Assembly: GCA_965240325.2 (NCBI GenBank) | Contig: OZ251233.1 | Location: forward strand, 1,364,001 to 1,428,000 | DNA from: Rebecca billardiae RCC1528 | Lineage: Eukaryota > Protista > Haptophyta | Length of the DNA: 64,000 nt | Direction of reading: 5' to 3' | Shown here: positions 1-64,000 of the stretch, piece by piece | How the letters are laid out: the number at the start of each line of letters is the position of its first letter | Numbering within the stretch: the stretch's first letter is position 1 | The notes under the pieces: model-generated | What the model saw: only the letters and a program-made list of their open reading frames with translations | Told to the model about the DNA's origin: nothing | Database searches by the model: none | Made by a program: the position numbers and the translations under genes

Positions 1-1
1 C

Positions 2-2923
2 GCGGCGCCGCAGGCCTCGTCGCGCCGCGCGTCGGGCGGCGGGTGGGCAACCCTGCCGGCCGTCCCGGACTCGGCGCCGACGGCGGACCCGGTCCCGAGC
101 GCACGGGCGGAGGCGCAAGCAGCCGCGGGCGCGCCGCTCCCCGTGCCAGCCCTCGCCAACGGCGAGGAGGCGATCGCGGCTGAGCCCGCGCGCGCGGCCG
201 GCGGCGGTGGGCCGACGCAACCGTCGAGCGGCACGGTGGCGATGCCAACCGCCGGCGGTGGTGCTGCAGCGGAGGCGCTCGCTGGCGGGCGGGAGCGCTC
301 CGAGGCCAGCTCGAAGCCCGCCTCGGCGGAGCCGCGCGCAGGCGGGCGCTCGCACCCGCCCCCTCCGGGCTGCCCGCCTCCACTGCTCGGGACGGCCAGT
401 GCCGCGCCGCCGCCCGCTGCCCAGGTGCCGCCCGCCGCCGCCCAGGCGCCGCCCGCCGCGCCGCCTGCGGAGCGGCGCGTCTTCCGCTTCCAGAAGAGCA
501 TCCTGCGCACCGTGCGCGCGCCGCTCGCGCCGCTCGCGCCGCCCGCGCCCGGCGCGCCGCCCGGTGCCAACGGTCGCGCGAGCGTGTACGTGCGGCGGCA
601 CGAGAGCCTCGAGATTCTGTCCGTCGCCGGGGACGGCCAATTGATCATGGACGCGTTTGACTCGGAGGAGAATCTGGTGATTCAGGAGGGCGTGCTGTGG
701 GACTCGACGGCGCATATGCTCGGGCGCGGCGTGCGCCGCGCCTCGTCCGCAGCCGCGCTCGCCGCCGCCGCGCCGCCGGGCGGCGCCGCGCAGGCGCAGC
801 CAGCCGGGCAGTGGCGTTACCCGGGTGAGTTTCGGTATGTGTTCAGCGCGCGCCCGACCGCGACGGCGGTGGCCTCGTCGCGCGGCGGCGCGACCGGGGC
901 GCAGCAGCCGGCAGCGGAGTGTGTGCTCGAGCTGCGCCTGCGGCTGACCAGCGAGTACACCGCCGATGAGCTCGTGCCCGCAGACCCAGCCGGCGCGCGC
1001 CCGGCGTCGGTCGGGAGCGCGCCAGTCGGAGGTACGACCGCGGAACGCGGCGCGGACGCCGTCGGCCCCGCGGCCGAGAGGCAGCCTGCGCGCTCGGAGG
1101 CCCCGGCCGCGCCACGCGCGGCGGCCGGGACGGAGGGCGCTACCCCGGACGTCGGCGGCTGGCCTCCGCCCGTCGTCGCCGCCGCCGCCGCCCCCGGGCA
1201 CATGGCTGGCGGCGCGGGCGGCGGCGCGGGCAGCGGTGCCGCGGAGCACGAGTCAGCGGCGGCGCGTCGGCTGCGCGAGCGGCAGCGTGGCCAGAGCCGA
1301 GAGGGCGAGCGCGGCGTGCCGCCCGAGCTGGGGCAAGCGCCGGCGCACGCCGGGCGTGCCACCGGCCCCGCCACGCTCGCTGGTGCGCGCGGCGGTGCCA
1401 GCGCGACCGTCGCGTCATCGGGCGCGGACGCGGACGCGTCCATCTGCGCGCCGCCTCGCCCGGCAGACAGCTCAGGCGCCACTGGCGACGGCGCGCAGCT
1501 GGGTGCGTGCGCCGTGGCCGGCGCGGCAGCACCATCCGGTGCTGCCGCCGGGGCGCACGCGGAGCCGCCGCCGGCTGCGCGGGCGCCAGCCCCACCGGCA
1601 GCGTCATCGTCGTGCCGGTTTGCGGATGCGGCCGTGCCTGTGTCACGCGTCGCGCGGCCGGCGGCGCACGCGGCCGCGGCGCTCGGTGGCTTGGCGACAA
1701 TGTCGGCGCGCGCGGCGGCGTGCGCACTGCCGGGCGTCAGCGCGGAGCCGTGGCGCAGCGACGCGCGCGTGCACGCGCCCGGCTGCGCGCCGCCGTGGCA
1801 GGCGGCGGGGCCGAGCGCGCCATGCGCGTGCGCGGTCGCGCACAGCCATGGCTGCGGCGCGGCATCTGGCGGTCTCACAGTCGCGGGGGGGTACGGTGGG
1901 GGCGTGGGCGTGGGCGCTGCTGGGCTTGGAGGCCCGCCGGTCGGGTGGGCGCACGGGCAGCACGCAGTGCCTCCGTACCCTCCGTACCCGCAGCCATACC
2001 CGCAGCCGCAGCCGTACCAGCAGCCGTACTCGCAGTCACCGCAGCAGCAGCCGTACTCACGGCCACCGCAGCAGCAGCCAGGCACTGCCCTCGAGGCGGG
2101 CGGGAACGCGCATGGCTGGGCAGCGGCTGCGCAGCCGCCCAGTGGCTGGGGCCAGGCTGCCTCGCAGGAGGGCGCAGGCGGGTACCCCACGCAGCAGCCC
2201 TCCTTCGCACCGAGTCCGTTCTCCCCGGGAGCCTCCCGCGGGGCGCATGCCGAGACCGCGCCGCGCGGCTCACAGCCATCGCCATCGGGCCAGCCGCAGC
2301 CGCCGCAGCCGGCCTCGCGTTCGCGTGCTCTTGCGCTGCTTTTCGGCGATTCGGACGCGGCAGCGGAGGGCGCTGCGGCGGCGGTCGAGGGCGGCGACGA
2401 AGGCGCGGGCGATGCCGCCGGGCGCCCGCGGCCGGCCGCGAGCGCGCTCTCCTCCGCGCCCAAGGGCCAGCCGCCCAACTTCGATTCCTACGTTCCGGCG
2501 GCAATGCGCACAGGCGCGCGAGCAGTTTCGGGCGCAGGCATGGCGGGCGTGCAGTCGCCGCCGCCGGGCGCAGCGGGCGCGGGGGCGGAGCTCGGCGACG
2601 GCCCGTCGCCCGCGACTAAGGCGAAGCTCTTCCCATACGCGGACGCGCCCGCACACACGCGCGCGGCCGTCGGGGCTGCGCGCCGCGGCTCGAGCGCCAG
2701 CGGTGAGCAGCCGAGCTGCGCGACAGCCAAGCCGGCGGCTGCTGGCGCGCCGGGCCGCCGCGGCAGTGGGACGGTGGCGGCGGCAGCGGCGACCTCGGCA
2801 CCCGTGGGCGGAGGACGCAGCGGTGGGGCTACCAAGACGAGCCAAGCCAAGCCGGCAGCATCATATGCGTCGCGGCCCGGTGCCGGCGGCGGATCTGTCA
2901 TCAAAGTGCAGCCGAGCCGCTAG
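2..2923 (+). CDS. Ala/Pro/Gly-rich hypothetical protein, 3' part (frame open from the window edge)
   Basis: Frame of ORF 143..2923 has no stop back to base 2. GC3-rich globular-looking segment (RRVFRFQKSILRTV...LEILSVAGDGQLIMDAFDSEENLVIQEGVLWD...ECVLELRLRLTSEY) inside low-complexity sequence; PYPQ/PYSQ repeats. Confidence 0.6.
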   Translation, partial: AAPQASSRRASGGGWATLPAVPDSAPTADPVPSARAEAQAAAGAPLPVPALANGEEAIAAEPARAAGGGGPTQPSSGTVAMPTAGGGAAAEALAGGRERSEASSKPASAEPRAGGRSHPPPPGCPPPLLGTASAAPPPAAQVPPAAAQAPPAAPPAERRVFRFQKSILRTVRAPLAPLAPPAPGAPPGANGRASVYVRRHESLEILSVAGDGQLIMDAFDSEENLVIQEGVLWDSTAHMLGRGVRRASSAAALAAAAPPGGAAQAQPAGQWRYPGEFRYVFSARPTATAVASSRGGATGAQQPAAECVLELRLRLTSEYTADELVPADPAGARPASVGSAPVGGTTAERGADAVGPAAERQPARSEAPAAPRAAAGTEGATPDVGGWPPPVVAAAAAPGHMAGGAGGGAGSGAAEHESAAARRLRERQRGQSREGERGVPPELGQAPAHAGRATGPATLAGARGGASATVASSGADADASICAPPRPADSSGATGDGAQLGACAVAGAAAPSGAAAGAHAEPPPAARAPAPPAASSSCRFADAAVPVSRVARPAAHAAAALGGLATMSARAAACALPGVSAEPWRSDARVHAPGCAPPWQAAGPSAPCACAVAHSHGCGAASGGLTVAGGYGGGVGVGAAGLGGPPVGWAHGQHAVPPYPPYPQPYPQPQPYQQPYSQSPQQQPYSRPPQQQPGTALEAGGNAHGWAAAAQPPSGWGQAASQEGAGGYPTQQPSFAPSPFSPGASRGAHAETAPRGSQPSPSGQPQPPQPASRSRALALLFGDSDAAAEGAAAAVEGGDEGAGDAAGRPRPAASALSSAPKGQPPNFDSYVPAAMRTGARAVSGAGMAGVQSPPPGAAGAGAELGDGPSPATKAKLFPYADAPAHTRAAVGAARRGSSASGEQPSCATAKPAAAGAPGRRGSGTVAAAAATSAPVGGGRSGGATKTSQAKPAASYASRPGAGGGSVIKVQPSR

Positions 2924-2939
2924 CTCAGATAGTTTCACG

Positions 2940-3126
2940 TCAGGGGCGTTCCCCGCATCGGTCATACGCCAAATTGAACCGTCTTCCTATTGGAACGGGC
3001 TTCGTCCATTTGACGCGGCGGGTATATATGACGATACATTGAATACGGAAAAAGGCAAAGCCCCCGGCCAGGGCGGGGGCTTTGCTTTTCGGGAGCGTGT
3101 GGCAGGATCCCGCGGGAACGCCCTTG
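2940..3126. mobile_element. Short MITE-like inverted-repeat element with internal hairpin
   Basis: Imperfect terminal IR TCAGGGGCGTTCCCCGC / GCGGGAACGCCCTTGA; internal stem GCAAAGCCCCCG...CGGGGGCTTTGC (about 3055-3085); AT-richer than flanks; no clean TSD. Confidence 0.4.
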
Positions 3127-4072
3127 AGCAGATCCCCGGGGACGCGGCGGTATGACGATGATGATGATCGACGACGACGACGATGATGCGCTGATATATG
3201 ATCGATGATGTAAGTAGACCGCCGGACATATGAGCCATGAGGCGCCGCTCCCAGCAGAGCCGGCCCGCCGGGCAGCCGCCGCGGCTAGGCTGTACTCTCC
3301 GGCTTGGCCCTAAGTAGTATAGCCCTAAGGCCCGCGCCAGCTGGCGGCCCGCGTGGCCGAGCCCGGCCTGTTTTATTTGCAGCAGTGTGGCGGCCCACGA
3401 CGGAGCCGCCCGCAAGTGCGCGGGTCAGCGAACACGGAACTCAGAGTGCTTTACTCGTTGATCGTTCCCATCACTACTGCATAATCCCACGCCCGTCGCG
3501 CCCTCAAATAACGACTGGCGCGAAAGCTAGATCGCGATCATGCCGTACGCCCGCGCCAGCATCGCGCACAGGCACGGGCGCCGTCATTGATTGTGATCGT
3601 CCGGGTCACGTTGGGTGTCTTCAGCACGACGCGCAGGCGCCCTGCCGCAGGCGATGATGAGATGACATCGCGCCCGAAGTCGTGCAGTGCCTACCTCAGG
3701 AGCACTTGCGTGCGACCAGGCCGAGCTGCTCAGCGGGGAGCGCCACGAGCGCACAAGCAGCGCGCGCATGTATTTTTTCATCAGCAGCATTGTTTTGCAT
3801 GCACACTGAGCACAAGTCACTGTCACCAGTCCTACTAATCAACCGGAATCCGGACGACGGCGGCTGGTTCCGCCATTGTGCATGCAGTTGTATCGGCATG
3901 GGTATGGGTGGATCTAGAGATCTGCAGGCGTATATGGGGGTATGGGGCTATTTGACGAAGCTGTTTGTTGTTTAGCTGCTACTACCTTGGCGGACAATAT
4001 AATTTGACGAGCAATATTTAATACAGACAATACTCGGGTGGATGACGCGACGACGTTGCCAGAGTGATTCTG

Positions 4073-5314
4073 ATGGTGGCCGCAGCATCAACAACGCCGG
4101 AGATGCGCGTCAAGGGCCGACGTGCGACGTCGTGCCTTGCCGTGCTGCTGACAATGCTGGTGCCACTCATGCTGTGGCTTCGGAGCTCGCCAATGGACCG
4201 ACATCACGGCACGTCACGGTCATTGCCCAACGCAGGCGGGGATGCCATGCGTGGAGGAGCCACAGATCAGCCGGCCGAGCCTGCCATCAGCAATCGGAGC
4301 CAGAGGACGACAGCAGAGCATGGTGCCGCGTTGGCCGAGCAAGGCAGTGGTCATGATTCTCGGCGTTGGGCGAGTGGCATGGGCCAGCGCGCGCAGGGCC
4401 CTGCAGCAAACGCCAGCCATCCTCTCGTGCTCGTCTCCGACGGGTGCTCCGGCTCATCGTGGATCTTGAACGTGCTGAAGGAGCTGCTGCGTACGACCGT
4501 GGGCGTCAGGCTCTGCAACTTGCCCGGTCGTGATTGGGAGGTGTTGCGGCAGCCGTTCAGGTCGGGCCGCCATCCAAGCCTCGACGAGTTGGCGGAGGGC
4601 ATACTCACCACCCACGCAAAGTGCACGGCCAAGGGCCGGACGTTCTTCTTCAAGGGAAAGCACCCGAGCCAGGTCATCGCTCTGGCCCGGACGCTCAACG
4701 CCATGGGTGCGCGTGTTGCGCTCACCCAACGCGCCAACATGCTCGACCGTGTGCTATGCGACGTGAGGGACTGCTTCAAAACGAAGGCAGGGCTCTCAGG
4801 TACGAACGTATTTGCACGAGACGGCACTCGAGCGAACAGCTGCCACAAGAGCAGAGAGCAACCGTGGCGTGCCGCCAGCATTGCCGTGAACATCACCGAC
4901 ATGGACCTCTTTCTTCAGACGCTCCGTCGTTTCGATTCGTACCAGACTCACTTATCGCTCAAACTCGAGGCGGCGGGCCTCGGCCCGAGGCCGATCTTGC
5001 CGATCACATACGAGGAGCTTGCACTCTCGGGTCATTCGCCCGAGCGGATGCGCATGAGCGTTGCAGGATTCAGGCGCATCATGCTCTCGTTCGGCTATGA
5101 CGTGCCCGAGGAGCGCATCAGGGAGGTCCTGCAGCCGAGCGCAGGCGGCCGACCCAAGCCGAGGCCGCACAGGGAGCTGGTGTACAACTACGACGAGCTA
5201 CGCAGCGCGCTCATTGACGACGACGCACGCTGCCGACACCCAAACTTTGCTGCGTCAGAGTCTGCGTGTGCTGACGGGCTGGTTTTCATGCTTCGCCAAG
5301 ACGAGTCGTCGTAG
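4073..5314 (+). CDS. Type II membrane sulfotransferase-like protein (Stf0-like, P-loop fold)
   Basis: N-terminal TM (CLAVLLTMLVPLMLWL); PAPS-loop-like SDGCSGSSW; RANMLDRVLC; ITYEEL; C-terminal HRELVYNYDELRSAL as seen in Stf0-like sulfotransferases. Confidence 0.7.
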   Translation: MVAAASTTPEMRVKGRRATSCLAVLLTMLVPLMLWLRSSPMDRHHGTSRSLPNAGGDAMRGGATDQPAEPAISNRSQRTTAEHGAALAEQGSGHDSRRWASGMGQRAQGPAANASHPLVLVSDGCSGSSWILNVLKELLRTTVGVRLCNLPGRDWEVLRQPFRSGRHPSLDELAEGILTTHAKCTAKGRTFFFKGKHPSQVIALARTLNAMGARVALTQRANMLDRVLCDVRDCFKTKAGLSGTNVFARDGTRANSCHKSREQPWRAASIAVNITDMDLFLQTLRRFDSYQTHLSLKLEAAGLGPRPILPITYEELALSGHSPERMRMSVAGFRRIMLSFGYDVPEERIREVLQPSAGGRPKPRPHRELVYNYDELRSALIDDDARCRHPNFAASESACADGLVFMLRQDESS

Positions 5315-5462
5315 CCGTGATCAGACGCAGCAGACGCAGTAGTAGTAGCTGCTCGTCGGCTATAAGACCAGCCGCGTAGCAGGCCTGGCGCGGCTGCAGC
5401 ACCGTCGGCTACGGTGACGGCGGTGACTGAAGTATCAAGTAGTAGCCAATAATGCCTATGAG

Positions 5463-5485
5463 TATATATATATATATATATATAT
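5463..5485. repeat. (TA)n microsatellite
   Basis: Directly visible. Confidence 0.95.
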
Positions 5486-6245
5486 TATGGCGCACGGCCC
5501 CCCCGAAAGGTCTGAGCGTGAGCGAAAGCCGGGGGGGGCGGCGCACGTGCTCCGCAAAATCAAAAAGAGGATGCGCGCGCAGGATTTTGGGGTTTTTTGT
5601 AGGTCGACTTAGGTGTGACAAGCGCATATGAGTGGATTTCGCTGCCAATGATTGCGTTTGTACTGCCCCTTAATTTTACGATAGTAAGTAATAGAAGGAA
5701 TCGAAATCAAATAGGACAAAGACATCTCTAGCTACCTTTCTGATAGTCAAGATTCGCCTGTTGAACAGATTGCAAACAAGGTCTGAGATATATCGAACAT
5801 TCTTTTGACAGTCGTTCACTCCTATCATATTCATCAAGCGACGCGAGATGTTATTGCGCGGTTAGTCCGAACCGACGTTCCCGCGCGCTCTCATATCATA
5901 CGGCTATCGAGCTACTGACTTGCTGATATACTCTTGGTCATCTACTGGTACGACGTCAATATGCGGGTGGTAATACATTCTTGTATTGCGCAGGTAAGAT
6001 CTCTTTCAAACCCCATAGGTGGGTGCTGGTATCTTTGATTCCGTTCTTTGAAGATCGAGCTACGCGCGCCCGCGCTCGCTCGAAGACTGCCAGTGTGCGG
6101 GTGGGCTCTCTTCAGCGAGCTCCGTTGGCGTGGAGTCAGCGATCAAGCTGAGGTTGCAGCGCGGCAACATCGTGCAGGGTGGGCGGGTACCGACGCCGCG
6201 CTTCGCACGCCGTCTGCGACGGCATCAAACGCCGCGACCACCGCG

Positions 6246-6700
6246 GCGCCCGGCCAGCGCGGCGGCATCGGGCCTGCTGACGGCGGGCGTGACGGTCGGG
6301 CGGGCGCTACTCGGCATCCGCGGGCGCGGCGGCGAGTGCAGCAGCGGTGGCGGGCGCGGCGGCTGGCAGAGCGCATCTCGCGACGAGGAGTTACTCGGCG
6401 CGCACGTCACGCCGCGCGCGGTATCGATTCGTCGCCCGGCGAGCGCGGCAGCACCGGGCCTGCTGAATGCGGGCGTGACAGCGGCCGGGCGGGCGCCGCA
6501 GCGGTCGGGCGCTGCGCTTGCGCTGGCGCGGCACTGTGGCGGGCGGCGCGGTGGCAGACGCAGCGGCGGACGCCGCGGCGGCGGGCGCGACTGCGGGCGG
6601 AGCGCATCTCGCGACGAGGAGTTACTCGCCGCGCACGTCACGCTGCGCGCATCTTCGAGTGGTCGCTCCGCAGCGAGTCGGCGGGCAGCACCGGGCCGCG
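6246..6700. repeat. Degenerate tandem duplication (about 190-230 bp units)
   Basis: GAGCGCATCTCGCGACGAGGAGTTACTCG at about 6369 and 6600; GGCAGCACCGGGCC-like motif at about 6264, 6447 and 6685. Confidence 0.75.
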
Positions 6701-7434
6701 ACAAGACTAAGAAGACGTTCGGTGCGAACTTCATGCCGCGCACATCATCGAGCGGGGGCTGCGGTGCTGCTTCGGCGAGCGCGTCAGCTGCACCTCCGGC
6801 CGAGCGACTAGTCGACGCAAACGACGACGCGCGACGCATCGAGCTGTTCCGAGCAGTGCCACTTGGCGCTAGTGGCAGCGGCGGGCTGTACTCGCTGACG
6901 ACGTAGCGAGGCGTGAGGTGGTGGTCCACGCCACCGTCGTACCGCGTCGCCTCACGCACCCCGAGCGCGCGCGACGAGCTGTACGGGCTCGGAAGCTGAC
7001 AGCATCCCCGCGCCCGGCGCCGCGACCGCCGGACCCGCGCAGGCCCGGGGCCGCCTCTCGGAGAGCTGACTGATTTTCGTCCGCGCGCTTTGCTGACTGG
7101 TAGCATCGTGCCGTGTGATTGGCGGTGAAGCCAACGCGACAGCAACTACCAGCCAAAGCCTACCAGGGCCGTGCGCCCTCAACTTCGTTGTTTATTACTA
7201 TACCCGAAGATCGGCGTAGCCGATCATTACTACTATGCGAATTAAATAAACAGCGGGGGCCTAGCGGCCTTTCCCGGTGGGGCTGGTCGAACACAGCGCG
7301 TCTACGGGACGCGACGGAGAAGCTTGCCAGGGCCGGCAGACCCGACGACGATGGGACGAGTTGGCCGTTCAGCGCTGACTAACGGTATCATCCGGGCTGC
7401 CGCGTCTTCGCGCGTCGCGCGTGCGATTTAGCCA

Positions 7435-8212
7435 TCAGTAGCCAGGCGTCTGCAAGGCCCACCGAGGCGCCAGCGAGGCGCGCGTCGATGCAGTCGTCGC
7501 TGCGCACGGCCGCTCGGGCACGGCGGCACGGCAACGGCACGCACCGATCACGCCGTGCGTGCGCGCGTCGGCCATCGACGCGTGGTAGTCGTGCAGCAAC
7601 TGCAGCTCCGTGGGGTTTTCCGCACGTCGTGCGCGCTGCTGCCGCCGGACGCCCAGATGGCGCGCGACCGCGTCGGTCGCGGCGGCCTCGCGCGCCGCGC
7701 GCGGGGCGGCTCGACGCGCGGCGTGACCCTCGCGGCGCTCCGCGTTGCGCGCCTCGTCCACGCCGTTCAGCGTGCTCGCCAGCCGCGCGCGCAGCTGCGC
7801 GAGGCACGCGTCGAGCGCTGCCGGCGTCTCGCAGTTTGGGTGCGAGGCCGCGGGCGCGCGCGCGCCGGGGCGCGTGGCCTCGTGCGGGTGCACGGCGAGG
7901 CGCGCCAGGTCCACAAACGGCTCGTCGCGCAGTTCCAGCGCGCGCAGCCCGGCGACGCGCGCGTCCCAGCGCGCGACGTGTTTGGACAGCGCCTCGACAT
8001 GCGCGCGCCGCCCGCGTCGCCCCGCCGCGGTACCGGCGGATGAGAATGGCCAGGGCTGCACGCACGTTGGCGAATTGCGCGCACGCCGCCGCGCTCCGCC
8101 TCCGCATCTGCACGACACACGCCGCGTAGACCACGAACGAATCCAGCTCGTGCACGACATCGTCAGCCGACGTGGCGATGTCGGGCCGACGGCGGCCAAA
8201 GTCACGACTCAC
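7435..8212 (-). CDS. Hypothetical protein, probably spliced or frameshifted near the 5' end
   Basis: GC3-rich helical segment HVEALSKHVARWDARVAGLRALELRDEPFVDL...ENPTELQLLHDYHASM; upstream segment DDVVHELDSFVVY lies in another frame; start unresolved. Confidence 0.35.
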
Positions 8213-8362
8213 GATGTGCCCCTCCCGACCAGGGACCCGGCGTCGCGGCAGGCGCTTTCCGTACCGTTACCGTATTGTATAGGCGGTATGAACTGGGTAA
8301 GGGGGTACCGCTAAGATCGCCGCCAGATTTGTGGGAATCGCAACGACATCTCTATGCGGCGC

Positions 8363-8460
8363 GCGCAAAAATTAACCACATGCGCTTCGATTCCCGAGGC
8401 GTGCCTTAATTGGCGCAAAAATTAACCAAGTGCGTTCTCGATTCCCGAGGCGTGCCTAAT
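8363..8460. repeat. About 50-bp tandem duplication
   Basis: GCGCAAAAATTAACCA..TGCG..TCGATTCCCGAGGCGTGCCT occurs twice. Confidence 0.85.
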
Positions 8461-8746
8461 CAAAAAACGTTTGAGGCCCCATTCTTCGTATTCGTACTCC
8501 GGTATTACTTTGGACAGCAGTAGGTGACACACAATTAAAGGGGGTCGGAGCTGGGTCTCCCAGGGCTTTCTCACGAATTAAAATTGTTTAAAGCTGTGTT
8601 CACCAGAATAATACGCCGTTGCTGCTACGACTATGCGCGCCGCTGACCGGATTTATAATAATATCGTCACACATCGCGCGTCTTTATTCGGCGATTTGCT
8701 GCTACTGGTGACGAGCACGCTGTGTGACACGCGGACCGACCGACTA

Positions 8747-10117
8747 CAGGCAATCGCGGGCCAATAAGATGTCAGAGATCTCACGGCTAGTCTCGGTTTC
8801 TTAGCCGTTCGGTAGCCCGAGCGCCTACGGAGTCTCAGTTTCTTAGCTGGGTCCGCCCGCCGCGGAGGCGCGGGGGGCGCAGGGGGGCAGAGCCCCGGCC
8901 CCGCTGACGGCTGAGTCTTTAGTTTTAGGCCCGGCCGGCGAGGCCGAAGGAATAATTTTGGGCCATTTTGGAGCAAGTCTGGCGGCATGATGTTGCATGG
9001 ATGCTGCGGTGCACTGGCCAGGAGTCAGTCAGGAGAAGTCGGGACTTGGTTGGCCTGTACTCGTAGTCGGGCCGCGCCGCGTCCCACGGGCACTGCGCCT
9101 CGGCTGAGTTGGCGGACCGGACGTCAGCCGCGCGACGACGAGTAGTCCCTGTTTCTTAGTGTGACCATGCGTATAGCGAACCAGCCAATAAGGTGTGGGG
9201 GCAACACGGCAAAGTCCGCGCTAACGTTAGGATCTCTATTTGTCCGGTGAATATGAAAACGTAAGCGGAAGCCTACCAAGGATGAAGGAAAGCTAAAGCG
9301 TGGATGAGGGTGGGGGCACGGTCGCTTTTGTTACGTTAGAGATTTGAATCTCGGCGTTCAAAACGCGGCGAGGGTGCCCAGAAAGAAGAACCATCGCCAC
9401 CGCGTGCGAGGGCCAGCGCTCGCTCAGCCACCTTGGCGCTTTCATTGACGTGCAGGGGTGCGGACCGCGGTAGCTCCAGTCGTTCGCAGCGCTACGCACG
9501 GCACCCTGCTCGCGCGACCCGCCAACCGCGCGCTCTCCAAGGAGTGCACCAGCGCGGCGAGCGCACGGCGCGTACGCAACGCTTGCCGGGCACACCGGCA
9601 CGCACGCAAGAGCGCACGACGTAGGCCACGTCGGCTTCTGGTCGCACGAAGGCGCCGCGAACGCGAAGACTTCTTCTCGCGCGACGAACGCGCGAGAACG
9701 CGCGCGCGCGCACTCGCGAGCTGCGCGCGCGCGCCTCCGTGCGGCGCTGCGCCAGCGAGCCGAGCTGTCCTCGTGCGCCCTTTGTGGCGCCGCGGCGCGA
9801 ATCAAAGGTCGCGGCGACGCGATCTCCCACTTAGGGGAGCTAACGTTGCGGCGAGGCCTTACAGAGCCAGATTCCCCCCTCGTAAGCGCGACCTGGGCCC
9901 TCCGGAGCGAGGCCCACGTTAGAGCTCAAGTAGGGCCGGATCCCGCCTATCTAAAATTTCTCGTCGAGCTACCTAACGTTAGCGCGGACTTTGCCGTGTT
10001 GCCCCCACACCCTAATCGCTAGTCTCAGTTCCTAGGCCAGATCCGCAGATAGCAAGCCCTGGCAGTTTCTTAACGTGACAGCTCCTTATATTGGCAAATA
10101 TTGCCCGCGATTGCCTG
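8747..10117. mobile_element. Non-autonomous Tc1/mariner-type element (outer element of a nested pair)
   Basis: TA|CAGGCAATCGCGGGC...GCCCGCGATTGCCTG|TA: 15-bp perfect TIR extending with one gap, TA duplication at 8745-8746 and 10118-10119, repeated internal AGTCTCAGTTTCTTAG-like motifs, no transposase ORF. Confidence 0.8.
9192..10012. mobile_element. MITE with 40-bp TIRs nested in the outer element
   Basis: GGTGTGGGGGCAACACGGCAAAGTCCGCGCTAACGTTAGG (9192-9231) and its exact reverse complement (9972-10011); TAA on both sides (9189-9191, 10013-10015), with a one-base ambiguity that also allows a TA TSD. Confidence 0.88.
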
Positions 10118-10266
10118 TACCGATGAGTTGCCGGCGGACATCATATAATAATGCTGCTACTGTAACTTAGCACGAGTCACGCGCCAAATCGACGAGGCAG
10201 AGTCCGGAGTCCCTCGTCATAAGTGTCATGCTGCCTTATTATTTATTATTGTCCCGCCTGATGATG

Positions 10267-10270
<4 letters not shown>

Positions 10271-10321
<51 letters not shown>
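10271..10321. repeat. (TA)n microsatellite
   Basis: Directly visible. Confidence 0.95.
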
Positions 10322-10324
<3 letters not shown>

Positions 10325-11405
10325 TATTGTATACATAACATCACATTCATGCATGCATGATCGATAATCCCCTGCTGTCTGCTGATGCTACTACCGCGTA
10401 CCGTCGCTTACCGTTGATAGGTTACTGCAGGTTGCTTCTATGCGAAGTACAAATAAAGCAGATGATGGGTGCGCCCCCGCGGGTGCTGCTCGGCGGGCAG
10501 ACTGAGTGATGGATGGACGCCGCGAGAGGGCGCGCGATCGCTGAGAGGCATCTTCGGTTCGTGAGCATCTAACCATCTTCGTGATGACGATGAATCGTGA
10601 TGGGCCACCCGAGCCTCATCGCCGCCGCCCTTATTCCCCTTCTCCGGTGCCACGGCATCCAAACGGAGTGCCAAACGAGTGTTCGAACATGCCCCGAAGC
10701 AAAGTTTTGAGGGGTGCTCAAACCTCTGAGGTGCTCGTATCGCTGCGACATGGTGCCACGTGCGGTGCCACATCGGGCGGGGTGATGGGCGCCACCCGCC
10801 GGCTGGCTCTCGGTTTGCCACCCAGTGCCCGTAGTGCTCGGACGCTGCATTCCGAGCTCGAGATCTATCTCTCATGCGGGCTTCCCGTGTGACGCTGGCA
10901 ATGAGGAGGGTGTACTTGCGCAGCGGGTTGCGCGCGTCGCGCATGCAATCGACTCCGAAACAGACGACGACGCACGACCGCCCCTCACGCCGAGCTCCTG
11001 GCTGACTTGCTCTCGGCAATCACGCCGCGCGCGCGGCCTGCCGCGTGCAGCATGCTGCAAGGAGCCTGCGAGCCGCCAAGCGTGTCACGCGCGACTGGCA
11101 GGTGATGAGTGAGTTCAGCGCGACGAGTCAGGTGAACGCGCGCAGACCGACGTGTGCAGTACGTACACCGCCTACAACCCGATCTCGACCGATCGCCCAC
11201 CTGCCTGAAGCAGCTGCAAGGCGTGGAGCCGGGTGTCACGGGCACACGGCCACGGCCTAGCCGCACCACGGCAGCTTCAGCGCGCCGGACGGATGATTGT
11301 GGCAAGTCGGCGGGGGGCGGGCGATCGACCGTTGGAGCGCCGGACTTGAGAGCTGTGATGGAAGACGTGGGCGGAAGCCTCGCGTTCAAAGCGCTGGACC
11401 GAGCC

Positions 11406-14400
11406 ATGATGGTGCGCACGGTTGTCGCGGTGCTCGCGGCGTCGTTCGCGCCGTCGGCGAGCTCAGCGACGATCGCTGCGCATCGCGTCTTGGAGGTCCA
11501 TCCGCGTCGACTGAGTGTCGCCCCGCCGTCTCCGCCGCAGCCCAGCCCGCCGCCGCCTCGACCGCCGCCGCGGCCGCCGCCACCGCCAGAACCGCCGCGG
11601 CCACCACCATCGCCTCCTCCGAGCCCCTGGCCGCCGCCGCCGCCTGTGCCACCACCTCCGTCGCCTCCGAGCGAGCCCCCGTCGCCGCCACCCTCGCCGC
11701 CGCCGAGTCCGCCCCCGTCGCCCCCACCGCCGCCAGAACCGCCGCCTCCGCCGTTCCCGTCACCTCCGCCGCCTCGACCGCCTTCGCCGCCGCCCGCGCC
11801 ACCGTCTTCGCCACCGCCTCCGTCGCCATTCCCGTCCCCACCCCCATCCCCACCGCCACCCCGGCCTCCTCCGCCACCGACTCCTTCTCCGCCACCACCA
11901 GCGCCGCCGCGTCCGCCACCGCCACCGGCGGCTCCGCCGAGTCGGCCACCGCCTTCACCCCCTCCGCGTGCGCCGCCCAACGCGCCACCGCCCTCGACGC
12001 CGCCGCACCCTCCGCCGAGCCCACCCCCGCGCCCACCGCCCAGTCCCCCGCCGTCGCCACCCCCGCGGCTGCCGCCAATGCCGCCGCCGAGCCCGCCGCC
12101 AGGCCCGCCGCCAAGCCCGCCGCCAAGCCCGCCACCTCCTAGCCCACCACCGAGCCCACCACCGAGCCCGCCGCCACCTGCGCCACCACCATCGCCACCG
12201 CCTAGTCCGCCGCCTCCACGCCCGCCGCCCAGCCCGCCGCCGAGTCCACCACCCGGTCCGCCTCCCAGCCCGCCACCCAGCCCGCCGCCACCGGGCCCAC
12301 CGCCGAGCCCGCCGCCGAGCTCGCCGCCGAGCCCGCCGCCGAGCCCGCCGCCGAGCCCGCCAAGCCCGCCGCCAAGCCCGCCGCCAAGCCCGCCGCCCTC
12401 GCCGCCACCATCGCCGCCATCGCCTCCGCCGGCGCCGCCGCCCTCGCCGCCGCCACCTCACTTGCCGCCGAGCCCACCGCCGAGCCCGCCGCCCGATCCG
12501 CCGCCCAGTCCGCCGCCCTCGCCCAGCCCGCCGCCGAGCCCGCCCGCGTCCCCGCCCCGCCCGCCGCCGGTGCCGCCGCCGATCCCGCCGCCATCGCCGC
12601 CGCCAGCGCGCCCACCGCGCCCACCTCCATCGCCGCCGCCACCGCCGAGCTCGCCACCGCCGAGCTCGCCACCCCGAGCTCCGCCCGTTCCGCCCCCGCC
12701 AGCGGCGCCACCATCGCCGCCGCCCAGCCCACCACCGCCACCGTCGCCACCATCGCCGCCCGGGCCTCCGCCCGCTCCGCCCATCCCGCCCTCGCCTCCG
12801 CCCTCGCCTCCGCCCTCGCCTCCGCCCTGGCCTCCCCCTCATCGTCCACCGCGGCCACCGCCGGGCTCACCACCAGCACCTCCACCTGGGCCGCCACCCG
12901 CTCCGCCGCCCCAGCCGCCGCCGACGCCGCCGCCCACTCCGCCGCCCAGCCCGCCACCAGCTCCGCCGCCGCACCCTCCACCGCGTCCGCCACCGGCGCC
13001 GCCGCCGCACACGCCACCGGCGCCGCCGCCCAGCGCTCCGCCGCCTCCGCCACCCGCGCCTCCGCCCCGCGCGCCCCCGAGCCCACCGGCCGGCGCGCCG
13101 CCACTGCAGCCGCCCCCGCCGCCCCATCGGCCGCCACCCGACGCACCGCCGTCGTGGCCCCCGCCTTCGCCACCACCGCACCCGCCGTCGCGCCCGCCGC
13201 CGCGCTCGCCGCCGCGCCCGCCGCCTCCACCACCACTGTCGCCGCCGCCACAGCCGCTGCAGCCGCCGCGCAGCCCTCCAGCTCGACCGCCACCACTGCC
13301 ACCGCCAACTCCACCGCCGGCTTTGCCGCCGCCGCCTTCGCCGCGCACACCTCCGAGCGCTCCGCCCGCGCAGCCGCCGCCCTCGCCACGGCCTCCACCG
13401 CCTCGCAGCGCGCCCCCGCGCCCTCCGCCTTGGCCTTCGCCGGCGCTACCACTACCGCCCAGCTCGCCGCCGATGCCGCCGCCCGGTGGCGCACCGCAAA
13501 GCCCGCCGTCGCCAAGCCCACCGGCGCCGCCGCGGTTGCTGCCTCTACCACCGCCGCCCCGCCCGCTCCCGCCGCCCGCTCCGCCCCTCACCTCACCATC
13601 GCAGTCGCCCTCGCCGCCCGAGGCGCCACCCTCGCCACCGCCCTGGCCACCGCCCTCGCTGCCGCCGAGTGCGCCCCCGTCAGCCCCGCCGGGCGCGGCG
13701 CAGCCCAGCTCCCCGCCAGAGGCGCCGCCTTTCCTCCCGCCCTCCCCGCCCCCCCCGCCCTCAGCGCCGCCGCTTCCGACCCCTCCGCCCTCGCCGCCGC
13801 GAGCGCCGCCGCCACCCTTGGCGCCGCCATCACCGCCACTCTCGTCGCCGCCAAGCCTGCCGCCGCCGCCGCCTGCGCCGCCCTCACAGCCGCCATCACC
13901 GCCGCCGTTGCCGCCGCCCTCGCCGCCGCCGACGGCCGCAGACGACGGGGGCGGCGCAGACGGGCCAGGGCAGGGCGCGGGCAAGGGCGTCGGCCATGGC
14001 TTCGGCCAGCAGGACGACGCCGACGCTCCGGCGGTCGACGAGGCGGCCACGACGGTCGACACGACCGCTGCACTCGGCACAGGCGCGATCGTGGGCGTGG
14101 CCGCGGGCGGGGTGGGCATGCTGCTGCTCTGCGCGTGCGCTGGGTGCGCGCTGCGGCGCTGGGTGCGCGAGAAGCGTCGGTTCGGGCCGGCCGGCCTCGG
14201 CGGGCTCGACGGCAGGGGCAGCTATTCCTCGCCGGTGTCCGCGCCGCCGGCCACGCCGCCGAGGGCCGCGAGCGCGGCGGGTGGCGGCACGAGCAGGCAA
14301 GGCTCGCCGAGCGTGTTCGCGCGCCGCCCGCCCAGCGCGGAGTCGGAGGGCGCCGTGCGCAGGGTGCCGCTCAGCGCGCGCAGCGACGCGCCCGCGGGCG

Positions 14401-15659
14401 GGCGCACGACGCCGCGGCGCGGCCCGACAGCCGCCGAGACGCGCAGCCCCAACGCGCTCGAGCTCGCGCTGCCGCCGCTCGAGCGCCCCCAGAGCGCGCG
14501 GGGCGCCATCCGCGGCCTGACGGAGGGCGGGCGGCGCGGCACGCCGAGCGGCGCCTCGAGCGCGCGCGCGCGGCACGCGGTGATTGCGCCCGTGCGCTCG
14601 GGCGCGCCTGCCGCCAACGGCGGCGACACGCCGCGCTCGGCGCGCGGCCACGGCAGCGCTCGCTCTGATGCGCAACTGCCGAGGGCGGAGCGCGCCACCA
14701 GTCCGGCCCGGCCCGAGCAGGTCACCGCGGAGATTGCGCGCACGCCGCGGCCGGCTGCCGCGCCGCCGCCCACGCCGCCGCCTCGCGCGCGGCCGCCAGG
14801 GTCGGATCGGTCCCCGCAGCGCGCTCGCGCGTGGGAGGCGGCGGCCGAGGGCTCCGGTGAGCCCGCGGCTGGCGGCGCGGAGCATTGGGCGCTGCGCTTC
14901 TTGCGCGGCGGCTTTGGCGGCGGCTGGGGCGCGCTCGCGCGGGGTGGGGTCGGCGACAGCAGCGCCGCGCCGCCACCCACGCCGCTGCCTGTGGGCTCGC
15001 TTGCGCCGCGCATTCGCACGCGCCCGGCGACCGCTGCGGGGACGACGCCGTCGCCCGAGCCGCGCGCCACCGAGCTGATCAGCATCGCGCCCATACGCAC
15101 CTCGCCCACCCACGCAGCCGCAGCGCGGCGGCCGCACACCGCCGCAGTCGGCCGCGGCCCCGCCAGCCGGGCGTGGTTTGGCGTGGCGGTGGGCGGTGCG
15201 GCGTACAGGGCGAGCCCGGAGCGTGCCGGCACCGGCGCCGATCAACGCGACGGCGACGAGCTCCCGCCGATCCACGCGCCGACGCTCGCCGATCTGCCCG
15301 AGGCGCGCGAGCGCGCGAGCACGCCATTGCGTGCGGCGGCGCTCACGCCGCCTCGCGTGGCCGGTGGCTGGGCCTCGCGCGCGTCGCCGCCCAGCTCGGG
15401 GCTGCGCAGGCGCCGCGCACGCTCGCCAACAGCCGCGGCAGAGGCGAGTGCCGTCACCGCCGCGAGGCCCGGTAGCCTCGCGAGCTCGCCGCCGCGTGCC
15501 GGGACCGCAGCGGCTGACTGTGGCGCGCAAGGGCCGGGCGGCGGCCGGGCGGCTCGACCCTCACGACGGCCACTGCGCAGCATGCGCCTCAGCTTGGGCG
15601 CGAGTCCGCCCAGGGCAAGTACGCCGCCTGGCGGCGCGGTGCGCGGTGGGTGGGCGTGA
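11406..15659 (+). CDS. Extensin-like (SP3-5-rich) type I membrane protein
   Basis: Signal-peptide-like MMVRTVVAVLAASFAPSASS, RRLS motif, about 800 aa of PPSPP repeats, single TM (LGTGAIVGVAAGGVGMLLLCACAGCAL) followed by RRWVREKRR, long disordered S/P/R-rich tail. ATG chosen at 11406 inside ORF 11154..15659. Confidence 0.8.
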   Translation: MMVRTVVAVLAASFAPSASSATIAAHRVLEVHPRRLSVAPPSPPQPSPPPPRPPPRPPPPPEPPRPPPSPPPSPWPPPPPVPPPPSPPSEPPSPPPSPPPSPPPSPPPPPEPPPPPFPSPPPPRPPSPPPAPPSSPPPPSPFPSPPPSPPPPRPPPPPTPSPPPPAPPRPPPPPAAPPSRPPPSPPPRAPPNAPPPSTPPHPPPSPPPRPPPSPPPSPPPRLPPMPPPSPPPGPPPSPPPSPPPPSPPPSPPPSPPPPAPPPSPPPSPPPPRPPPSPPPSPPPGPPPSPPPSPPPPGPPPSPPPSSPPSPPPSPPPSPPSPPPSPPPSPPPSPPPSPPSPPPAPPPSPPPPHLPPSPPPSPPPDPPPSPPPSPSPPPSPPASPPRPPPVPPPIPPPSPPPARPPRPPPSPPPPPSSPPPSSPPRAPPVPPPPAAPPSPPPSPPPPPSPPSPPGPPPAPPIPPSPPPSPPPSPPPWPPPHRPPRPPPGSPPAPPPGPPPAPPPQPPPTPPPTPPPSPPPAPPPHPPPRPPPAPPPHTPPAPPPSAPPPPPPAPPPRAPPSPPAGAPPLQPPPPPHRPPPDAPPSWPPPSPPPHPPSRPPPRSPPRPPPPPPLSPPPQPLQPPRSPPARPPPLPPPTPPPALPPPPSPRTPPSAPPAQPPPSPRPPPPRSAPPRPPPWPSPALPLPPSSPPMPPPGGAPQSPPSPSPPAPPRLLPLPPPPRPLPPPAPPLTSPSQSPSPPEAPPSPPPWPPPSLPPSAPPSAPPGAAQPSSPPEAPPFLPPSPPPPPSAPPLPTPPPSPPRAPPPPLAPPSPPLSSPPSLPPPPPAPPSQPPSPPPLPPPSPPPTAADDGGGADGPGQGAGKGVGHGFGQQDDADAPAVDEAATTVDTTAALGTGAIVGVAAGGVGMLLLCACAGCALRRWVREKRRFGPAGLGGLDGRGSYSSPVSAPPATPPRAASAAGGGTSRQGSPSVFARRPPSAESEGAVRRVPLSARSDAPAGGRTTPRRGPTAAETRSPNALELALPPLERPQSARGAIRGLTEGGRRGTPSGASSARARHAVIAPVRSGAPAANGGDTPRSARGHGSARSDAQLPRAERATSPARPEQVTAEIARTPRPAAAPPPTPPPRARPPGSDRSPQRARAWEAAAEGSGEPAAGGAEHWALRFLRGGFGGGWGALARGGVGDSSAAPPPTPLPVGSLAPRIRTRPATAAGTTPSPEPRATELISIAPIRTSPTHAAAARRPHTAAVGRGPASRAWFGVAVGGAAYRASPERAGTGADQRDGDELPPIHAPTLADLPEARERASTPLRAAALTPPRVAGGWASRASPPSSGLRRRRARSPTAAAEASAVTAARPGSLASSPPRAGTAAADCGAQGPGGGRAARPSRRPLRSMRLSLGASPPRASTPPGGAVRGGWA

Positions 15660-15690
15660 TGACACCGCGCCGTTTGGCTTAGATGTGCAC

Positions 15691-16101
15691 TCACAGAATG
15701 GGCTTTGCGTCCCATCGTCCGACTGGGACGCGGACGTGCCACAGGCACGTGGCGCGCGGTCGGGCGACCAGCCGCGGTGCGCGGGCCGCACCGTCCGAGT
15801 CGGACCGCGCCGGGCCGCGCCGCCCCGGGGCCCGTCGGACCGGGGCTGCCGTCTGGCACGCAGTCCGTGTGACGTGCGTGGGCCGAGCGGGAGTCACGGA
15901 TGAGCCGCCAACCAGCGAGTCCGGGACAGTGCGCACATACGCTGCATCCAGGTCCTCGATGTGGTCGCGTCGGTGCGCGATGCCGCCTCCACGCGGGATG
16001 CCGGCCGGGAAGTGGCAGCCATTGTTCATCACCTGGGTGGAGATCCAGGTGCTGGTGGAAGCCTGGAACCACGGCCCTTGCTGGAACACCCGTTCGATCA
16101 T
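15691..16101 (-). CDS. Small hypothetical protein, possibly with one in-frame intron
   Basis: GC3-rich codons for MIERVFQQGPWFQASTSTWISTQVMNNGCHFPAGIP...HIEDLDAAY followed by a GTGCGC donor-like site and a GCGTGCCAG acceptor-like site; head-to-head with the Sds3-like gene. Confidence 0.4.
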   Translation of the reverse strand: MIERVFQQGPWFQASTSTWISTQVMNNGCHFPAGIPRGGGIAHRRDHIEDLDAAYVRTVPDSLVGGSSVTPARPTHVTRTACQTAAPVRRAPGRRGPARSDSDGAARAPRLVARPRATCLWHVRVPVGRWDAKPIL

Positions 16102-16208
16102 CGGCACTTCGGCCCGGGTAATAAGTAAGTTCGTTTAGCCTCCCTCAAGTTTCCGAGACCGACGAAACACAAGGGTACCTCGGCGTGTCGCCGTGCTGCG
16201 CACGCGCG

Positions 16209-17387
16209 ATGCAGTTGCGTCGCGGCGGAGGGCAGGTTGAGAGCGTGGTGAGCGGCTGCGCGCGCGGTGCGTGGCACACTCAGCCCAGCGCTCGCATGAC
16301 GCCCCGCGCCTCACGCGCGACGCGTGCACGCAGGACGGCGATGGCGGCGGCGATGAGTCCATGCCTGGCACGCAGGAGAGCGTGCGTGACGCGGACGGGC
16401 CGAGCGCGCTCCAGGCGGAGATCGACGCCATCGTGAACGGTACGCCCACCGCGCGCTGTCCTCACCCGCGCTCACCGCGCATGTGCGCCACTGGTGCGCC
16501 CCGCGCAGTCAAGCTCAGGCCGCGTGCGCACGCACGCGCGCTGCGCGCAGGCACGCACGCTGGGCTGGCCGCCGAGCTGCAGAAGCACATGCAGGCGCGC
16601 GACGCGCGGATCACATCGGCAGAGCGCAAGCGTGACGAGCAGGTCCGCAACACCAACGCCATCTTCGACGGCGAGGAGAAGCTGGTCGATGACTCGTTCC
16701 ACGACATGCTCGATTCAGTGCGCATGCGGCTGCTCGACCAGGTGTACGCCAAGTACGGCAAGCCCAACCCGCACGCGCCGACGCCGCTGGCGGAGGTGGC
16801 GCCGCCGCGGCGCGAGCGCAAGCGCGCCTCGCTGCACCACGCCACGTGGATCGCCTCTGCCGCCGCGCAGCGCAGGCGACTGCTGCCGCCCGTGCACGTG
16901 CGGTACTCGCTCAACGAGGCCGAGATCGAGGCAGACCTCGAGCGGCTGCTCTCTGAGGTGGAGAAGGTGAAGTCGCTGCGCGAGCAGGAGCACGCGCCCG
17001 CGGCGGACGAGGGCGAGGATGGCGACGCGCTCGAGGTCAGCTACGATCGCGCGCGCAACTCGATCACCATCGGCGATGTGTGCTACGACCGGTGGGCGCC
17101 CGTCACGATCGCCGAGCGTGCGGGCTCGAGCCTCTCGGGCGACTGGTGCATCACCGCACTCAGCCCGGTGGAGGTGACGCTGCGCAACGCGGAGGGCACA
17201 CGCACAAAGGTGCGCCGCGCGCGCTTGCACGCAACACCGCCGCTGACACAGGCTGCGCCCCCCTGGCCGCGCACGCCTGACCGGACGGAGTCTGCGCGCG
17301 CCCGCTCGCCGCCCGTGAACGCTCGCGCAGGTGTCGCTCGCAGCGCTGCGCAGCCGACGACTTGCGCTCACGCCACTGGGCGAGTGA
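16209..17387 (+). CDS. Sds3/BRMS1-like Sin3-HDAC complex subunit (4 exons)
   Basis: Exons 16209-16247, 16334-16439, 16551-17209, 17331-17387 with GT..AG introns. Coiled coil GTHAGLAAELQKHMQARDARITSAERKRDEQ...FDGEE; YSLNEAEIEADL; C-terminal Tudor-like ITALSPVEVTLRNAEGTRTKVSLAALR matches the SUDS3/BRMS1L layout. Confidence 0.72.
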
Positions 17388-18681
17388 TGGCATTGGCACT
17401 CCCTGCTCCGAACTGAGGCGGCCCTGGTCGATAGCAACCGCCCACCTTCATTGAGCAAGGACGCGTCTGACAGCGAGCACGGTCGTAGTCGTGGACGCCT
17501 GGTATAGTAGGACGTCTGCGTTCAAGCATGCACCCGCGCCAAATATTTTGTCTGAACGGACGCACTTGGCCGGCGCAGTCGACGGCCTTCACTGATTACA
17601 GAGGATTTATACAGACGATATGATATGCATGACGCGCAGGAGTCTCGTGATCGAGCGCGATTGACGACATAGAGTTAGTCGTCAGTCGACGTAGGTGCCA
17701 GAGTGCCGCCCGCACCGCGGTCAAGCAGCATGCCAGCACGGCTGACTAAGCTGCTGCAGCACGATCCGCCTGCGCGGCAGCGCCCCAGTCGGGTTGCAAG
17801 GCCGGATCATGAGATGACCGCGCGGTCTCAGCCGCTGTTAGCAGCTGGTCCAGCCGTCCCGGTGTGCCCTGTTTGGCCGCGCGCGCTTTTGCCGTTCAGC
17901 GTTCTGCAATGTTCAAAGTGGCTTGGCTGGCGGTGGATGCACCGCTGCGGCTGGCGGGGAACGGTCCGCCCCCGGCAGACAATCCTCGTTGATTGTAGTG
18001 ACGATCAACGGCATTGCCGCAGGGGCGCTTGTACTTCGTGCGCGGAGGAAGGCAGGCCCGCCAGCACAAGCGTCCCGGACTGAGCTCCGAGGTCGTCCTC
18101 CCGTCAAAAGACAAGTTCGGCATGCATATTGAAGGCATGGATGACGCCTGACCACGGTTTGGGGCCCGCACGACGGGCGCGACGACACGCGAGGCGGCGG
18201 CGCGCGCTAGCGGATCGATCGCGTGGACAAGCCACGTACGGTTCCGTGCGTGCTTGACGCAGTCCGCACCCGGCCTCCTCGCGGCGGGAGGGGTCTGAAG
18301 TTCTGACCAGGGGACCAAACGGCGTTTTGGGTGGGTTTCTTTCCCATGTCCAAATGGGCGAGGGCGCGGGGTTTGTGCGCGTGCGTAGGCGCTCTGCGTG
18401 TGCCCAACAGGTTGGCCCACCGCACGCGCAGCGCGGCTCTAAATGCTTTGCAGACTGCGCGGTCAGCGCACGTCGCATGAGAACAGTGCACGGGCCATTT
18501 CTGTGCTTCCGCGCAGGCGTTGCGCGGGCACGAGGGGAGAAGGAGTGAGCTGTGCGTGACTGACTTGCTAGAGGACGCAATTGTCGTGGTCGTCAAGCCA
18601 TCTCCGCCGTAGAGCGAACGTCACGCTTCAACTGGCGCCTTATGAGCGCTCCTCGGTATGCTTTTTACCATATGCTATGCA

Positions 18682-19247
18682 GGGGCGTTGTTGCGCCAGC
18701 TGGACAAACGCCGCACGGCCTTTTCCATCTGCGCTTTTCAACACGAAATGTTCCGCGCTCTGTCCCACGGCAGAGCGCGGCGGATGGCGGCTCCGCCACA
18801 CATGGGCAGGCGAGTCGCCGCTGCCCGCAGAAGACGTGCGTCAGAGGCAAGGAAGCGGGCATGGCGCGTCGAGCGTGTCATGGGACTCGGTCGCGACGCT
18901 CGCCAGCATCAGCGCGCGCGGCGAAGCCACGTGCATGGGCGCCCGGCGTGCAGCGGCTTGGCCACGCCGCTCAGCTGCGGCGACCGGCCTTGCACGCGTC
19001 CTTGAGGCGCGAGGCGTCCCAGCTGCGGTCATTCGACTTGTGCGCCGGGAGACGTGTGTCAGCTAGCCAATGCGCACGCGCCGCAAGCTGCAAGGCGTGC
19101 GCAAACGTCGCGCCCGCCGTGCTCCGAAAGCGGCCGACAGCGCGAGAGGGCCCCGATCCGAAGGCGGCTCTCGTCGGGGGCCCTCCGTAGCATCCAGGAT
19201 CCTGGATGCTAGGTCCGTCAGCGTTTGTCCAGCTGGCGCAACGCTCC
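18682..19247. mobile_element. MITE-like element with about 22-bp perfect IR core
   Basis: GTTGCGCCAGCTGGACAAACGC (18690-18711) and its reverse complement (19221-19242), extending imperfectly to GGGGCG/CGCTCC; contains a 24-bp palindrome; TSD unclear. Confidence 0.6.
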
Positions 19248-19597
19248 GGAAAGCTGGTGGATGCTCCCGTCAAGGGCCGTACTCCCGTAATCCTGCGCCC
19301 CTCACCCAGCATTGCGAAACTTCATCGGGTGCGTGACATCACTGACATGACACTGTTCCTTCCCGTCCACCCAGGCAGGCTCCGCAGTCCGCCGGCAAGA
19401 CTCTTGAGTCGACCGTTGTGAGCATCGGCTTCACGTCCCACATGACGACTTCCGGCGCGCACCAGCGCCAACCGCCTGCTTCACACGCGCTGCGTACTCC
19501 TCTGATCAAGCATGCTACTCATGGGTGCCACCCGGGTCGCGGCCTTGGAAATGGAATCGCTCCGCCGCGACCTACAACAAAGCGAGTACGGGCCTCC

Positions 19598-22500
19598 TCA
19601 TCTGAAACGACTCAAACGAGTCTCGGCGGCGTGGTGAGGATGCATCAGTGAATTCTTCTGAGATGGTGACGGCATTCCCGGCCACCGTACCAGTGGCGCG
19701 CTTGCTGCGTGCCGCGCGGCGTAAGAGCGTGCGTGCAAGGCATGCGTCGCTGCAGCCGGAACATTTGCGTCGTCCATCGCCTGCATCGTATCGCCCTCGA
19801 CACTGGGCACTTGGCGGTCGCGCTGTGCGCCGTAACGCGGCGCCGACAGCAGATGCGGCTGCGGACCGGGTTGGCGCGGCGGCAGACGCCGCTGGCCCGA
19901 GTGCGCTGAGGGTATGCTCGGGGCTGGGGGCTTCGAGGGGCTCAACGGCGCGAACGCAGCAGGTGGGATCGCAGGCGGCACGGGACGTCGTGGCACCACC
20001 GACGCCGCCCCCGCCCCCGCAAAGGCGGCCGAGGGCGTCAGCGTGCGGGCTGACGCGGCTGAGGAGCGCGCGCCTGTCGGAGGTGGCGGGGGAAGCGGTG
20101 AGCGCGAACGTGCGCGCGATGCGCGGCGGCGAGCCGTCACGCTCCCCGTCCCATACGCCGACGATGGCCGTCGCGGCGAGGCGGGCGCAGAGCGTGGCGT
20201 GTGCGCTGCCGAGTTCCGCGCAGCACGCGCGCGGCGCGCACGCAAGGCCACGTCGCCGATGCGCACGCGCCACGCAGCGGCGGCAGCAGCCCACACGTCG
20301 TTCGCCTCGTGTAGCGCGTCACGCGTGCGCGCCACACGCGCCACGGCTGCGCGAGCCTCCATCTCGCCACGGGCGTCGATCAGCGACGCCCAGAGCGCCA
20401 GGCGCGCAGGGAGTACGTGTGGGCCGAGCCAGCGCCATAGCGCACGTGCATCGCCACCGGCGACCACCGCGTCCGCGTCCACGGCGGCGACCGCGGCGGC
20501 ACCAATCCATCGACGCCACGAGGCGGCGGTGCTGCCGCGCGCCCAGTGAACATGCGCCACGCGCCGTGCTGCCACCCCGCTCGCTGCGCGCGTGCGCCAG
20601 CGGCTGAGCATGCGGCTCGGATGCAGGTCAGCAGCGCGCACACGCCGCGTTGCCGCCGCCCAGCGGCGCAGCGCGTGTCGTGAAAGCGCGTACACTGCAC
20701 TGCCAGTCGGCAGCGCTCGCGCGAGCGCTGTGCACACGAGCCAGCGCTGCCACACCGCGTGCATGCGGAATGCACGCAGCGCGCTGACGCCTGCCAGCTC
20801 ATACGCCGCTGCACCCACGCCGCGGGGCCCACGCCGAAGCAACTGCGCCCAAGCGCGCAGCGCACGTGTGTGCGCTGGCACGCTCAGCGGCAGCGCCGCG
20901 TGCATGCGCGGGCGAGGGTGCGTGCGCGCATAAGCAGCGGGCGGGCCGTCAGCGGCTCCCGAGAGTGCGGCGCGCAGCCAACGCCGCGCTGCGCGACCCG
21001 CCGCGTGTGCTCGCGCCACGGGCTCAAGCGCTGCCGATGCGCATAGCGCCACGTGCGCGCGCCGCGCCTCGCCGCGCCGCGCCGCGAGCGCGCGCCACGC
21101 GCGCGTCGCAGCTGCCAGGCGCGCAGCTGCAGGCGCACGCGGCGAGAGCGAGTCGAGGTGCGCGCCCTTGTCGCTCCTGCCGAGAAGCATCACCGGCGGG
21201 GAGGCTGCGAGCGGCAGTGTGCGCAAAGCCGCCTCCGCTGAAGCCCTTGCGACGACAGCCCTCGTCCGCCGGGCCCAGCGCGCGAGCGGCAAGCGCGTAG
21301 CCGGCGCCCGATTGCGAAGATTCGCCGCATGCGCGCGCGCGGCGAGGCCTCGCAGAGCGTGGCGTGCGCGTTCTCTGAGCGCGAGATGGCCCGTGCGCTG
21401 GCGTCGCCTCCGCCGCGCTGCACGCCTCCAGCGCAGGAGCGCGCCACGCCGCGTCGCGAGCGCCGCGTCGGCGCCCCGACGCAGCTGCGCAATGCGCTCC
21501 GCCGCAGCCGCCTCAGCCGCAGCCGCGCCCCGTGCACGTGACGCGGCAGCCCGTGCGGCTGCGCGCGCGCACCACACGGCAAGCACGCTGCGCGCACGAC
21601 GCGAGAGGACGCGTAGTACGTGTGCATGCAGACGTTGCACGCACAGCGCGCCCACGCCCGCACCCGCGCTCGCCGGCGTTGGAGACGCGAGAAGCCATTT
21701 CACAAGCCACACGCGCCAGCGCGCACGAGGCGCAGCGCGGCGGCGCGGCGCGGCCGCAGCGTGTGATCGCAACAGCCGCCGTGGGCTGCGGAGGAGCCAC
21801 ACACGCACGGCGCGCGCGAGCACGAGCGCGCGCGCCATGACGTACGCGCGCTGCACCGCACACGCACGCCGCACGCCACACGCGCACACGACACGTGCGC
21901 TGTACTGCAGAGGCGCGGCCGCAGCCGCGGCCACCGTGCCGGGGCGGCTGGTGCGCAGCGCACGTGAGGGCGCGGCGCGCACGCACGGGCGGAGCGGCAC
22001 GAGCGCTGGAGTATGCGCGCGGCGGCTTGCCCAGCGCCCGAGCGCGCCCAACCGCGCACGGCGAGCCCTCGTGGCCTCTGCGCGCTCGCGGCCCAGCTCG
22101 GCCGTCATCCTGCGCGACGCCGCTGCCGCAAGCGCCTCGAGTGCGCGCAGCAGCGGCGCGCGCAGCGCACGGCGGACGTGTGCGCGACTGCCGGGCGGCT
22201 CGACGTGCTCAGCGGCGGCGTGCGCTGCGTGCGCTGCGTAGTGATGCCACGCGCCGAACGCACGCGCCGTCACGAACGCTTGCGCGGCCGCCTCGCCGAT
22301 CGCCGCCGTGGCCGCCGCCACGTGTCGCGCATGCGCGGCACGGGCCCACTCGTGCGCGGCGCGAGAGGCGCGGTGGCCGCGCAAGTGGCGAGTGCACAGC
22401 GCGTCGAGCAGCGCGCACTGCGTCCATTGCACCCACGCGCGCCATGCGCCGCGCCGCGCCACGCGCTGCCCCCACGCCGCGCCCGGCCGCTCCTCGCCCT

Positions 22501-23305
22501 TCCGAGCAGCTCCGCGCCGCGCGCGCTCGCGCAGCCATGCGCGCCACGTGCACAGCGCGCCAAGCGCGGCCGCGTGCGATCGCGAGAGCATGCACAGTTG
22601 CACGCGCGCGCCTGGCGGCGGGTCAGGCGCGCGGCCGAGCAGCAGCGCGCGCAGCTCGGGCGTGCGCCGAAGGCGCCATTCCGCGCGCGCGTCGTGCGCC
22701 CGTGTCGGCGGCCCGTCGCGCCACTCGGCGGTGGCGGCAGCCGATGCGTCGGCAAGGTCGTGGCCGCTAGCGCCGCCGACTCCACTCGCACCACCGCCGC
22801 CGCCGGTCGTGCTGGCTCCGAAGGCGTAAATGCGGAGCGCGCGGCGGGCGCATGCGGAGCGCACGCCGGTGAAAGCCGTGCGCAGGAAGCAGCTTCGCGC
22901 CGAAGAAACGAGTACGTCCTCTGCGCGCGCCTTGTGCACCAGCTCGGCCACAAGCCGTGACCACGCGCGACGCAGTGTGTGGGCGCGCGCACGTGCGCCG
23001 AGCGTGTTGCTGCGCCACTGCTTGACAGCCGCCGCGGCCACCCACGTGCAAAACGCGTGGGAGACGGCGCGCGTCATGCGATACGCGATCGCATCACTCG
23101 CAACGCGCTCGGCCTCGAGCGTGAGCTCAGCGGCATGCAGTGCGGCGGCTGCTCCGGCGCGCCACGAGTTGCCGCGTGGCAGCAGGCTGCTCGTGGCGCG
23201 CGCGGCGCGCGGTGTGTCGGCGAGTACCGACGCGGCATACGGCGCGCTGAGGCTGTGGCGCGGCCCACCGGCCGCGCCGGCGGCGGATGAATAAACCATG
23301 CGCAT
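19598..23305 (-). CDS. Sfi1-like Trp-repeat (putative centrin-binding) helical protein
   Basis: 1235-aa Ala/Arg-rich ORF with recurring motifs AFCTW, RRAWSRL, ALCTWR, GAWRAW, RAFGAW, ALGRW, LLRWRR, ALRRW resembling the Sfi1 repeat consensus. Confidence 0.55.
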   Translation of the reverse strand: MRMVYSSAAGAAGGPRHSLSAPYAASVLADTPRAARATSSLLPRGNSWRAGAAAALHAAELTLEAERVASDAIAYRMTRAVSHAFCTWVAAAAVKQWRSNTLGARARAHTLRRAWSRLVAELVHKARAEDVLVSSARSCFLRTAFTGVRSACARRALRIYAFGASTTGGGGGASGVGGASGHDLADASAAATAEWRDGPPTRAHDARAEWRLRRTPELRALLLGRAPDPPPGARVQLCMLSRSHAAALGALCTWRAWLRERARRGAARKGEERPGAAWGQRVARRGAWRAWVQWTQCALLDALCTRHLRGHRASRAAHEWARAAHARHVAAATAAIGEAAAQAFVTARAFGAWHHYAAHAAHAAAEHVEPPGSRAHVRRALRAPLLRALEALAAAASRRMTAELGRERAEATRARRARLGALGRWASRRAHTPALVPLRPCVRAAPSRALRTSRPGTVAAAAAAPLQYSARVVCACGVRRACAVQRAYVMARALVLARAVRVWLLRSPRRLLRSHAAAAPRRRAAPRARWRVWLVKWLLASPTPASAGAGVGALCVQRLHAHVLRVLSRRARSVLAVWCARAAARAAASRARGAAAAEAAAAERIAQLRRGADAALATRRGALLRWRRAARRRRRQRTGHLALRERARHALRGLAARAHAANLRNRAPATRLPLARWARRTRAVVARASAEAALRTLPLAASPPVMLLGRSDKGAHLDSLSPRAPAAARLAAATRAWRALAARRGEARRAHVALCASAALEPVARAHAAGRAARRWLRAALSGAADGPPAAYARTHPRPRMHAALPLSVPAHTRALRAWAQLLRRGPRGVGAAAYELAGVSALRAFRMHAVWQRWLVCTALARALPTGSAVYALSRHALRRWAAATRRVRAADLHPSRMLSRWRTRAASGVAARRVAHVHWARGSTAASWRRWIGAAAVAAVDADAVVAGGDARALWRWLGPHVLPARLALWASLIDARGEMEARAAVARVARTRDALHEANDVWAAAAAAWRVRIGDVALRARRARAARNSAAHTPRSAPASPRRPSSAYGTGSVTARRRASRARSRSPLPPPPPTGARSSAASARTLTPSAAFAGAGAASVVPRRPVPPAIPPAAFAPLSPSKPPAPSIPSAHSGQRRLPPRQPGPQPHLLSAPRYGAQRDRQVPSVEGDTMQAMDDANVPAAATHALHARSYAARHAASAPLVRWPGMPSPSQKNSLMHPHHAAETRLSRFR

Positions 23306-23522
23306 GCGTCGTCATGTGGCGGTCGCCATGCTTCTTCTCCAAGACTCCTACGGTCCTACCTGGCTTTTCAAAACACGGCCGGTACGTTTCCGATCTGAGA
23401 TTGAGATTGAGATTGAGATCTCGTCGCCCGATCGCAGAGCTCGCCTTGACGCGTTCGCTCTCCAGCAGCAGTGCACGACCGCGTCGCCGGTCGCCCTATT
23501 CTTGGGCGCGGCTGGTGCCGCG

Positions 23523-24614
23523 ATGCAGCACCAACCCGAGGCCGTGAGCACGTGCGAGCGCGAGTTCATCGCGAGCGCGCTGGCGGAGGGCGTGCGAGCG
23601 GACGGGCGCGGCCTGTCGGACGCGCGCTCACCCCGCGTCACCCTCGGCCCTGCCGCGGGGACTGCGGAGGTGCGGTTGGGCGACACGAAGGTGCTCGCGG
23701 TTGTGAGCGCCGAGCTGATCGAGCCGTTCGCGGACCGGCCGACGGAGGGGACGTTCGCGCTGAGCGTTGAGCTCTCGCCGATGGCCTCGCCAGCGTTTGA
23801 GACGGGCCGGCCCACGCCCGCGGCCGTCGAGCTCAGCCGCATGCTCGAGCGCGCCATCGTCAAGAGCCACGCGGTCGACCTGGAGGCCATGTGCGTGCTC
23901 GCCGGCAAGCGCGTGTGGGCAGTGCGCTGCGACGTGACGGCGCTCGACGACTGCGGCAATCTGATCGACGCGTGCACGCTCGCGGCTGGCGCGGCTCTGC
24001 GCCACTTCCGCAAGCCGTATGTCTCCGTGCACCACCCAGATGACGGCGAGGGCGAGCCGACGGTGGTGGTGCATGCGCCCGACTCTGAGGAGCCGGAGCC
24101 ACTGGCGCTGCACCACACGCCCGTGGCGGTCTCCTTCGCGTTGGTGGAGGCGGAGGAGGGCGCGACATCGCACGTGGTGCTCGACCCGACGGAGCGTGAG
24201 GAGGCTGTCGCGACCGGGCTGCTCACCGTTGTGCTCAACCGGCAGGGCCAGCTCTGCGCGCTGCACAAGCCGGGTGGTGCGCCCGTGGGGATCGCGCAGC
24301 TGAGAGACTGCACCGCGACCGCGGCCAAGCGTGTCGAGCCGCTGCTCGCAGCGGTCGACGCGGCGATGAGCGAGAGCCCGCCAGGCACGCAGCGACCACC
24401 AGCTTACCCGCCGCCGCCATTGCCCGCCGCGCCGGACGCTACTGCTGCTGCCGCTCCGGCTGCACACACCCTCGTCCCCGAGGGAGCTGCAACTGACGCC
24501 GCGCCTGCCAAGCCGACGGTGGCGACTGCGTCCGCTGCCACGCCCCAGGCCGCGCCCTCCACAGGCCGCGGCCCTCGAAAGAAAAGGCCCAAGGTGATGA
24601 TGGCGATGGGCTGA
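23523..24614 (+). CDS. RRP45: Exosome complex component RRP45 (EXOSC9), RNase PH family
   Basis: STCEREFI..AL.EGVRADGR, GDTKVL, PFADRPTEG, ELSPMASPAFETGR, AVDLEAMCVLAGKRVWAVRCD, DDCGNLIDA, LRHFRKP, VLDPTEREE, HKPGG. Confidence 0.93.
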   Translation: MQHQPEAVSTCEREFIASALAEGVRADGRGLSDARSPRVTLGPAAGTAEVRLGDTKVLAVVSAELIEPFADRPTEGTFALSVELSPMASPAFETGRPTPAAVELSRMLERAIVKSHAVDLEAMCVLAGKRVWAVRCDVTALDDCGNLIDACTLAAGAALRHFRKPYVSVHHPDDGEGEPTVVVHAPDSEEPEPLALHHTPVAVSFALVEAEEGATSHVVLDPTEREEAVATGLLTVVLNRQGQLCALHKPGGAPVGIAQLRDCTATAAKRVEPLLAAVDAAMSESPPGTQRPPAYPPPPLPAAPDATAAAAPAAHTLVPEGAATDAAPAKPTVATASAATPQAAPSTGRGPRKKRPKVMMAMG

Positions 24615-24724
24615 GCTTGCTCCGAGTGAGCAGCTGCTCGGACACTTCGGCGGTGACTTCGCGCTGCGCCATTCGCGGCTTCGCGCCATTCGCCGATTCG
24701 GGCTTCATGCTTATATATTTTTTC

Positions 24725-24740
24725 ATATATATATATATAT
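24725..24740. repeat. (AT)n microsatellite
   Basis: Directly visible downstream of RRP45. Confidence 0.9.
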
Positions 24741-25655
24741 GATGCTACTGTCAATAATGTCAATCGGACACGCGGCACCGGCCGCGCTGTGACTGCTGCC
24801 GTATCGGGCGACGCTGACAGACGACAGTGCCGTGACCGAGTGACTCACCCGCGGAGTCGGCCTCGGTTGACGACATCATGTCATGTGTGATGATGTGTGC
24901 ATGACTCGCGGAGTGTGACGCTCGTCGGACACTATCACTATAGTCATCAGCACTCGGGGCAGCCAGTAACTCAGTACTCAGTGAGCACGGCGGTAGTCGA
25001 GTACTTCGCCGCGCCCGGGCCGCGCGCGGGTCCTAACCGTACTCGGCGCGCGGTCTCTGAATTGAACTAATAACTGGTGTCAAGCAGCTAGACTGTCATC
25101 AAGGTGAAGGATTCAAGGCTCAATAACTCTCAGTCACTCACACTGCGAGCTCCGAAGCTCAGCACACTTCGGAGCGTCCGGACTAGTTCACTCGCCATCG
25201 GGCCGTGCCCGCCGCGCACTTGATCACCGAATAAGCGGCGCGGCCGCGCGGAACAGGCCGCCCGCGGCCCGCCCGCGGGCGCTGCCGCGGCGGCCGCCGG
25301 GCGCGGTATCTGATATAGTGATAGTCATCGTTGCGGCGTTTGACTCTGCGGACTCTGACGAGCTGTCGTCAGTTACACACCGTGACGGACGATGATACAT
25401 CATTACCGGGCATCCGTAATTCCGAGTCGTCATTGCGCATGCGCATATTATTAATTAATAATATAAATCTATCGGCGGCCCCGGAAGTCGACATCAGTGC
25501 ATGCCATGCCGCCACTCATGTGGGCGTAGTGGAGTTTCAAGGACTAAGGTGACAAATGGGAGGAGGGCCCACGCTGGCACCGTCGGGCTTGCCGTCGGTC
25601 CCAGCGCAGGCGGAGGGGCGCGCGGGCGTGCTCACGCGCCGACGGTGAGGCGCGC

Positions 25656-27492
25656 CTACACCGACGAGTCGGGCACGGCGTACTGCCGGCGCTGGTACAC
25701 GTAGCGCGCGATCGAGGCCGCGATCACGCACAGCAGGATGAGCATCAGCAAGAAGGCCGCGACCAAGATCTTGAAGCCGAACGAGTCAACGAATCGGAAC
25801 ATGCCGGGGCCGCCGATGCCGAAGCCGTTGAGCAGCTTGGCGTTGGCGAAGAAGTCGGTGAACGCCTCGCACGTGGTGCAGCCGTACTTGAGCTGCGAGA
25901 AGGCCACCTTCATCTTGTAGTCCTGGTGGCGGCCCTGGAACTCCTCGTCGTTGGCGCAGTAGGCGGAGGCCGCCTTGGCGGCGTTGCAGCACGCGCGCGA
26001 GCACACGTCGCCGTGGCTCTCGCCGTTGCCGCACGAGGCCTCGAAGCGCGCGAGCGGGCCCGAAGGCGGCGTGGTGGGCGTGAGGCACTTGATCCCGCCC
26101 GCCAGCTGCGCTGCGAGCGGGATCTCGTTCTGCTTGCACGCAGCCCAGGGCTGCGGCACCGTGCAGAGCTCAAAGCGCACGCTCGAGTCGGTCGTGTAGC
26201 ACCACGGGCCCTCCTCGCCGTCCGGGTTGCGGCAGTGGTTGTGCCCGCCCAGGCCGGCCTCGGGGTAGTTGAGGTGCGTGCGCGTGTGCTGCTGCGGGAA
26301 CTGCGAATCCCAGGCCTGGCACTCCTTGCCCGACTTGGTCTTGTTCACCTGGCCGCGGTAGTCCGAGCCGTCCGGCTCGCCGAAGCACTCCGTCGCCCGG
26401 TGGAAGCAGTCATCGCCGTCCCAGCCGCACGCCTCAACGTTGCACTCGCTGCGCGGGCGAGGCCGGCGCAGGGAGCGGGATAGAAGGTGAGCGGAGCGCG
26501 GACGGCGGGCACACGTGCCGTGCGGAGCTGCACCGCGCGGCGGCAGTCCTCTCACTGCAGCCGCACCGCCGCAACGCGACGCGACGCGCGCCAAGATGGG
26601 CGCAGGCGCAGGTGCACGTGCGTGCAGCGGCGCACGCACCTGTCGCACTCGCCATCGTTGATGTACTCGGGCAGGCAGCCCGTGTTGCAGCCCGAGTTCT
26701 CGCTGCAGTCGCCGCCGTCCCAGTTGCACGCCTCGACGAAGCACGCCTCGTCGCAGTACTCGTCGCCCACCCAGCCCTCGTCGCATCCCGGGGCGCAGTT
26801 CTGCTCCTCGCAATCGCCGCCGTCGTCGTAGCACGCCGACGTCTTGCACTCCTGCTCGGCGAGCGGGCAGAGCGAGCGGGGCGGTTCGGCGTGGGCCGCG
26901 AAGACGTGACGGTCAGGCACAAGCAACATCTCGCTTGCGCGCCGGCGGTGTGAGGCGTGCTGCGCGCGCGGCATGCGCACCGCGGCGCGCGCCCCCCAAC
27001 CTCACCGCCACAGCAACGCACCTGCTGGCAAACGCCATCCGCGATCATGTCCTGCTTGCACCCGGGCGAGCACTCCTGCTCGATGCGGAAGGTCGGCGTC
27101 GACGCGTCGTACACGCCGATCATGTACTCCGACTCGTCGTACCCGTACACGGACATGTGCAGGATGCACGGCTCGAACTGGCAGAACTCGATCGCGTCGC
27201 GCTTGATCACCTGCTCCTCCGCGCCCACGTCGTCCATCACCCAGGTGGCGGTGAGGTCGTCCGGCTCGGACGATGTGAAGGACAGATACACGTCCGGGTC
27301 GCCATACGAAGGGATCAACTTGATCTTGATCGCATTCGACGACTGGGGAATCTGCACGGCGTAGTACTGGAACGAGTCCTCGTTCACAAACGCCGAGTGC
27401 AGCTGACCCATCTCGAGCATCTGCTCGTCCTGGCCGGCGGCGCACCACGCACCGAGGAGTAGCAACAGCGGGGCTCCCACGCGCGACATCAT
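25656..27492 (-). CDS. Type I membrane protein: PPC-like domain, 3 LNR repeats, kringle, 8-Cys domain, TM (paralog A)
   Basis: Exons 27492-27022, 26851-26640, 26448-25656 with GT..AG introns. Signal peptide; GDPDVYLS beta-sandwich; LNR repeats such as [31 protein letters not shown]; kringle [16 protein letters not shown]...[16 protein letters not shown]; [23 protein letters not shown]. Confidence 0.9.
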
Positions 27493-28694
27493 CGCTCCTC
27501 TGCCTGTTCGACGCGCGGTTTACGGCGGCGAGGGCTGAAGGTGGACCTCGTCGATGCGGGGCGTTGGGAGCACCTCTCGGCTGCGAAACCGGACCAAAGC
27601 GCCTTTGCGGGCGGCCGGGCGCGTGCCGTGTCCCAAACGGCGCAACCCGCGCCAGACGCCAAAAGCGTTGCGGCGCCTGGACGTGAAAGGCGCACCCACG
27701 CGCGCGGCACGCCCACCTGTGAAACGCTTGATGTGCTGCGCCGGCTTAGCGGCGAGGCTCAGAACAGGCCGGGTGTGAGCTACTGAACTTGGCGTCTTAT
27801 GATTGGGCTCGACCTTTCGTCCAATAGGAAATTGTTCAGGGTGCGACCGTTGAATCACTGCATGCCGGGTAATAAAAGGTTGCCGTTCGCGCCGGACGAC
27901 CGGCGGCGTCGCAACAGGAAGACCTTGAAGTCGTGCTGATCTTCTTCGATCACTAAAAAGACGAGACCGGCTCTTCAAGATTCGATGAGGGATCTGCGTT
28001 TCTTACTTTCTTTGCTGCGATCCTCCATCCAACACGACGCACCCGCACGATGGCGGGCCGCGGACCCGGGACCGCCTTGGGCAAAAGTCACTCCTTTAGC
28101 CCCCGTGGGGGAGACCCGGAGCGATGTATGGCCGCATGGCACTCCACAGCGTCAATGCTAATGACGGCGAGGAACCGCGTGGTCTTGGAATGCCAGTATT
28201 CACACCTTACTGTCACTGACTTGTCACTAGGATATTAGTGAACAGAGGCGACGGCCGGCAGTCCAGCACTTTCGCGGACCGTCCAGCAGCTTGATTGCTG
28301 AAGTGAAGCGCCAGCCGCAAACGCACGCCAGACTCATCGGCGGTACGCTCGCTCCGCCGGCGCCGGCCCTCTGCGTGCATTGCTCATGCGCCGCCGTGTT
28401 CGGGCCGCGACTCGGGCGGCCGGCGGCCATGGCAGCCCGGAGGGCCGCGGCGGCACTCCGTCCGGGCCGCACGGTCCGCGCAGCGACGGCTCAGACGACC
28501 GGCGTCACTTTGAATATTGATCGAGTGCCGCAGAGATGACGCCGCCGCGGAATCGGGAATGCCGCCAGCACGCACTTTCGGAACTACTTCGGAGTCGGAC
28601 GATGCGGGACGTGAGCCGGCTCTGATAGGCTCCACGCCGCCAACAAACGGTTAAGGCGCGCCACTGTCGGCCTGCTGCCGTGCTGCGCCTTGCC

Positions 28695-30632
28695 TCAGTT
28701 CACTTTGACCGCACTGAGCACGCGGGGAGAGTCGCACCCACGCCGGCGTCCGCGGCACATGCCGCTGCGGCGGGCGGCGAGGCGCAGGAGAGCGCACGCC
28801 GCTGCCAGCGCGAGCGCGACGGACACCATCGGCGCCGCCGCCACCCACTCGCCCGCCACGCAGCGGACGCCATGGCTGGCGCGCGCGTGCAGCGCGGCCG
28901 CGGGCGAAGCCACGAGCGGCGGCGGCGAGTAGCCGACAAGCTGCTCCGGCGGCCCTGCCAGTGGCTCGTCAATCGCGAGCGCGGGTGCGTAGAAGCGCAC
29001 GTGCGCGAGGTGCGTGAGTGCATCCGTTGCGTCCGCGCCCGGGCCGCGCACGTGCGGCCGCGCGCGCGCCGCGACCTCCGGCTCGGCCGTGCCGAGCCAG
29101 GCGGCGACGATGCGCTCGGAAGGCGGCCACCACGGGCCGCCGGCCACGTCCAGCCCGTCGATGCGCAGCACGAGCCTGCCCGCGCGCGCGTGCAGCGCGT
29201 ACTCGTGCCACGCGCCATCCGCCACGTTGAGGCTGGCGCGCCACCCGCCCGCCGCCACGCACGAGCGCCCCACAGGCGGGCGTGGCGCACGCAGCCGCAC
29301 GCTCGGCGCAAGGTGGCCACGCCGCGCGCGCTCGAGGCCGGCGACGAGCTGCCCGCCGCCCTCGAAGACGAGGCTCCACCACATCAGCCCGTCGAGCGAG
29401 CGCGCGCCGTGCCCGTCGCCTCGCGCGGCCGCCCACCAGGTGAGCGAGAAGTCGCGCGCCCGATCGCTCTGAAGCCCGACAAGCACCTCGACGGCGTCGG
29501 CGCGCGCGTAGCTCAGGGCGCGCACGCCGAGCGGACCCTCGGCGTACGGGTGCGGCGGAGGGACGCCGTCGCGCGCGCCACAGCCGTGCGCGAACAGAAA
29601 GCCGCTCGAGCAGCCGCCCCGCGTGTCGCGCACTGCGCACGCGCCGAGGCCACCGGGTGCGTCACCGGCCGCATCCGCGCCGCTGTCGGCGTCAGCGTTG
29701 CCGCCACGGTCCAGCGGCCAGTGTGCAGTGGGCGCACGGGGGCGCGGGTCGCCCGCGCCGCCACGGGCGCCGTCGTCGATCGGCGCGACCGAGCCGTCGC
29801 ATGCGCACGTAGGCGGCGGGCGGACGCGGCCCCCGCCGCCGCCGAGCGCGTCGAGCGCGCCCGGCAGCGCGCGCAGTCGGCAGTTGAGGCCAGACGGCAG
29901 CGCCGCGACGAGCGCGGGCGACCACGCTGAGAGCACGTACGGCCCGGCGATCTGCGACCACAGGTGCGCCGCAAAGTTGGGCGTGAAGTCGTACTCGGCG
30001 TACAGCAGCAGCCGCTTAAGCGCCGCGTCGTCCCACAGCGGCCAGAAGAAGGCGTTGGCCGGCAGCGCGCGCACCTCGGCGCCGTGCGCGCGCGCGAGGC
30101 GCATGGGCAGGCGGACGGAGTGCTCGGCCCACTGCGCCTCGTCGAATGAGTCGTACGCGTCGAGCCAGCGCTGCAGGAACGGCGCGCCGGCCGGCGAGAC
30201 GATCACGGCGTTGCACAGCCCGTGCTCGCCCTGCTTGCCCTCCATCCCGAGCGCGGGCAGCGCGCTGCCGAGCAGCTCATCGAACGAGCGCAGCGCGATG
30301 ACGTCCATGTCGAGGTAGATCCCGCCCTCGCGCAGGAGGACGCGTAGCCGGACCACGTCCGCGCGATGCGCCGCGTGCGAGAGCGGGTGCCCGCTGATCT
30401 CCGTCGGGAGCTCGATCTGCCGGAGCGTCAGCAGCGGCGCGCTGCGCTCCCACCACTCGCCCGTGGGGACGTGGTGGTGGTGGAAGTGGATGGCATCGGG
30501 ACGGATGTGCGTGGCCGCGGCAAGCACGGCAAGGTAGTGCTCGTACGCGAACTCGCGGTCGCCGGGGTCCGTCGCCAGCCCGTAGACGAAATGGACCAGG
30601 CGAGGGATGCCTGCAGGCGCCGCTGGCGCCAT
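28695..30632 (-). CDS. GT32 (DXD) glycosyltransferase fused to a LamG/ConA-like domain with C-terminal TM
   Basis: IPRLVHFVY, AHRADVVRLRVLLREGGIYLDMDV, LCNAVI, FLQRW, WAEHSV, FAAHLW; then AHWPLD...DFSLTWW...ADGAWHEYAL...LRIDG...VRFYAPAL (LamG-like); hydrophobic MVSVALALAAACALLRL near the end. Confidence 0.85.
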   Translation of the reverse strand: MAPAAPAGIPRLVHFVYGLATDPGDREFAYEHYLAVLAAATHIRPDAIHFHHHHVPTGEWWERSAPLLTLRQIELPTEISGHPLSHAAHRADVVRLRVLLREGGIYLDMDVIALRSFDELLGSALPALGMEGKQGEHGLCNAVIVSPAGAPFLQRWLDAYDSFDEAQWAEHSVRLPMRLARAHGAEVRALPANAFFWPLWDDAALKRLLLYAEYDFTPNFAAHLWSQIAGPYVLSAWSPALVAALPSGLNCRLRALPGALDALGGGGGRVRPPPTCACDGSVAPIDDGARGGAGDPRPRAPTAHWPLDRGGNADADSGADAAGDAPGGLGACAVRDTRGGCSSGFLFAHGCGARDGVPPPHPYAEGPLGVRALSYARADAVEVLVGLQSDRARDFSLTWWAAARGDGHGARSLDGLMWWSLVFEGGGQLVAGLERARRGHLAPSVRLRAPRPPVGRSCVAAGGWRASLNVADGAWHEYALHARAGRLVLRIDGLDVAGGPWWPPSERIVAAWLGTAEPEVAARARPHVRGPGADATDALTHLAHVRFYAPALAIDEPLAGPPEQLVGYSPPPLVASPAAALHARASHGVRCVAGEWVAAAPMVSVALALAAACALLRLAARRSGMCRGRRRGCDSPRVLSAVKVN

Positions 30633-30808
30633 CGTGCGTGAGCGTGGTGATCAGGGCGCTTGATGCCTTGAATCCTTGATCAAGCACCGGACTCGCCTTT
30701 ATTAACGCCCGGGCGCTCGGCGCACCGTTTGCCCGGAAGGGCGGGCAAGCTCGGTGCTGTGCGCACTGCGGCCTGCGCACTGCGCAGCCTCGACTTTTCG
30801 TGTCGCTG

Positions 30809-31912
30809 ATGCAGTCATTGCTGCCGGCGGTCCTTGCCATCCTCGAGCCGCACACCTCCGTCGTGGGCAACGGCACCGTGGTGTCCTCGTCTGGCTCCCT
30901 GGCACCAGCCCTTGCTCGTCCGCTGCTCATGCGCGTCATCGCGTGCCACGAGCGCGGCACGTGGACTGGTCGCGGTGCGCGCGTCTGGGCGCCGACACCT
31001 CCGGCCCCTCAGGCGGATTGCAGCGCGATTCTGCGCCGTGCGCGCAGGCTTCTTTTCCGTACGTCCGCCCATGTTGTGCTCGTTGGCGACTCTCTCTCCT
31101 TCGAGCTCTTCGCACTCACGCGCTGGCTCGTGCAACGCACGCCACAGCTGCAGCGCAGGCTAACGGTGCACCTGGTAGGCATGCCCGTCATCCCGCGCTC
31201 GGTCAAGGGGATCCGCCGTGTGCTCCACGCGGCAGTGTGCGGCGGCGCGCGCGTTCATCCAAACGCGAGTCGCGCCCGGCCACGCGTCGTGGTGATCAAC
31301 GCGGGCCTGTGGTACAACGACGTGGCCGACATCGGGGCAGGCGCCAATGTGCTCACAACCGGCTGCGGCTCGGCGCAGCCCAACCACGAGTTCCCAGGGC
31401 GAACGACGCCCACGCCGAACGCACGATGGGCGCAATGCAACGTGTGCACCGCGTACGCTGCCGCACGGCGGTGCACCAACCAGAGCACGCGCGCAGACTA
31501 CCAGGCTGACGTGGCAGCCCTCGCGCGCGTGCTCTCTGGGCCACTGTGCCGACAGGAGCGGCCCGCTGTGCTGTGGCGCGAGTCGACACCGCAGCACTAC
31601 CCACCTCGCGGGCCTTTCTCGGACAGCTTCTTGCGGCTCCGAGCACGCCGCGGGGCTGCGCCGCCTTGCCTGCGGCGGCGCCCTGACGATGGCCGCGACT
31701 GGCGAAACCTCGTCGCAGGAAGCGCCATGCGTCGTGCTGGTCTTCCTGTCATCCCGCTCGAGGCCGCATTGGCCGTGCGCGGGGCGGACCACCCAGGGAA
31801 TGGCGATTGCACCCACTGGCGCGCGGGTTCCGCCTCGCTTGCGCATATCAGCCGAGTGGTGCTCGACGCCGTCGGCGCAGCAGCTGCTGATACGGCTGAC
31901 TCGGAACGGTGA
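30809..31912 (+). CDS. SGNH/PC-esterase (TBL-like) polysaccharide O-acyltransferase/esterase
   Basis: Signal-like N-terminus; VVLVGDSLS; VVVINAGLWY; VLWRESTPQHY; GDCTHW (DxxH). Confidence 0.8.
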   Translation: MQSLLPAVLAILEPHTSVVGNGTVVSSSGSLAPALARPLLMRVIACHERGTWTGRGARVWAPTPPAPQADCSAILRRARRLLFRTSAHVVLVGDSLSFELFALTRWLVQRTPQLQRRLTVHLVGMPVIPRSVKGIRRVLHAAVCGGARVHPNASRARPRVVVINAGLWYNDVADIGAGANVLTTGCGSAQPNHEFPGRTTPTPNARWAQCNVCTAYAAARRCTNQSTRADYQADVAALARVLSGPLCRQERPAVLWRESTPQHYPPRGPFSDSFLRLRARRGAAPPCLRRRPDDGRDWRNLVAGSAMRRAGLPVIPLEAALAVRGADHPGNGDCTHWRAGSASLAHISRVVLDAVGAAAADTADSER

Positions 31913-32177
31913 GTGGTCGGGACTGTGACATTCGCCCCTGAGCTGTGTGCGTCTCTTATTATTCTTAGTCAACTGTACATATCATGATCGGCAAGCAAGC
32001 GCCGCCATCGTGCGCGATCGAGACGGAGTGCTGCGCACGAGCGCCACTGCCTGGCCCTTCCGCTGCGACTCTTCGCGCTACGATACGAGCAGCTGGCGCG
32101 GCGGCGGCGGCGTCGGGGCCAGTGGTGGCCGAGGCGTCGTTGGTTGGGCAGGGTGCTCGTGCCGGGGGCGTCTCACC

Positions 32178-33022
32178 ATGTTTTGGATCATCGAGCAGCT
32201 GCTGCAATGGCTCCGCAGGTGCGCCCTGCGCCGGGCCAGCCTCGCGTGCGCGAACTCCCCGCGAGCGCGTCGCGCTCGGTCCCGACTGCTCCACACCTGC
32301 ACCGCCCTTGTGCGCTGCGCGCAGCCTCTTCTTCAAACAAGAGATGGAGCTGACGCTGGTCGGCTTGCAGAACTCGGGAAAGACTACACTCGTCAACGTC
32401 ATCGCGGTGCGTCCCCGTGCCAGAGCGCCGTGCGCAGGCTACTCTGCACCGTCACGCACGCGGACCTCACGCCTGCCCCTCCGTGGTCCGCGCGTGCGCA
32501 GACTGGCGCCTTCTCTGAGGACATGATCCCGACGGTTGGATTCAACATGCGCAAAGTCACCAAGGGCAAGGTGAGCCCACGTGCTTGCCTGGTTGGGCCC
32601 GCATTCGCACCTGCCGCTCATGCGTGCGCGCCCTTGTGCCCGGCCGGCGCGCGCAGGTGACAATAAAGCTGTGGGACCTTGGCGGCCAGCCGCGGTTCCG
32701 GAGCATGTGGGAGCGGTACTGCCGCGGGGTGCACGCCATTGTGTACGTCGTCGACGCTGCCGACGCGGACAACATCCCCGTCGCTCGCAACGAGCTGCAT
32801 GATCTGATCTCGAAGCCAGCGCTGATCGGCATCCCGCTGCTCGTGCTCGGCAACAAGAACGACCTGCCGAGCGCTCTCACCGCCGACGAGCTCATCGACA
32901 AGCTCCACCTCAAGGAGATCTCGGGCCGAGAAGTGTGCTGCTACTCGATCTCCGCAAAGAATCACATCAATATCGACATGACGATCGAGTGGCTCATCAA
33001 GTACTCGCGGACGGCGCGGTGA
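32178..33022 (+). CDS. ARL8: ADP-ribosylation factor-like GTPase ARL8 (4 exons)
   Basis: Exons 32178-32218, 32325-32406, 32502-32570, 32657-33022 give [78 protein letters not shown]. Confidence 0.96.
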
Positions 33023-33254
33023 AGGGGAAATCACGGCACCTTCACCTTGTGCTTGTCGGTGACGACAGCGGCGAGACCGCCCCAGCTAGGAGTGGACTGT
33101 GGAGGCCGATCGACACGTCAGTCGTCAGAGCAGACAGAGAGTCAGAGAGTCAGGGAGTCACTACAGTCAGACGGATGGTCACGCGAGCTCGCGCGATGGC
33201 TGCACAACCGGATGAGTGGCAGTGAGTGGCACCCCGCAATCGGATGCCAATCGG

Positions 33255-33260
<6 letters not shown>

Positions 33261-33325
<65 letters not shown>
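33261..33325. repeat. (TA)n microsatellite
   Basis: Directly visible. Confidence 0.97.
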
Positions 33326-33328
<3 letters not shown>

Positions 33329-33534
33329 CGACGTGGCAGCATCCGACAAGCGTCAGGCTCAGAGTGCAACAGACACATAGAATGCGTCCGCGCCTTCCGT
33401 CCAGGTCAGACAGTGCGCCACCCGCAGCCCTGCCCCCCTACGGGAGCGGGGCCGGGATGGAGCACCGCCTCGGCCTGGGGCACGCGGCGGCGACGGCAGA
33501 TGCCGCCGCGGCCGAGCGCCTTCCGGAGCACTTG

Positions 33535-34020
<486 letters not shown>

Positions 34021-35248
34021 GTTCGCCACGCGGACTCGCCGGACCCGGTGGCCGGTCGGGCGGTCGGGCGGGTCGGGCCGGGCCTCGGGACAGTCGGGTG
34101 AGTCGGGACTCGGGAGTCGGGGGGACCGGGGAGGCGGAGTCCGCGGAGTGCCGCCTGCCGGGCCTGGAAGTGGAGAGCACCACGACGATTCCCGGGTGGG
34201 AGGGGCGGACATTTTGGAGAAGTTCGAATCGGCGGTTTCCGTCCCGATGTCTATTTCACAAAGCTACTCGCGGTACCGTCGGAGTAATGTAAGTACGTAT
34301 TTCGCGCGGGTGCAAATCATTAGTGGCACTTGATGAAGTCGTTCCTTCAATTCCTCGAATCACCTCCGCCCGCACTATTCACCTACCCCTCGACCTTCGC
34401 GTTCCACAAGGAGCGCCCCGGCAAAGGGCGTCCCGGCGCGAGAGCCGCTGCCAAAGCCTCGGTAGCGGTGGGCAGTGGGCTGGGTCTCGGCGGACGGGTG
34501 CGAGTCGAGTCGGGGCCGCGCGGGGGCCGAACGGGCGGGGGAGAGACGCGGCGTCCATGGCGTATTCGCGTGCGCGCATGGATTGCTCGAACCGCCCGAG
34601 GTAGTGTGCGCCACATGTGCGTGCAGACGGCACGACGCCGCGCGAGTCAGCCAGACTGAGAGCTCGTGGTGCTCGCGCCGCACGGCGCCCGCGCTGCCCA
34701 AGCAGTGTGCGCCGGCGGAGAAGAGGAAGCTGGCGTGGGTGTCAGAATGTACGCGCGAATGCACCGAGCCCAACGCACGCATCCGCGCACGCATCCCCTC
34801 GTCTGTGACTTTGTTCACTCCGGCGGCTCAGGCCGCCGATGCGTGCCAAGTGAGGTTGCCGTCGCTGCGCCCACATCGCAAGATCGTCTTGGTCCATCGT
34901 GCTCGCGACTACCCACTGCTTGGCCCGTGATGTAGCGTAGACGACTGCTCGCCGGCTCTGGCACTCGCCGGGTCTATGCGACGGCCGGGTGCGGCGCGCC
35001 ACGCGGCCGAGTGGACGGCCCGGGCAGTGGGGCCACGCCGGTGGCCCGCGCAGCGCTCGCGCACACCGCGTGCGTGCCGCAGTGCCGCGTACGGGCACCA
35101 CTGCGCTCGCGGCTGGGCGCAGTGCAGCTAGCGGTCTGCCTTATTCTAGCACTCGCTACACACGGCCTGCTCCCTAGACTTGATGGCATCTGAAATGGTG
35201 CTGGAAGTCGAGCGTCCACACCGGCGTGCCGGCAGACGCTCGTTGCGG

Positions 35249-35707
35249 TCAGGTGTTGCGCGGGCGCAAGCCGTTGGCAGCTAGAACCCAGCTGACCTCG
35301 CGGACGCTGTGTTGCTCTCGCCAGCAGCCGAGCACGTGCCCTTGCTTGATCGCCGTGAGAGACGCGATCGCGAAGAAGTCTCAGCCGGCGCCGCAGAGCG
35401 GCAAGCGGCACATGAGATAGGATGTCGAGCTCGCGCAGCCAACACACTGGCGGTCCTCAGCAACGAGGCCGATGGCAGTGACGTCGAGCGCGCTGGCCTC
35501 GACCTGGATATCGGTCCGCTTGGTCGCGTCCACGGCTCGGTAGTGCGCTGCGACGCGCGTGAGCAGCCTCCCGAAGATCGCCGCGTGCTGCTGCTCGCGG
35601 ATGTGGGGGACGGGTCACTGGGGTTGGACGGACCACAGGATCTTGCTGTACCGCGCGACGAGGGTGGGCACAGCCTCCGCCGGCGGGTGATGCAGCTTCG
35701 CGCTGTG
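35249..35707 (-). pseudogene. Decayed coding fragment with in-frame stops
   Basis: One GC3-rich frame (PTLVARYSKILWSVQPQ*PVPHIREQQHAAIFGRLL...EDRQCVGCASSTSYLMCRL..G*DFFAIASLTAIKQGH) interrupted by TGA at 35615-35617 and 35381-35383. Confidence 0.5.
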
Positions 35708-35981
35708 CTAGATGGCAACGATGGCAACGTGGTGATGTACTGATTAAACTGCGAGCGCGGCAGCCCGCAGCAACGCTTGGATTCGACGCACGCCAAGCGT
35801 GTCACGCCGATGCTGCGTGGGCGTGCCGCGCGCGGCGCGCGCTGCGCCCCCGCGCCTTGCTCGGGGCAGCGGGGCTCGCGCGCCGCGCCCGGAGTTGTAT
35901 ATTTATACCTGCTGACTTGGCCTCGCCCGCGCGCGCGCCACCGCCCGCGCTGTCGCGCCGTCCGGCCCAGCACGCGCGCAG

Positions 35982-36195
35982 GTGATGGCGACGATCGGCC
36001 TGCCGCACAACGTCCAGTTCTACAAGTCGCAGGGCACACGGTACGATGGCTTCCGCGAGGCGTTGCTAACGGGCCGCGACGTGTTCGTGCAGTACGTGAT
36101 GCCGTGGGTCAGACATCCGCAGAGCTGGGTGTCGGTCGGCTGCAGCACCGTGCGCGACGTCGAGTGTGTGTGTGCTCGGGCACATCAAGGCCTGC
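35982..36195 (+). pseudogene. Isolated exon-like fragment
   Basis: GCGCAG acceptor, GC3-rich VMATIGLPHNVQFYKSQGTRYDGFREALLTGRDVFVQYVMPWV..., then a GTGCAC donor-like site; no neighbouring exons found. Confidence 0.4.
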
Positions 36196-37080
36196 GGTGC
36201 ACGCGCGCTGCAGCCGTGCCACCGGCCCCGCGCGCGCCCGCCATGCGGGCGGTGTGGGCGGTGTGTGCGCCTGCCCTGCGCCGCGCCGCTCGCCCCGCCG
36301 CCTTCTCTCCAACCGCCGCCTGACGTTGAGGCTGCTCCCGCCCTGATCCTCCCCTCCCTCCCCGAGCCTCCTTCCGCCGCCTGGGCCGGCCGATCGAGAA
36401 CTGGGCAGGTAGATTGAAAGGCGGCTTGTTCAAGCCGCTGGAGTTGTGTCCTACCAAAGGAGCCGCCTCTTTAACAATCGGGTTGTTTAGGGTTCAGGCT
36501 GGTGCCTTTTAAGTGCGGGTACGGACAGTCGTTTGAGATTCTCACGAAAATGACCGCCGTCCCCGTGGGGGAATCGTCGTGGTGTGCCCCCGGGCGGGAG
36601 CCGTGGCAGTGCCTCAGCCCAGCATACCGCCATATATATTAACTCCGTCACGTCAGCATCGGCAGGGGCGCGCCGGGCAAGGCCTAGTAGTCAGTCGTTG
36701 CCACGCCTAACTCCCTCAGTCTCTCACCGCTCACGGCACCGGCACCGGGACAGGCGTACGCGCGTCACATCCGCTGATCTGCGCCGCTAATGCCGCCGCC
36801 GGCTCGCGCGGCTGGGCTGCACGTGCGAGGACGCTCGTGTCCGACCGTCACACCTGATCTGCGCGCGCGCGCCGTCAGGAGACATGGCTCGACCGGGAGC
36901 CGGCTCCTGCCCACGGCCGTGATGCACGCATCGCCGCAGCGAACGCAGCAGCACCATCAGCGCGCGCAGCACGAAGCGCACGACCGCCGGGGGTCCGTGG
37001 GACGCCTCTCGCGCCATGCGGCCACCAGCTGTGCAGCAGTACCGGGGAGCGCGCGCAGCGACGCGCGTCGGCACGCTCGC

Positions 37081-38801
37081 TCAGACAGCGGCCTCGGGCA
37101 CGGCGTACTGCCGGCGCTGGTACACGTACCGCGCGATCGAGGCCGCGATCACGCAGAGCAGCAAGAGCATGATGATGAAGGCGGCGACCAGCACCTTGAA
37201 GCCGACCGAGTCCGCAAAGCGGATCAGGCCCGAGCCGCCGCCCATGCCCATGATGATCTCTGCGTTCGAGAAGAAGTCGGTGAACGCCGTGCACGTGGTG
37301 CAGTTGTACTTGAGCTGCGAGAAGGCCACCTTCATCTTGTAGTCCTGGTGGCGCCCGTGGTACTCGTCGTCGTTCGTGCAGTACGCGGCGGCCGCCTTGG
37401 CGGCGTTGCAGCACTCGCGCGAGCACACGTCGCCGTGGTTGTCGCCGTTGCCGCACGCCGCCTCAAAGCGCGCGAGCGGGCCCGAGGGCGGCGTGGTGGG
37501 CGTGAGGCACTTCACGCCGCCCGCCAGCTGCGCCGCGCGCGGGATCTCGTTCTGCTTGCAGTGCTGCCACGGCTGGCCCACGTTGCAGTGCTCCCACCGC
37601 GTCTCCGAGTCGGTCGTGTAGCACCACGGCGCGTCCTCGCCGTCCGGGTTGCGGCACTGGTTGTGCCCGCCCAGCCCGCCCTCGGGGTAGTTGAGGTGTG
37701 TGCGCGTGTGCTGCTGCGGGAACTGCGAGTCCCACGCCTGGCACTCCTTGCCCGACTTGGTCTTGTTCTTCGCGCCGCGGTAGTCCGAGCCGTCCGGCTC
37801 GCCGTAGCACTCGCTCGCCGAGTGGAAGCAGTCCTCGCCATCCCAGCTGCACGCGGCCACGTTGCACTCGCTGCGCGCGCAGCGGGCAGCGGGCGGCGGG
37901 CAGCGCGCGAGCGGGCCAGGACGAGCGCGGCGAGGTCAGCGCGGAGCGCAGGCGGTGCGCGCGCCGCCCCCTGTGCGCGCCGCACCTGTCGCACTCGCCA
38001 TCGTTGATGTACTCGGGCAGGCAGCCCGTGTTGCAGCCCGTGTTCTCGCTGCAGTCGCCGCCGTCCCAGTTGCACGCCTCGACGAAGCACGCCTCGTCGC
38101 AGTACTCGTCGCCCACCCAGCCCTCGTCGCATCCCGGGGCGCAGTTCTGCTTATCGCAGTCGCCGCCGTCGTCGTAGCACGCCGACGTCTTGCACTCCTG
38201 CTCGGCGCGCGGGCGCAGGGGCGGTTCGCGGCGCCGCGCAACGTGGCAGTTGGCGCGCGAGTCTCGCGCGGCCGCGCAGGGCGCGGCGCGAAGGGGCAGC
38301 AGGTCGGCAGCGGCAGCGGCGCGGGCGCACCTGCTGGCAAACGCCGTCAGCAATGAAGTCCTGCTTGCACCCGGGCGAGCACTCCTCCTCGATGCGCAGC
38401 GTGGACGTGGACGCGTCGTACACGCCGATCATGTACTCCGACTCGTCGTACCCGTACACGGACATGTGCAGGATGCACGGCTCGAACTGGCAGAACTCGA
38501 CGGCGTCGCGCTTGATCACCTGCTCCTCCGCGCCCACGTCGTCCATCACCCACGTCGCCGTCAGGTCGTCTGGCTCCGACGAGGTGAACGACAGGTACAC
38601 GTCCGGGTCGCCGTACGAGGGGATCAGCTTCACCTTGATCGCGTTGGACGACTGGGGGATCTGCACGGCGTAGTACTGGAAGCTGTCCTCGTTGACGAAC
38701 GCCGAGCGCAGCTGCCCCATCTCGAGCATCTGCTCATTCTGCGCGCGCGCAAGGCCCACGAGGCCGAGCGCGGCCGCGGCAAGAATGGCAAAGCGTCCCA
38801 T
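37081..38801 (-). CDS. Type I membrane protein: PPC-like domain, 3 LNR repeats, kringle, 8-Cys domain, TM (paralog B)
   Basis: Exons 38801-38331, 38197-37986, 37870-37081; same intron positions, phases and domains as paralog A. Confidence 0.9.
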
Positions 38802-38922
38802 GGCTTACGCGGCGGCGAGGTGCCTTCGCGCAAGGGGGGGCGAGTGCGCCGCGCATAAAGCCGCCGCGCTTGGAGACAAGGCGGGCGTTGGAGCCCCGGA
38901 CTCGAGCGCCCGGGCACTATCA

Positions 38923-38965
38923 TACCCCTACCGTATGCGTTTTACCCCTACCGTATGCGTTTTAC
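38923..38965. repeat. 20-bp tandem repeat x2 upstream of paralog B
   Basis: TACCCCTACCGTATGCGTTT twice. Confidence 0.85.
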
Positions 38966-39736
38966 ATCGCATATTTACTCACATATCGCTTTGATGCGCT
39001 ACGGCGATGTACAGGTGGATACGGGTGATCTGGACAGTGGCCGACCCAACTCACGCGGAGGCCTCCCTGGGAGCATTGGGGTCGAAGGGGCGCCAGGGAC
39101 GGACTTCAGGGGGTCCCTGGAGTTCCGCCGCAGCGCGCTTTCTGCGCTGCGGGCCCGTCTCCGCGCGTGGCGGCCGCAATGGCACTGTCCAATTAGCCCC
39201 TGGCACTGGCTGAGGCATGGGAATCGAGCTCAGAGACGCGCGCGCGGAGGAAAAGCGTGTGCAGCGGCTCGGACGGTTGCTCTGGGACCTACCCACGCCA
39301 GCGCAACCGCGCCTTGCCTCGGAGTCCGCCCTTCCTGAGTCCGCGCACGCGCCTTGCGGCTTGAAACGCTGGCGTTCGCCCTTGTGCGCGGGACTCACGA
39401 AACAAGGCGAAGGCGGCGAGAAGCGCGACCTGGCGCGTGCGCAGACGACGTCTCACGACCAGGTGAGTTCAGCGAACATCGTGCGCCGTCGTGGCGACCC
39501 GCCAGTGGGCGCTCGTGCTCGTTCGCCCACGAGCCCTCGCCACGAGGCCCGCCGCCCGCTGAGTGTCCAGATAGCCCCTGTGTCCAGTTAGCCCGTATCC
39601 ACCTGTATTGCGAACTATGCGAGCGGGCAACGACGGTTACATACGCGACCAGGCGCTGACTGTGCAGCAAGGACGTCCTCGCGCCATGGTGCGACGCTGC
39701 TGCTGTCGGTGTGACTGCTGAGGCCGGCGCGGCCTG

Positions 39737-41081
39737 ATGAAGGCCACGACGACCGACGACGAGCTCGCGCGGCTGCGCACGACGATCGCGTCGCGCGATG
39801 GGCTGCTCGAGTCGCGCGAGCTGCAGGACAACCTGCGCGATGAGATGGAGCGGATGCTCAAGTGGACCGACCAGCGAGGCCGGATGGCGGGCGCGCTCGA
39901 CGGCTCGCCGCCGCCCGCGGTCGGGGCGGGGGGGCGCGAGCCGTGGCGCGGCGTGACGTCGACGCTTGGCGAGCTCGCGCCGCCGGCGCCCCCGACCAAG
40001 GCCACCGCATACTCGCCGCGAGCCGCGGGCGCGCGGCAGCTCGCGCCGCTCGAGCACGCGGGCGCGATGGCGGGCGCATCCGCGGCCGCCGCGCCCGCGC
40101 ACGGCGGCCGGCGCACGGCGCTGCCGCGCGAGCGCGCGCCGAAGCAGGCGGGGCGACGCGAGGTGTCCTACGTCTCCGACCGCCCGGGCCACGGCTCGAG
40201 CGGCCTCTCCGCCGCGGCCGACGTGGGCCCGCTCGAGCTGCCGCCCTCGATCATCCCGCGCCCCTTCCACCTGCTGGCCGAGGGCTCGCCCTCGGCGCTG
40301 GGGCAGCGGGGCGCGGCCGGCGGCGGCGGGGCGGGCGCGCGCGGGCACGCCGCGCCGCTCGACGTCGAGTGGGACGTCGCGGCGGAGCGGCTGCGCACCA
40401 CCGTCTTCCCCGCCGCCGTGCCCTCTGGGCGGCGCGACGTGCTGCTGCTCGAGCGCTGGATGCGCACGATGCTCGGCCGGCTGCACGGACGCGCCGAGGC
40501 GAGCGTGCGCGCGCGCGAGCGCGCGAGCGCGCTGGACGAGCGCGCGCTGAGCTCGCGCGCGAGCGCGCGGCGCGACGGCGCGCACGGCGCCGACGGCGCC
40601 GCGCCCTCCGCGCAGCGCGCCGCCGAGGCGCTCGCGGCCAAGGCGGCCGAGGCCGCCTCGGCCGCGGCGGGCGAGCTCGAGCGCGAGGAGGCGACGCTCG
40701 TCTCCGAGTCGCACGCCGTGTTCACGATCGCGTTCCACGAGGTGATCCGGCAGGTGGCGGTGCACACGGTCGAGCGCGCCCGGCTGATGTCGACCATCTG
40801 GCTCTCGTACATGCACATCTTCGGCCGGATGCGCGCGCTGCACGAGTCCGCCACGCGCCGGCTGCAGGGGCTGAGCGAGCTGCTGCGCGTCGAGCTCGCG
40901 CACGCGGAGGAGGACAGGGACGCGGCGCAGGCGCGCGCCTCGCAGCTCGAGGCGGCGCTGGTGCGCGCGCTGGCGGGCGGCGAGCTCAGCGACGAGCTGC
41001 GCCAGATCGCGGCGAGCCTGGCCGCCGCCGGCGCGCCCGCGTCCGAGGCCGATGCCGCCGCCGGAGCCGCCGCCGCCGCAA

Positions 41082-41112
<31 letters not shown>

Positions 41113-44100
41113 GGACGCGAGCGAGTCGCTCGTCTCGCGCCAGGCGAAGGAGGCGCTGCGCGTGGCGCAGCAGTCGCGCGCGCTGGCCAACTCGAAGGAC
41201 ACGTCGCAGCTCGCGAGCAGCAGCAGGCCCCGCCCCTCGCGCGCCAGCTTCCTCTCGACGGGCGGCAGCTCGACGCGCTCGTCAATCAGCGCGCCCGCGG
41301 CCGGAGGCCTGAGCGTGGCCGCGGCCGAGCGCGGCGGCGGCCGGCGCAGCGCGCGGCCGAGCGGCAACCTGTCCGCGCAAGCCGAGGGGTCGGAGGCGAG
41401 CGACGACGAGGCGGACTCGGTCGTGCCCGCCATCGAGGTGGGCATCTTCGACGCCACCGTCGAGCCCAAGCTCGTGCACACCGAGCTGCCCGCCACGCTC
41501 GCGTCCGCCGCCAAGGACCGCGCCGCCTCGCTGCGCGACCGCTCGGTCGCGTGCCAGACCGACGCGGCGCTCGAGGCGGGGGCGAGCGGCTCGCTCAGCC
41601 TGAGCCAGCAGCAGCAGCTCTCGCGCGCGCTCGGCTCGCCCGCCGTCGGGCTCGCCGCCGCCGCCGTGCAGACCGACATGTCCGCCGCGATGGTCGCCGA
41701 CGCCGCGTGCCAGACGGTCGCGGACGCGCGCACGCTGCGCGAGCGCGCGCGCCACGCAGACCGCCGCTCGCACGCGCTGCTCTCGGCGAAGGCGGGGAGC
41801 GGGCGGAAGCGGCGCGGCAGCCGCGCGCGCGAGGAGCGCGAGGACGGCGACGACTCCGGCTCAAGCGTGGGCGGCAGCAGCCGCGGCGGCGGCGGCAGCG
41901 AGCGCGGCGGCGAGTCGGACAGCGGCTCGGCTGCGGAGGAGGCCGAGGGCGGGAGCGACGACGAGGCGGCGCGCGCGGCCGGCGCGGAGGCGGAGGCGCT
42001 GCAGCAGGCGGCGGAGGCGGCGGAGGAGGCGGAGCAGCTGCGGAACACGGCGACCACGCTCGCCGTCCCCGGCCTGCCCATCATCTCCGTGCCGCCCGGC
42101 GAGACGGGCGGCTCGCCGCTCGGCACGCCGCAGCGGCAGGCGCTCGCGTCCGGCCGCCTGCGCGCGCAGCACAAGGGCGGCGCGGCCGGCGGCGGCGGCC
42201 GCTCGAAGGGCGGCGCGGCCGGCGGCGGCAAGGCGAGCCAGCAGCGCGCGCGCGAGGCGCGCGCCGCCGCCGCCGAGTCCTCCACCGACCTCCCCGCGTG
42301 GGTCCCCCCCGCCTTCGCCCACTACGCCGCGTGCATCGGCTCGGTCCTCGCCTCGTTTGAGCTCGAGCCCAGATGGCTCGAGATAGGCGAGCTGCGCGCC
42401 GAGATCGCCACCTTCTACCAGTTCGTCGTCACGCTGCCGCCGCCCGCGGTGGGCGCGGCGGCGCAGGCGGGCGATGCGTCGCCGGATGGGCTCGCCTCGC
42501 GCCGGCGGCGCGGCAACCCCGTCCGCCGCCTCCTCGACGAGGTGGAGCGCACGTGCTCGCTCGGCCTGCCTCGGCTGCTGTGGTGCGCGCGGCGCGCGCG
42601 CGACGCGTCGGCCGCGGGATCGGCAGCGCGGAGGAGGATCGCGCGCAGGCCCAGCCAGCTGCCTTTGATGGTCTCGCATCTATCTGCCTCGCGCGTCCGC
42701 GCGCGTCCGCGCCCACTCAGCCGCGCGCGCGCACGTCCCGTGCCCACAACGCCCCCCCTCCCGGCGGCGCGCGCGCGCAGGCGGCACTGCTGCACGCGCT
42801 ACCCGCTGCCGCAGCGCGCGCTCGCGCAGCTGCTGACGCTGCTCTACTCCACGCACTGGCACGCCTCGCACGGCATCCTGAGCGAGGCGGCGGCGGCGGG
42901 CGCCGACCCGTTCGGCGCCGAGCCCTCGGCCTCGCGCAGCACACGGCACGCCGCGCGCGGCGCGGGGCGGCAGCCCCACGGCGGCGCGCGCGTGGACGCG
43001 CGCGTGCACACGTTTGCGCGGCTGTGCGGCATGCTGGGCGCGCAGTACGACGACGGCTCGTGCGCGCTCGTGTGCAAGGCGCTCGTGCTGCTGCTGCCGA
43101 GGAGCTCGATCCGGCGGCGACTCACCGCGGCCGAGGGCGATGGCTCCTCCGCCGCGTACGTCGGCGTGGACGAGCCCTCCGCCTCGCACCTCTGGCGCCT
43201 CCACCGCCTCGACGACGAGCTGGGCGGCGCGGCCGACGCCGCGCTGCGCTCTCACTTTGACGCGGGCGGCACGGCCGAGGGCACGCCGCACGACCGCGCG
43301 CTGCTCGACGCGATGGCGTACCTGCCGCTGGGCGAGGAGGAGCAGAGCAAGCTCGCCGCCGCGGTCGTCGCCGCCGAGGAGCACTCCACCGAGGTGCGCA
43401 CCGACGTGCCCGCCGTTGGCGCCGCCCCCGCCGAGCTGAGCGTGCGCAAGCTGCTGGTGGACGCCTTCCTCGGGCTGCTGCTGCGCGCGCAGCACGACAC
43501 GCTCAAGCACCGCACCGCCAGCTTCTCCGCAGCCTTCCACGACGCGGCGCGCTTCTCCAACGACGCGCTGCGCGACGCGAGCCGCTTCGTCGAGCTCGTG
43601 CGCGCCGTCGACGACACCAAACCCGTCGAGGAGGCGTATGAGATGTGCGCGCTACAGCGCTACAGCGCGCACGCGCGGAGGCGTGAGGCTTGCGCCTGAG
43701 CGCACACGCGCGCGCAGCGGCTCGCGCGGCGAACAGCCCTGCGCGAGCGCGCGCGCGCCTCACGCTCGCGCGCACGTGCCCCCGCGTGGCCCCTGCTTAG
43801 GTTCTGCGAGGCGCTGCACCAATCGGAGCTGCTGGGCGAGGTGGAGCGCGAGGCCGCGTGGGACTTCAGGGTCGCAGACGACCGCGACGAGCAGAGCCGC
43901 AAGATCGCACCGCCCGGCAGCGTGACGGACGTGGGCTGGATTGTGACGGCGCACCGGCACAAGCTGCTGCCAGAGCATGAGCGTGCTGCGCTGGAGCAGC
44001 TGCAGGCGGGCCCACGAGGGCGGCAGCCCGGGGCCAAGCTCTCGCCCAGTCACACGGCTCGCCACCAGCATGCCCCGTCGCCATCGCCCGCGCGTGGCGC

Positions 44101-44275
44101 AGGTGCCACCACCGTGCCGGGCGTGAATGGCGCGAGCAGGGGCACCATCGTGCCCGATGATGCCATCGAGGCTGGTGCGTACGCCGGCGGCGGCGGTCTG
44201 TCAGCGCTGTCTGCTCCCTTGAGATCTTCTGCCAGCCCCACCCGCCCCGCCGGCCAACAGCAGCATCGTCAGTAA
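39737..44275 (+). CDS. Axonemal dynein light chain domain-containing protein (AXDND1-like), at least 3 exons
   Basis: FPAAVPSGRRDVLLLERWMRTML and FTIAFHEVIRQVAVHTVERARLMSTIWLSY match the Ax_dynein_light pattern; coiled coils and xQT motifs; introns 42583-42780 and 43645-43800 give a continuous frame to TAA 44275. Confidence 0.7.
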
Positions 44276-44439
44276 CTCAGCCGGTGCATCATCACAGTGC
44301 ATACGCGCACCAGCACGTGCGTGCTGCGCATCGATCCCGCGCATCGTGATATTCGTGATCAGTGGCTCGTCAGGGAAATCGGATCAAATTTCTTGAATAA
44401 ATTGATTTGACGAATTTACTGAGCGGTCGGCCCGCGACG

Positions 44440-46646
44440 ATGGCGGCGGGCCTCGCGCGCGTGGTGCTGGTGCTGCCGCTGCTAGCGCAAGGGGCCGACT
44501 TGCTGGCTGTGCGAGCGGCGGCATCTCCGCAGCACACTGTGCATACGGTGTTAGCGGACTGGGTTCGTGCGTCCGAGCGCACTGTGCCGACATGGCCCCC
44601 TCGCAATCAGTCTGACGTCGAGGCGGATGCGAGGCTGCGCGCGCACGTCGCTAGCGGCAAGGTCGAGATGACAGTCGACATCAAAAAGAAGCCAAAGGCG
44701 CTCAAGGTGGATTTGTCACACCTTGAACACTGCACCTCGTGCTTCGAGGAGGAGTACCGGCGGAGCATCCACCGCCGACCTTTCGCACCGGCAGCCGACG
44801 AGGCGCAGCTGCTGCTCGACGACCACGCGATCGGGCGCTACTCGTGCGTCGGTCGCGACCTCGAGCCGCCGCGCGAGACGCTTGATTTGGGCATTGTCAA
44901 CCCTGGCCCGCCGGACCCTCGCGTCGCGAGAGGCACGGGCTTCAAGCCACGCCCGAGGTGCGGCAGGCATTCTGCGCGCGCGCGCAATCGCTCGCTGCAC
45001 ACGCGCCCGCGCCGGCTGCGTGATGAGCGCCGCGCTGCGCCGTGCCGCACGCGTGCAGGTTCGACTACATGGGCTTCTATGGCTCTGTCCTGGCGCCACG
45101 CGATGCACTGGGCTCCCACGCTCTCCGCGGCGCCCGCCCTTCCGCGGCTGACGGTGCCGCCCAGCGTGGGGGTGTCGGCCGAGCAGACAATGGCAGCCTG
45201 TGGCGCATGTGGCTGGGCGAGTTTTATCCGCACTGGGCGCACAGCACGGACGGCGTGCACTGGTCAACGCCGTACCCCGTGGAGAATGGCGGGCGCGGCG
45301 TCGCTGGCAACAACGTGTGCGTCCACCGCGACTCCGCGCAGAGCGGCCGGCTGCTGATGGGGTACCACTGCGGCAACCTGGAGGAGTCAATGTGTGTGGC
45401 GACCTCGGCCGAGGAGGAGGGCACGCGCTGGCTGCCCGTGCGCGGGGGGCACAGGCGCGTGCACAAGCCCACGACCTGCCTTCAGAACCAGCACTGCTGC
45501 GGCGAGGCCTGCCGATTCCACGCAGACGCGCCCAACTGCCTCCGCTGGTCGGCCGCGGACTGCGCGCACTGGGTGTCACGGCGCGATTCGTTCGGCACGC
45601 CGGCCGCCTGGCGCGAGATCCGCGGCGTCTCGCTGGCGATCAATCGGCAGCTGTGGACCAACCTGACGGACTTCAGCGTGGCGCGGAAGTGGTATTTGGA
45701 CCGCGAAGGCAAGGACGAGCGCTTCCAGCGGCAGGCCTACGCCCTCACCGTCGGCGAGCTTCCCACTGCCGCACGCTGGGCCGGGAGCGCGTGTGGGGGC
45801 CCGCCGCCGGACTCGCTGCGGCTCGGCCTGCTCACGGTGCTGCACTGGCCCAAGCTGCATTCCCTGCACGGGCGCAAGGTGAAGGAGATGAGGTATGACG
45901 TGACCAAGGCGTACCTCGTCACGTCTCGCGATGGCGCGCTCTTCGACCTGAGCACCGTGTACGCGGAGCAGCCGCTCGCACCGCACCCGCGCCGCAAGCT
46001 CACGACCAGCGACGGCGGGCGCGCCCCGGACGCTGGGCCATGGCCGCCATCGGATTCCAAGTTCGACAATGGATTCATCCTGCCTGCCTCGGAGCTGGTC
46101 ACGACCGCGCGAGAGCACCTGCTGTACTACGAGGCCCGGAATTGCTACCATATTCAGCGCTTCCGGAGCAAGGCGAGGATCGCCCGCGCGTCGTGGGCGC
46201 GCGACCGCTTGGGCGGCGTCCTGCGCTGGCCGGCAGCTGAGTGCCACAGGGCGCCGGCGCCCGCCGGTGTGCGTGCGGGGTGCGGTGCCGTCGAGACGCG
46301 GCCGTTCACGCTGAACGCGGCCAGGCTCGCGCTGAACGTGCGTGCGCACGCCGACGCGCCCGTCTCCGTCGAGCTGATCGACGACGCGACAGGTGAGCCA
46401 TTCGCTGGCCGCAGTGCTGCGGAATGCAAGCCAATCGTCTCCGATGAGCAGCGGGCGATTGTCAGCTGGCTGCGCGTCGGAGCTGAGCTGGGTGAGCTGA
46501 GAGGCCGGCGCATCCGGCTACGCGTTCTGTTGTGTGCCGAGCCTGCGCCCGAGCGCGTCATGATGGCAGCGGCGCACAGCAAGGAACCGCAGGGCCAGGC
46601 CGCAGCGCAGCAGCGGCTCTTTGCGTTCACTCTCCTCAGCCGGTGA
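44440..46646 (+). CDS. Secreted beta-propeller glycoside-hydrolase-like protein (GH32/43-like, bacterial type), 2 exons
   Basis: Signal peptide; QLLLDD; Asp-box-like AHSTDGVHWS and VTSRDG; LLYYEA; WARDRLGG; C-terminal VETRPFT..LALNV..VSVELID..GEPFAGRS..EC.PI.SD..VSW..IRLRV..LFAF; intron 44958-45058. Confidence 0.75.
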
Positions 46647-47679
46647 CCGTACTGTCCGTGACCGTATAGTTACTCCGAGTAGTCCGTACGCGGGAGTTCT
46701 CATCCGCGTACGGTACAGTACACGTCGTCGGCTGCCAGCCTGCCACTGGCAGTGCCGATTGACCGTGCGGCGCGACCCGGGCAGAGTAGGCCACCCGCGG
46801 ACCCGCCACAGCCCGCGCACGGCAGCCGTCGCGGCTCAGGCCTTGGGGGCCCCAGGTTCAGGTCGTATATATGAGCCACTGCTTCCCTGCGTCCCGGCAC
46901 TTCCGACCGGCAGGCCATCGGCATTCAGTCATTCATCGCTTGTCAGCGGGCTCAGCGGTCAGCTTCGCGCAGCTAGGCGACTCAAGTCAAGTGCATGATG
47001 AAGTACTTATATATGAATCTTGATATGAGTGAGCAGCAGCCGTGATGCGGGTTCAGACTTCAGGCCCGCCGTTCTGGCGTTCAGGGCGCGGCAGCGGCAC
47101 AGCAGCAGGCTGCCATCATATATATCGGGCATATATATATATGCCGCGCCGAGTCCGCTGCGAGCATGCCTGCCATGCCATGATCGATCGATGCCTGCCG
47201 ATGGCATGCATGCCAGTGCGGCATGCCGCCGCAGCGCGCCAGCCCAGCCGCACTCGGCCCGCAGCCCGGCCGGCCCCGCCTGACAATAGTGACAAAAACG
47301 ACTCATTAATAATAGTATATATATATATATGACCGCGTTCCGCGGTCCTTCCGTAGAACCAACGCGCGCAGTTAGGGGCCCGCGGTGCACCCTCCGTCGG
47401 CTGCTGAGTGCTGTCTCAGTCGGACAATCATGTGTAACAGTTCGTTCGCCTCGGAGCTGCCACCGCCACAACTCAGTTGCCGCCCACCGGGCCGGCGGGC
47501 CGAGGACTGTCGCCGGCGGGCCGCCGCGCGGGGAAGCGGCCGCCGCGGGGCGGCGCGCGCGCGCAGGCAGGGCGATAGGCGCCGCGCGGCGCGGGCCGGC
47601 GCGTGCGCGCGTGCGGGCGCACAGTCTGCTTGAGGTGCTCGCGCGGCGCCATGCGCTCGACGACGGGCCGCTGGTCGCT

Positions 47680-48715
47680 CACTCAGCCGGCGCACCTCGT
47701 GCCGGCAGACGGAGCGAGAGCGCGCGCCATAACGCAGTGCTGCCCCGGCCTGCGCTACCGGCAGCCGCGCACCGAGACCGAGCGGAGCTCGGGGTGGAAC
47801 GAGGCGAGCGGCGCGTCGCGCCTGCCGCCGCGCGTGCGCGCCTGCTCCACCGCCGGACCGCGCCGCCGTCAGCTCGCCCGCCGCCTCCTCCGCCGCGTCG
47901 GCCTCGAAGACGGCTGCGGCGGCCCGAGCCAGCGGCACGGGCTGAGCCCGTGCGCGCTGGCACCCGGCGCCGATCGCCTCGACGGCCGTCTACTCCACAG
48001 CTGGCTGCTCGAGCTGCTGCACGGGGCGTCGCGACGAGGGCGCCACGCGCGCCCAGCGGCAGCGCGTCCGTCGCCGCGTCGCGCAGCGCGTCGAGCTCGG
48101 CGCCGCGCTTCGCCAGCTCGGCGCCCAGCGCCTCCGCACTCGCAGTTGGCGTGCGCGAGCGCCAGCGTGCGCATGCCGGAAACGGTGCTGCTGCTGGACT
48201 GCTCCGTCGCGGCGGATGTGGCGAGCGAGACGATGGAAGGGCACGCGAGCAGCGCCGCCAGCAGCGCGCCGTGATGCCGAGCGCGCCGCCGAGCACGCCG
48301 AGCGTCTCGCCCGCCTCGGCGCACGCGGCCTAGCCCGGCGGCTCGCGCTGCGCCTCGCAGCCGCGTGCCGCGCGAGCGGGCAGGCGAGCGCATCCAGCGC
48401 GCCGGTGCCGCCGAGCGCGCCGCCGTCCGCGCCTCGTGCCCCAGCCCGAGCCGCACCGCGCGCGCGCCGGGCCGCGCGAGCTCGCTGGCCGCGGCCTCCA
48501 CCTCGGCGTCACTCAGCGCACCGCAGCCTTCGCTCTTGCCGTGCGCGTCGGCGGGCGCCGCCGCGCCGCCCACCGGGCGCCGCCGCTTGCGCACGAGCGC
48601 GCCCGGGTCCTCGCAGCCGCCCGGCCCGCGCGCTGCCGCGGCGGCGGCCGCGCTCGCATCGAGCGCAGCGGCGGCGAGCGGCAGCGCGCGCCGCGTGCCA
48701 GCGAGAACGCATATG
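47680..48715 (-). pseudogene. Possible disrupted Ala-rich coding remnant
   Basis: Coding-like patches (LSDAEVEAAASELAR; EALGAELAKRGAELDALRDAA) split across frames and stops; no gene model resolved. Confidence 0.25.
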
Positions 48716-48841
48716 CCTGCGGGTCCGAAGGCAAAGCTCCTTTCGCCCGCTCGAAAGTGAAGGTTGTCTCGAGTTGTGTTGTGTCGATATGGAATTGTGG
48801 ACATAGAATGCTGAGCGTTTGACCAATCAACGTCTCGGAAA

Positions 48842-48902
48842 AAGGACGAAACATGACTCACACGTGTGAGTAAGGACGAAACATGACTCACACGTGTGAG
48901 TA
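48842..48902. repeat. 30-bp tandem repeat x2, each with a 16-bp palindrome
   Basis: AAGGACGAAACATGACTCACACGTGTGAGT twice; ACTCACACGTGTGAGT is self-complementary. Confidence 0.9.
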
Positions 48903-49060
48903 CTCTCGATCTCCGGGAGATATGGCCATTTCCGCCCACTGGGGTTCCTCATTATTAGGTGTAAAGTTGAGTAATTTGGCAGCGCGCAAAGGTTCGTCGT
49001 TAGTAAAGTTGAGTACTTGACGAAGACTTTTTGCCAGGAGCCCTCAGCCCGCACCCACGC

Positions 49061-49108
49061 GCCAAATAGGACGAGGACCCAAGCGCTTGGGTCCTCGTCC
49101 TATTTGGC
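49061..49108. repeat. Perfect 48-bp palindrome
   Basis: GCCAAATAGGACGAGGACCCAAGC|GCTTGGGTCCTCGTCCTATTTGGC. Confidence 0.95.
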
Positions 49109-49883
49109 AATATGCTATGAAGATTTACAACAAATCGCAGATTCGTTCACCCAGATATACTGACAAATGCACGTCCGTCCATCGACTTATGCGGAATGGC
49201 CCGGGCGCGGCTATTTCGTCAATCGCGTCTTGCTAATGCAGAGCAATGGGCGAATGAACCCCTCGAAAAAGCGAAAACTCACCCTCCAACAGCCCTCAAA
49301 ATCGTCCCCCGTCCCCTTTTCTTTGATCAAAAGATCTTTTTGACAACGTAGTGAGGGCCCCCGGCGGGGCTCCACGCTACGCGCTCCGCCCTGCACCGCG
49401 GGCCATAACTAATACTAATATATATATTAGTATTAACGCCGCGGACGGCGTAGTACTCGCGATCTCCAAGTGACCGAGACGGAGAGACTTTACTAACACC
49501 GTTGACGGCGCCGCGGCTCCGGCGCGACGCCGATCAGAATCCTGATTCATGCATTCGTAGTCCCGGACTCCGACAGTCGCCGCCATCACAGTCGGCGTCG
49601 GGGCGATGCGGGCTGTCACTGAATCAAGTGAAACTGAATACAAGGGCGTCCCCGGTGTTGACCGGGACCACGCCACGGCGGCGGCCGCGCCTGCTGGCGC
49701 CGCGCGCCGCCGCATGCCGGGGCGCAACGCAGACACGGTACGGCACTGGTTGTCCTCCAGCAGTAGCTACTGGACGCACTGGGTGTCTGGGTCTCGTCTA
49801 TGCGTCACTACAAACTTGTTACTTGAGCACTTGGTGATGAAGCGCTTCAGCCCGTGACCGAGCGAGCAGGACGCAAGACGCCC

Positions 49884-50198
49884 CTAGTGTGTGCACGAGC
49901 CGCCGTTCGCTGGGTTGTCGCACGGTAGCAAGCCAAAGTTGGCGTTGAAGATGGACTCCGTGATGGGATTTGGGGAACCGAGGAAATTCATATTCGCAGT
50001 GGCGCCCGAGAAGTGCCGAGCATCAAAGTAGCGCGGGATGTGCCACGAGTTCATCTCCCAGCTCGCCGTCCCCGGATCCTCGGTGTAGTCGCTACTGCCC
50101 GCAACGCTGTCGTTCGGACTGCCGAGGAAGTAGACCACGTCTGACTTCCACGGGTTGGGGGGCTTCTCGTCAAAGTACTCGTGCGAGCTGGTGTACAT
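49884..50198 (-). CDS. Small (104 aa) hypothetical protein with repeated FLGSPN motif
   Basis: Strong GC3 bias, complex aromatic/Asn-rich composition unlike shadow ORFs, C-terminal Cys pair. Confidence 0.6.
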   Translation of the reverse strand: MYTSSHEYFDEKPPNPWKSDVVYFLGSPNDSVAGSSDYTEDPGTASWEMNSWHIPRYFDARHFSGATANMNFLGSPNPITESIFNANFGLLPCDNPANGGSCTH

Positions 50199-50549
50199 TC
50201 AGCCCCGACGCGACGTGCAGGACGCGTAGCTGATGTCAGGTGGCCGGCACAAGCAGCCAAGCGCGCTCCCCGCCTGTTCCCTGCTCACGGCCAGCAAGTT
50301 GCGGCAGGCCAGCAAAGCAAAGTTGGTGCCGTGGCAAGGCTCTCAGCATTCAGCATGGCGGCCCGAAAATGTTACGATTACGGTTGCAGATTCGTCAGCA
50401 ATGTTCGATCGACAGCGGATGCACAGTCGTGAATCCTCACCGGTGTGGCCGACCGTGCCAGCCAGCAGCCGCGGTGGGCAGCGCCAGCAAGCAGCAGCTT
50501 GTCGTGGGGCACGCGGCGCGCACACGACCGTCCTCGGCCTAATCACGCC

Positions 50550-51556
50550 ATGTCCATCCAGTACCAGCCCGGGCCGCACTCGACACGGCTGCTGCACGAC
50601 TCGAATGGTCACCTCGAGCCCTACTTCCCGCTCCCTGCGCGCTTCGGCCCGTGGCTCACGTGGAGCCTCTCGCTGATCGCAATGGGCACACTGCTCGGCA
50701 CGACGCTGAACAACTACCTCGCGCAGCCGGCAGGGGCCAGGCGTGTGCTCGGCATATGCACGCTCGCGTCGCAGGCCCCCGCGCGCAACGTGCTCGGCAC
50801 AGCGATGTCCGCCATGGCCTTCGTCTGCTTTGTCGTGAGCTGGTCTGTCTTCCACGCGCTCTCACTGCGCCTGCAGGGCACCTCGCTTCGCAACAGCGTG
50901 CTCAACCGCTTGGCATATCGCTCCGGGACGCTGCTCGCGCTGATGCTCTTCGCGGCTGGCTGTGCCCTGCAGAACTGCAGCCTCTCAGCCCAGCTCCGCC
51001 TGGGCCTTCTATGCGCAAGTGCCGCGTGCGCGTGCGTCTACTGCGGCACGTGCACCTGGCTGGTCACGACCAACCAGCCGAGCCTGCTGCGCTCGACGCG
51101 CGACTTCTTCTGGCTCAGGCTGAAGCGTGTGCTCCTGATTGGCCTCTGTGCCGCGTTCCTCACACGGTGAGCGCCTCCGCGCCCTGCGCGCCCCCGCACT
51201 CTCGCGCCTCAGCCCTGCGCGGGGCCCTCCACCCAGCGCGGCACCGGGCTCACTCGCAGCGCCGCATCGGTGCCTGACCCACTGCTGCAGACTTGTGCTG
51301 CCGCACGCGTGGGCAAGCACGCCGCCGGTGGTGACGTGCGTGCTCGAGGACGCGGTGTTCATCATCGCATGCTGGTTCATCGGGACCCTGGCCAATGAGC
51401 TCAGGTGCGTGTCTCCCATGCGCGCACGTGTTCCGAGGCGGCGAGCGCCGCTGTGTGACACATCCACTGTGCCGCCCGCGCGGCTGCATCACCTGCGTGC
51501 GCGCTCGCAATGACAGGCACTTTTCGCTCCAGCTCCAGCCAGTCATCGTCCTGTAA
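50550..51556 (+). CDS. Frag1/DRAM/Sfk1-family multi-pass membrane protein (3 exons)
   Basis: Exons 50550-51166, 51291-51404, 51517-51556; about 6 TM segments; ICTLASQAPARNVLG, LNRLA, RLKR, CVLE..VF...WFIGTLANELR are consistent with the family. Confidence 0.65.
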
Positions 51557-51919
51557 GAGGCGCGGCGTTGAGAGAAGCCTTCCCCTCTTGCGCAACGGGC
51601 CATGCAGAGTTGGGCGTTGGCCCGAGCTGCCGATGGGCCGAGGGCCGGTGCATGCCGGGAGCCTACGGCATGCCGCATGGGTCATGAACGCATTGTACTT
51701 GTAGTAGTCATCATCAATCATCATCTAGCTGGACATCATATATATATATCAGTTGCGCCGCTCGTCGCCTGATGCTTAGTGCTTCGTCAAGTTGATGAAT
51801 AACTACGGTACCGCCGGCAACTCCGACGGTCAGCTGCGACAGTAGCGCGCGGCGATCACAGTGTCGTATGTCGTACGCGCACTATAGCGTCGGCACTGAT
51901 GGCCTGCTAGCTATATCAC

Positions 51920-51946
51920 ATATATATATATATATATATATATATA
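51920..51946. repeat. (AT)n microsatellite
   Basis: Directly visible between convergent genes; a shorter tract lies at 51738-51749. Confidence 0.93.
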
Positions 51947-52043
51947 GCGGTACGGGCAGATGCGGATCGACGCGGTTATTACGCAGGCGCTTCGCGGACC
52001 GTTGATGGACCGTATATTCATCAGCGCAGCCCTCGCCGTACCA

Positions 52044-55000
52044 CTACCAGCGGTGCGCCCGGCACCTCCGCGTCACCGGCTCAAGGATGCTGAAGACGAC
52101 CACGACTGCAAGCGGCTCGGCGATGGCAAGGGTGAGGCAGACGGCGCCGCCCCACATCGCCACGACGGCGCGCGTCTGCTGCTGGTCAAATGAGCGCGAC
52201 AAGAGCGTGGCGGCGGCGAAGAGGCCCCCTTCGAGGAGCAGCACGAACGCCCAGGCGCCGAAGGGCCGCAGCTTGGCCTGCCCCACGCTGGCAGCTCGAT
52301 TCTCGGCGATCGCACTGCGCGCCAAACCCTGCCGGCCGCTGCTGCGGCGCTCGGCGCGCACCCCATCCCGGGCGTACCACCCGATCAGCTCGTGCTCAGT
52401 GACCAGCCCGTCGAGATCGTAGTCGAGATCGCGCATGAGAGCATGGACTTCTCGCGCGGTCATCGGCTCACCGAGCTCAGCGACCAGCACGCTCAGAGCG
52501 TGCGCGTCCAGGCCGGTCACGGGCGGCGCATCGCCCGACTGGGAGCGCGCGGCGTCGAGGTACACTGCGTGCGCAGCGCGCAGCATGTGCATCTCGCGCG
52601 GGCTCAGCACGGGCGACTCGGATGCGACGGAGCGCGTGCGCGCACCGCCAGCGCTGCGCAGCACGCGTGGCGGTGTCTTGGCGACACCCACGTCCGACGA
52701 CGAGCCCACGGCGCTCGTCGCTGCGCTCGAGGGGGCCGGCGCTCCGGCCGCGGCTGCGCCTCGCGGCACATCTGGTGGAGCGGGTGCCGCCGCCTCCACG
52801 GCCGGCGCAGCCGTGTCCTCAGAGCGGGCGGGCGGCCCGCTCGGCGGCGGCGGCAACGCAGCCTTCCTGACCAACCCCGCCGCATGCGTGACGGGCACAG
52901 TGCTGGACTCGCTCGATGGCAGCGGAGGCAGCGAGCGCGGCCACTCGCGGGACGCACTCGCCTCGCTCCTGCCGCCGACGCTCCCGCGGCTCGTCGTCTC
53001 AGTGCTCGCCATCGCGGTCGTCGTCTTGGCCAAGTCCTCCGCGCTCATGGGCTTGCAGCTCGTCGTCCTGCGGAAGCTCGAGTTGCCCTCCGCGCCCGCG
53101 CTCGGCGGTGCGACCGATCGTCGCGTGTAGCTGTCTGAGGCCTCTGGGCGCGCGCACACGGGAGCTGCGGCCGCGTGCGCAGCCTGGCTGGCCATGCGGG
53201 CAGGCGCGGGCGTTGGATCCTCAGGCACGTCTGCGAGCGTTTGCAGCTGCGGCTGCGGCTGCGCGACTGGCCGTGCTGGCTGCGCCGGCTGCTGCTGCTG
53301 CGAAACCGGGACAGAGCCTTCCCCGTCGTGTGGCGCGCTCGTCGGCTGGCTCGGGGGCGGCTGCGTGCCCGTGCACGCGCTCGGCGCGGCACCAGACTCG
53401 CGGGCCTCTCCAGCCTGCGCGCCCGCCGAGGGCTGCGCGGCCGGAGTGGCCTGCGCGCCCGCCGCGAACGCACCGACCTGGAGCGCGGGCACCACGGGCG
53501 CGGGCGCGCTTGGTCCGCTGGGGCCCGCGCACGCGCCCGCCGCAGCGCTGGGCGTCGGCGTCGCATCGGTCGGCTCGGCAGCCACGTGTGCCGAGACCGC
53601 CGTGTCAGCCGGCTGCTTCGGCAACGCCGCAGCGGGGCACGCCGTGGTCACGTCCGTGCCGCGCGCGGCCATGCGCTTGGCAGTGACGCCAGAGACCATG
53701 GTGCCACACGCGGTCTTGACGGGCGCGCCGCTCACCTCGCTCGCCGCGCGCGAGGTGCGCTCCTCCGCGCGGCTCGGCTTGGGCACGGCCGTCTTGGCGA
53801 GTGCCGCCGCGCTGATCGGCTTGCACGTGACCCGAGAGGGGCCCGAGGGCGCGCGCCGTACGCCGGCGGGGGGCGGCGCGCACGCGACGCGATAGCCGTG
53901 CGAGGGCGAGCGTATCACCGCGGCGGACGGCTGCGTCGGCTCTGGCGCCGCCAGGGATTGCGCGCCGTTCGCGCGGGCATTTGCGCAAGCGTTGGAGCCG
54001 GCTGTGCCGTTGGCCTGCGAGCCGTCAGGGACCGCGAGCGCGCACCGTGCCTCCGCAGCCGCCGGCGCCAGCGGCGAGCGCGGCGCGGCGACGGGCCGAC
54101 CGGTGCCGCCGAAGTCCACTCCCACGCGCTGCCGCGACTCGGCGGCCGGCGAGCGCGGGCCGCCGGGCTGCGACGGCGGCGGGATGCGGACGGATCGCAT
54201 CTCACGGCCGTGGGCGCCGCTGCGGGTGCGCCGCGTCGTCGGCGACGACTCACTGCCGAGAGGCGAGCCCGCCACGCTCGGGTGGGGCGAAGGCGAGACG
54301 GACAGCCGCGGCGACGCGCGCAGCCTGGCGTCGCGCTCGGCGGGCGCGGCCAGCGTCCTCGAGCTGTCGTCGCGATCCTTGCCGGCGGCCGGAGAGCGTG
54401 GCGGCGAGGGCGGCGGCGAGGGCGGCGCCGGCTGCGCGGGCGGGCTGTCGTGCCCGAGCGCGGCGGCCACTCTCATCGCGAGCTCCACAGCCTGCCTCGG
54501 CGAGTCCTGGTCCTCGTCGTCCGAGCTCGAGCGGAAGAGCATCGTGGCGGGCAGACCGATGGGCGGCGGCCGCGGCGCGGCCGGCGGCACGGCCTGCTTG
54601 CTCGAGGATGCGCTGCGCGGGCGCGAGGGCGGCTGCACGAACGACGCGGCGAGTGATGAGACCTCTGCGCCCGTGAACGTGCGCGGCGCGGCGACGCCCG
54701 GCCGCGCCGTCGGCCGGTGCTGCTGCTGCAGCGGCGCGATGATCGTGCCGCGCGTCACCACCGACGGCACGTTGATGCGCGTGCTCGCCGAGTTGGGCCG
54801 CGTGCCGCCCAGCCGGTACTGCTCGAGCACCGAGCGCCCGGGCGTCGAGGCCGGCGTGACGCGGCCGCCCTCACGGGAGCACGCCCACGAGGCGGCGGGA
54901 ATGGGCGGCACCGGGGGCGGCGGCTTGCGCACAGGCACGTCGAACGGCGCGGACACGTCGTGCGAGCTCGCTCGAGCCATCGCGTCGGCGGCGCCGCCGC

Positions 55001-57223
55001 GCGCGCCCCCGGTGGACTCGTCGGGCTTCGCCATCGGGGTCGTCTTGGCGCGGACGATGGCGCGCGCGCGCTCGCTCGCCACCGCTCCCGCGGCGCCCGC
55101 ATCGCCCGAGGCCAGCAGGCGCAGTCGCGCATGCAGCCGCGCGGGCGGCGAGCGGCGCGCGGGCGTGCGCGCGCGGCAGAGCACCCAGAAGAGCCGCAGC
55201 CCGCGCAGCGCGCACGTGCCGAGCGCGGCGCAGAGGCCGGCGCCGAGCGCGGCGTGCGCGATCAGCGCGGGGGACACGCCCGCAGCCGCCTCGCCGCCGC
55301 CTGCAAACGGCGGGCGAGCGAGCAGGCAGGCGAGCGCCAGCTCGAGCACCGCGGTCGAGAAGAGCGACTGCACACTCTCCGCCACACGCTCCGCGAGGCA
55401 GGGCGGCGCGCGCAGCGCGAGGAGCGTGTGCTCGTGGAGGATGGTCGTGGCGAGGCGCGGCAGGGCGACGGGGCGGCGCGCGCCGCGCCCCTCGCCGCCG
55501 TGTGCGCCGCGACGCCCCGCGCCAGCGCCCTCCGCCCCTGCCTCCGCGCGCCCGCGCTCCGTGTCCCACGAGGAGGCGCTGCGCAGCACGGGCGGGCTGC
55601 CGTTGGCCTCGGCCGCGGCGGCGGCAGGCGCGGCGCGCGAGGCGGCGGTGCTCACCGGCGCGGTCCGACCGAACGGGCGCACCGAGCCGACGGCCGCCAC
55701 CGCCTTCTCGAGCGCGGCGGCCGAGCCCGAGACGCCAATCTCCGACAGCCGCGTCTGCTGCCACTCGCGGTAGTGCCTCTCGGCGCGGCTGTCGACGACG
55801 CCGGCGAGCAGCAGGCTGAGCAGCTGCGCGACTGCAAGCAGCATCGCCAGCAGAGAGACCGACTGGCTGAACGGAGGGCGCTCGGTCGTGAGGATGCCCG
55901 ACACGCTGTCCGGCTCGAACGCGCCGCCGCCGCCACCTCCCCCGTCCTCGCCCGCGCCGCCATCGCCCGTCGGCTCGTCCCTTGGGCGCACCTTGATGCC
56001 GGCAAACGTGCCCACGCGCGTGCAGCTGCAGTACAGCGGCGCCGGGTCGAAGCCGGCGGGCGGCTCGACCGTCTCGCACGCGCTGGAGCGCCAGCGCTGA
56101 TCGTCCGGGTCGTAGTAGTGGCAGGCCGTGACGAGCTCGCCCTCCTCGCCCGTGACTTGCAGCGCGCGGCGCGCGGCCGCCGCCTCCTCGGTGCGCGGCA
56201 GCGCGACGAGCAGCGGCTCGGCCAGGTCGAGCACAGCGAGCTGCTCGCCGTCGGGCTCGAAGAGCGCGACCGTGAGCACATGCGTCTCGAGGGGCGGCGC
56301 CACCGTGCCGTCGGACGTGGTGCTCGCGGCGTCGCCGCCCAGCTGCACGTCGCGGGAGGTCGAGAAGAGCAGCGCGTCCAGCCCGGACTCAAAGGCGCCC
56401 GCCGTGAGCTGAGATGCAATCTCGGCGGGGAGGAGCGCGCCGCCGCCGGCGGTGCCCTCCGCCGCGAGCCATCCGCCGCCGAGCAGCTCGGCCGGCGTGG
56501 CGCGCTGCGAGGTGATGTTGATCGCGCGGCCGCGCAGGCTCAGCGCGCCCGCGCCCACGACGCTGTTGACCAGCATGGCGGTGCCCAGCCTCGCGGCCGT
56601 GCTCGCCGTCCCCTCGTGCAGCAGCCGCAGCTGCTGATCGCTCAGAGCGACCGGCTCGGAGGAGAGGACGGCGTCGAGCGCCTCGAAGAGCGGCTGGACA
56701 GAGCCGGCGACGGACTCGGACTCGGCCGACGCCGCACCCTCCGCGAGTGCGGCCGCGAGCTCGACGCCGGCGACCTGCGCCTCGGCGGAGAGGGGCGCCG
56801 GAGTGCTCAGAACCGACGCGAGCGCGTTTGCGGACAGCGCCTTCGCCTCGGCCGTGGCGGCGGAGACGCCGGACGCGTCGGCGGTTACGCCGACGAGCGC
56901 GTCGACGAGCGCGCTCACCGTCCCCGCCGCCGCCGCGGACGAGAGCGCCGACGCCGCGTCGTACCGCGCCAGCCACGCCAGCACGTCGACGAGCTGGTTG
57001 GCCGACGTCGCATCGAGCCGATCGACGGCCGCGCGCGCCTGCGCGAGCAGGTCAGCCATGGCCTCGGTGAGGTTGAGCGCGGCCGGCGGCGGCTGCACCT
57101 CGATGCTCGCGTCGGCGCTCGCGAAGCCGCCCCACGTGTCGATGGCCGTCACGCGCACCGTGCGGTTGCCAGCCGGCAGCGCCGCCTCGAAGCCCGGCGA
57201 CCAGCGCGGGCCGCCGAGGAACG

Positions 57224-57255
<32 letters not shown>

Positions 57256-60200
57256 GCGGCCGCGCCCGTCGAGAGCGCGGCCGAGGTGTCTCCCGCGGCA
57301 GGCGTGGCGGCGAGGGCGTGCGAGAAGGTGTACCGCAGCGGTAGGTCCTCGGGGTCGTCTGCCCAGCCCACCGCGAGCAGCGCGAAGCGCGTGCTCACCA
57401 CCTGCCCCACCGCCGGCTCCGCCTGCAGACCGCCGCCGAACGGCGGCCGGTTGGTGAGCGCAGACACGGAGCCGACCGCGGACGCGTTGAGCGCTGCGCT
57501 GGTCACGGTGAGCTCGAAGACGTAGCGCGCGCCGGGGAGGAGCGCGCCCGAGCGGAAGGCGAGCGTGGGCGTCGCGTCGCCCGTCGTCGTCACCGCCGCC
57601 GTGTCGTTCAGCTGCAGCCCGGACGGCACGGGCGCGGCGCCCGAGCCCGCGAACAGCAGCGCGCGCCAGCTGTACGCATAGTGCGCACTGCCGCTCGCCT
57701 CGAGCGCGCGCGATGCGGCGTCGAGCGTGGTGCGCACGACGATGCGCTCGGCGGGCGTGCGCCAGCTGGGGTTGTACTTTGCGCTCGTCAGGGGCACGAA
57801 GCTGATCGCCGGCACGCCTTCGGCCACCACCTCGATCAGCACCGACACGCTGTCAGCGGCGGGCGACGGGAGGGCGCCCGCGTCCGCCGGCTGCGGCTTC
57901 GTGACCCTCACCTGCAGCTCGTACGCACCCGGCGCGAGCGTGAAGGCTGGGAGCTCGAAGACGGGCCCGGTCGCGGCGGCAGCCGCCGCGTCCACCGCGC
58001 TCGCGTTGCCCGAGAGCGTCCCCACCTCGCCCACCCACGCCCAGCTGAAGGCCAGCCCGGCAGAGCCGTCGGCCTCGTTCGGGTCGAACGACGCGGACGC
58101 ATCGACCACGAGCGGGTCGCGCACAGAGACGCGCCGATCGCCGCCAAAGACCGTGGCGCGCAGCGGCTGCTGCTGCGCGACGATCGAGACGAACGCGCTC
58201 GACGCCGCCGACGGGTCCGCCAGCATCCACGCGTCCACCCGGAACACGTACGTGTGCAGCGCGCGCACGCTGAACGGTGGCAGCAGCCACGCGGCGAGCC
58301 GGTCGCCCGCACGCAGCGCCGCCGTCATCGTCGCGTTGTCCAGGGACGCGTCGGCGCCGGTCTCGGTGACGGTGACGCCTTCGACGCTCCACGAGAAGCC
58401 CATCCGCGTGCCCAAGCCCGCCGGCCAGCACGGCGACAGCCTCGAGAGGCCCAGGTCGGCCGAGAGGAGCAGCGGACGGTCCGGCAGCGCGGCGCGCACG
58501 GCCGGGCCGTCCACAGCCACGCTCGGGCTCGCGGGGCCGGCGCGCGCGACGGTGACCGAGGCGATGTCGGAGGTGAGGCCGAGGAAGGAGGTGACGCGCA
58601 GGACGAAGACGTAGCCGAAGCCCGCCGTGCTCGTCAGCCCGTCCAGCCGCAGCACCGCCGTCGAGCGCGGGAGCGCGCCCAGCCGCGCGTTGAGCTCGCC
58701 CGCCTCCTCCGCGCCGAGCGCGCCCGGGTCCGCTCGCCACTCAAACTCGAGAGGCACGATGCCGCCGCCGGAGGAGCCGCTGCCGTCGAGCCGGATGAGC
58801 TCGCCGGGGCAGAGGGAGAGCTCGCGCGGCCCGCTGATCGCAGCGGCCGGCGTCGGGCAGCCCGCCGAGCCGCACGGGTCGTCGACGCTGATGGTCGCGC
58901 TCATCGGCTCGTTGCCGCTCCGAGCGAGCGCGCACTCGGTGGCAGCGGCGCTCGCAGCCGTGCACACGGCGGGGCGCACGACGGCAGCGCGCACGCCGAG
59001 GCTCGAGCCGGGGCGCACGAGGGTGCGCGTGCTCAGCCTCGCCACTAGCGTCGTCGCGTCCTGCCAGTAGCACTCGGGCGCCGTCGCCGAGCCACCGCGA
59101 AGCAGCGCGACGGTCGCATCGTCGAGCACGCGCGCGCACGCGCCGAGTGCCGCGCCCATGCCCGCCCGGTCGGTGGGCTGCGCGTCGAAGTCGAACAACA
59201 GCCGCGTCGCGGACGCGTCGAAGCGAGCGCCCTCGAGGACGGGGCGGTGGACGCCCGTGAACTCGAAGCTCACTGCCGACGACGCGCCCGCCGCCGGCCA
59301 GAACTGCATGCCGTTCAGGGCGACGCGAACCTGCGCGGCGGCCCCCTGCGGACCGCGCGTCGCATCCTGCGTGAGTGACGCATCTTCGACAGCAGCCGGC
59401 GGCACCGCCGCGACCGCGGCGCCGTACGCCACGCGCAGCAGCGAGCCGTGCCCGAACGGCACGAGCGCCGCAAACCCGGCGCCGCTGATCGTCGTGCGCG
59501 TGCCCGCGACGCCGCTCGCCGGCGTGATGGCGCCAACGGTCGGGTTGTTATAGTAGACGAAGTGCATGGCCGAGGTAGACGTGGTCCCTGCGGTGCCACC
59601 GCCGACGGAGAGCTCGAGGGCGAGCGCCGTCGGGCCCGCCGCTGACGGCAGCGTGCAGCGCGCGCGAGAAACGCCGTCAATCGTCGGCAGCAGCTCTGCG
59701 GTCGCTGCGCACGCGGCCGAAACGGAAGGCAGCACGCAGCACAGCAGCCCAGTGCCGTACTGCGCAAAGCCGCTGCCCTGCAGCACGACGGCGGTGCCGC
59801 CGTCGACGGGCCCCGCGGGTGGCACGAGTGCGTGCACGGCGAGCGCGTCATGGCTGTACAGCTCGAGCGACGGCGCCTCGAACAGCGGCGGGACCGCGGT
59901 GGGGCTGTTGGCCAGCACCAGGCCAAGCTGGAACGTGCCGAGGCCGAGGCCGCTCGGGACAGGGCACTGCACCGCGCCGTCACTCAGCACGGTACCGACC
60001 GACGTCTGCGGCTCGGCATCGGCGCCGGCCGGTGCAAAGGTGCACAGCTCATCGCCAGGCGCGTCGACCAAGCCCGAGCCGCGCAGCGTGACCAGCGTGG
60101 ATTCTGCCGAGGCGAGCGGAACGCCCGTCGGCTCAACGCTCCACAGAGATGCACGATACGATGGCGGTGGCGGCGGCGGCGGCGGCGCGTTGGGAGGCGC

Positions 60201-63200
60201 GGGCGGCGGCAGGGGCGGTGGCGCGGGCGGCGGGCTCGGAGGGAGCGGCGGGAGTGGCGGCGGTGGTGGCGATGACGGCGGCGGCTGGCTCGGGGGGGCG
60301 TGCGGCGGTGCCGGAGGCGGGAATGGCTCCGTGCGCGGCGGAGGCGGTGGGCGGGGTGGCGCGCTCGGCGGAGAAGATGGCGGCGGAGATGGGGGCGGGC
60401 TCGGCGGCGACGGCGGCGGGAAGGGCTCCGTGCGCGGCGGAGGCGGTAGGTGGGGTGGCGCGCTCGGCGGAGGAGATGGCGGCGGAGACGGAGGCAGGCT
60501 CGGCGGCGACGGCGGCGGGAAGGGCTCCGTGCGTGGCGGCGGTGGCGGCAGAGGGGGCGGCTTCACCGGAGGCGGCGAATGCGGCGTCGACGGCGGATTC
60601 GCAACCACAGGCGCGGCGACAACCAGCACGCCAAGGGCACGCGAGAGCTCATCCAGATCGGTGGGCGAGGACGATGTCGCCCCTGGCGTGAGGAGGGCGG
60701 CGGCGTCCACTGCCAACTCGCCTGCCGCGGTGTTTGTTGTGAGAGCGACCAACACGCGCACCGGCCCGGGCCCTCCGGCCTCGGCCTCGACCGATTCGAT
60801 ACGCACGCGCGCGGAGTCCACGCCAAGCTGCGCGCTGAGCGCAAGCAGCACAGCATCCATCGCACTCGCAAACTCTGTGATCGTGACATTGAGCGTCAGT
60901 GCAAAGTACTGCGCCGACTGCCCTTCGAGAGGCGGTGGGGTGGGCGGCGGTGGCGGCGAAGGTGGATGCGACGGCGCCGCCGGTGGCCGAGGCGGAAAGG
61001 GCGGTGGCAGTGGAGGAGCTGGCGGCGGCGACGGCGGCACGTGCGCATGTGGCGACGTCAGCACAGGCACGCCCAGACTCGCCGACAGCTCCTCCAGGCT
61101 CGCAGGCGAAGCCTCCGTCGCGCCGGGCGTGAGCGCGGCCACAGGATCGACCACCGCCACCTCGTCCAAAAGCGGCGATGTCGTCAGCTTGAACACGACC
61201 GACACACTGCCGTCAGTGTTCGTCCCCACCGACTCGACGACCACGCGCTCCGGAGCGATGCCCAGCTCGGCCGCGATGGCCGTGCGCACGGCGTCGCTCG
61301 CCGCCATGAACTCGGCCTCGCTCACATCCAGCGTGAGCGAGACGTACTGGTTGCTCACGATGCTGCTGCCACCGCCCGGCGGCGGCGACGGCGGAAGCGG
61401 TGGCGGCGGCGGAGCAGACGGCGGCATGTGAGCCGTCGGCGCGCCCTGCACCACCACGCCAAGCGCCGCCGAAAGCTCGGCCAGGCTCGACGGCGAAGTC
61501 GAGGTGGCGCCTGGCGTCAGAACGCTCACGACGTCCACGCCAGACTCGCCCGCTACCGTGTCCGTCGTCACCTTGATCACCACAGAGACGCCGCCGTCCA
61601 CGGCCACGCTCGTCTCGACGCTCACGCGCGAACCGTCCACGCCAAGCTGAGCCGCAACCGCGGACAGCACGCTGGCTTGGGCAGACGCAAACGCCGACTC
61701 GGTCGTGTCGAGCACCAGCGTCACGTACTGCTCGCTCGAGAAGTCCGGCGGCGGGTACGGCGGCGGTGATGGTGCGACCGGCGGAGCCGAGGGCGGCACG
61801 TGCGTGCGCGGCACCGCGCGCACAGGCACGCCCAGAGCCGTCGACAAAGCGCCCAGACTCGTAGGAGACGATGGCGTCGCGCCCGGCGTGAGCAAAGCGG
61901 CCACGTCCAAGACGGGCTCGCCAGCCGACACGTCGCTCGTCACCTTCACAACCACGCCCAGCAAACCGCCGCCGCCGTCAAGCACAGCCTCGATGCTCAC
62001 GCGCGATGCGTCCACGCCAAGCTCGGCCGCCAAACGCTCCGAGGTGCGCACCGACACAGCCGCGAACGCTGCCGCCGACATGTCGAGCTGCAGAAGCGCG
62101 TACGACTCGGACTCAAAGCGTGGCGGCGGCGAGGGCGAGGGCGGCGGCGGCGGCGGCGAGGGCGGCGTGTGCGAACGGACCGGCTCGACAACAGGCACGC
62201 CCAGCGCGCGCGACAGCTCCGCGAGGTCGGTCGGCGAATCAGGCGTGGCTCCCGGCGTCAACGCCGTCACCGCGTCCACGACCGCATCGCCCGACGCCGA
62301 GTCCGACCGTACCGTGATCACCACGTCGAGCAAGCCGCTCCCTGTCTCCAGAGTGCGCTCCACCGCGAGCTGGCTCGCGTCGACACCCAGCTGAGCCGCA
62401 AGCGCTGCCAGCACGCTCTCCGTCGCGCCGTCGAACTGCACGCTCGTCACGTTCAGCGTCAACGCCACGTACTGCACACTGCCGTCCGACCCAGGCGGCG
62501 GCGACGGCGGCGACGGCGGCGGCGGTGGCGCTGACGGCGCAGCGGGCGGCGAGGGCGGTGGCGACGGCAGCGATGGCGGCGACGGTGGCGGCGACGGCGG
62601 CACGTGCGCGTGTGGCGACGTCAGCACAGGCACGCCCAGACTCGCCGACAGCTCCTCCAGGCTCGCAGGCGAAGCCTCCGTCGCGCCGGGCGTGAGCGCG
62701 GCCACAGGATCGACCACCGCCACCTCGTCCAAAAGCGGCGATGTCGTCAGCTTGAACACGACCGACACACTGCCGTCCGTGTTCGTCCCCACCGACTCGA
62801 CGACCACGCGCTCCGGAGCGATGCCCAGCTCGGCCGCGATGGCCGTGCGCACGGCGTCGCTCGCCGCCGTGAACTCGGCCTCGCTCACATCCAGCGTGAG
62901 CGAGACGTACTGGTTGCTCACGATGCTGCTGCCACCGCCCGGCGGCGGCGACGGCGGAAGCGGTGGCGGCGGCGGAGCAGACGGCGGCATGTGAGCCGTC
63001 GGCGCGCCCTGCACCACCACGCCAAGCGCCGCCGAAAGCTCGGCCAGGCTCGACGGCGAAGTCGAGGTGGCGCCTGGCGTCAGAACGCTCACGACGTCCA
63101 CGCCAGACTCGCCCGCTACCGTGTCCGTCGTCACCTTGATCACCACAGAGACGCCGCCGTCCACGGCCACGCTCGTCTCGACGCTCACGCGCGAACCGTC

Positions 63201-63998
63201 CACGCCAAGCTGAGCCGCAACCGCGGACAGCACGCTGGCTTGGGCAGACGCAAACGCCGACTCGGTCGTGTCGAGCACCAGCGTCACGTACTGCTCGCTC
63301 GAGAAGTCCGGCGGCGGGTACGGCGGCGGTGATGGTGCGACCGGCGGAGCCGAGGGCGGCACGTGCGTGCGCGGCACCGCGCGCACAGGCACGCCCAGAG
63401 CCGTCGACAAAGCGCCCAGACTCGTAGGAGACGATGGCGTCGCGCCCGGCGTGAGCAAAGCGGCCACGTCCAAGACGGGCTCGCCAGCCGACACGTCGCT
63501 CGTCACCTTCACAACCACGCCCAGCAAACCGCCGCCGCCGTCAAGCACAGCCTCGATGCTCACGCGCGATGCGTCCACGCCAAGCTCGGCCGCCAAACGC
63601 TCCGAGGTGCGCACCGACACAGCCGCGAACGCTGCCGCCGACATGTCGAGCTGCAGAAGCGCGTACGACTCGGGCTCAAAGCGTGGCGGCGGCGAGGGCG
63701 AGGGCGGCGGCGGCGGCGGCGAGGGCGGCGTGTGCGAACGGACCGGCTCGACCACAGGCACGCCCAGCGCGCGCGACAGCTCCGCGAGGTCGGTCGGCGA
63801 GTCAGGCGTGGCTCCCGGCGTCAACGCCGTCACCGCGTCCACGACCGCATCGCCCGACGCCGAGTCCGACCGTACCGTGATCACCACGTCGAGCAAGCCG
63901 CTCCCTGTCTCCAGAGTGCGCTCCACCGCGAGCTGGCTCGCGTCGACACCCAGCTGAGCCGCAAGCGCTGCCAGCACGCTCTCCGTCGCGCCGTCGAA
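52044..63998 (-). CDS. Giant polycystin-1-like protein (SEA-like repeats, IPT/TIG, REJ, GAIN/GPS, 5 TM, EF-hand); 5' end outside window
   Basis: Uninterrupted frame >3,980 aa. IPT-like PPAGPVDGGTAVVLQGSGF; REJ-like VVDASASFDPN and NRPPFGG..EPAVG...FALLAVGWADDPEDLPLRYTF; GPS CHYYD...WRSSAC...CSC; HTLL..ERV and WGGAV...EPL helices as in PKD1 TM2-5; EF loop DYDLDGLVTEHE. Confidence 0.85.
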
Positions 63999-64000
63999 CT
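61021..64000. repeat. 1563-bp coding tandem repeat (four about 130-aa subunits per unit)
   Basis: 61021-62437 is nearly identical to 62584-64000; visible amino-acid changes include FEPES/FESES and FTAAS/FMAAS. Confidence 0.95.

Follow-up and report, generated by a model that had tools for sequence, protein, structure and literature searches.

Two LNR-kringle membrane protein genes of Rebecca billardiae RCC1528 and the unnamed haptophyte family to which they belong

The window analysed here, a stretch of 64,000 nt from contig OZ251233.1 of the haptophyte Rebecca billardiae RCC1528, contains two similar genes, A and B, whose predicted products unite three tandem LNR modules with a kringle on a single membrane-anchored chain. 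The question raised by this locus is what kind of protein such a chain represents, and whether three LNRs of the Notch type are sufficient reason to expect a Notch-type switch. A first-pass annotation, made from the sequence alone, had regarded the domain combination as unrecognised and had proposed an uncharacterised receptor or co-receptor pair, regulated by Ca2+, mechanical force or shedding and devoid of a catalytic tail.

Both genes are on the minus strand, at the positions originally given, and each is complete in three exons, with intact reading frames and GT-AG introns. Gene A (25656-27492; 491 aa) comprises exon 1 (27492-27022), encoding the signal peptide, a beta-sandwich and the first half of LNR1; exon 2 (26851-26640), encoding the second half of LNR1, the whole of LNR2 and the first half of LNR3; and exon 3 (26448-25656). 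Intron 1 (26852-27021, 170 nt) is located inside LNR1, and intron 2 (26449-26639, 191 nt) inside LNR3. In gene B (37081-38801; 490 aa), the three exons occupy 38801-38331, 38197-37986 and 37870-37081, separated by introns of 133 and 115 nt. The RNA evidence comes from relatives about 90% identical, other than RCC1528 itself. The joint across A intron 1 (26850/1 to 27021/2) is present in RNA contigs from three runs, and that across A intron 2 (26448 to 26640, 191 nt skipped) in contigs from all four runs, while a single metatranscriptome contig of 887 nt spans exons 1, 2 and 3, joining the LNR and kringle exons in one transcript. Three studies contributed RNA runs that contain related spliced transcripts. 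Intron 1 of both genes ends in a NAGNAG acceptor, at which the relatives' contigs use the downstream AG, 3 nt further. The three exons of each original splice model are retained with the acceptor of intron 1 moved, and A and B each become one Gln shorter than first modelled.

From the N- to the C-terminus, A and B consist of a signal peptide, a beta-sandwich of the PPC/collagen-binding type, three LNRs, a kringle, a helical module with eight Cys, a TM helix and a 16-aa tail, the successive domains containing 2, 6, 6, 6, 6 and 8 Cys. This series, including the Tyr-containing tail, had been proposed at first pass and is confirmed by Pfam, by the Cys counts and by structural models. In A, the signal peptide (27433-27492, minus; aa 1-20) precedes the beta-sandwich (27082-27432, minus; aa 21-137), which was modelled with a pLDDT of 94 and is 95% identical in alignment to its counterpart in B (38391-38741, minus; aa 21-137). 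The predicted fold is a jelly-roll of the PPC/collagen-binding-domain type: the top Foldseek match is 5sv5 from B. anthracis (matches from E 1.4e-4, the value of 5sv5, to 1e-3; TM 0.6-0.7), and the model superposes on the ColG and ColH CBDs with VIA Z of 10.4-11.4, ColG giving the 11.4, and an rmsd of 2.1-2.4 over 91-97 residues. The SIDT1/2 ectodomain is tied with the collagenase CBD (Z about 12), and the GOLD domains of p24/TMED proteins follow at Z 8-9.5. The Pfam PPC model (PF04151) returned no family for A or B and matched one of 30 family members, with E 0.02. SID1-family and GOLD-like sandwiches are equally near to the beta-sandwich, so its fold carries no implication of collagen-type binding.

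The three LNRs stand in tandem, each with six Cys and a DGxDC ending. Exon 2 matches the LNR/Notch model PF00066 with E 8.4e-10 in A and 2.5e-9 in B (39.4 and 37.9 bits, cut-off 21.2), and the second half of an LNR is detected by Pfam at the start of exon 3, LNR1 and LNR3 each being split by an intron. In A, the exon 1 half of LNR1 maps to 27022-27081 and LNR2 to 26699-26806. The intact orthologues P0052, P0077 and P0078 contain three PF00066 stretches each. The block is acidic, with 28-29 acidic against 3 basic residues per 108 aa, and by PDB sequence match its closest solved relatives are the LNRs of GNPTAB (E 6e-14), ahead of those of Notch, the NRR structures of Notch1-3 being matched at E 3e-9 to 1e-5.

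The kringle, at aa 246-335 in both proteins (A, 26127-26396; B, 37549-37818; both minus), is identified by Pfam (PF00051; E 4e-25 and 88.3 bits in A, E 2.9e-22 and 79.2 bits in B, cut-off 34.3); it has six Cys and aligns to plasminogen K1-K5. In the PDB it matches, among others, chains of plasminogen kringle 4 (E about 6e-23), with about half of the aligned positions identical, and the ROR1 kringle (E 5e-23). We take the lysine site of plasminogen K1/K4 to comprise the anionic D55/D57, the cationic K/R35 and R71, and an aromatic trough of W62/F64/W72. Alignment to K4 places R35, D55, E57, W62, Y64 and R71 in the pocket of both A and B, together with F72 in A and W72 in B; position 74 also differs (L in A, H in B). 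Among 106 family kringles, D55 is kept in 65, E57 in 72, W62 in 100, R71 in 80 and W/F72 in 98; W62 and W72 are also structural in kringles.

Between the kringle and the membrane, A carries the eight-Cys helical module (25797-26126, minus; aa 336-445), modelled with a pLDDT of 68 as four main helices (H33-41, H53-66, H73-89 and H96-110) and short terminal helices of low confidence; structure comparison of this model yielded no match to a known fold. The module is limited to proteins of the pavlovophyte type, a search of 1.84 billion proteins yielding no more than 11 representatives. The remaining segment (25656-25796, minus) encodes a linker, the TM helix (aa 455-475), the tail and the stop codon; the tail contains Tyr residues, and its aromatic position and C-terminal Val are conserved. 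In the exons of A and B and in the orthologues, Pfam detected no domain besides Kringle and Notch, and none of catalytic or signalling type, which, with a tail of 16 aa, agrees with the earlier claim that a catalytic tail is lacking.

The combination itself proved to be less exceptional than had been supposed. The core of beta-sandwich, three LNRs, kringle and TM helix is present in every named haptophyte match (Diacronema, Prymnesium, Emiliania and Chrysochromulina), as it is in dozens of clusters from marine metagenomes and metatranscriptomes; counting named haptophytes and environmental data, it occurs in more than 35 proteins of at least 430 aa. Database entries of the family are annotated simply as 'Kringle domain-containing protein' or 'hypothetical protein'; among them are Diacronema lutheri KFE25_012297, KFE25_012611 and KFE25_012090, Prymnesium parvum AB1Y20_020168, Emiliania huxleyi A0A7S3TMJ6 and Chrysochromulina rotalis EP00322_P005813, and such proteins are frequent in marine metagenome and metatranscriptome assemblies, where clusters at 90% identity hold up to 66 member sequences. 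Orthologues are 75-84% identical overall, and those of D. lutheri 79-84%; KFE25_012297 is the syntenic orthologue of A, and KFE25_012611, which has the same three-exon structure, is the named protein closest to B (84%). By architecture and identity, and for A also by synteny, A and B can be assigned to this unnamed haptophyte family. The description of the genes as uncharacterised is upheld, a literature search having found no paper on the haptophyte LNR-kringle family; the sole published instance retrieved of a protist protein with both kringle and Notch-type domains is that of the lysyl oxidases of ichthyosporeans (PMC4448552).

At the protein level A and B are 86% identical, and exon 2 is 98% identical in DNA (dS 0.026). 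Their dN/dS is 0.33 overall, 0.08 in the beta-sandwich and 0.65 in the kringle and C-module, and both genes are under purifying selection. Divergence is greatest at the rim of the kringle pocket and in the juxtamembrane linker, which suggests that A and B may have different ligand preferences.

The best explanation, towards which we lean somewhat, is that A and B form an old pair of paralogues that has been retained, non-catalytic type I membrane glycoproteins of the haptophyte family that would serve Ca2+-stabilised binding at the surface. We infer the location at the surface and the binding of Ca2+ and of a ligand from the domain families. Exposed on the cell, the ectodomain would be held stable by Ca2+ and bind ligands through its two ends, the beta-sandwich and the kringle. 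The kringle appears to keep an anionic, cationic and aromatic pocket of the lysine-binding type; the three acidic LNRs may form a rigid, Ca2+-loaded connector or an exosite, as in GNPTAB and PAPP-A; and the eight-Cys helical module may provide a stalk. The tail, with its conserved Tyr and C-terminal Val, would be used for trafficking and not for signalling. Candidate ligands are a scale or matrix glycoprotein, the surface of a prey or partner cell, or a virus.

An unlikely alternative is that these are proteins of the secretory pathway, acting as luminal cargo receptors or assembly factors, e.g. for Golgi-made organic scales, with the short tail allowing them to cycle between compartments. The similarity of the N-domain to p24/TMED GOLD domains points in this direction, although these matches rank below PPC/CBD and SIDT, and the very short tail with its conserved aromatic and C-terminal Val presumably resembles the tails of cargo receptors. 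A DXD glycosyltransferase-like ORF (28695-30632, minus), syntenic with the A-type locus of D. lutheri, is moreover a conserved neighbour of the A type, but this may be coincidence, and the known occurrence of kringle and LNR domains in extracellular proteins counts against a luminal role.

It is similarly unlikely that A and B function only jointly, as an obligate heteromeric co-receptor pair. In this genome the two genes share a strand and are separated by 9.6 kb, and D. lutheri keeps both paralogue types, both of which also occur in related environmental sequences; however, on the D. lutheri contig that bears both copies the distance between them is about 965 kb, so that the linkage is not conserved, and prymnesiophyte members instead duplicate LNR-kringle units inside one chain. 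The genes between A and B (28695-33022, mixed strands) are unrelated to them and comprise, besides the glycosyltransferase-like ORF, an ORF lacking a Pfam match (30800-31912, plus) and the last exon of an Arf/Arl-family GTPase (32585-33022, plus), likewise syntenic with the D. lutheri A-type locus.

The regulated receptor of the first-pass annotation, in which the three LNRs would cover a cleavage site as in the Notch NRR until force or the loss of Ca2+ dislodged them, resulting in shedding and signalling, is improbable. It would accommodate the three tandem LNRs of Notch type, the matches to Notch1-3 NRR structures and the fourth LNR that prymnesiophyte relatives carry immediately before the TM helix. 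Against these stand the results of Pfam on the A and B exons and the orthologues, which contain neither EGF repeats nor an HD (NOD/NODP) domain after the LNRs, a kringle following them instead. Moreover, the model of the pre-TM module shows mainly helix, only short beta bridges and no match to an HD/SEA-type alpha/beta fold; about 200 residues of kringle and helical Cys-rich module separate the LNRs from the membrane; the 16-aa tail lacks a RAM/ANK intracellular domain or any signalling domain; and the best LNR match is to GNPTAB, in which the LNRs are recognition modules. That A and B are chance ORFs, of which GC-rich DNA yields many long spurious ones on both strands, or decaying pseudogenes is scarcely credible and is already contradicted by the intact frames and canonical splice sites, the spliced RNA contigs of relatives, orthologues at 75-84% identity, the dN/dS of 0.33 and Pfam E-values down to 1e-25.

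Haptophytes are major marine primary producers and, to our knowledge, very little is known of their cell-surface receptors. A far-reaching proposal, which we regard as improbable, is that haptophytes rely on this family for their main conserved receptors of surface recognition, in contact with prey, mates, matrix or viruses, with an LNR-based gate sensitive to Ca2+ or force that evolved separately from animal Notch and two ligand specificities embodied in A and B. What is defined is a conserved family, expressed according to RNA from relatives and built on a constant core of three extracellular modules that are well understood, which supplies concrete candidates for studies of surface adhesion or recognition. 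Tandem LNR triplets are here combined with kringles outside animals and without the rest of the Notch machinery, which is a warning not to equate 'three LNRs' with a Notch-type switch. Because public databases already contain the family, though without a name, the advance is descriptive and does not establish a new principle.

The beta-sandwich, the LNRs and the kringle of A and B each have known counterparts. The N-domain shares with the PPC/CBD of clostridial collagenases (ColG s3b, ColH s3) and with B. anthracis 5sv5 the jelly-roll fold (TM 0.63-0.69, Z 10.4-11.4) together with a strand motif of the form 'GDxD-hydrophobic', whereas sequence identity is only 13-16%, the Pfam PPC model finds no match and SIDT1/2 sandwiches are equally similar. 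With the Notch NRR (LNR-A/B/C and HD), A and B have in common three tandem six-Cys LNR modules of the Ca2+ type (sequence match E 3e-9), but they lack HD, EGF repeats and RAM/ANK, and their LNRs are not membrane-adjacent. A single kringle in the ectodomain of a type I membrane protein recalls ROR1/2, MuSK and Kremen1/2; these animal receptors have no LNRs, whereas Pfam found in A, B and the orthologues neither the Frizzled-CRD and kinase of ROR and MuSK nor the WSC and CUB of Kremen, and Ig domains are likewise absent from A and B. The Notch repeats of GNPTAB (GlcNAc-1-phosphotransferase) and the LNRs of PAPP-A serve as Ca2+-binding recognition or exosite modules, those of PAPP-A being exosites and not force caps (PMC11925022), although A and B have no Stealth transferase or metzincin catalytic domain and place their LNRs in a non-enzymatic membrane protein. 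The ichthyosporean lysyl oxidases (PMC4448552) differ in their LOX catalytic domain and PLAT, in their Holozoa lineage and in lacking the core of beta-sandwich, three LNRs and kringle. The haptophyte family shares with A and B the same core, the TM helix and a short Tyr-containing tail, A being syntenic with KFE25_012297, whereas in prymnesiophyte members a fourth LNR replaces the eight-Cys module and an N-terminal LNR-kringle unit is usually added.

Genes A and B are well supported as real, conserved genes encoding non-catalytic type I membrane proteins. An ORF scan of the window, in which GC ranges from 58 to 83% per 2-kb bin, recovered two ORF sets of like order and content repeated on the minus strand. 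Reading of the DNA with GT-AG introns resolved these into two three-exon genes, A (exon 1, 27492-27022; exon 2, 26851-26640; exon 3, 26448-25656) and B (exon 1, 38801-38331; exon 2, 38197-37986; exon 3, 37870-37081), both on the minus strand, whose products of 491 and 490 aa are 86% identical. These lengths apply with the downstream acceptor of intron 1, which in both genes closes with a NAGNAG tandem (CAGCAG...; 26851-26856 in A, 38197-38202 in B), the downstream AG being the one chosen in the transcripts of relatives. Splicing at the upstream AG would add one Gln within the first Notch-type six-cysteine repeat (LNR1); this 492/491-aa model was dropped, as the downstream site is favoured by the RNA joints and also by LNR1 of the retrieved proteins P0003 and P0077, with its C-x3-C spacing.

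A search for RNA or DNA runs of the same strain found none (top share of sampled words, 0.09). RNA contigs from four runs in three studies (three metatranscriptomes and one run recorded as guessed RNA) were placed on window positions 25500-27650 and, being about 90% identical to the window, derive from relatives. The joint from 26448 to 26640, removing exactly the 191-nt intron 2, occurred in all four runs, and that from 26850/1 to 27021/2, removing 170 nt of intron 1, in three of them. A single 887-nt contig carries exon 1 (27021-27447), exon 2 (26640-26850) and exon 3 (26212-26448) and extends into the kringle, so the LNR and kringle exons, placed in one gene by the first-pass annotation, are indeed joined in one transcript in relatives. 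The same three-exon layout was found on the genomic contig of KFE25_012611, the Diacronema lutheri protein closest to B.

Gene reading, Pfam, cysteine counts and the tail together recovered every element that the annotation had listed for the pair, namely a signal peptide, a beta-sandwich, three LNRs, a kringle, an eight-cysteine (8-Cys) module, one transmembrane (TM) helix and a short tail, with cysteines distributed by domain as 2 / 6 / 6 / 6 / 6 / 8. The Pfam kringle model matched A with E 4e-25 and B with E 3e-22; exon 2 matched the LNR/Notch family (E 8e-10 in A, 2.5e-9 in B), and exon 3 opens with the latter half of another LNR. Inspection by eye and an HMM built from the repeats gave three six-Cys LNRs, intron 1 interrupting LNR1 and intron 2 interrupting LNR3 at the equivalent point of the repeat, and three PF00066 stretches were present in each of the intact orthologues P0052, P0077 and P0078; P0052, from D. 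lutheri, served as full-length proxy in Pfam and word searches. The LNR block is strongly acidic (28-29 Asp+Glu against 3 Lys+Arg), and one NKT sequon lies within the kringle. Past the TM helix, the tail comprises 16 residues, twelve of them followed by (D/E)xxV.

Alignment of the kringles with plasminogen kringle 4 showed R35, D55, E57, W62, Y64 and R71, together with F72 in A and W72 in B, suggesting that the lysine-binding constellation is largely retained; the roles of these residues we assume to be those of plasminogen kringles. Most of the 106 kringles compared within the family keep the pocket positions (D55 in 65, E57 in 72, W62 in 100, R71 in 80 and W/F72 in 98). Among solved structures, the LNR block matched GNPTAB best (E 6e-14), followed by Notch1-3 (3e-9 to 1e-5) and PAPP-A (1e-4). 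The LNR domain is ancient among eukaryotes, Ca2+ binding being its sole shared property (PMC2770060), and in PAPP-A the repeats serve as substrate exosites (PMC11925022).

The N-terminal domain of A and B matched no Pfam family and no PDB sequence, an E 1.1 match of its profile to PDB sequences being dismissed as chance; among 30 family N-domains, Pfam gave only scattered weak matches (PPC in one, UPF0669 in two). With modelling confined to single domains, an AlphaFold model built from the 30-sequence alignment predicted a nine-strand sandwich (pLDDT 94), for which the top Foldseek match was the pre-peptidase C-terminal (PPC) domain of Bacillus anthracis collagenase (5sv5; E 1.4e-4, TM 0.63/0.69), the ColG and ColH collagen-binding domains also ranking among the best. 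Upon re-alignment, the collagenase PPC and collagen-binding domains scored Z 10.4-11.4, tied with the second ectodomain sandwich of SIDT1/2 (Z about 12), and GOLD domains reached Z 8-9.5. The fold is recognised from predicted structure only, and the earlier label of a PPC-like domain holds solely at the level of fold.

The 8-Cys module, modelled from 15 sequences (pLDDT 68), was predicted to form four main helices, with short low-confidence helices at each end. No match was returned by Foldseek against the PDB (best E 6.6), by shape in the ESM Atlas (TM 0.37 or lower) or by VIA wide, where generic helical proteins scored at most Z 5.4. Its profile retrieved only 11 proteins from 1.84 billion representatives. 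The inspected matches lay beside a TM helix or a kringle, were gene fragments, or corresponded to P0127, a repetitive protein of 3694 aa judged spurious; the module was immediately N-terminal to the TM helix in P0130, P0131 and P0132 and immediately C-terminal to the kringle in P0128, P0131 and P0134, while P0126 was an isolated fragment. The module is lineage-restricted and probably a stalk, and its model is not an alpha/beta domain of the HD/SEA-like kind.

A word search with exon 3 retrieved 47 proteins, most combining PF00066 and PF00051, the sole informatively named non-animal match being 'Kringle-like protein [Pavlovales sp. CCMP2436]'; the features of exon 3, compared with the ESM Atlas, yielded nothing usable. 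Further members were named by looking up clusters and by using full-length P0052 as a second query. The family includes D. lutheri KFE25_012611 (489 aa), KFE25_012297 (490 aa) and the 45%-identical KFE25_012090 (556 aa), Prymnesium parvum AB1Y20_020168, Emiliania huxleyi A0A7S3TMJ6, entries from Chrysochromulina rotalis and Tisochrysis lutea, and numerous environmental clusters, one of which groups 66 sequences. Its presence in all named haptophyte matches is well supported, and every one of these entries goes by 'hypothetical' or 'Kringle domain-containing protein'. When all proteins of at least 430 aa were scored with HMMs for the four modules and a hydrophobicity scan, the order beta-sandwich, LNR, LNR, LNR, kringle proved an invariant core, followed in pavlovophyte members by the 8-Cys module, TM helix and tail, an arrangement that places the organism of the window among the pavlovophytes. 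Prymnesiophyte members usually have a fourth LNR ahead of the TM helix and an additional N-terminal LNR-kringle unit; P0060, P0074, P0088 and P0091 display both, the fourth LNR adjoining the membrane. Within the family, an LNR and its kringle thus seem to duplicate together as one unit. Tails are mostly short, about 26-47 aa past the TM segment, with a Tyr following a basic stretch, and a few reach 60-100 aa.

DNA identity between A and B is 85%, 98% and 86% for exons 1 to 3, introns and flanks being unalignable. GC3 is 0.95. The overall dN/dS of 0.33 drops to 0.08 for the sandwich and rises to 0.65 for the kringle and 8-Cys module, and dS falls to 0.026 in exon 2 (26640-26851 / 37986-38197) against 0.2-0.44 elsewhere. 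This uniformity of exon 2 could stem from gene conversion or from unusually strong nucleotide-level constraint; since the exon also differs by only about 2% from the relatives' RNA contigs (other exons, about 10%), it may reflect constraint as much as conversion. The biggest differences between A and B lie in the signal peptide, in codons 301-330 (the kringle pocket rim, positions 72 and 74 included) and in the pre-TM linker.

The window proteins are only 79-84% identical to those of D. lutheri, so that strain NIVA-4/92 of this species is not the source of the window. In D. lutheri, a single contig of 1.12 Mb bears both the A and the B type, with about 965 kb between them. Directly upstream of A lies a 645-aa ORF with a DXD glycosyltransferase sugar-binding region (28695-30632, minus strand; PF04488, E 3.7e-9), and farther on the final exon of a small GTPase of the Arf/Arl family (32585-33022, plus strand; PF00025, E 8e-30), the earlier exons of which probably lie upstream of 32585. 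A Gly_transf_sug gene and an Arf-family GTPase gene likewise precede the D. lutheri A-type gene, KFE25_012297, with relative order and orientation preserved, at 77% (over 243 aa) and 84% identity, respectively. As both types and the synteny of the A type are present in D. lutheri, the A/B duplication is older than the species split. Full-length trees left A and B unresolved against the D. lutheri genes, and the orthology of A was assigned by synteny instead; some homogenisation of the two paralogues would fit this lack of resolution.

Elsewhere in the window, long (TA)n tracts at about 33250-34050, between the GTPase gene and B, read IYIYIY / YIYIYI in several frames. A plus-strand ORF at 23298-24614 carries RNase_PH and RNase_PH_C domains, and we take it to encode an RRP45-type exosome subunit. 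Pfam gave no match for two long plus-strand ORFs, at 30800-31912 (370 aa) and 39737-43699 (1320 aa): the former holds GDS and DCTHW motifs reminiscent of PC-esterases, and the latter, with its high content of Ala, Gly and Arg and its overlap with long antisense ORFs, is a doubtful gene candidate.

On balance, we lean towards A and B as Ca2+-stabilised surface binding proteins, in which the sandwich and the kringle would form two binding ends, the LNRs would link them rigidly or serve as an exosite, and trafficking would be directed by the tail. That the pair instead serves as a cargo receptor of the secretory pathway seems unlikely, and an obligate heteromer of A and B is comparably improbable. 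The Notch-like gate proposed in the first-pass annotation, a receptor regulated by Ca2+, force or shedding, is slightly less probable still, as EGF repeats, HD and intracellular domain are all missing and the LNRs lie far from the membrane.

The annotation had also regarded the combination of LNRs and kringle as unfamiliar. A literature search found no paper on kringle proteins of haptophytes or phytoplankton. Each module is known, and databases already hold the family, nameless; its fixed architecture and haptophyte-wide spread appear to be previously undescribed. The nearest published case is that of the ichthyosporean LOX proteins, which bear Kringle, PLAT and Notch domains (PMC4448552).
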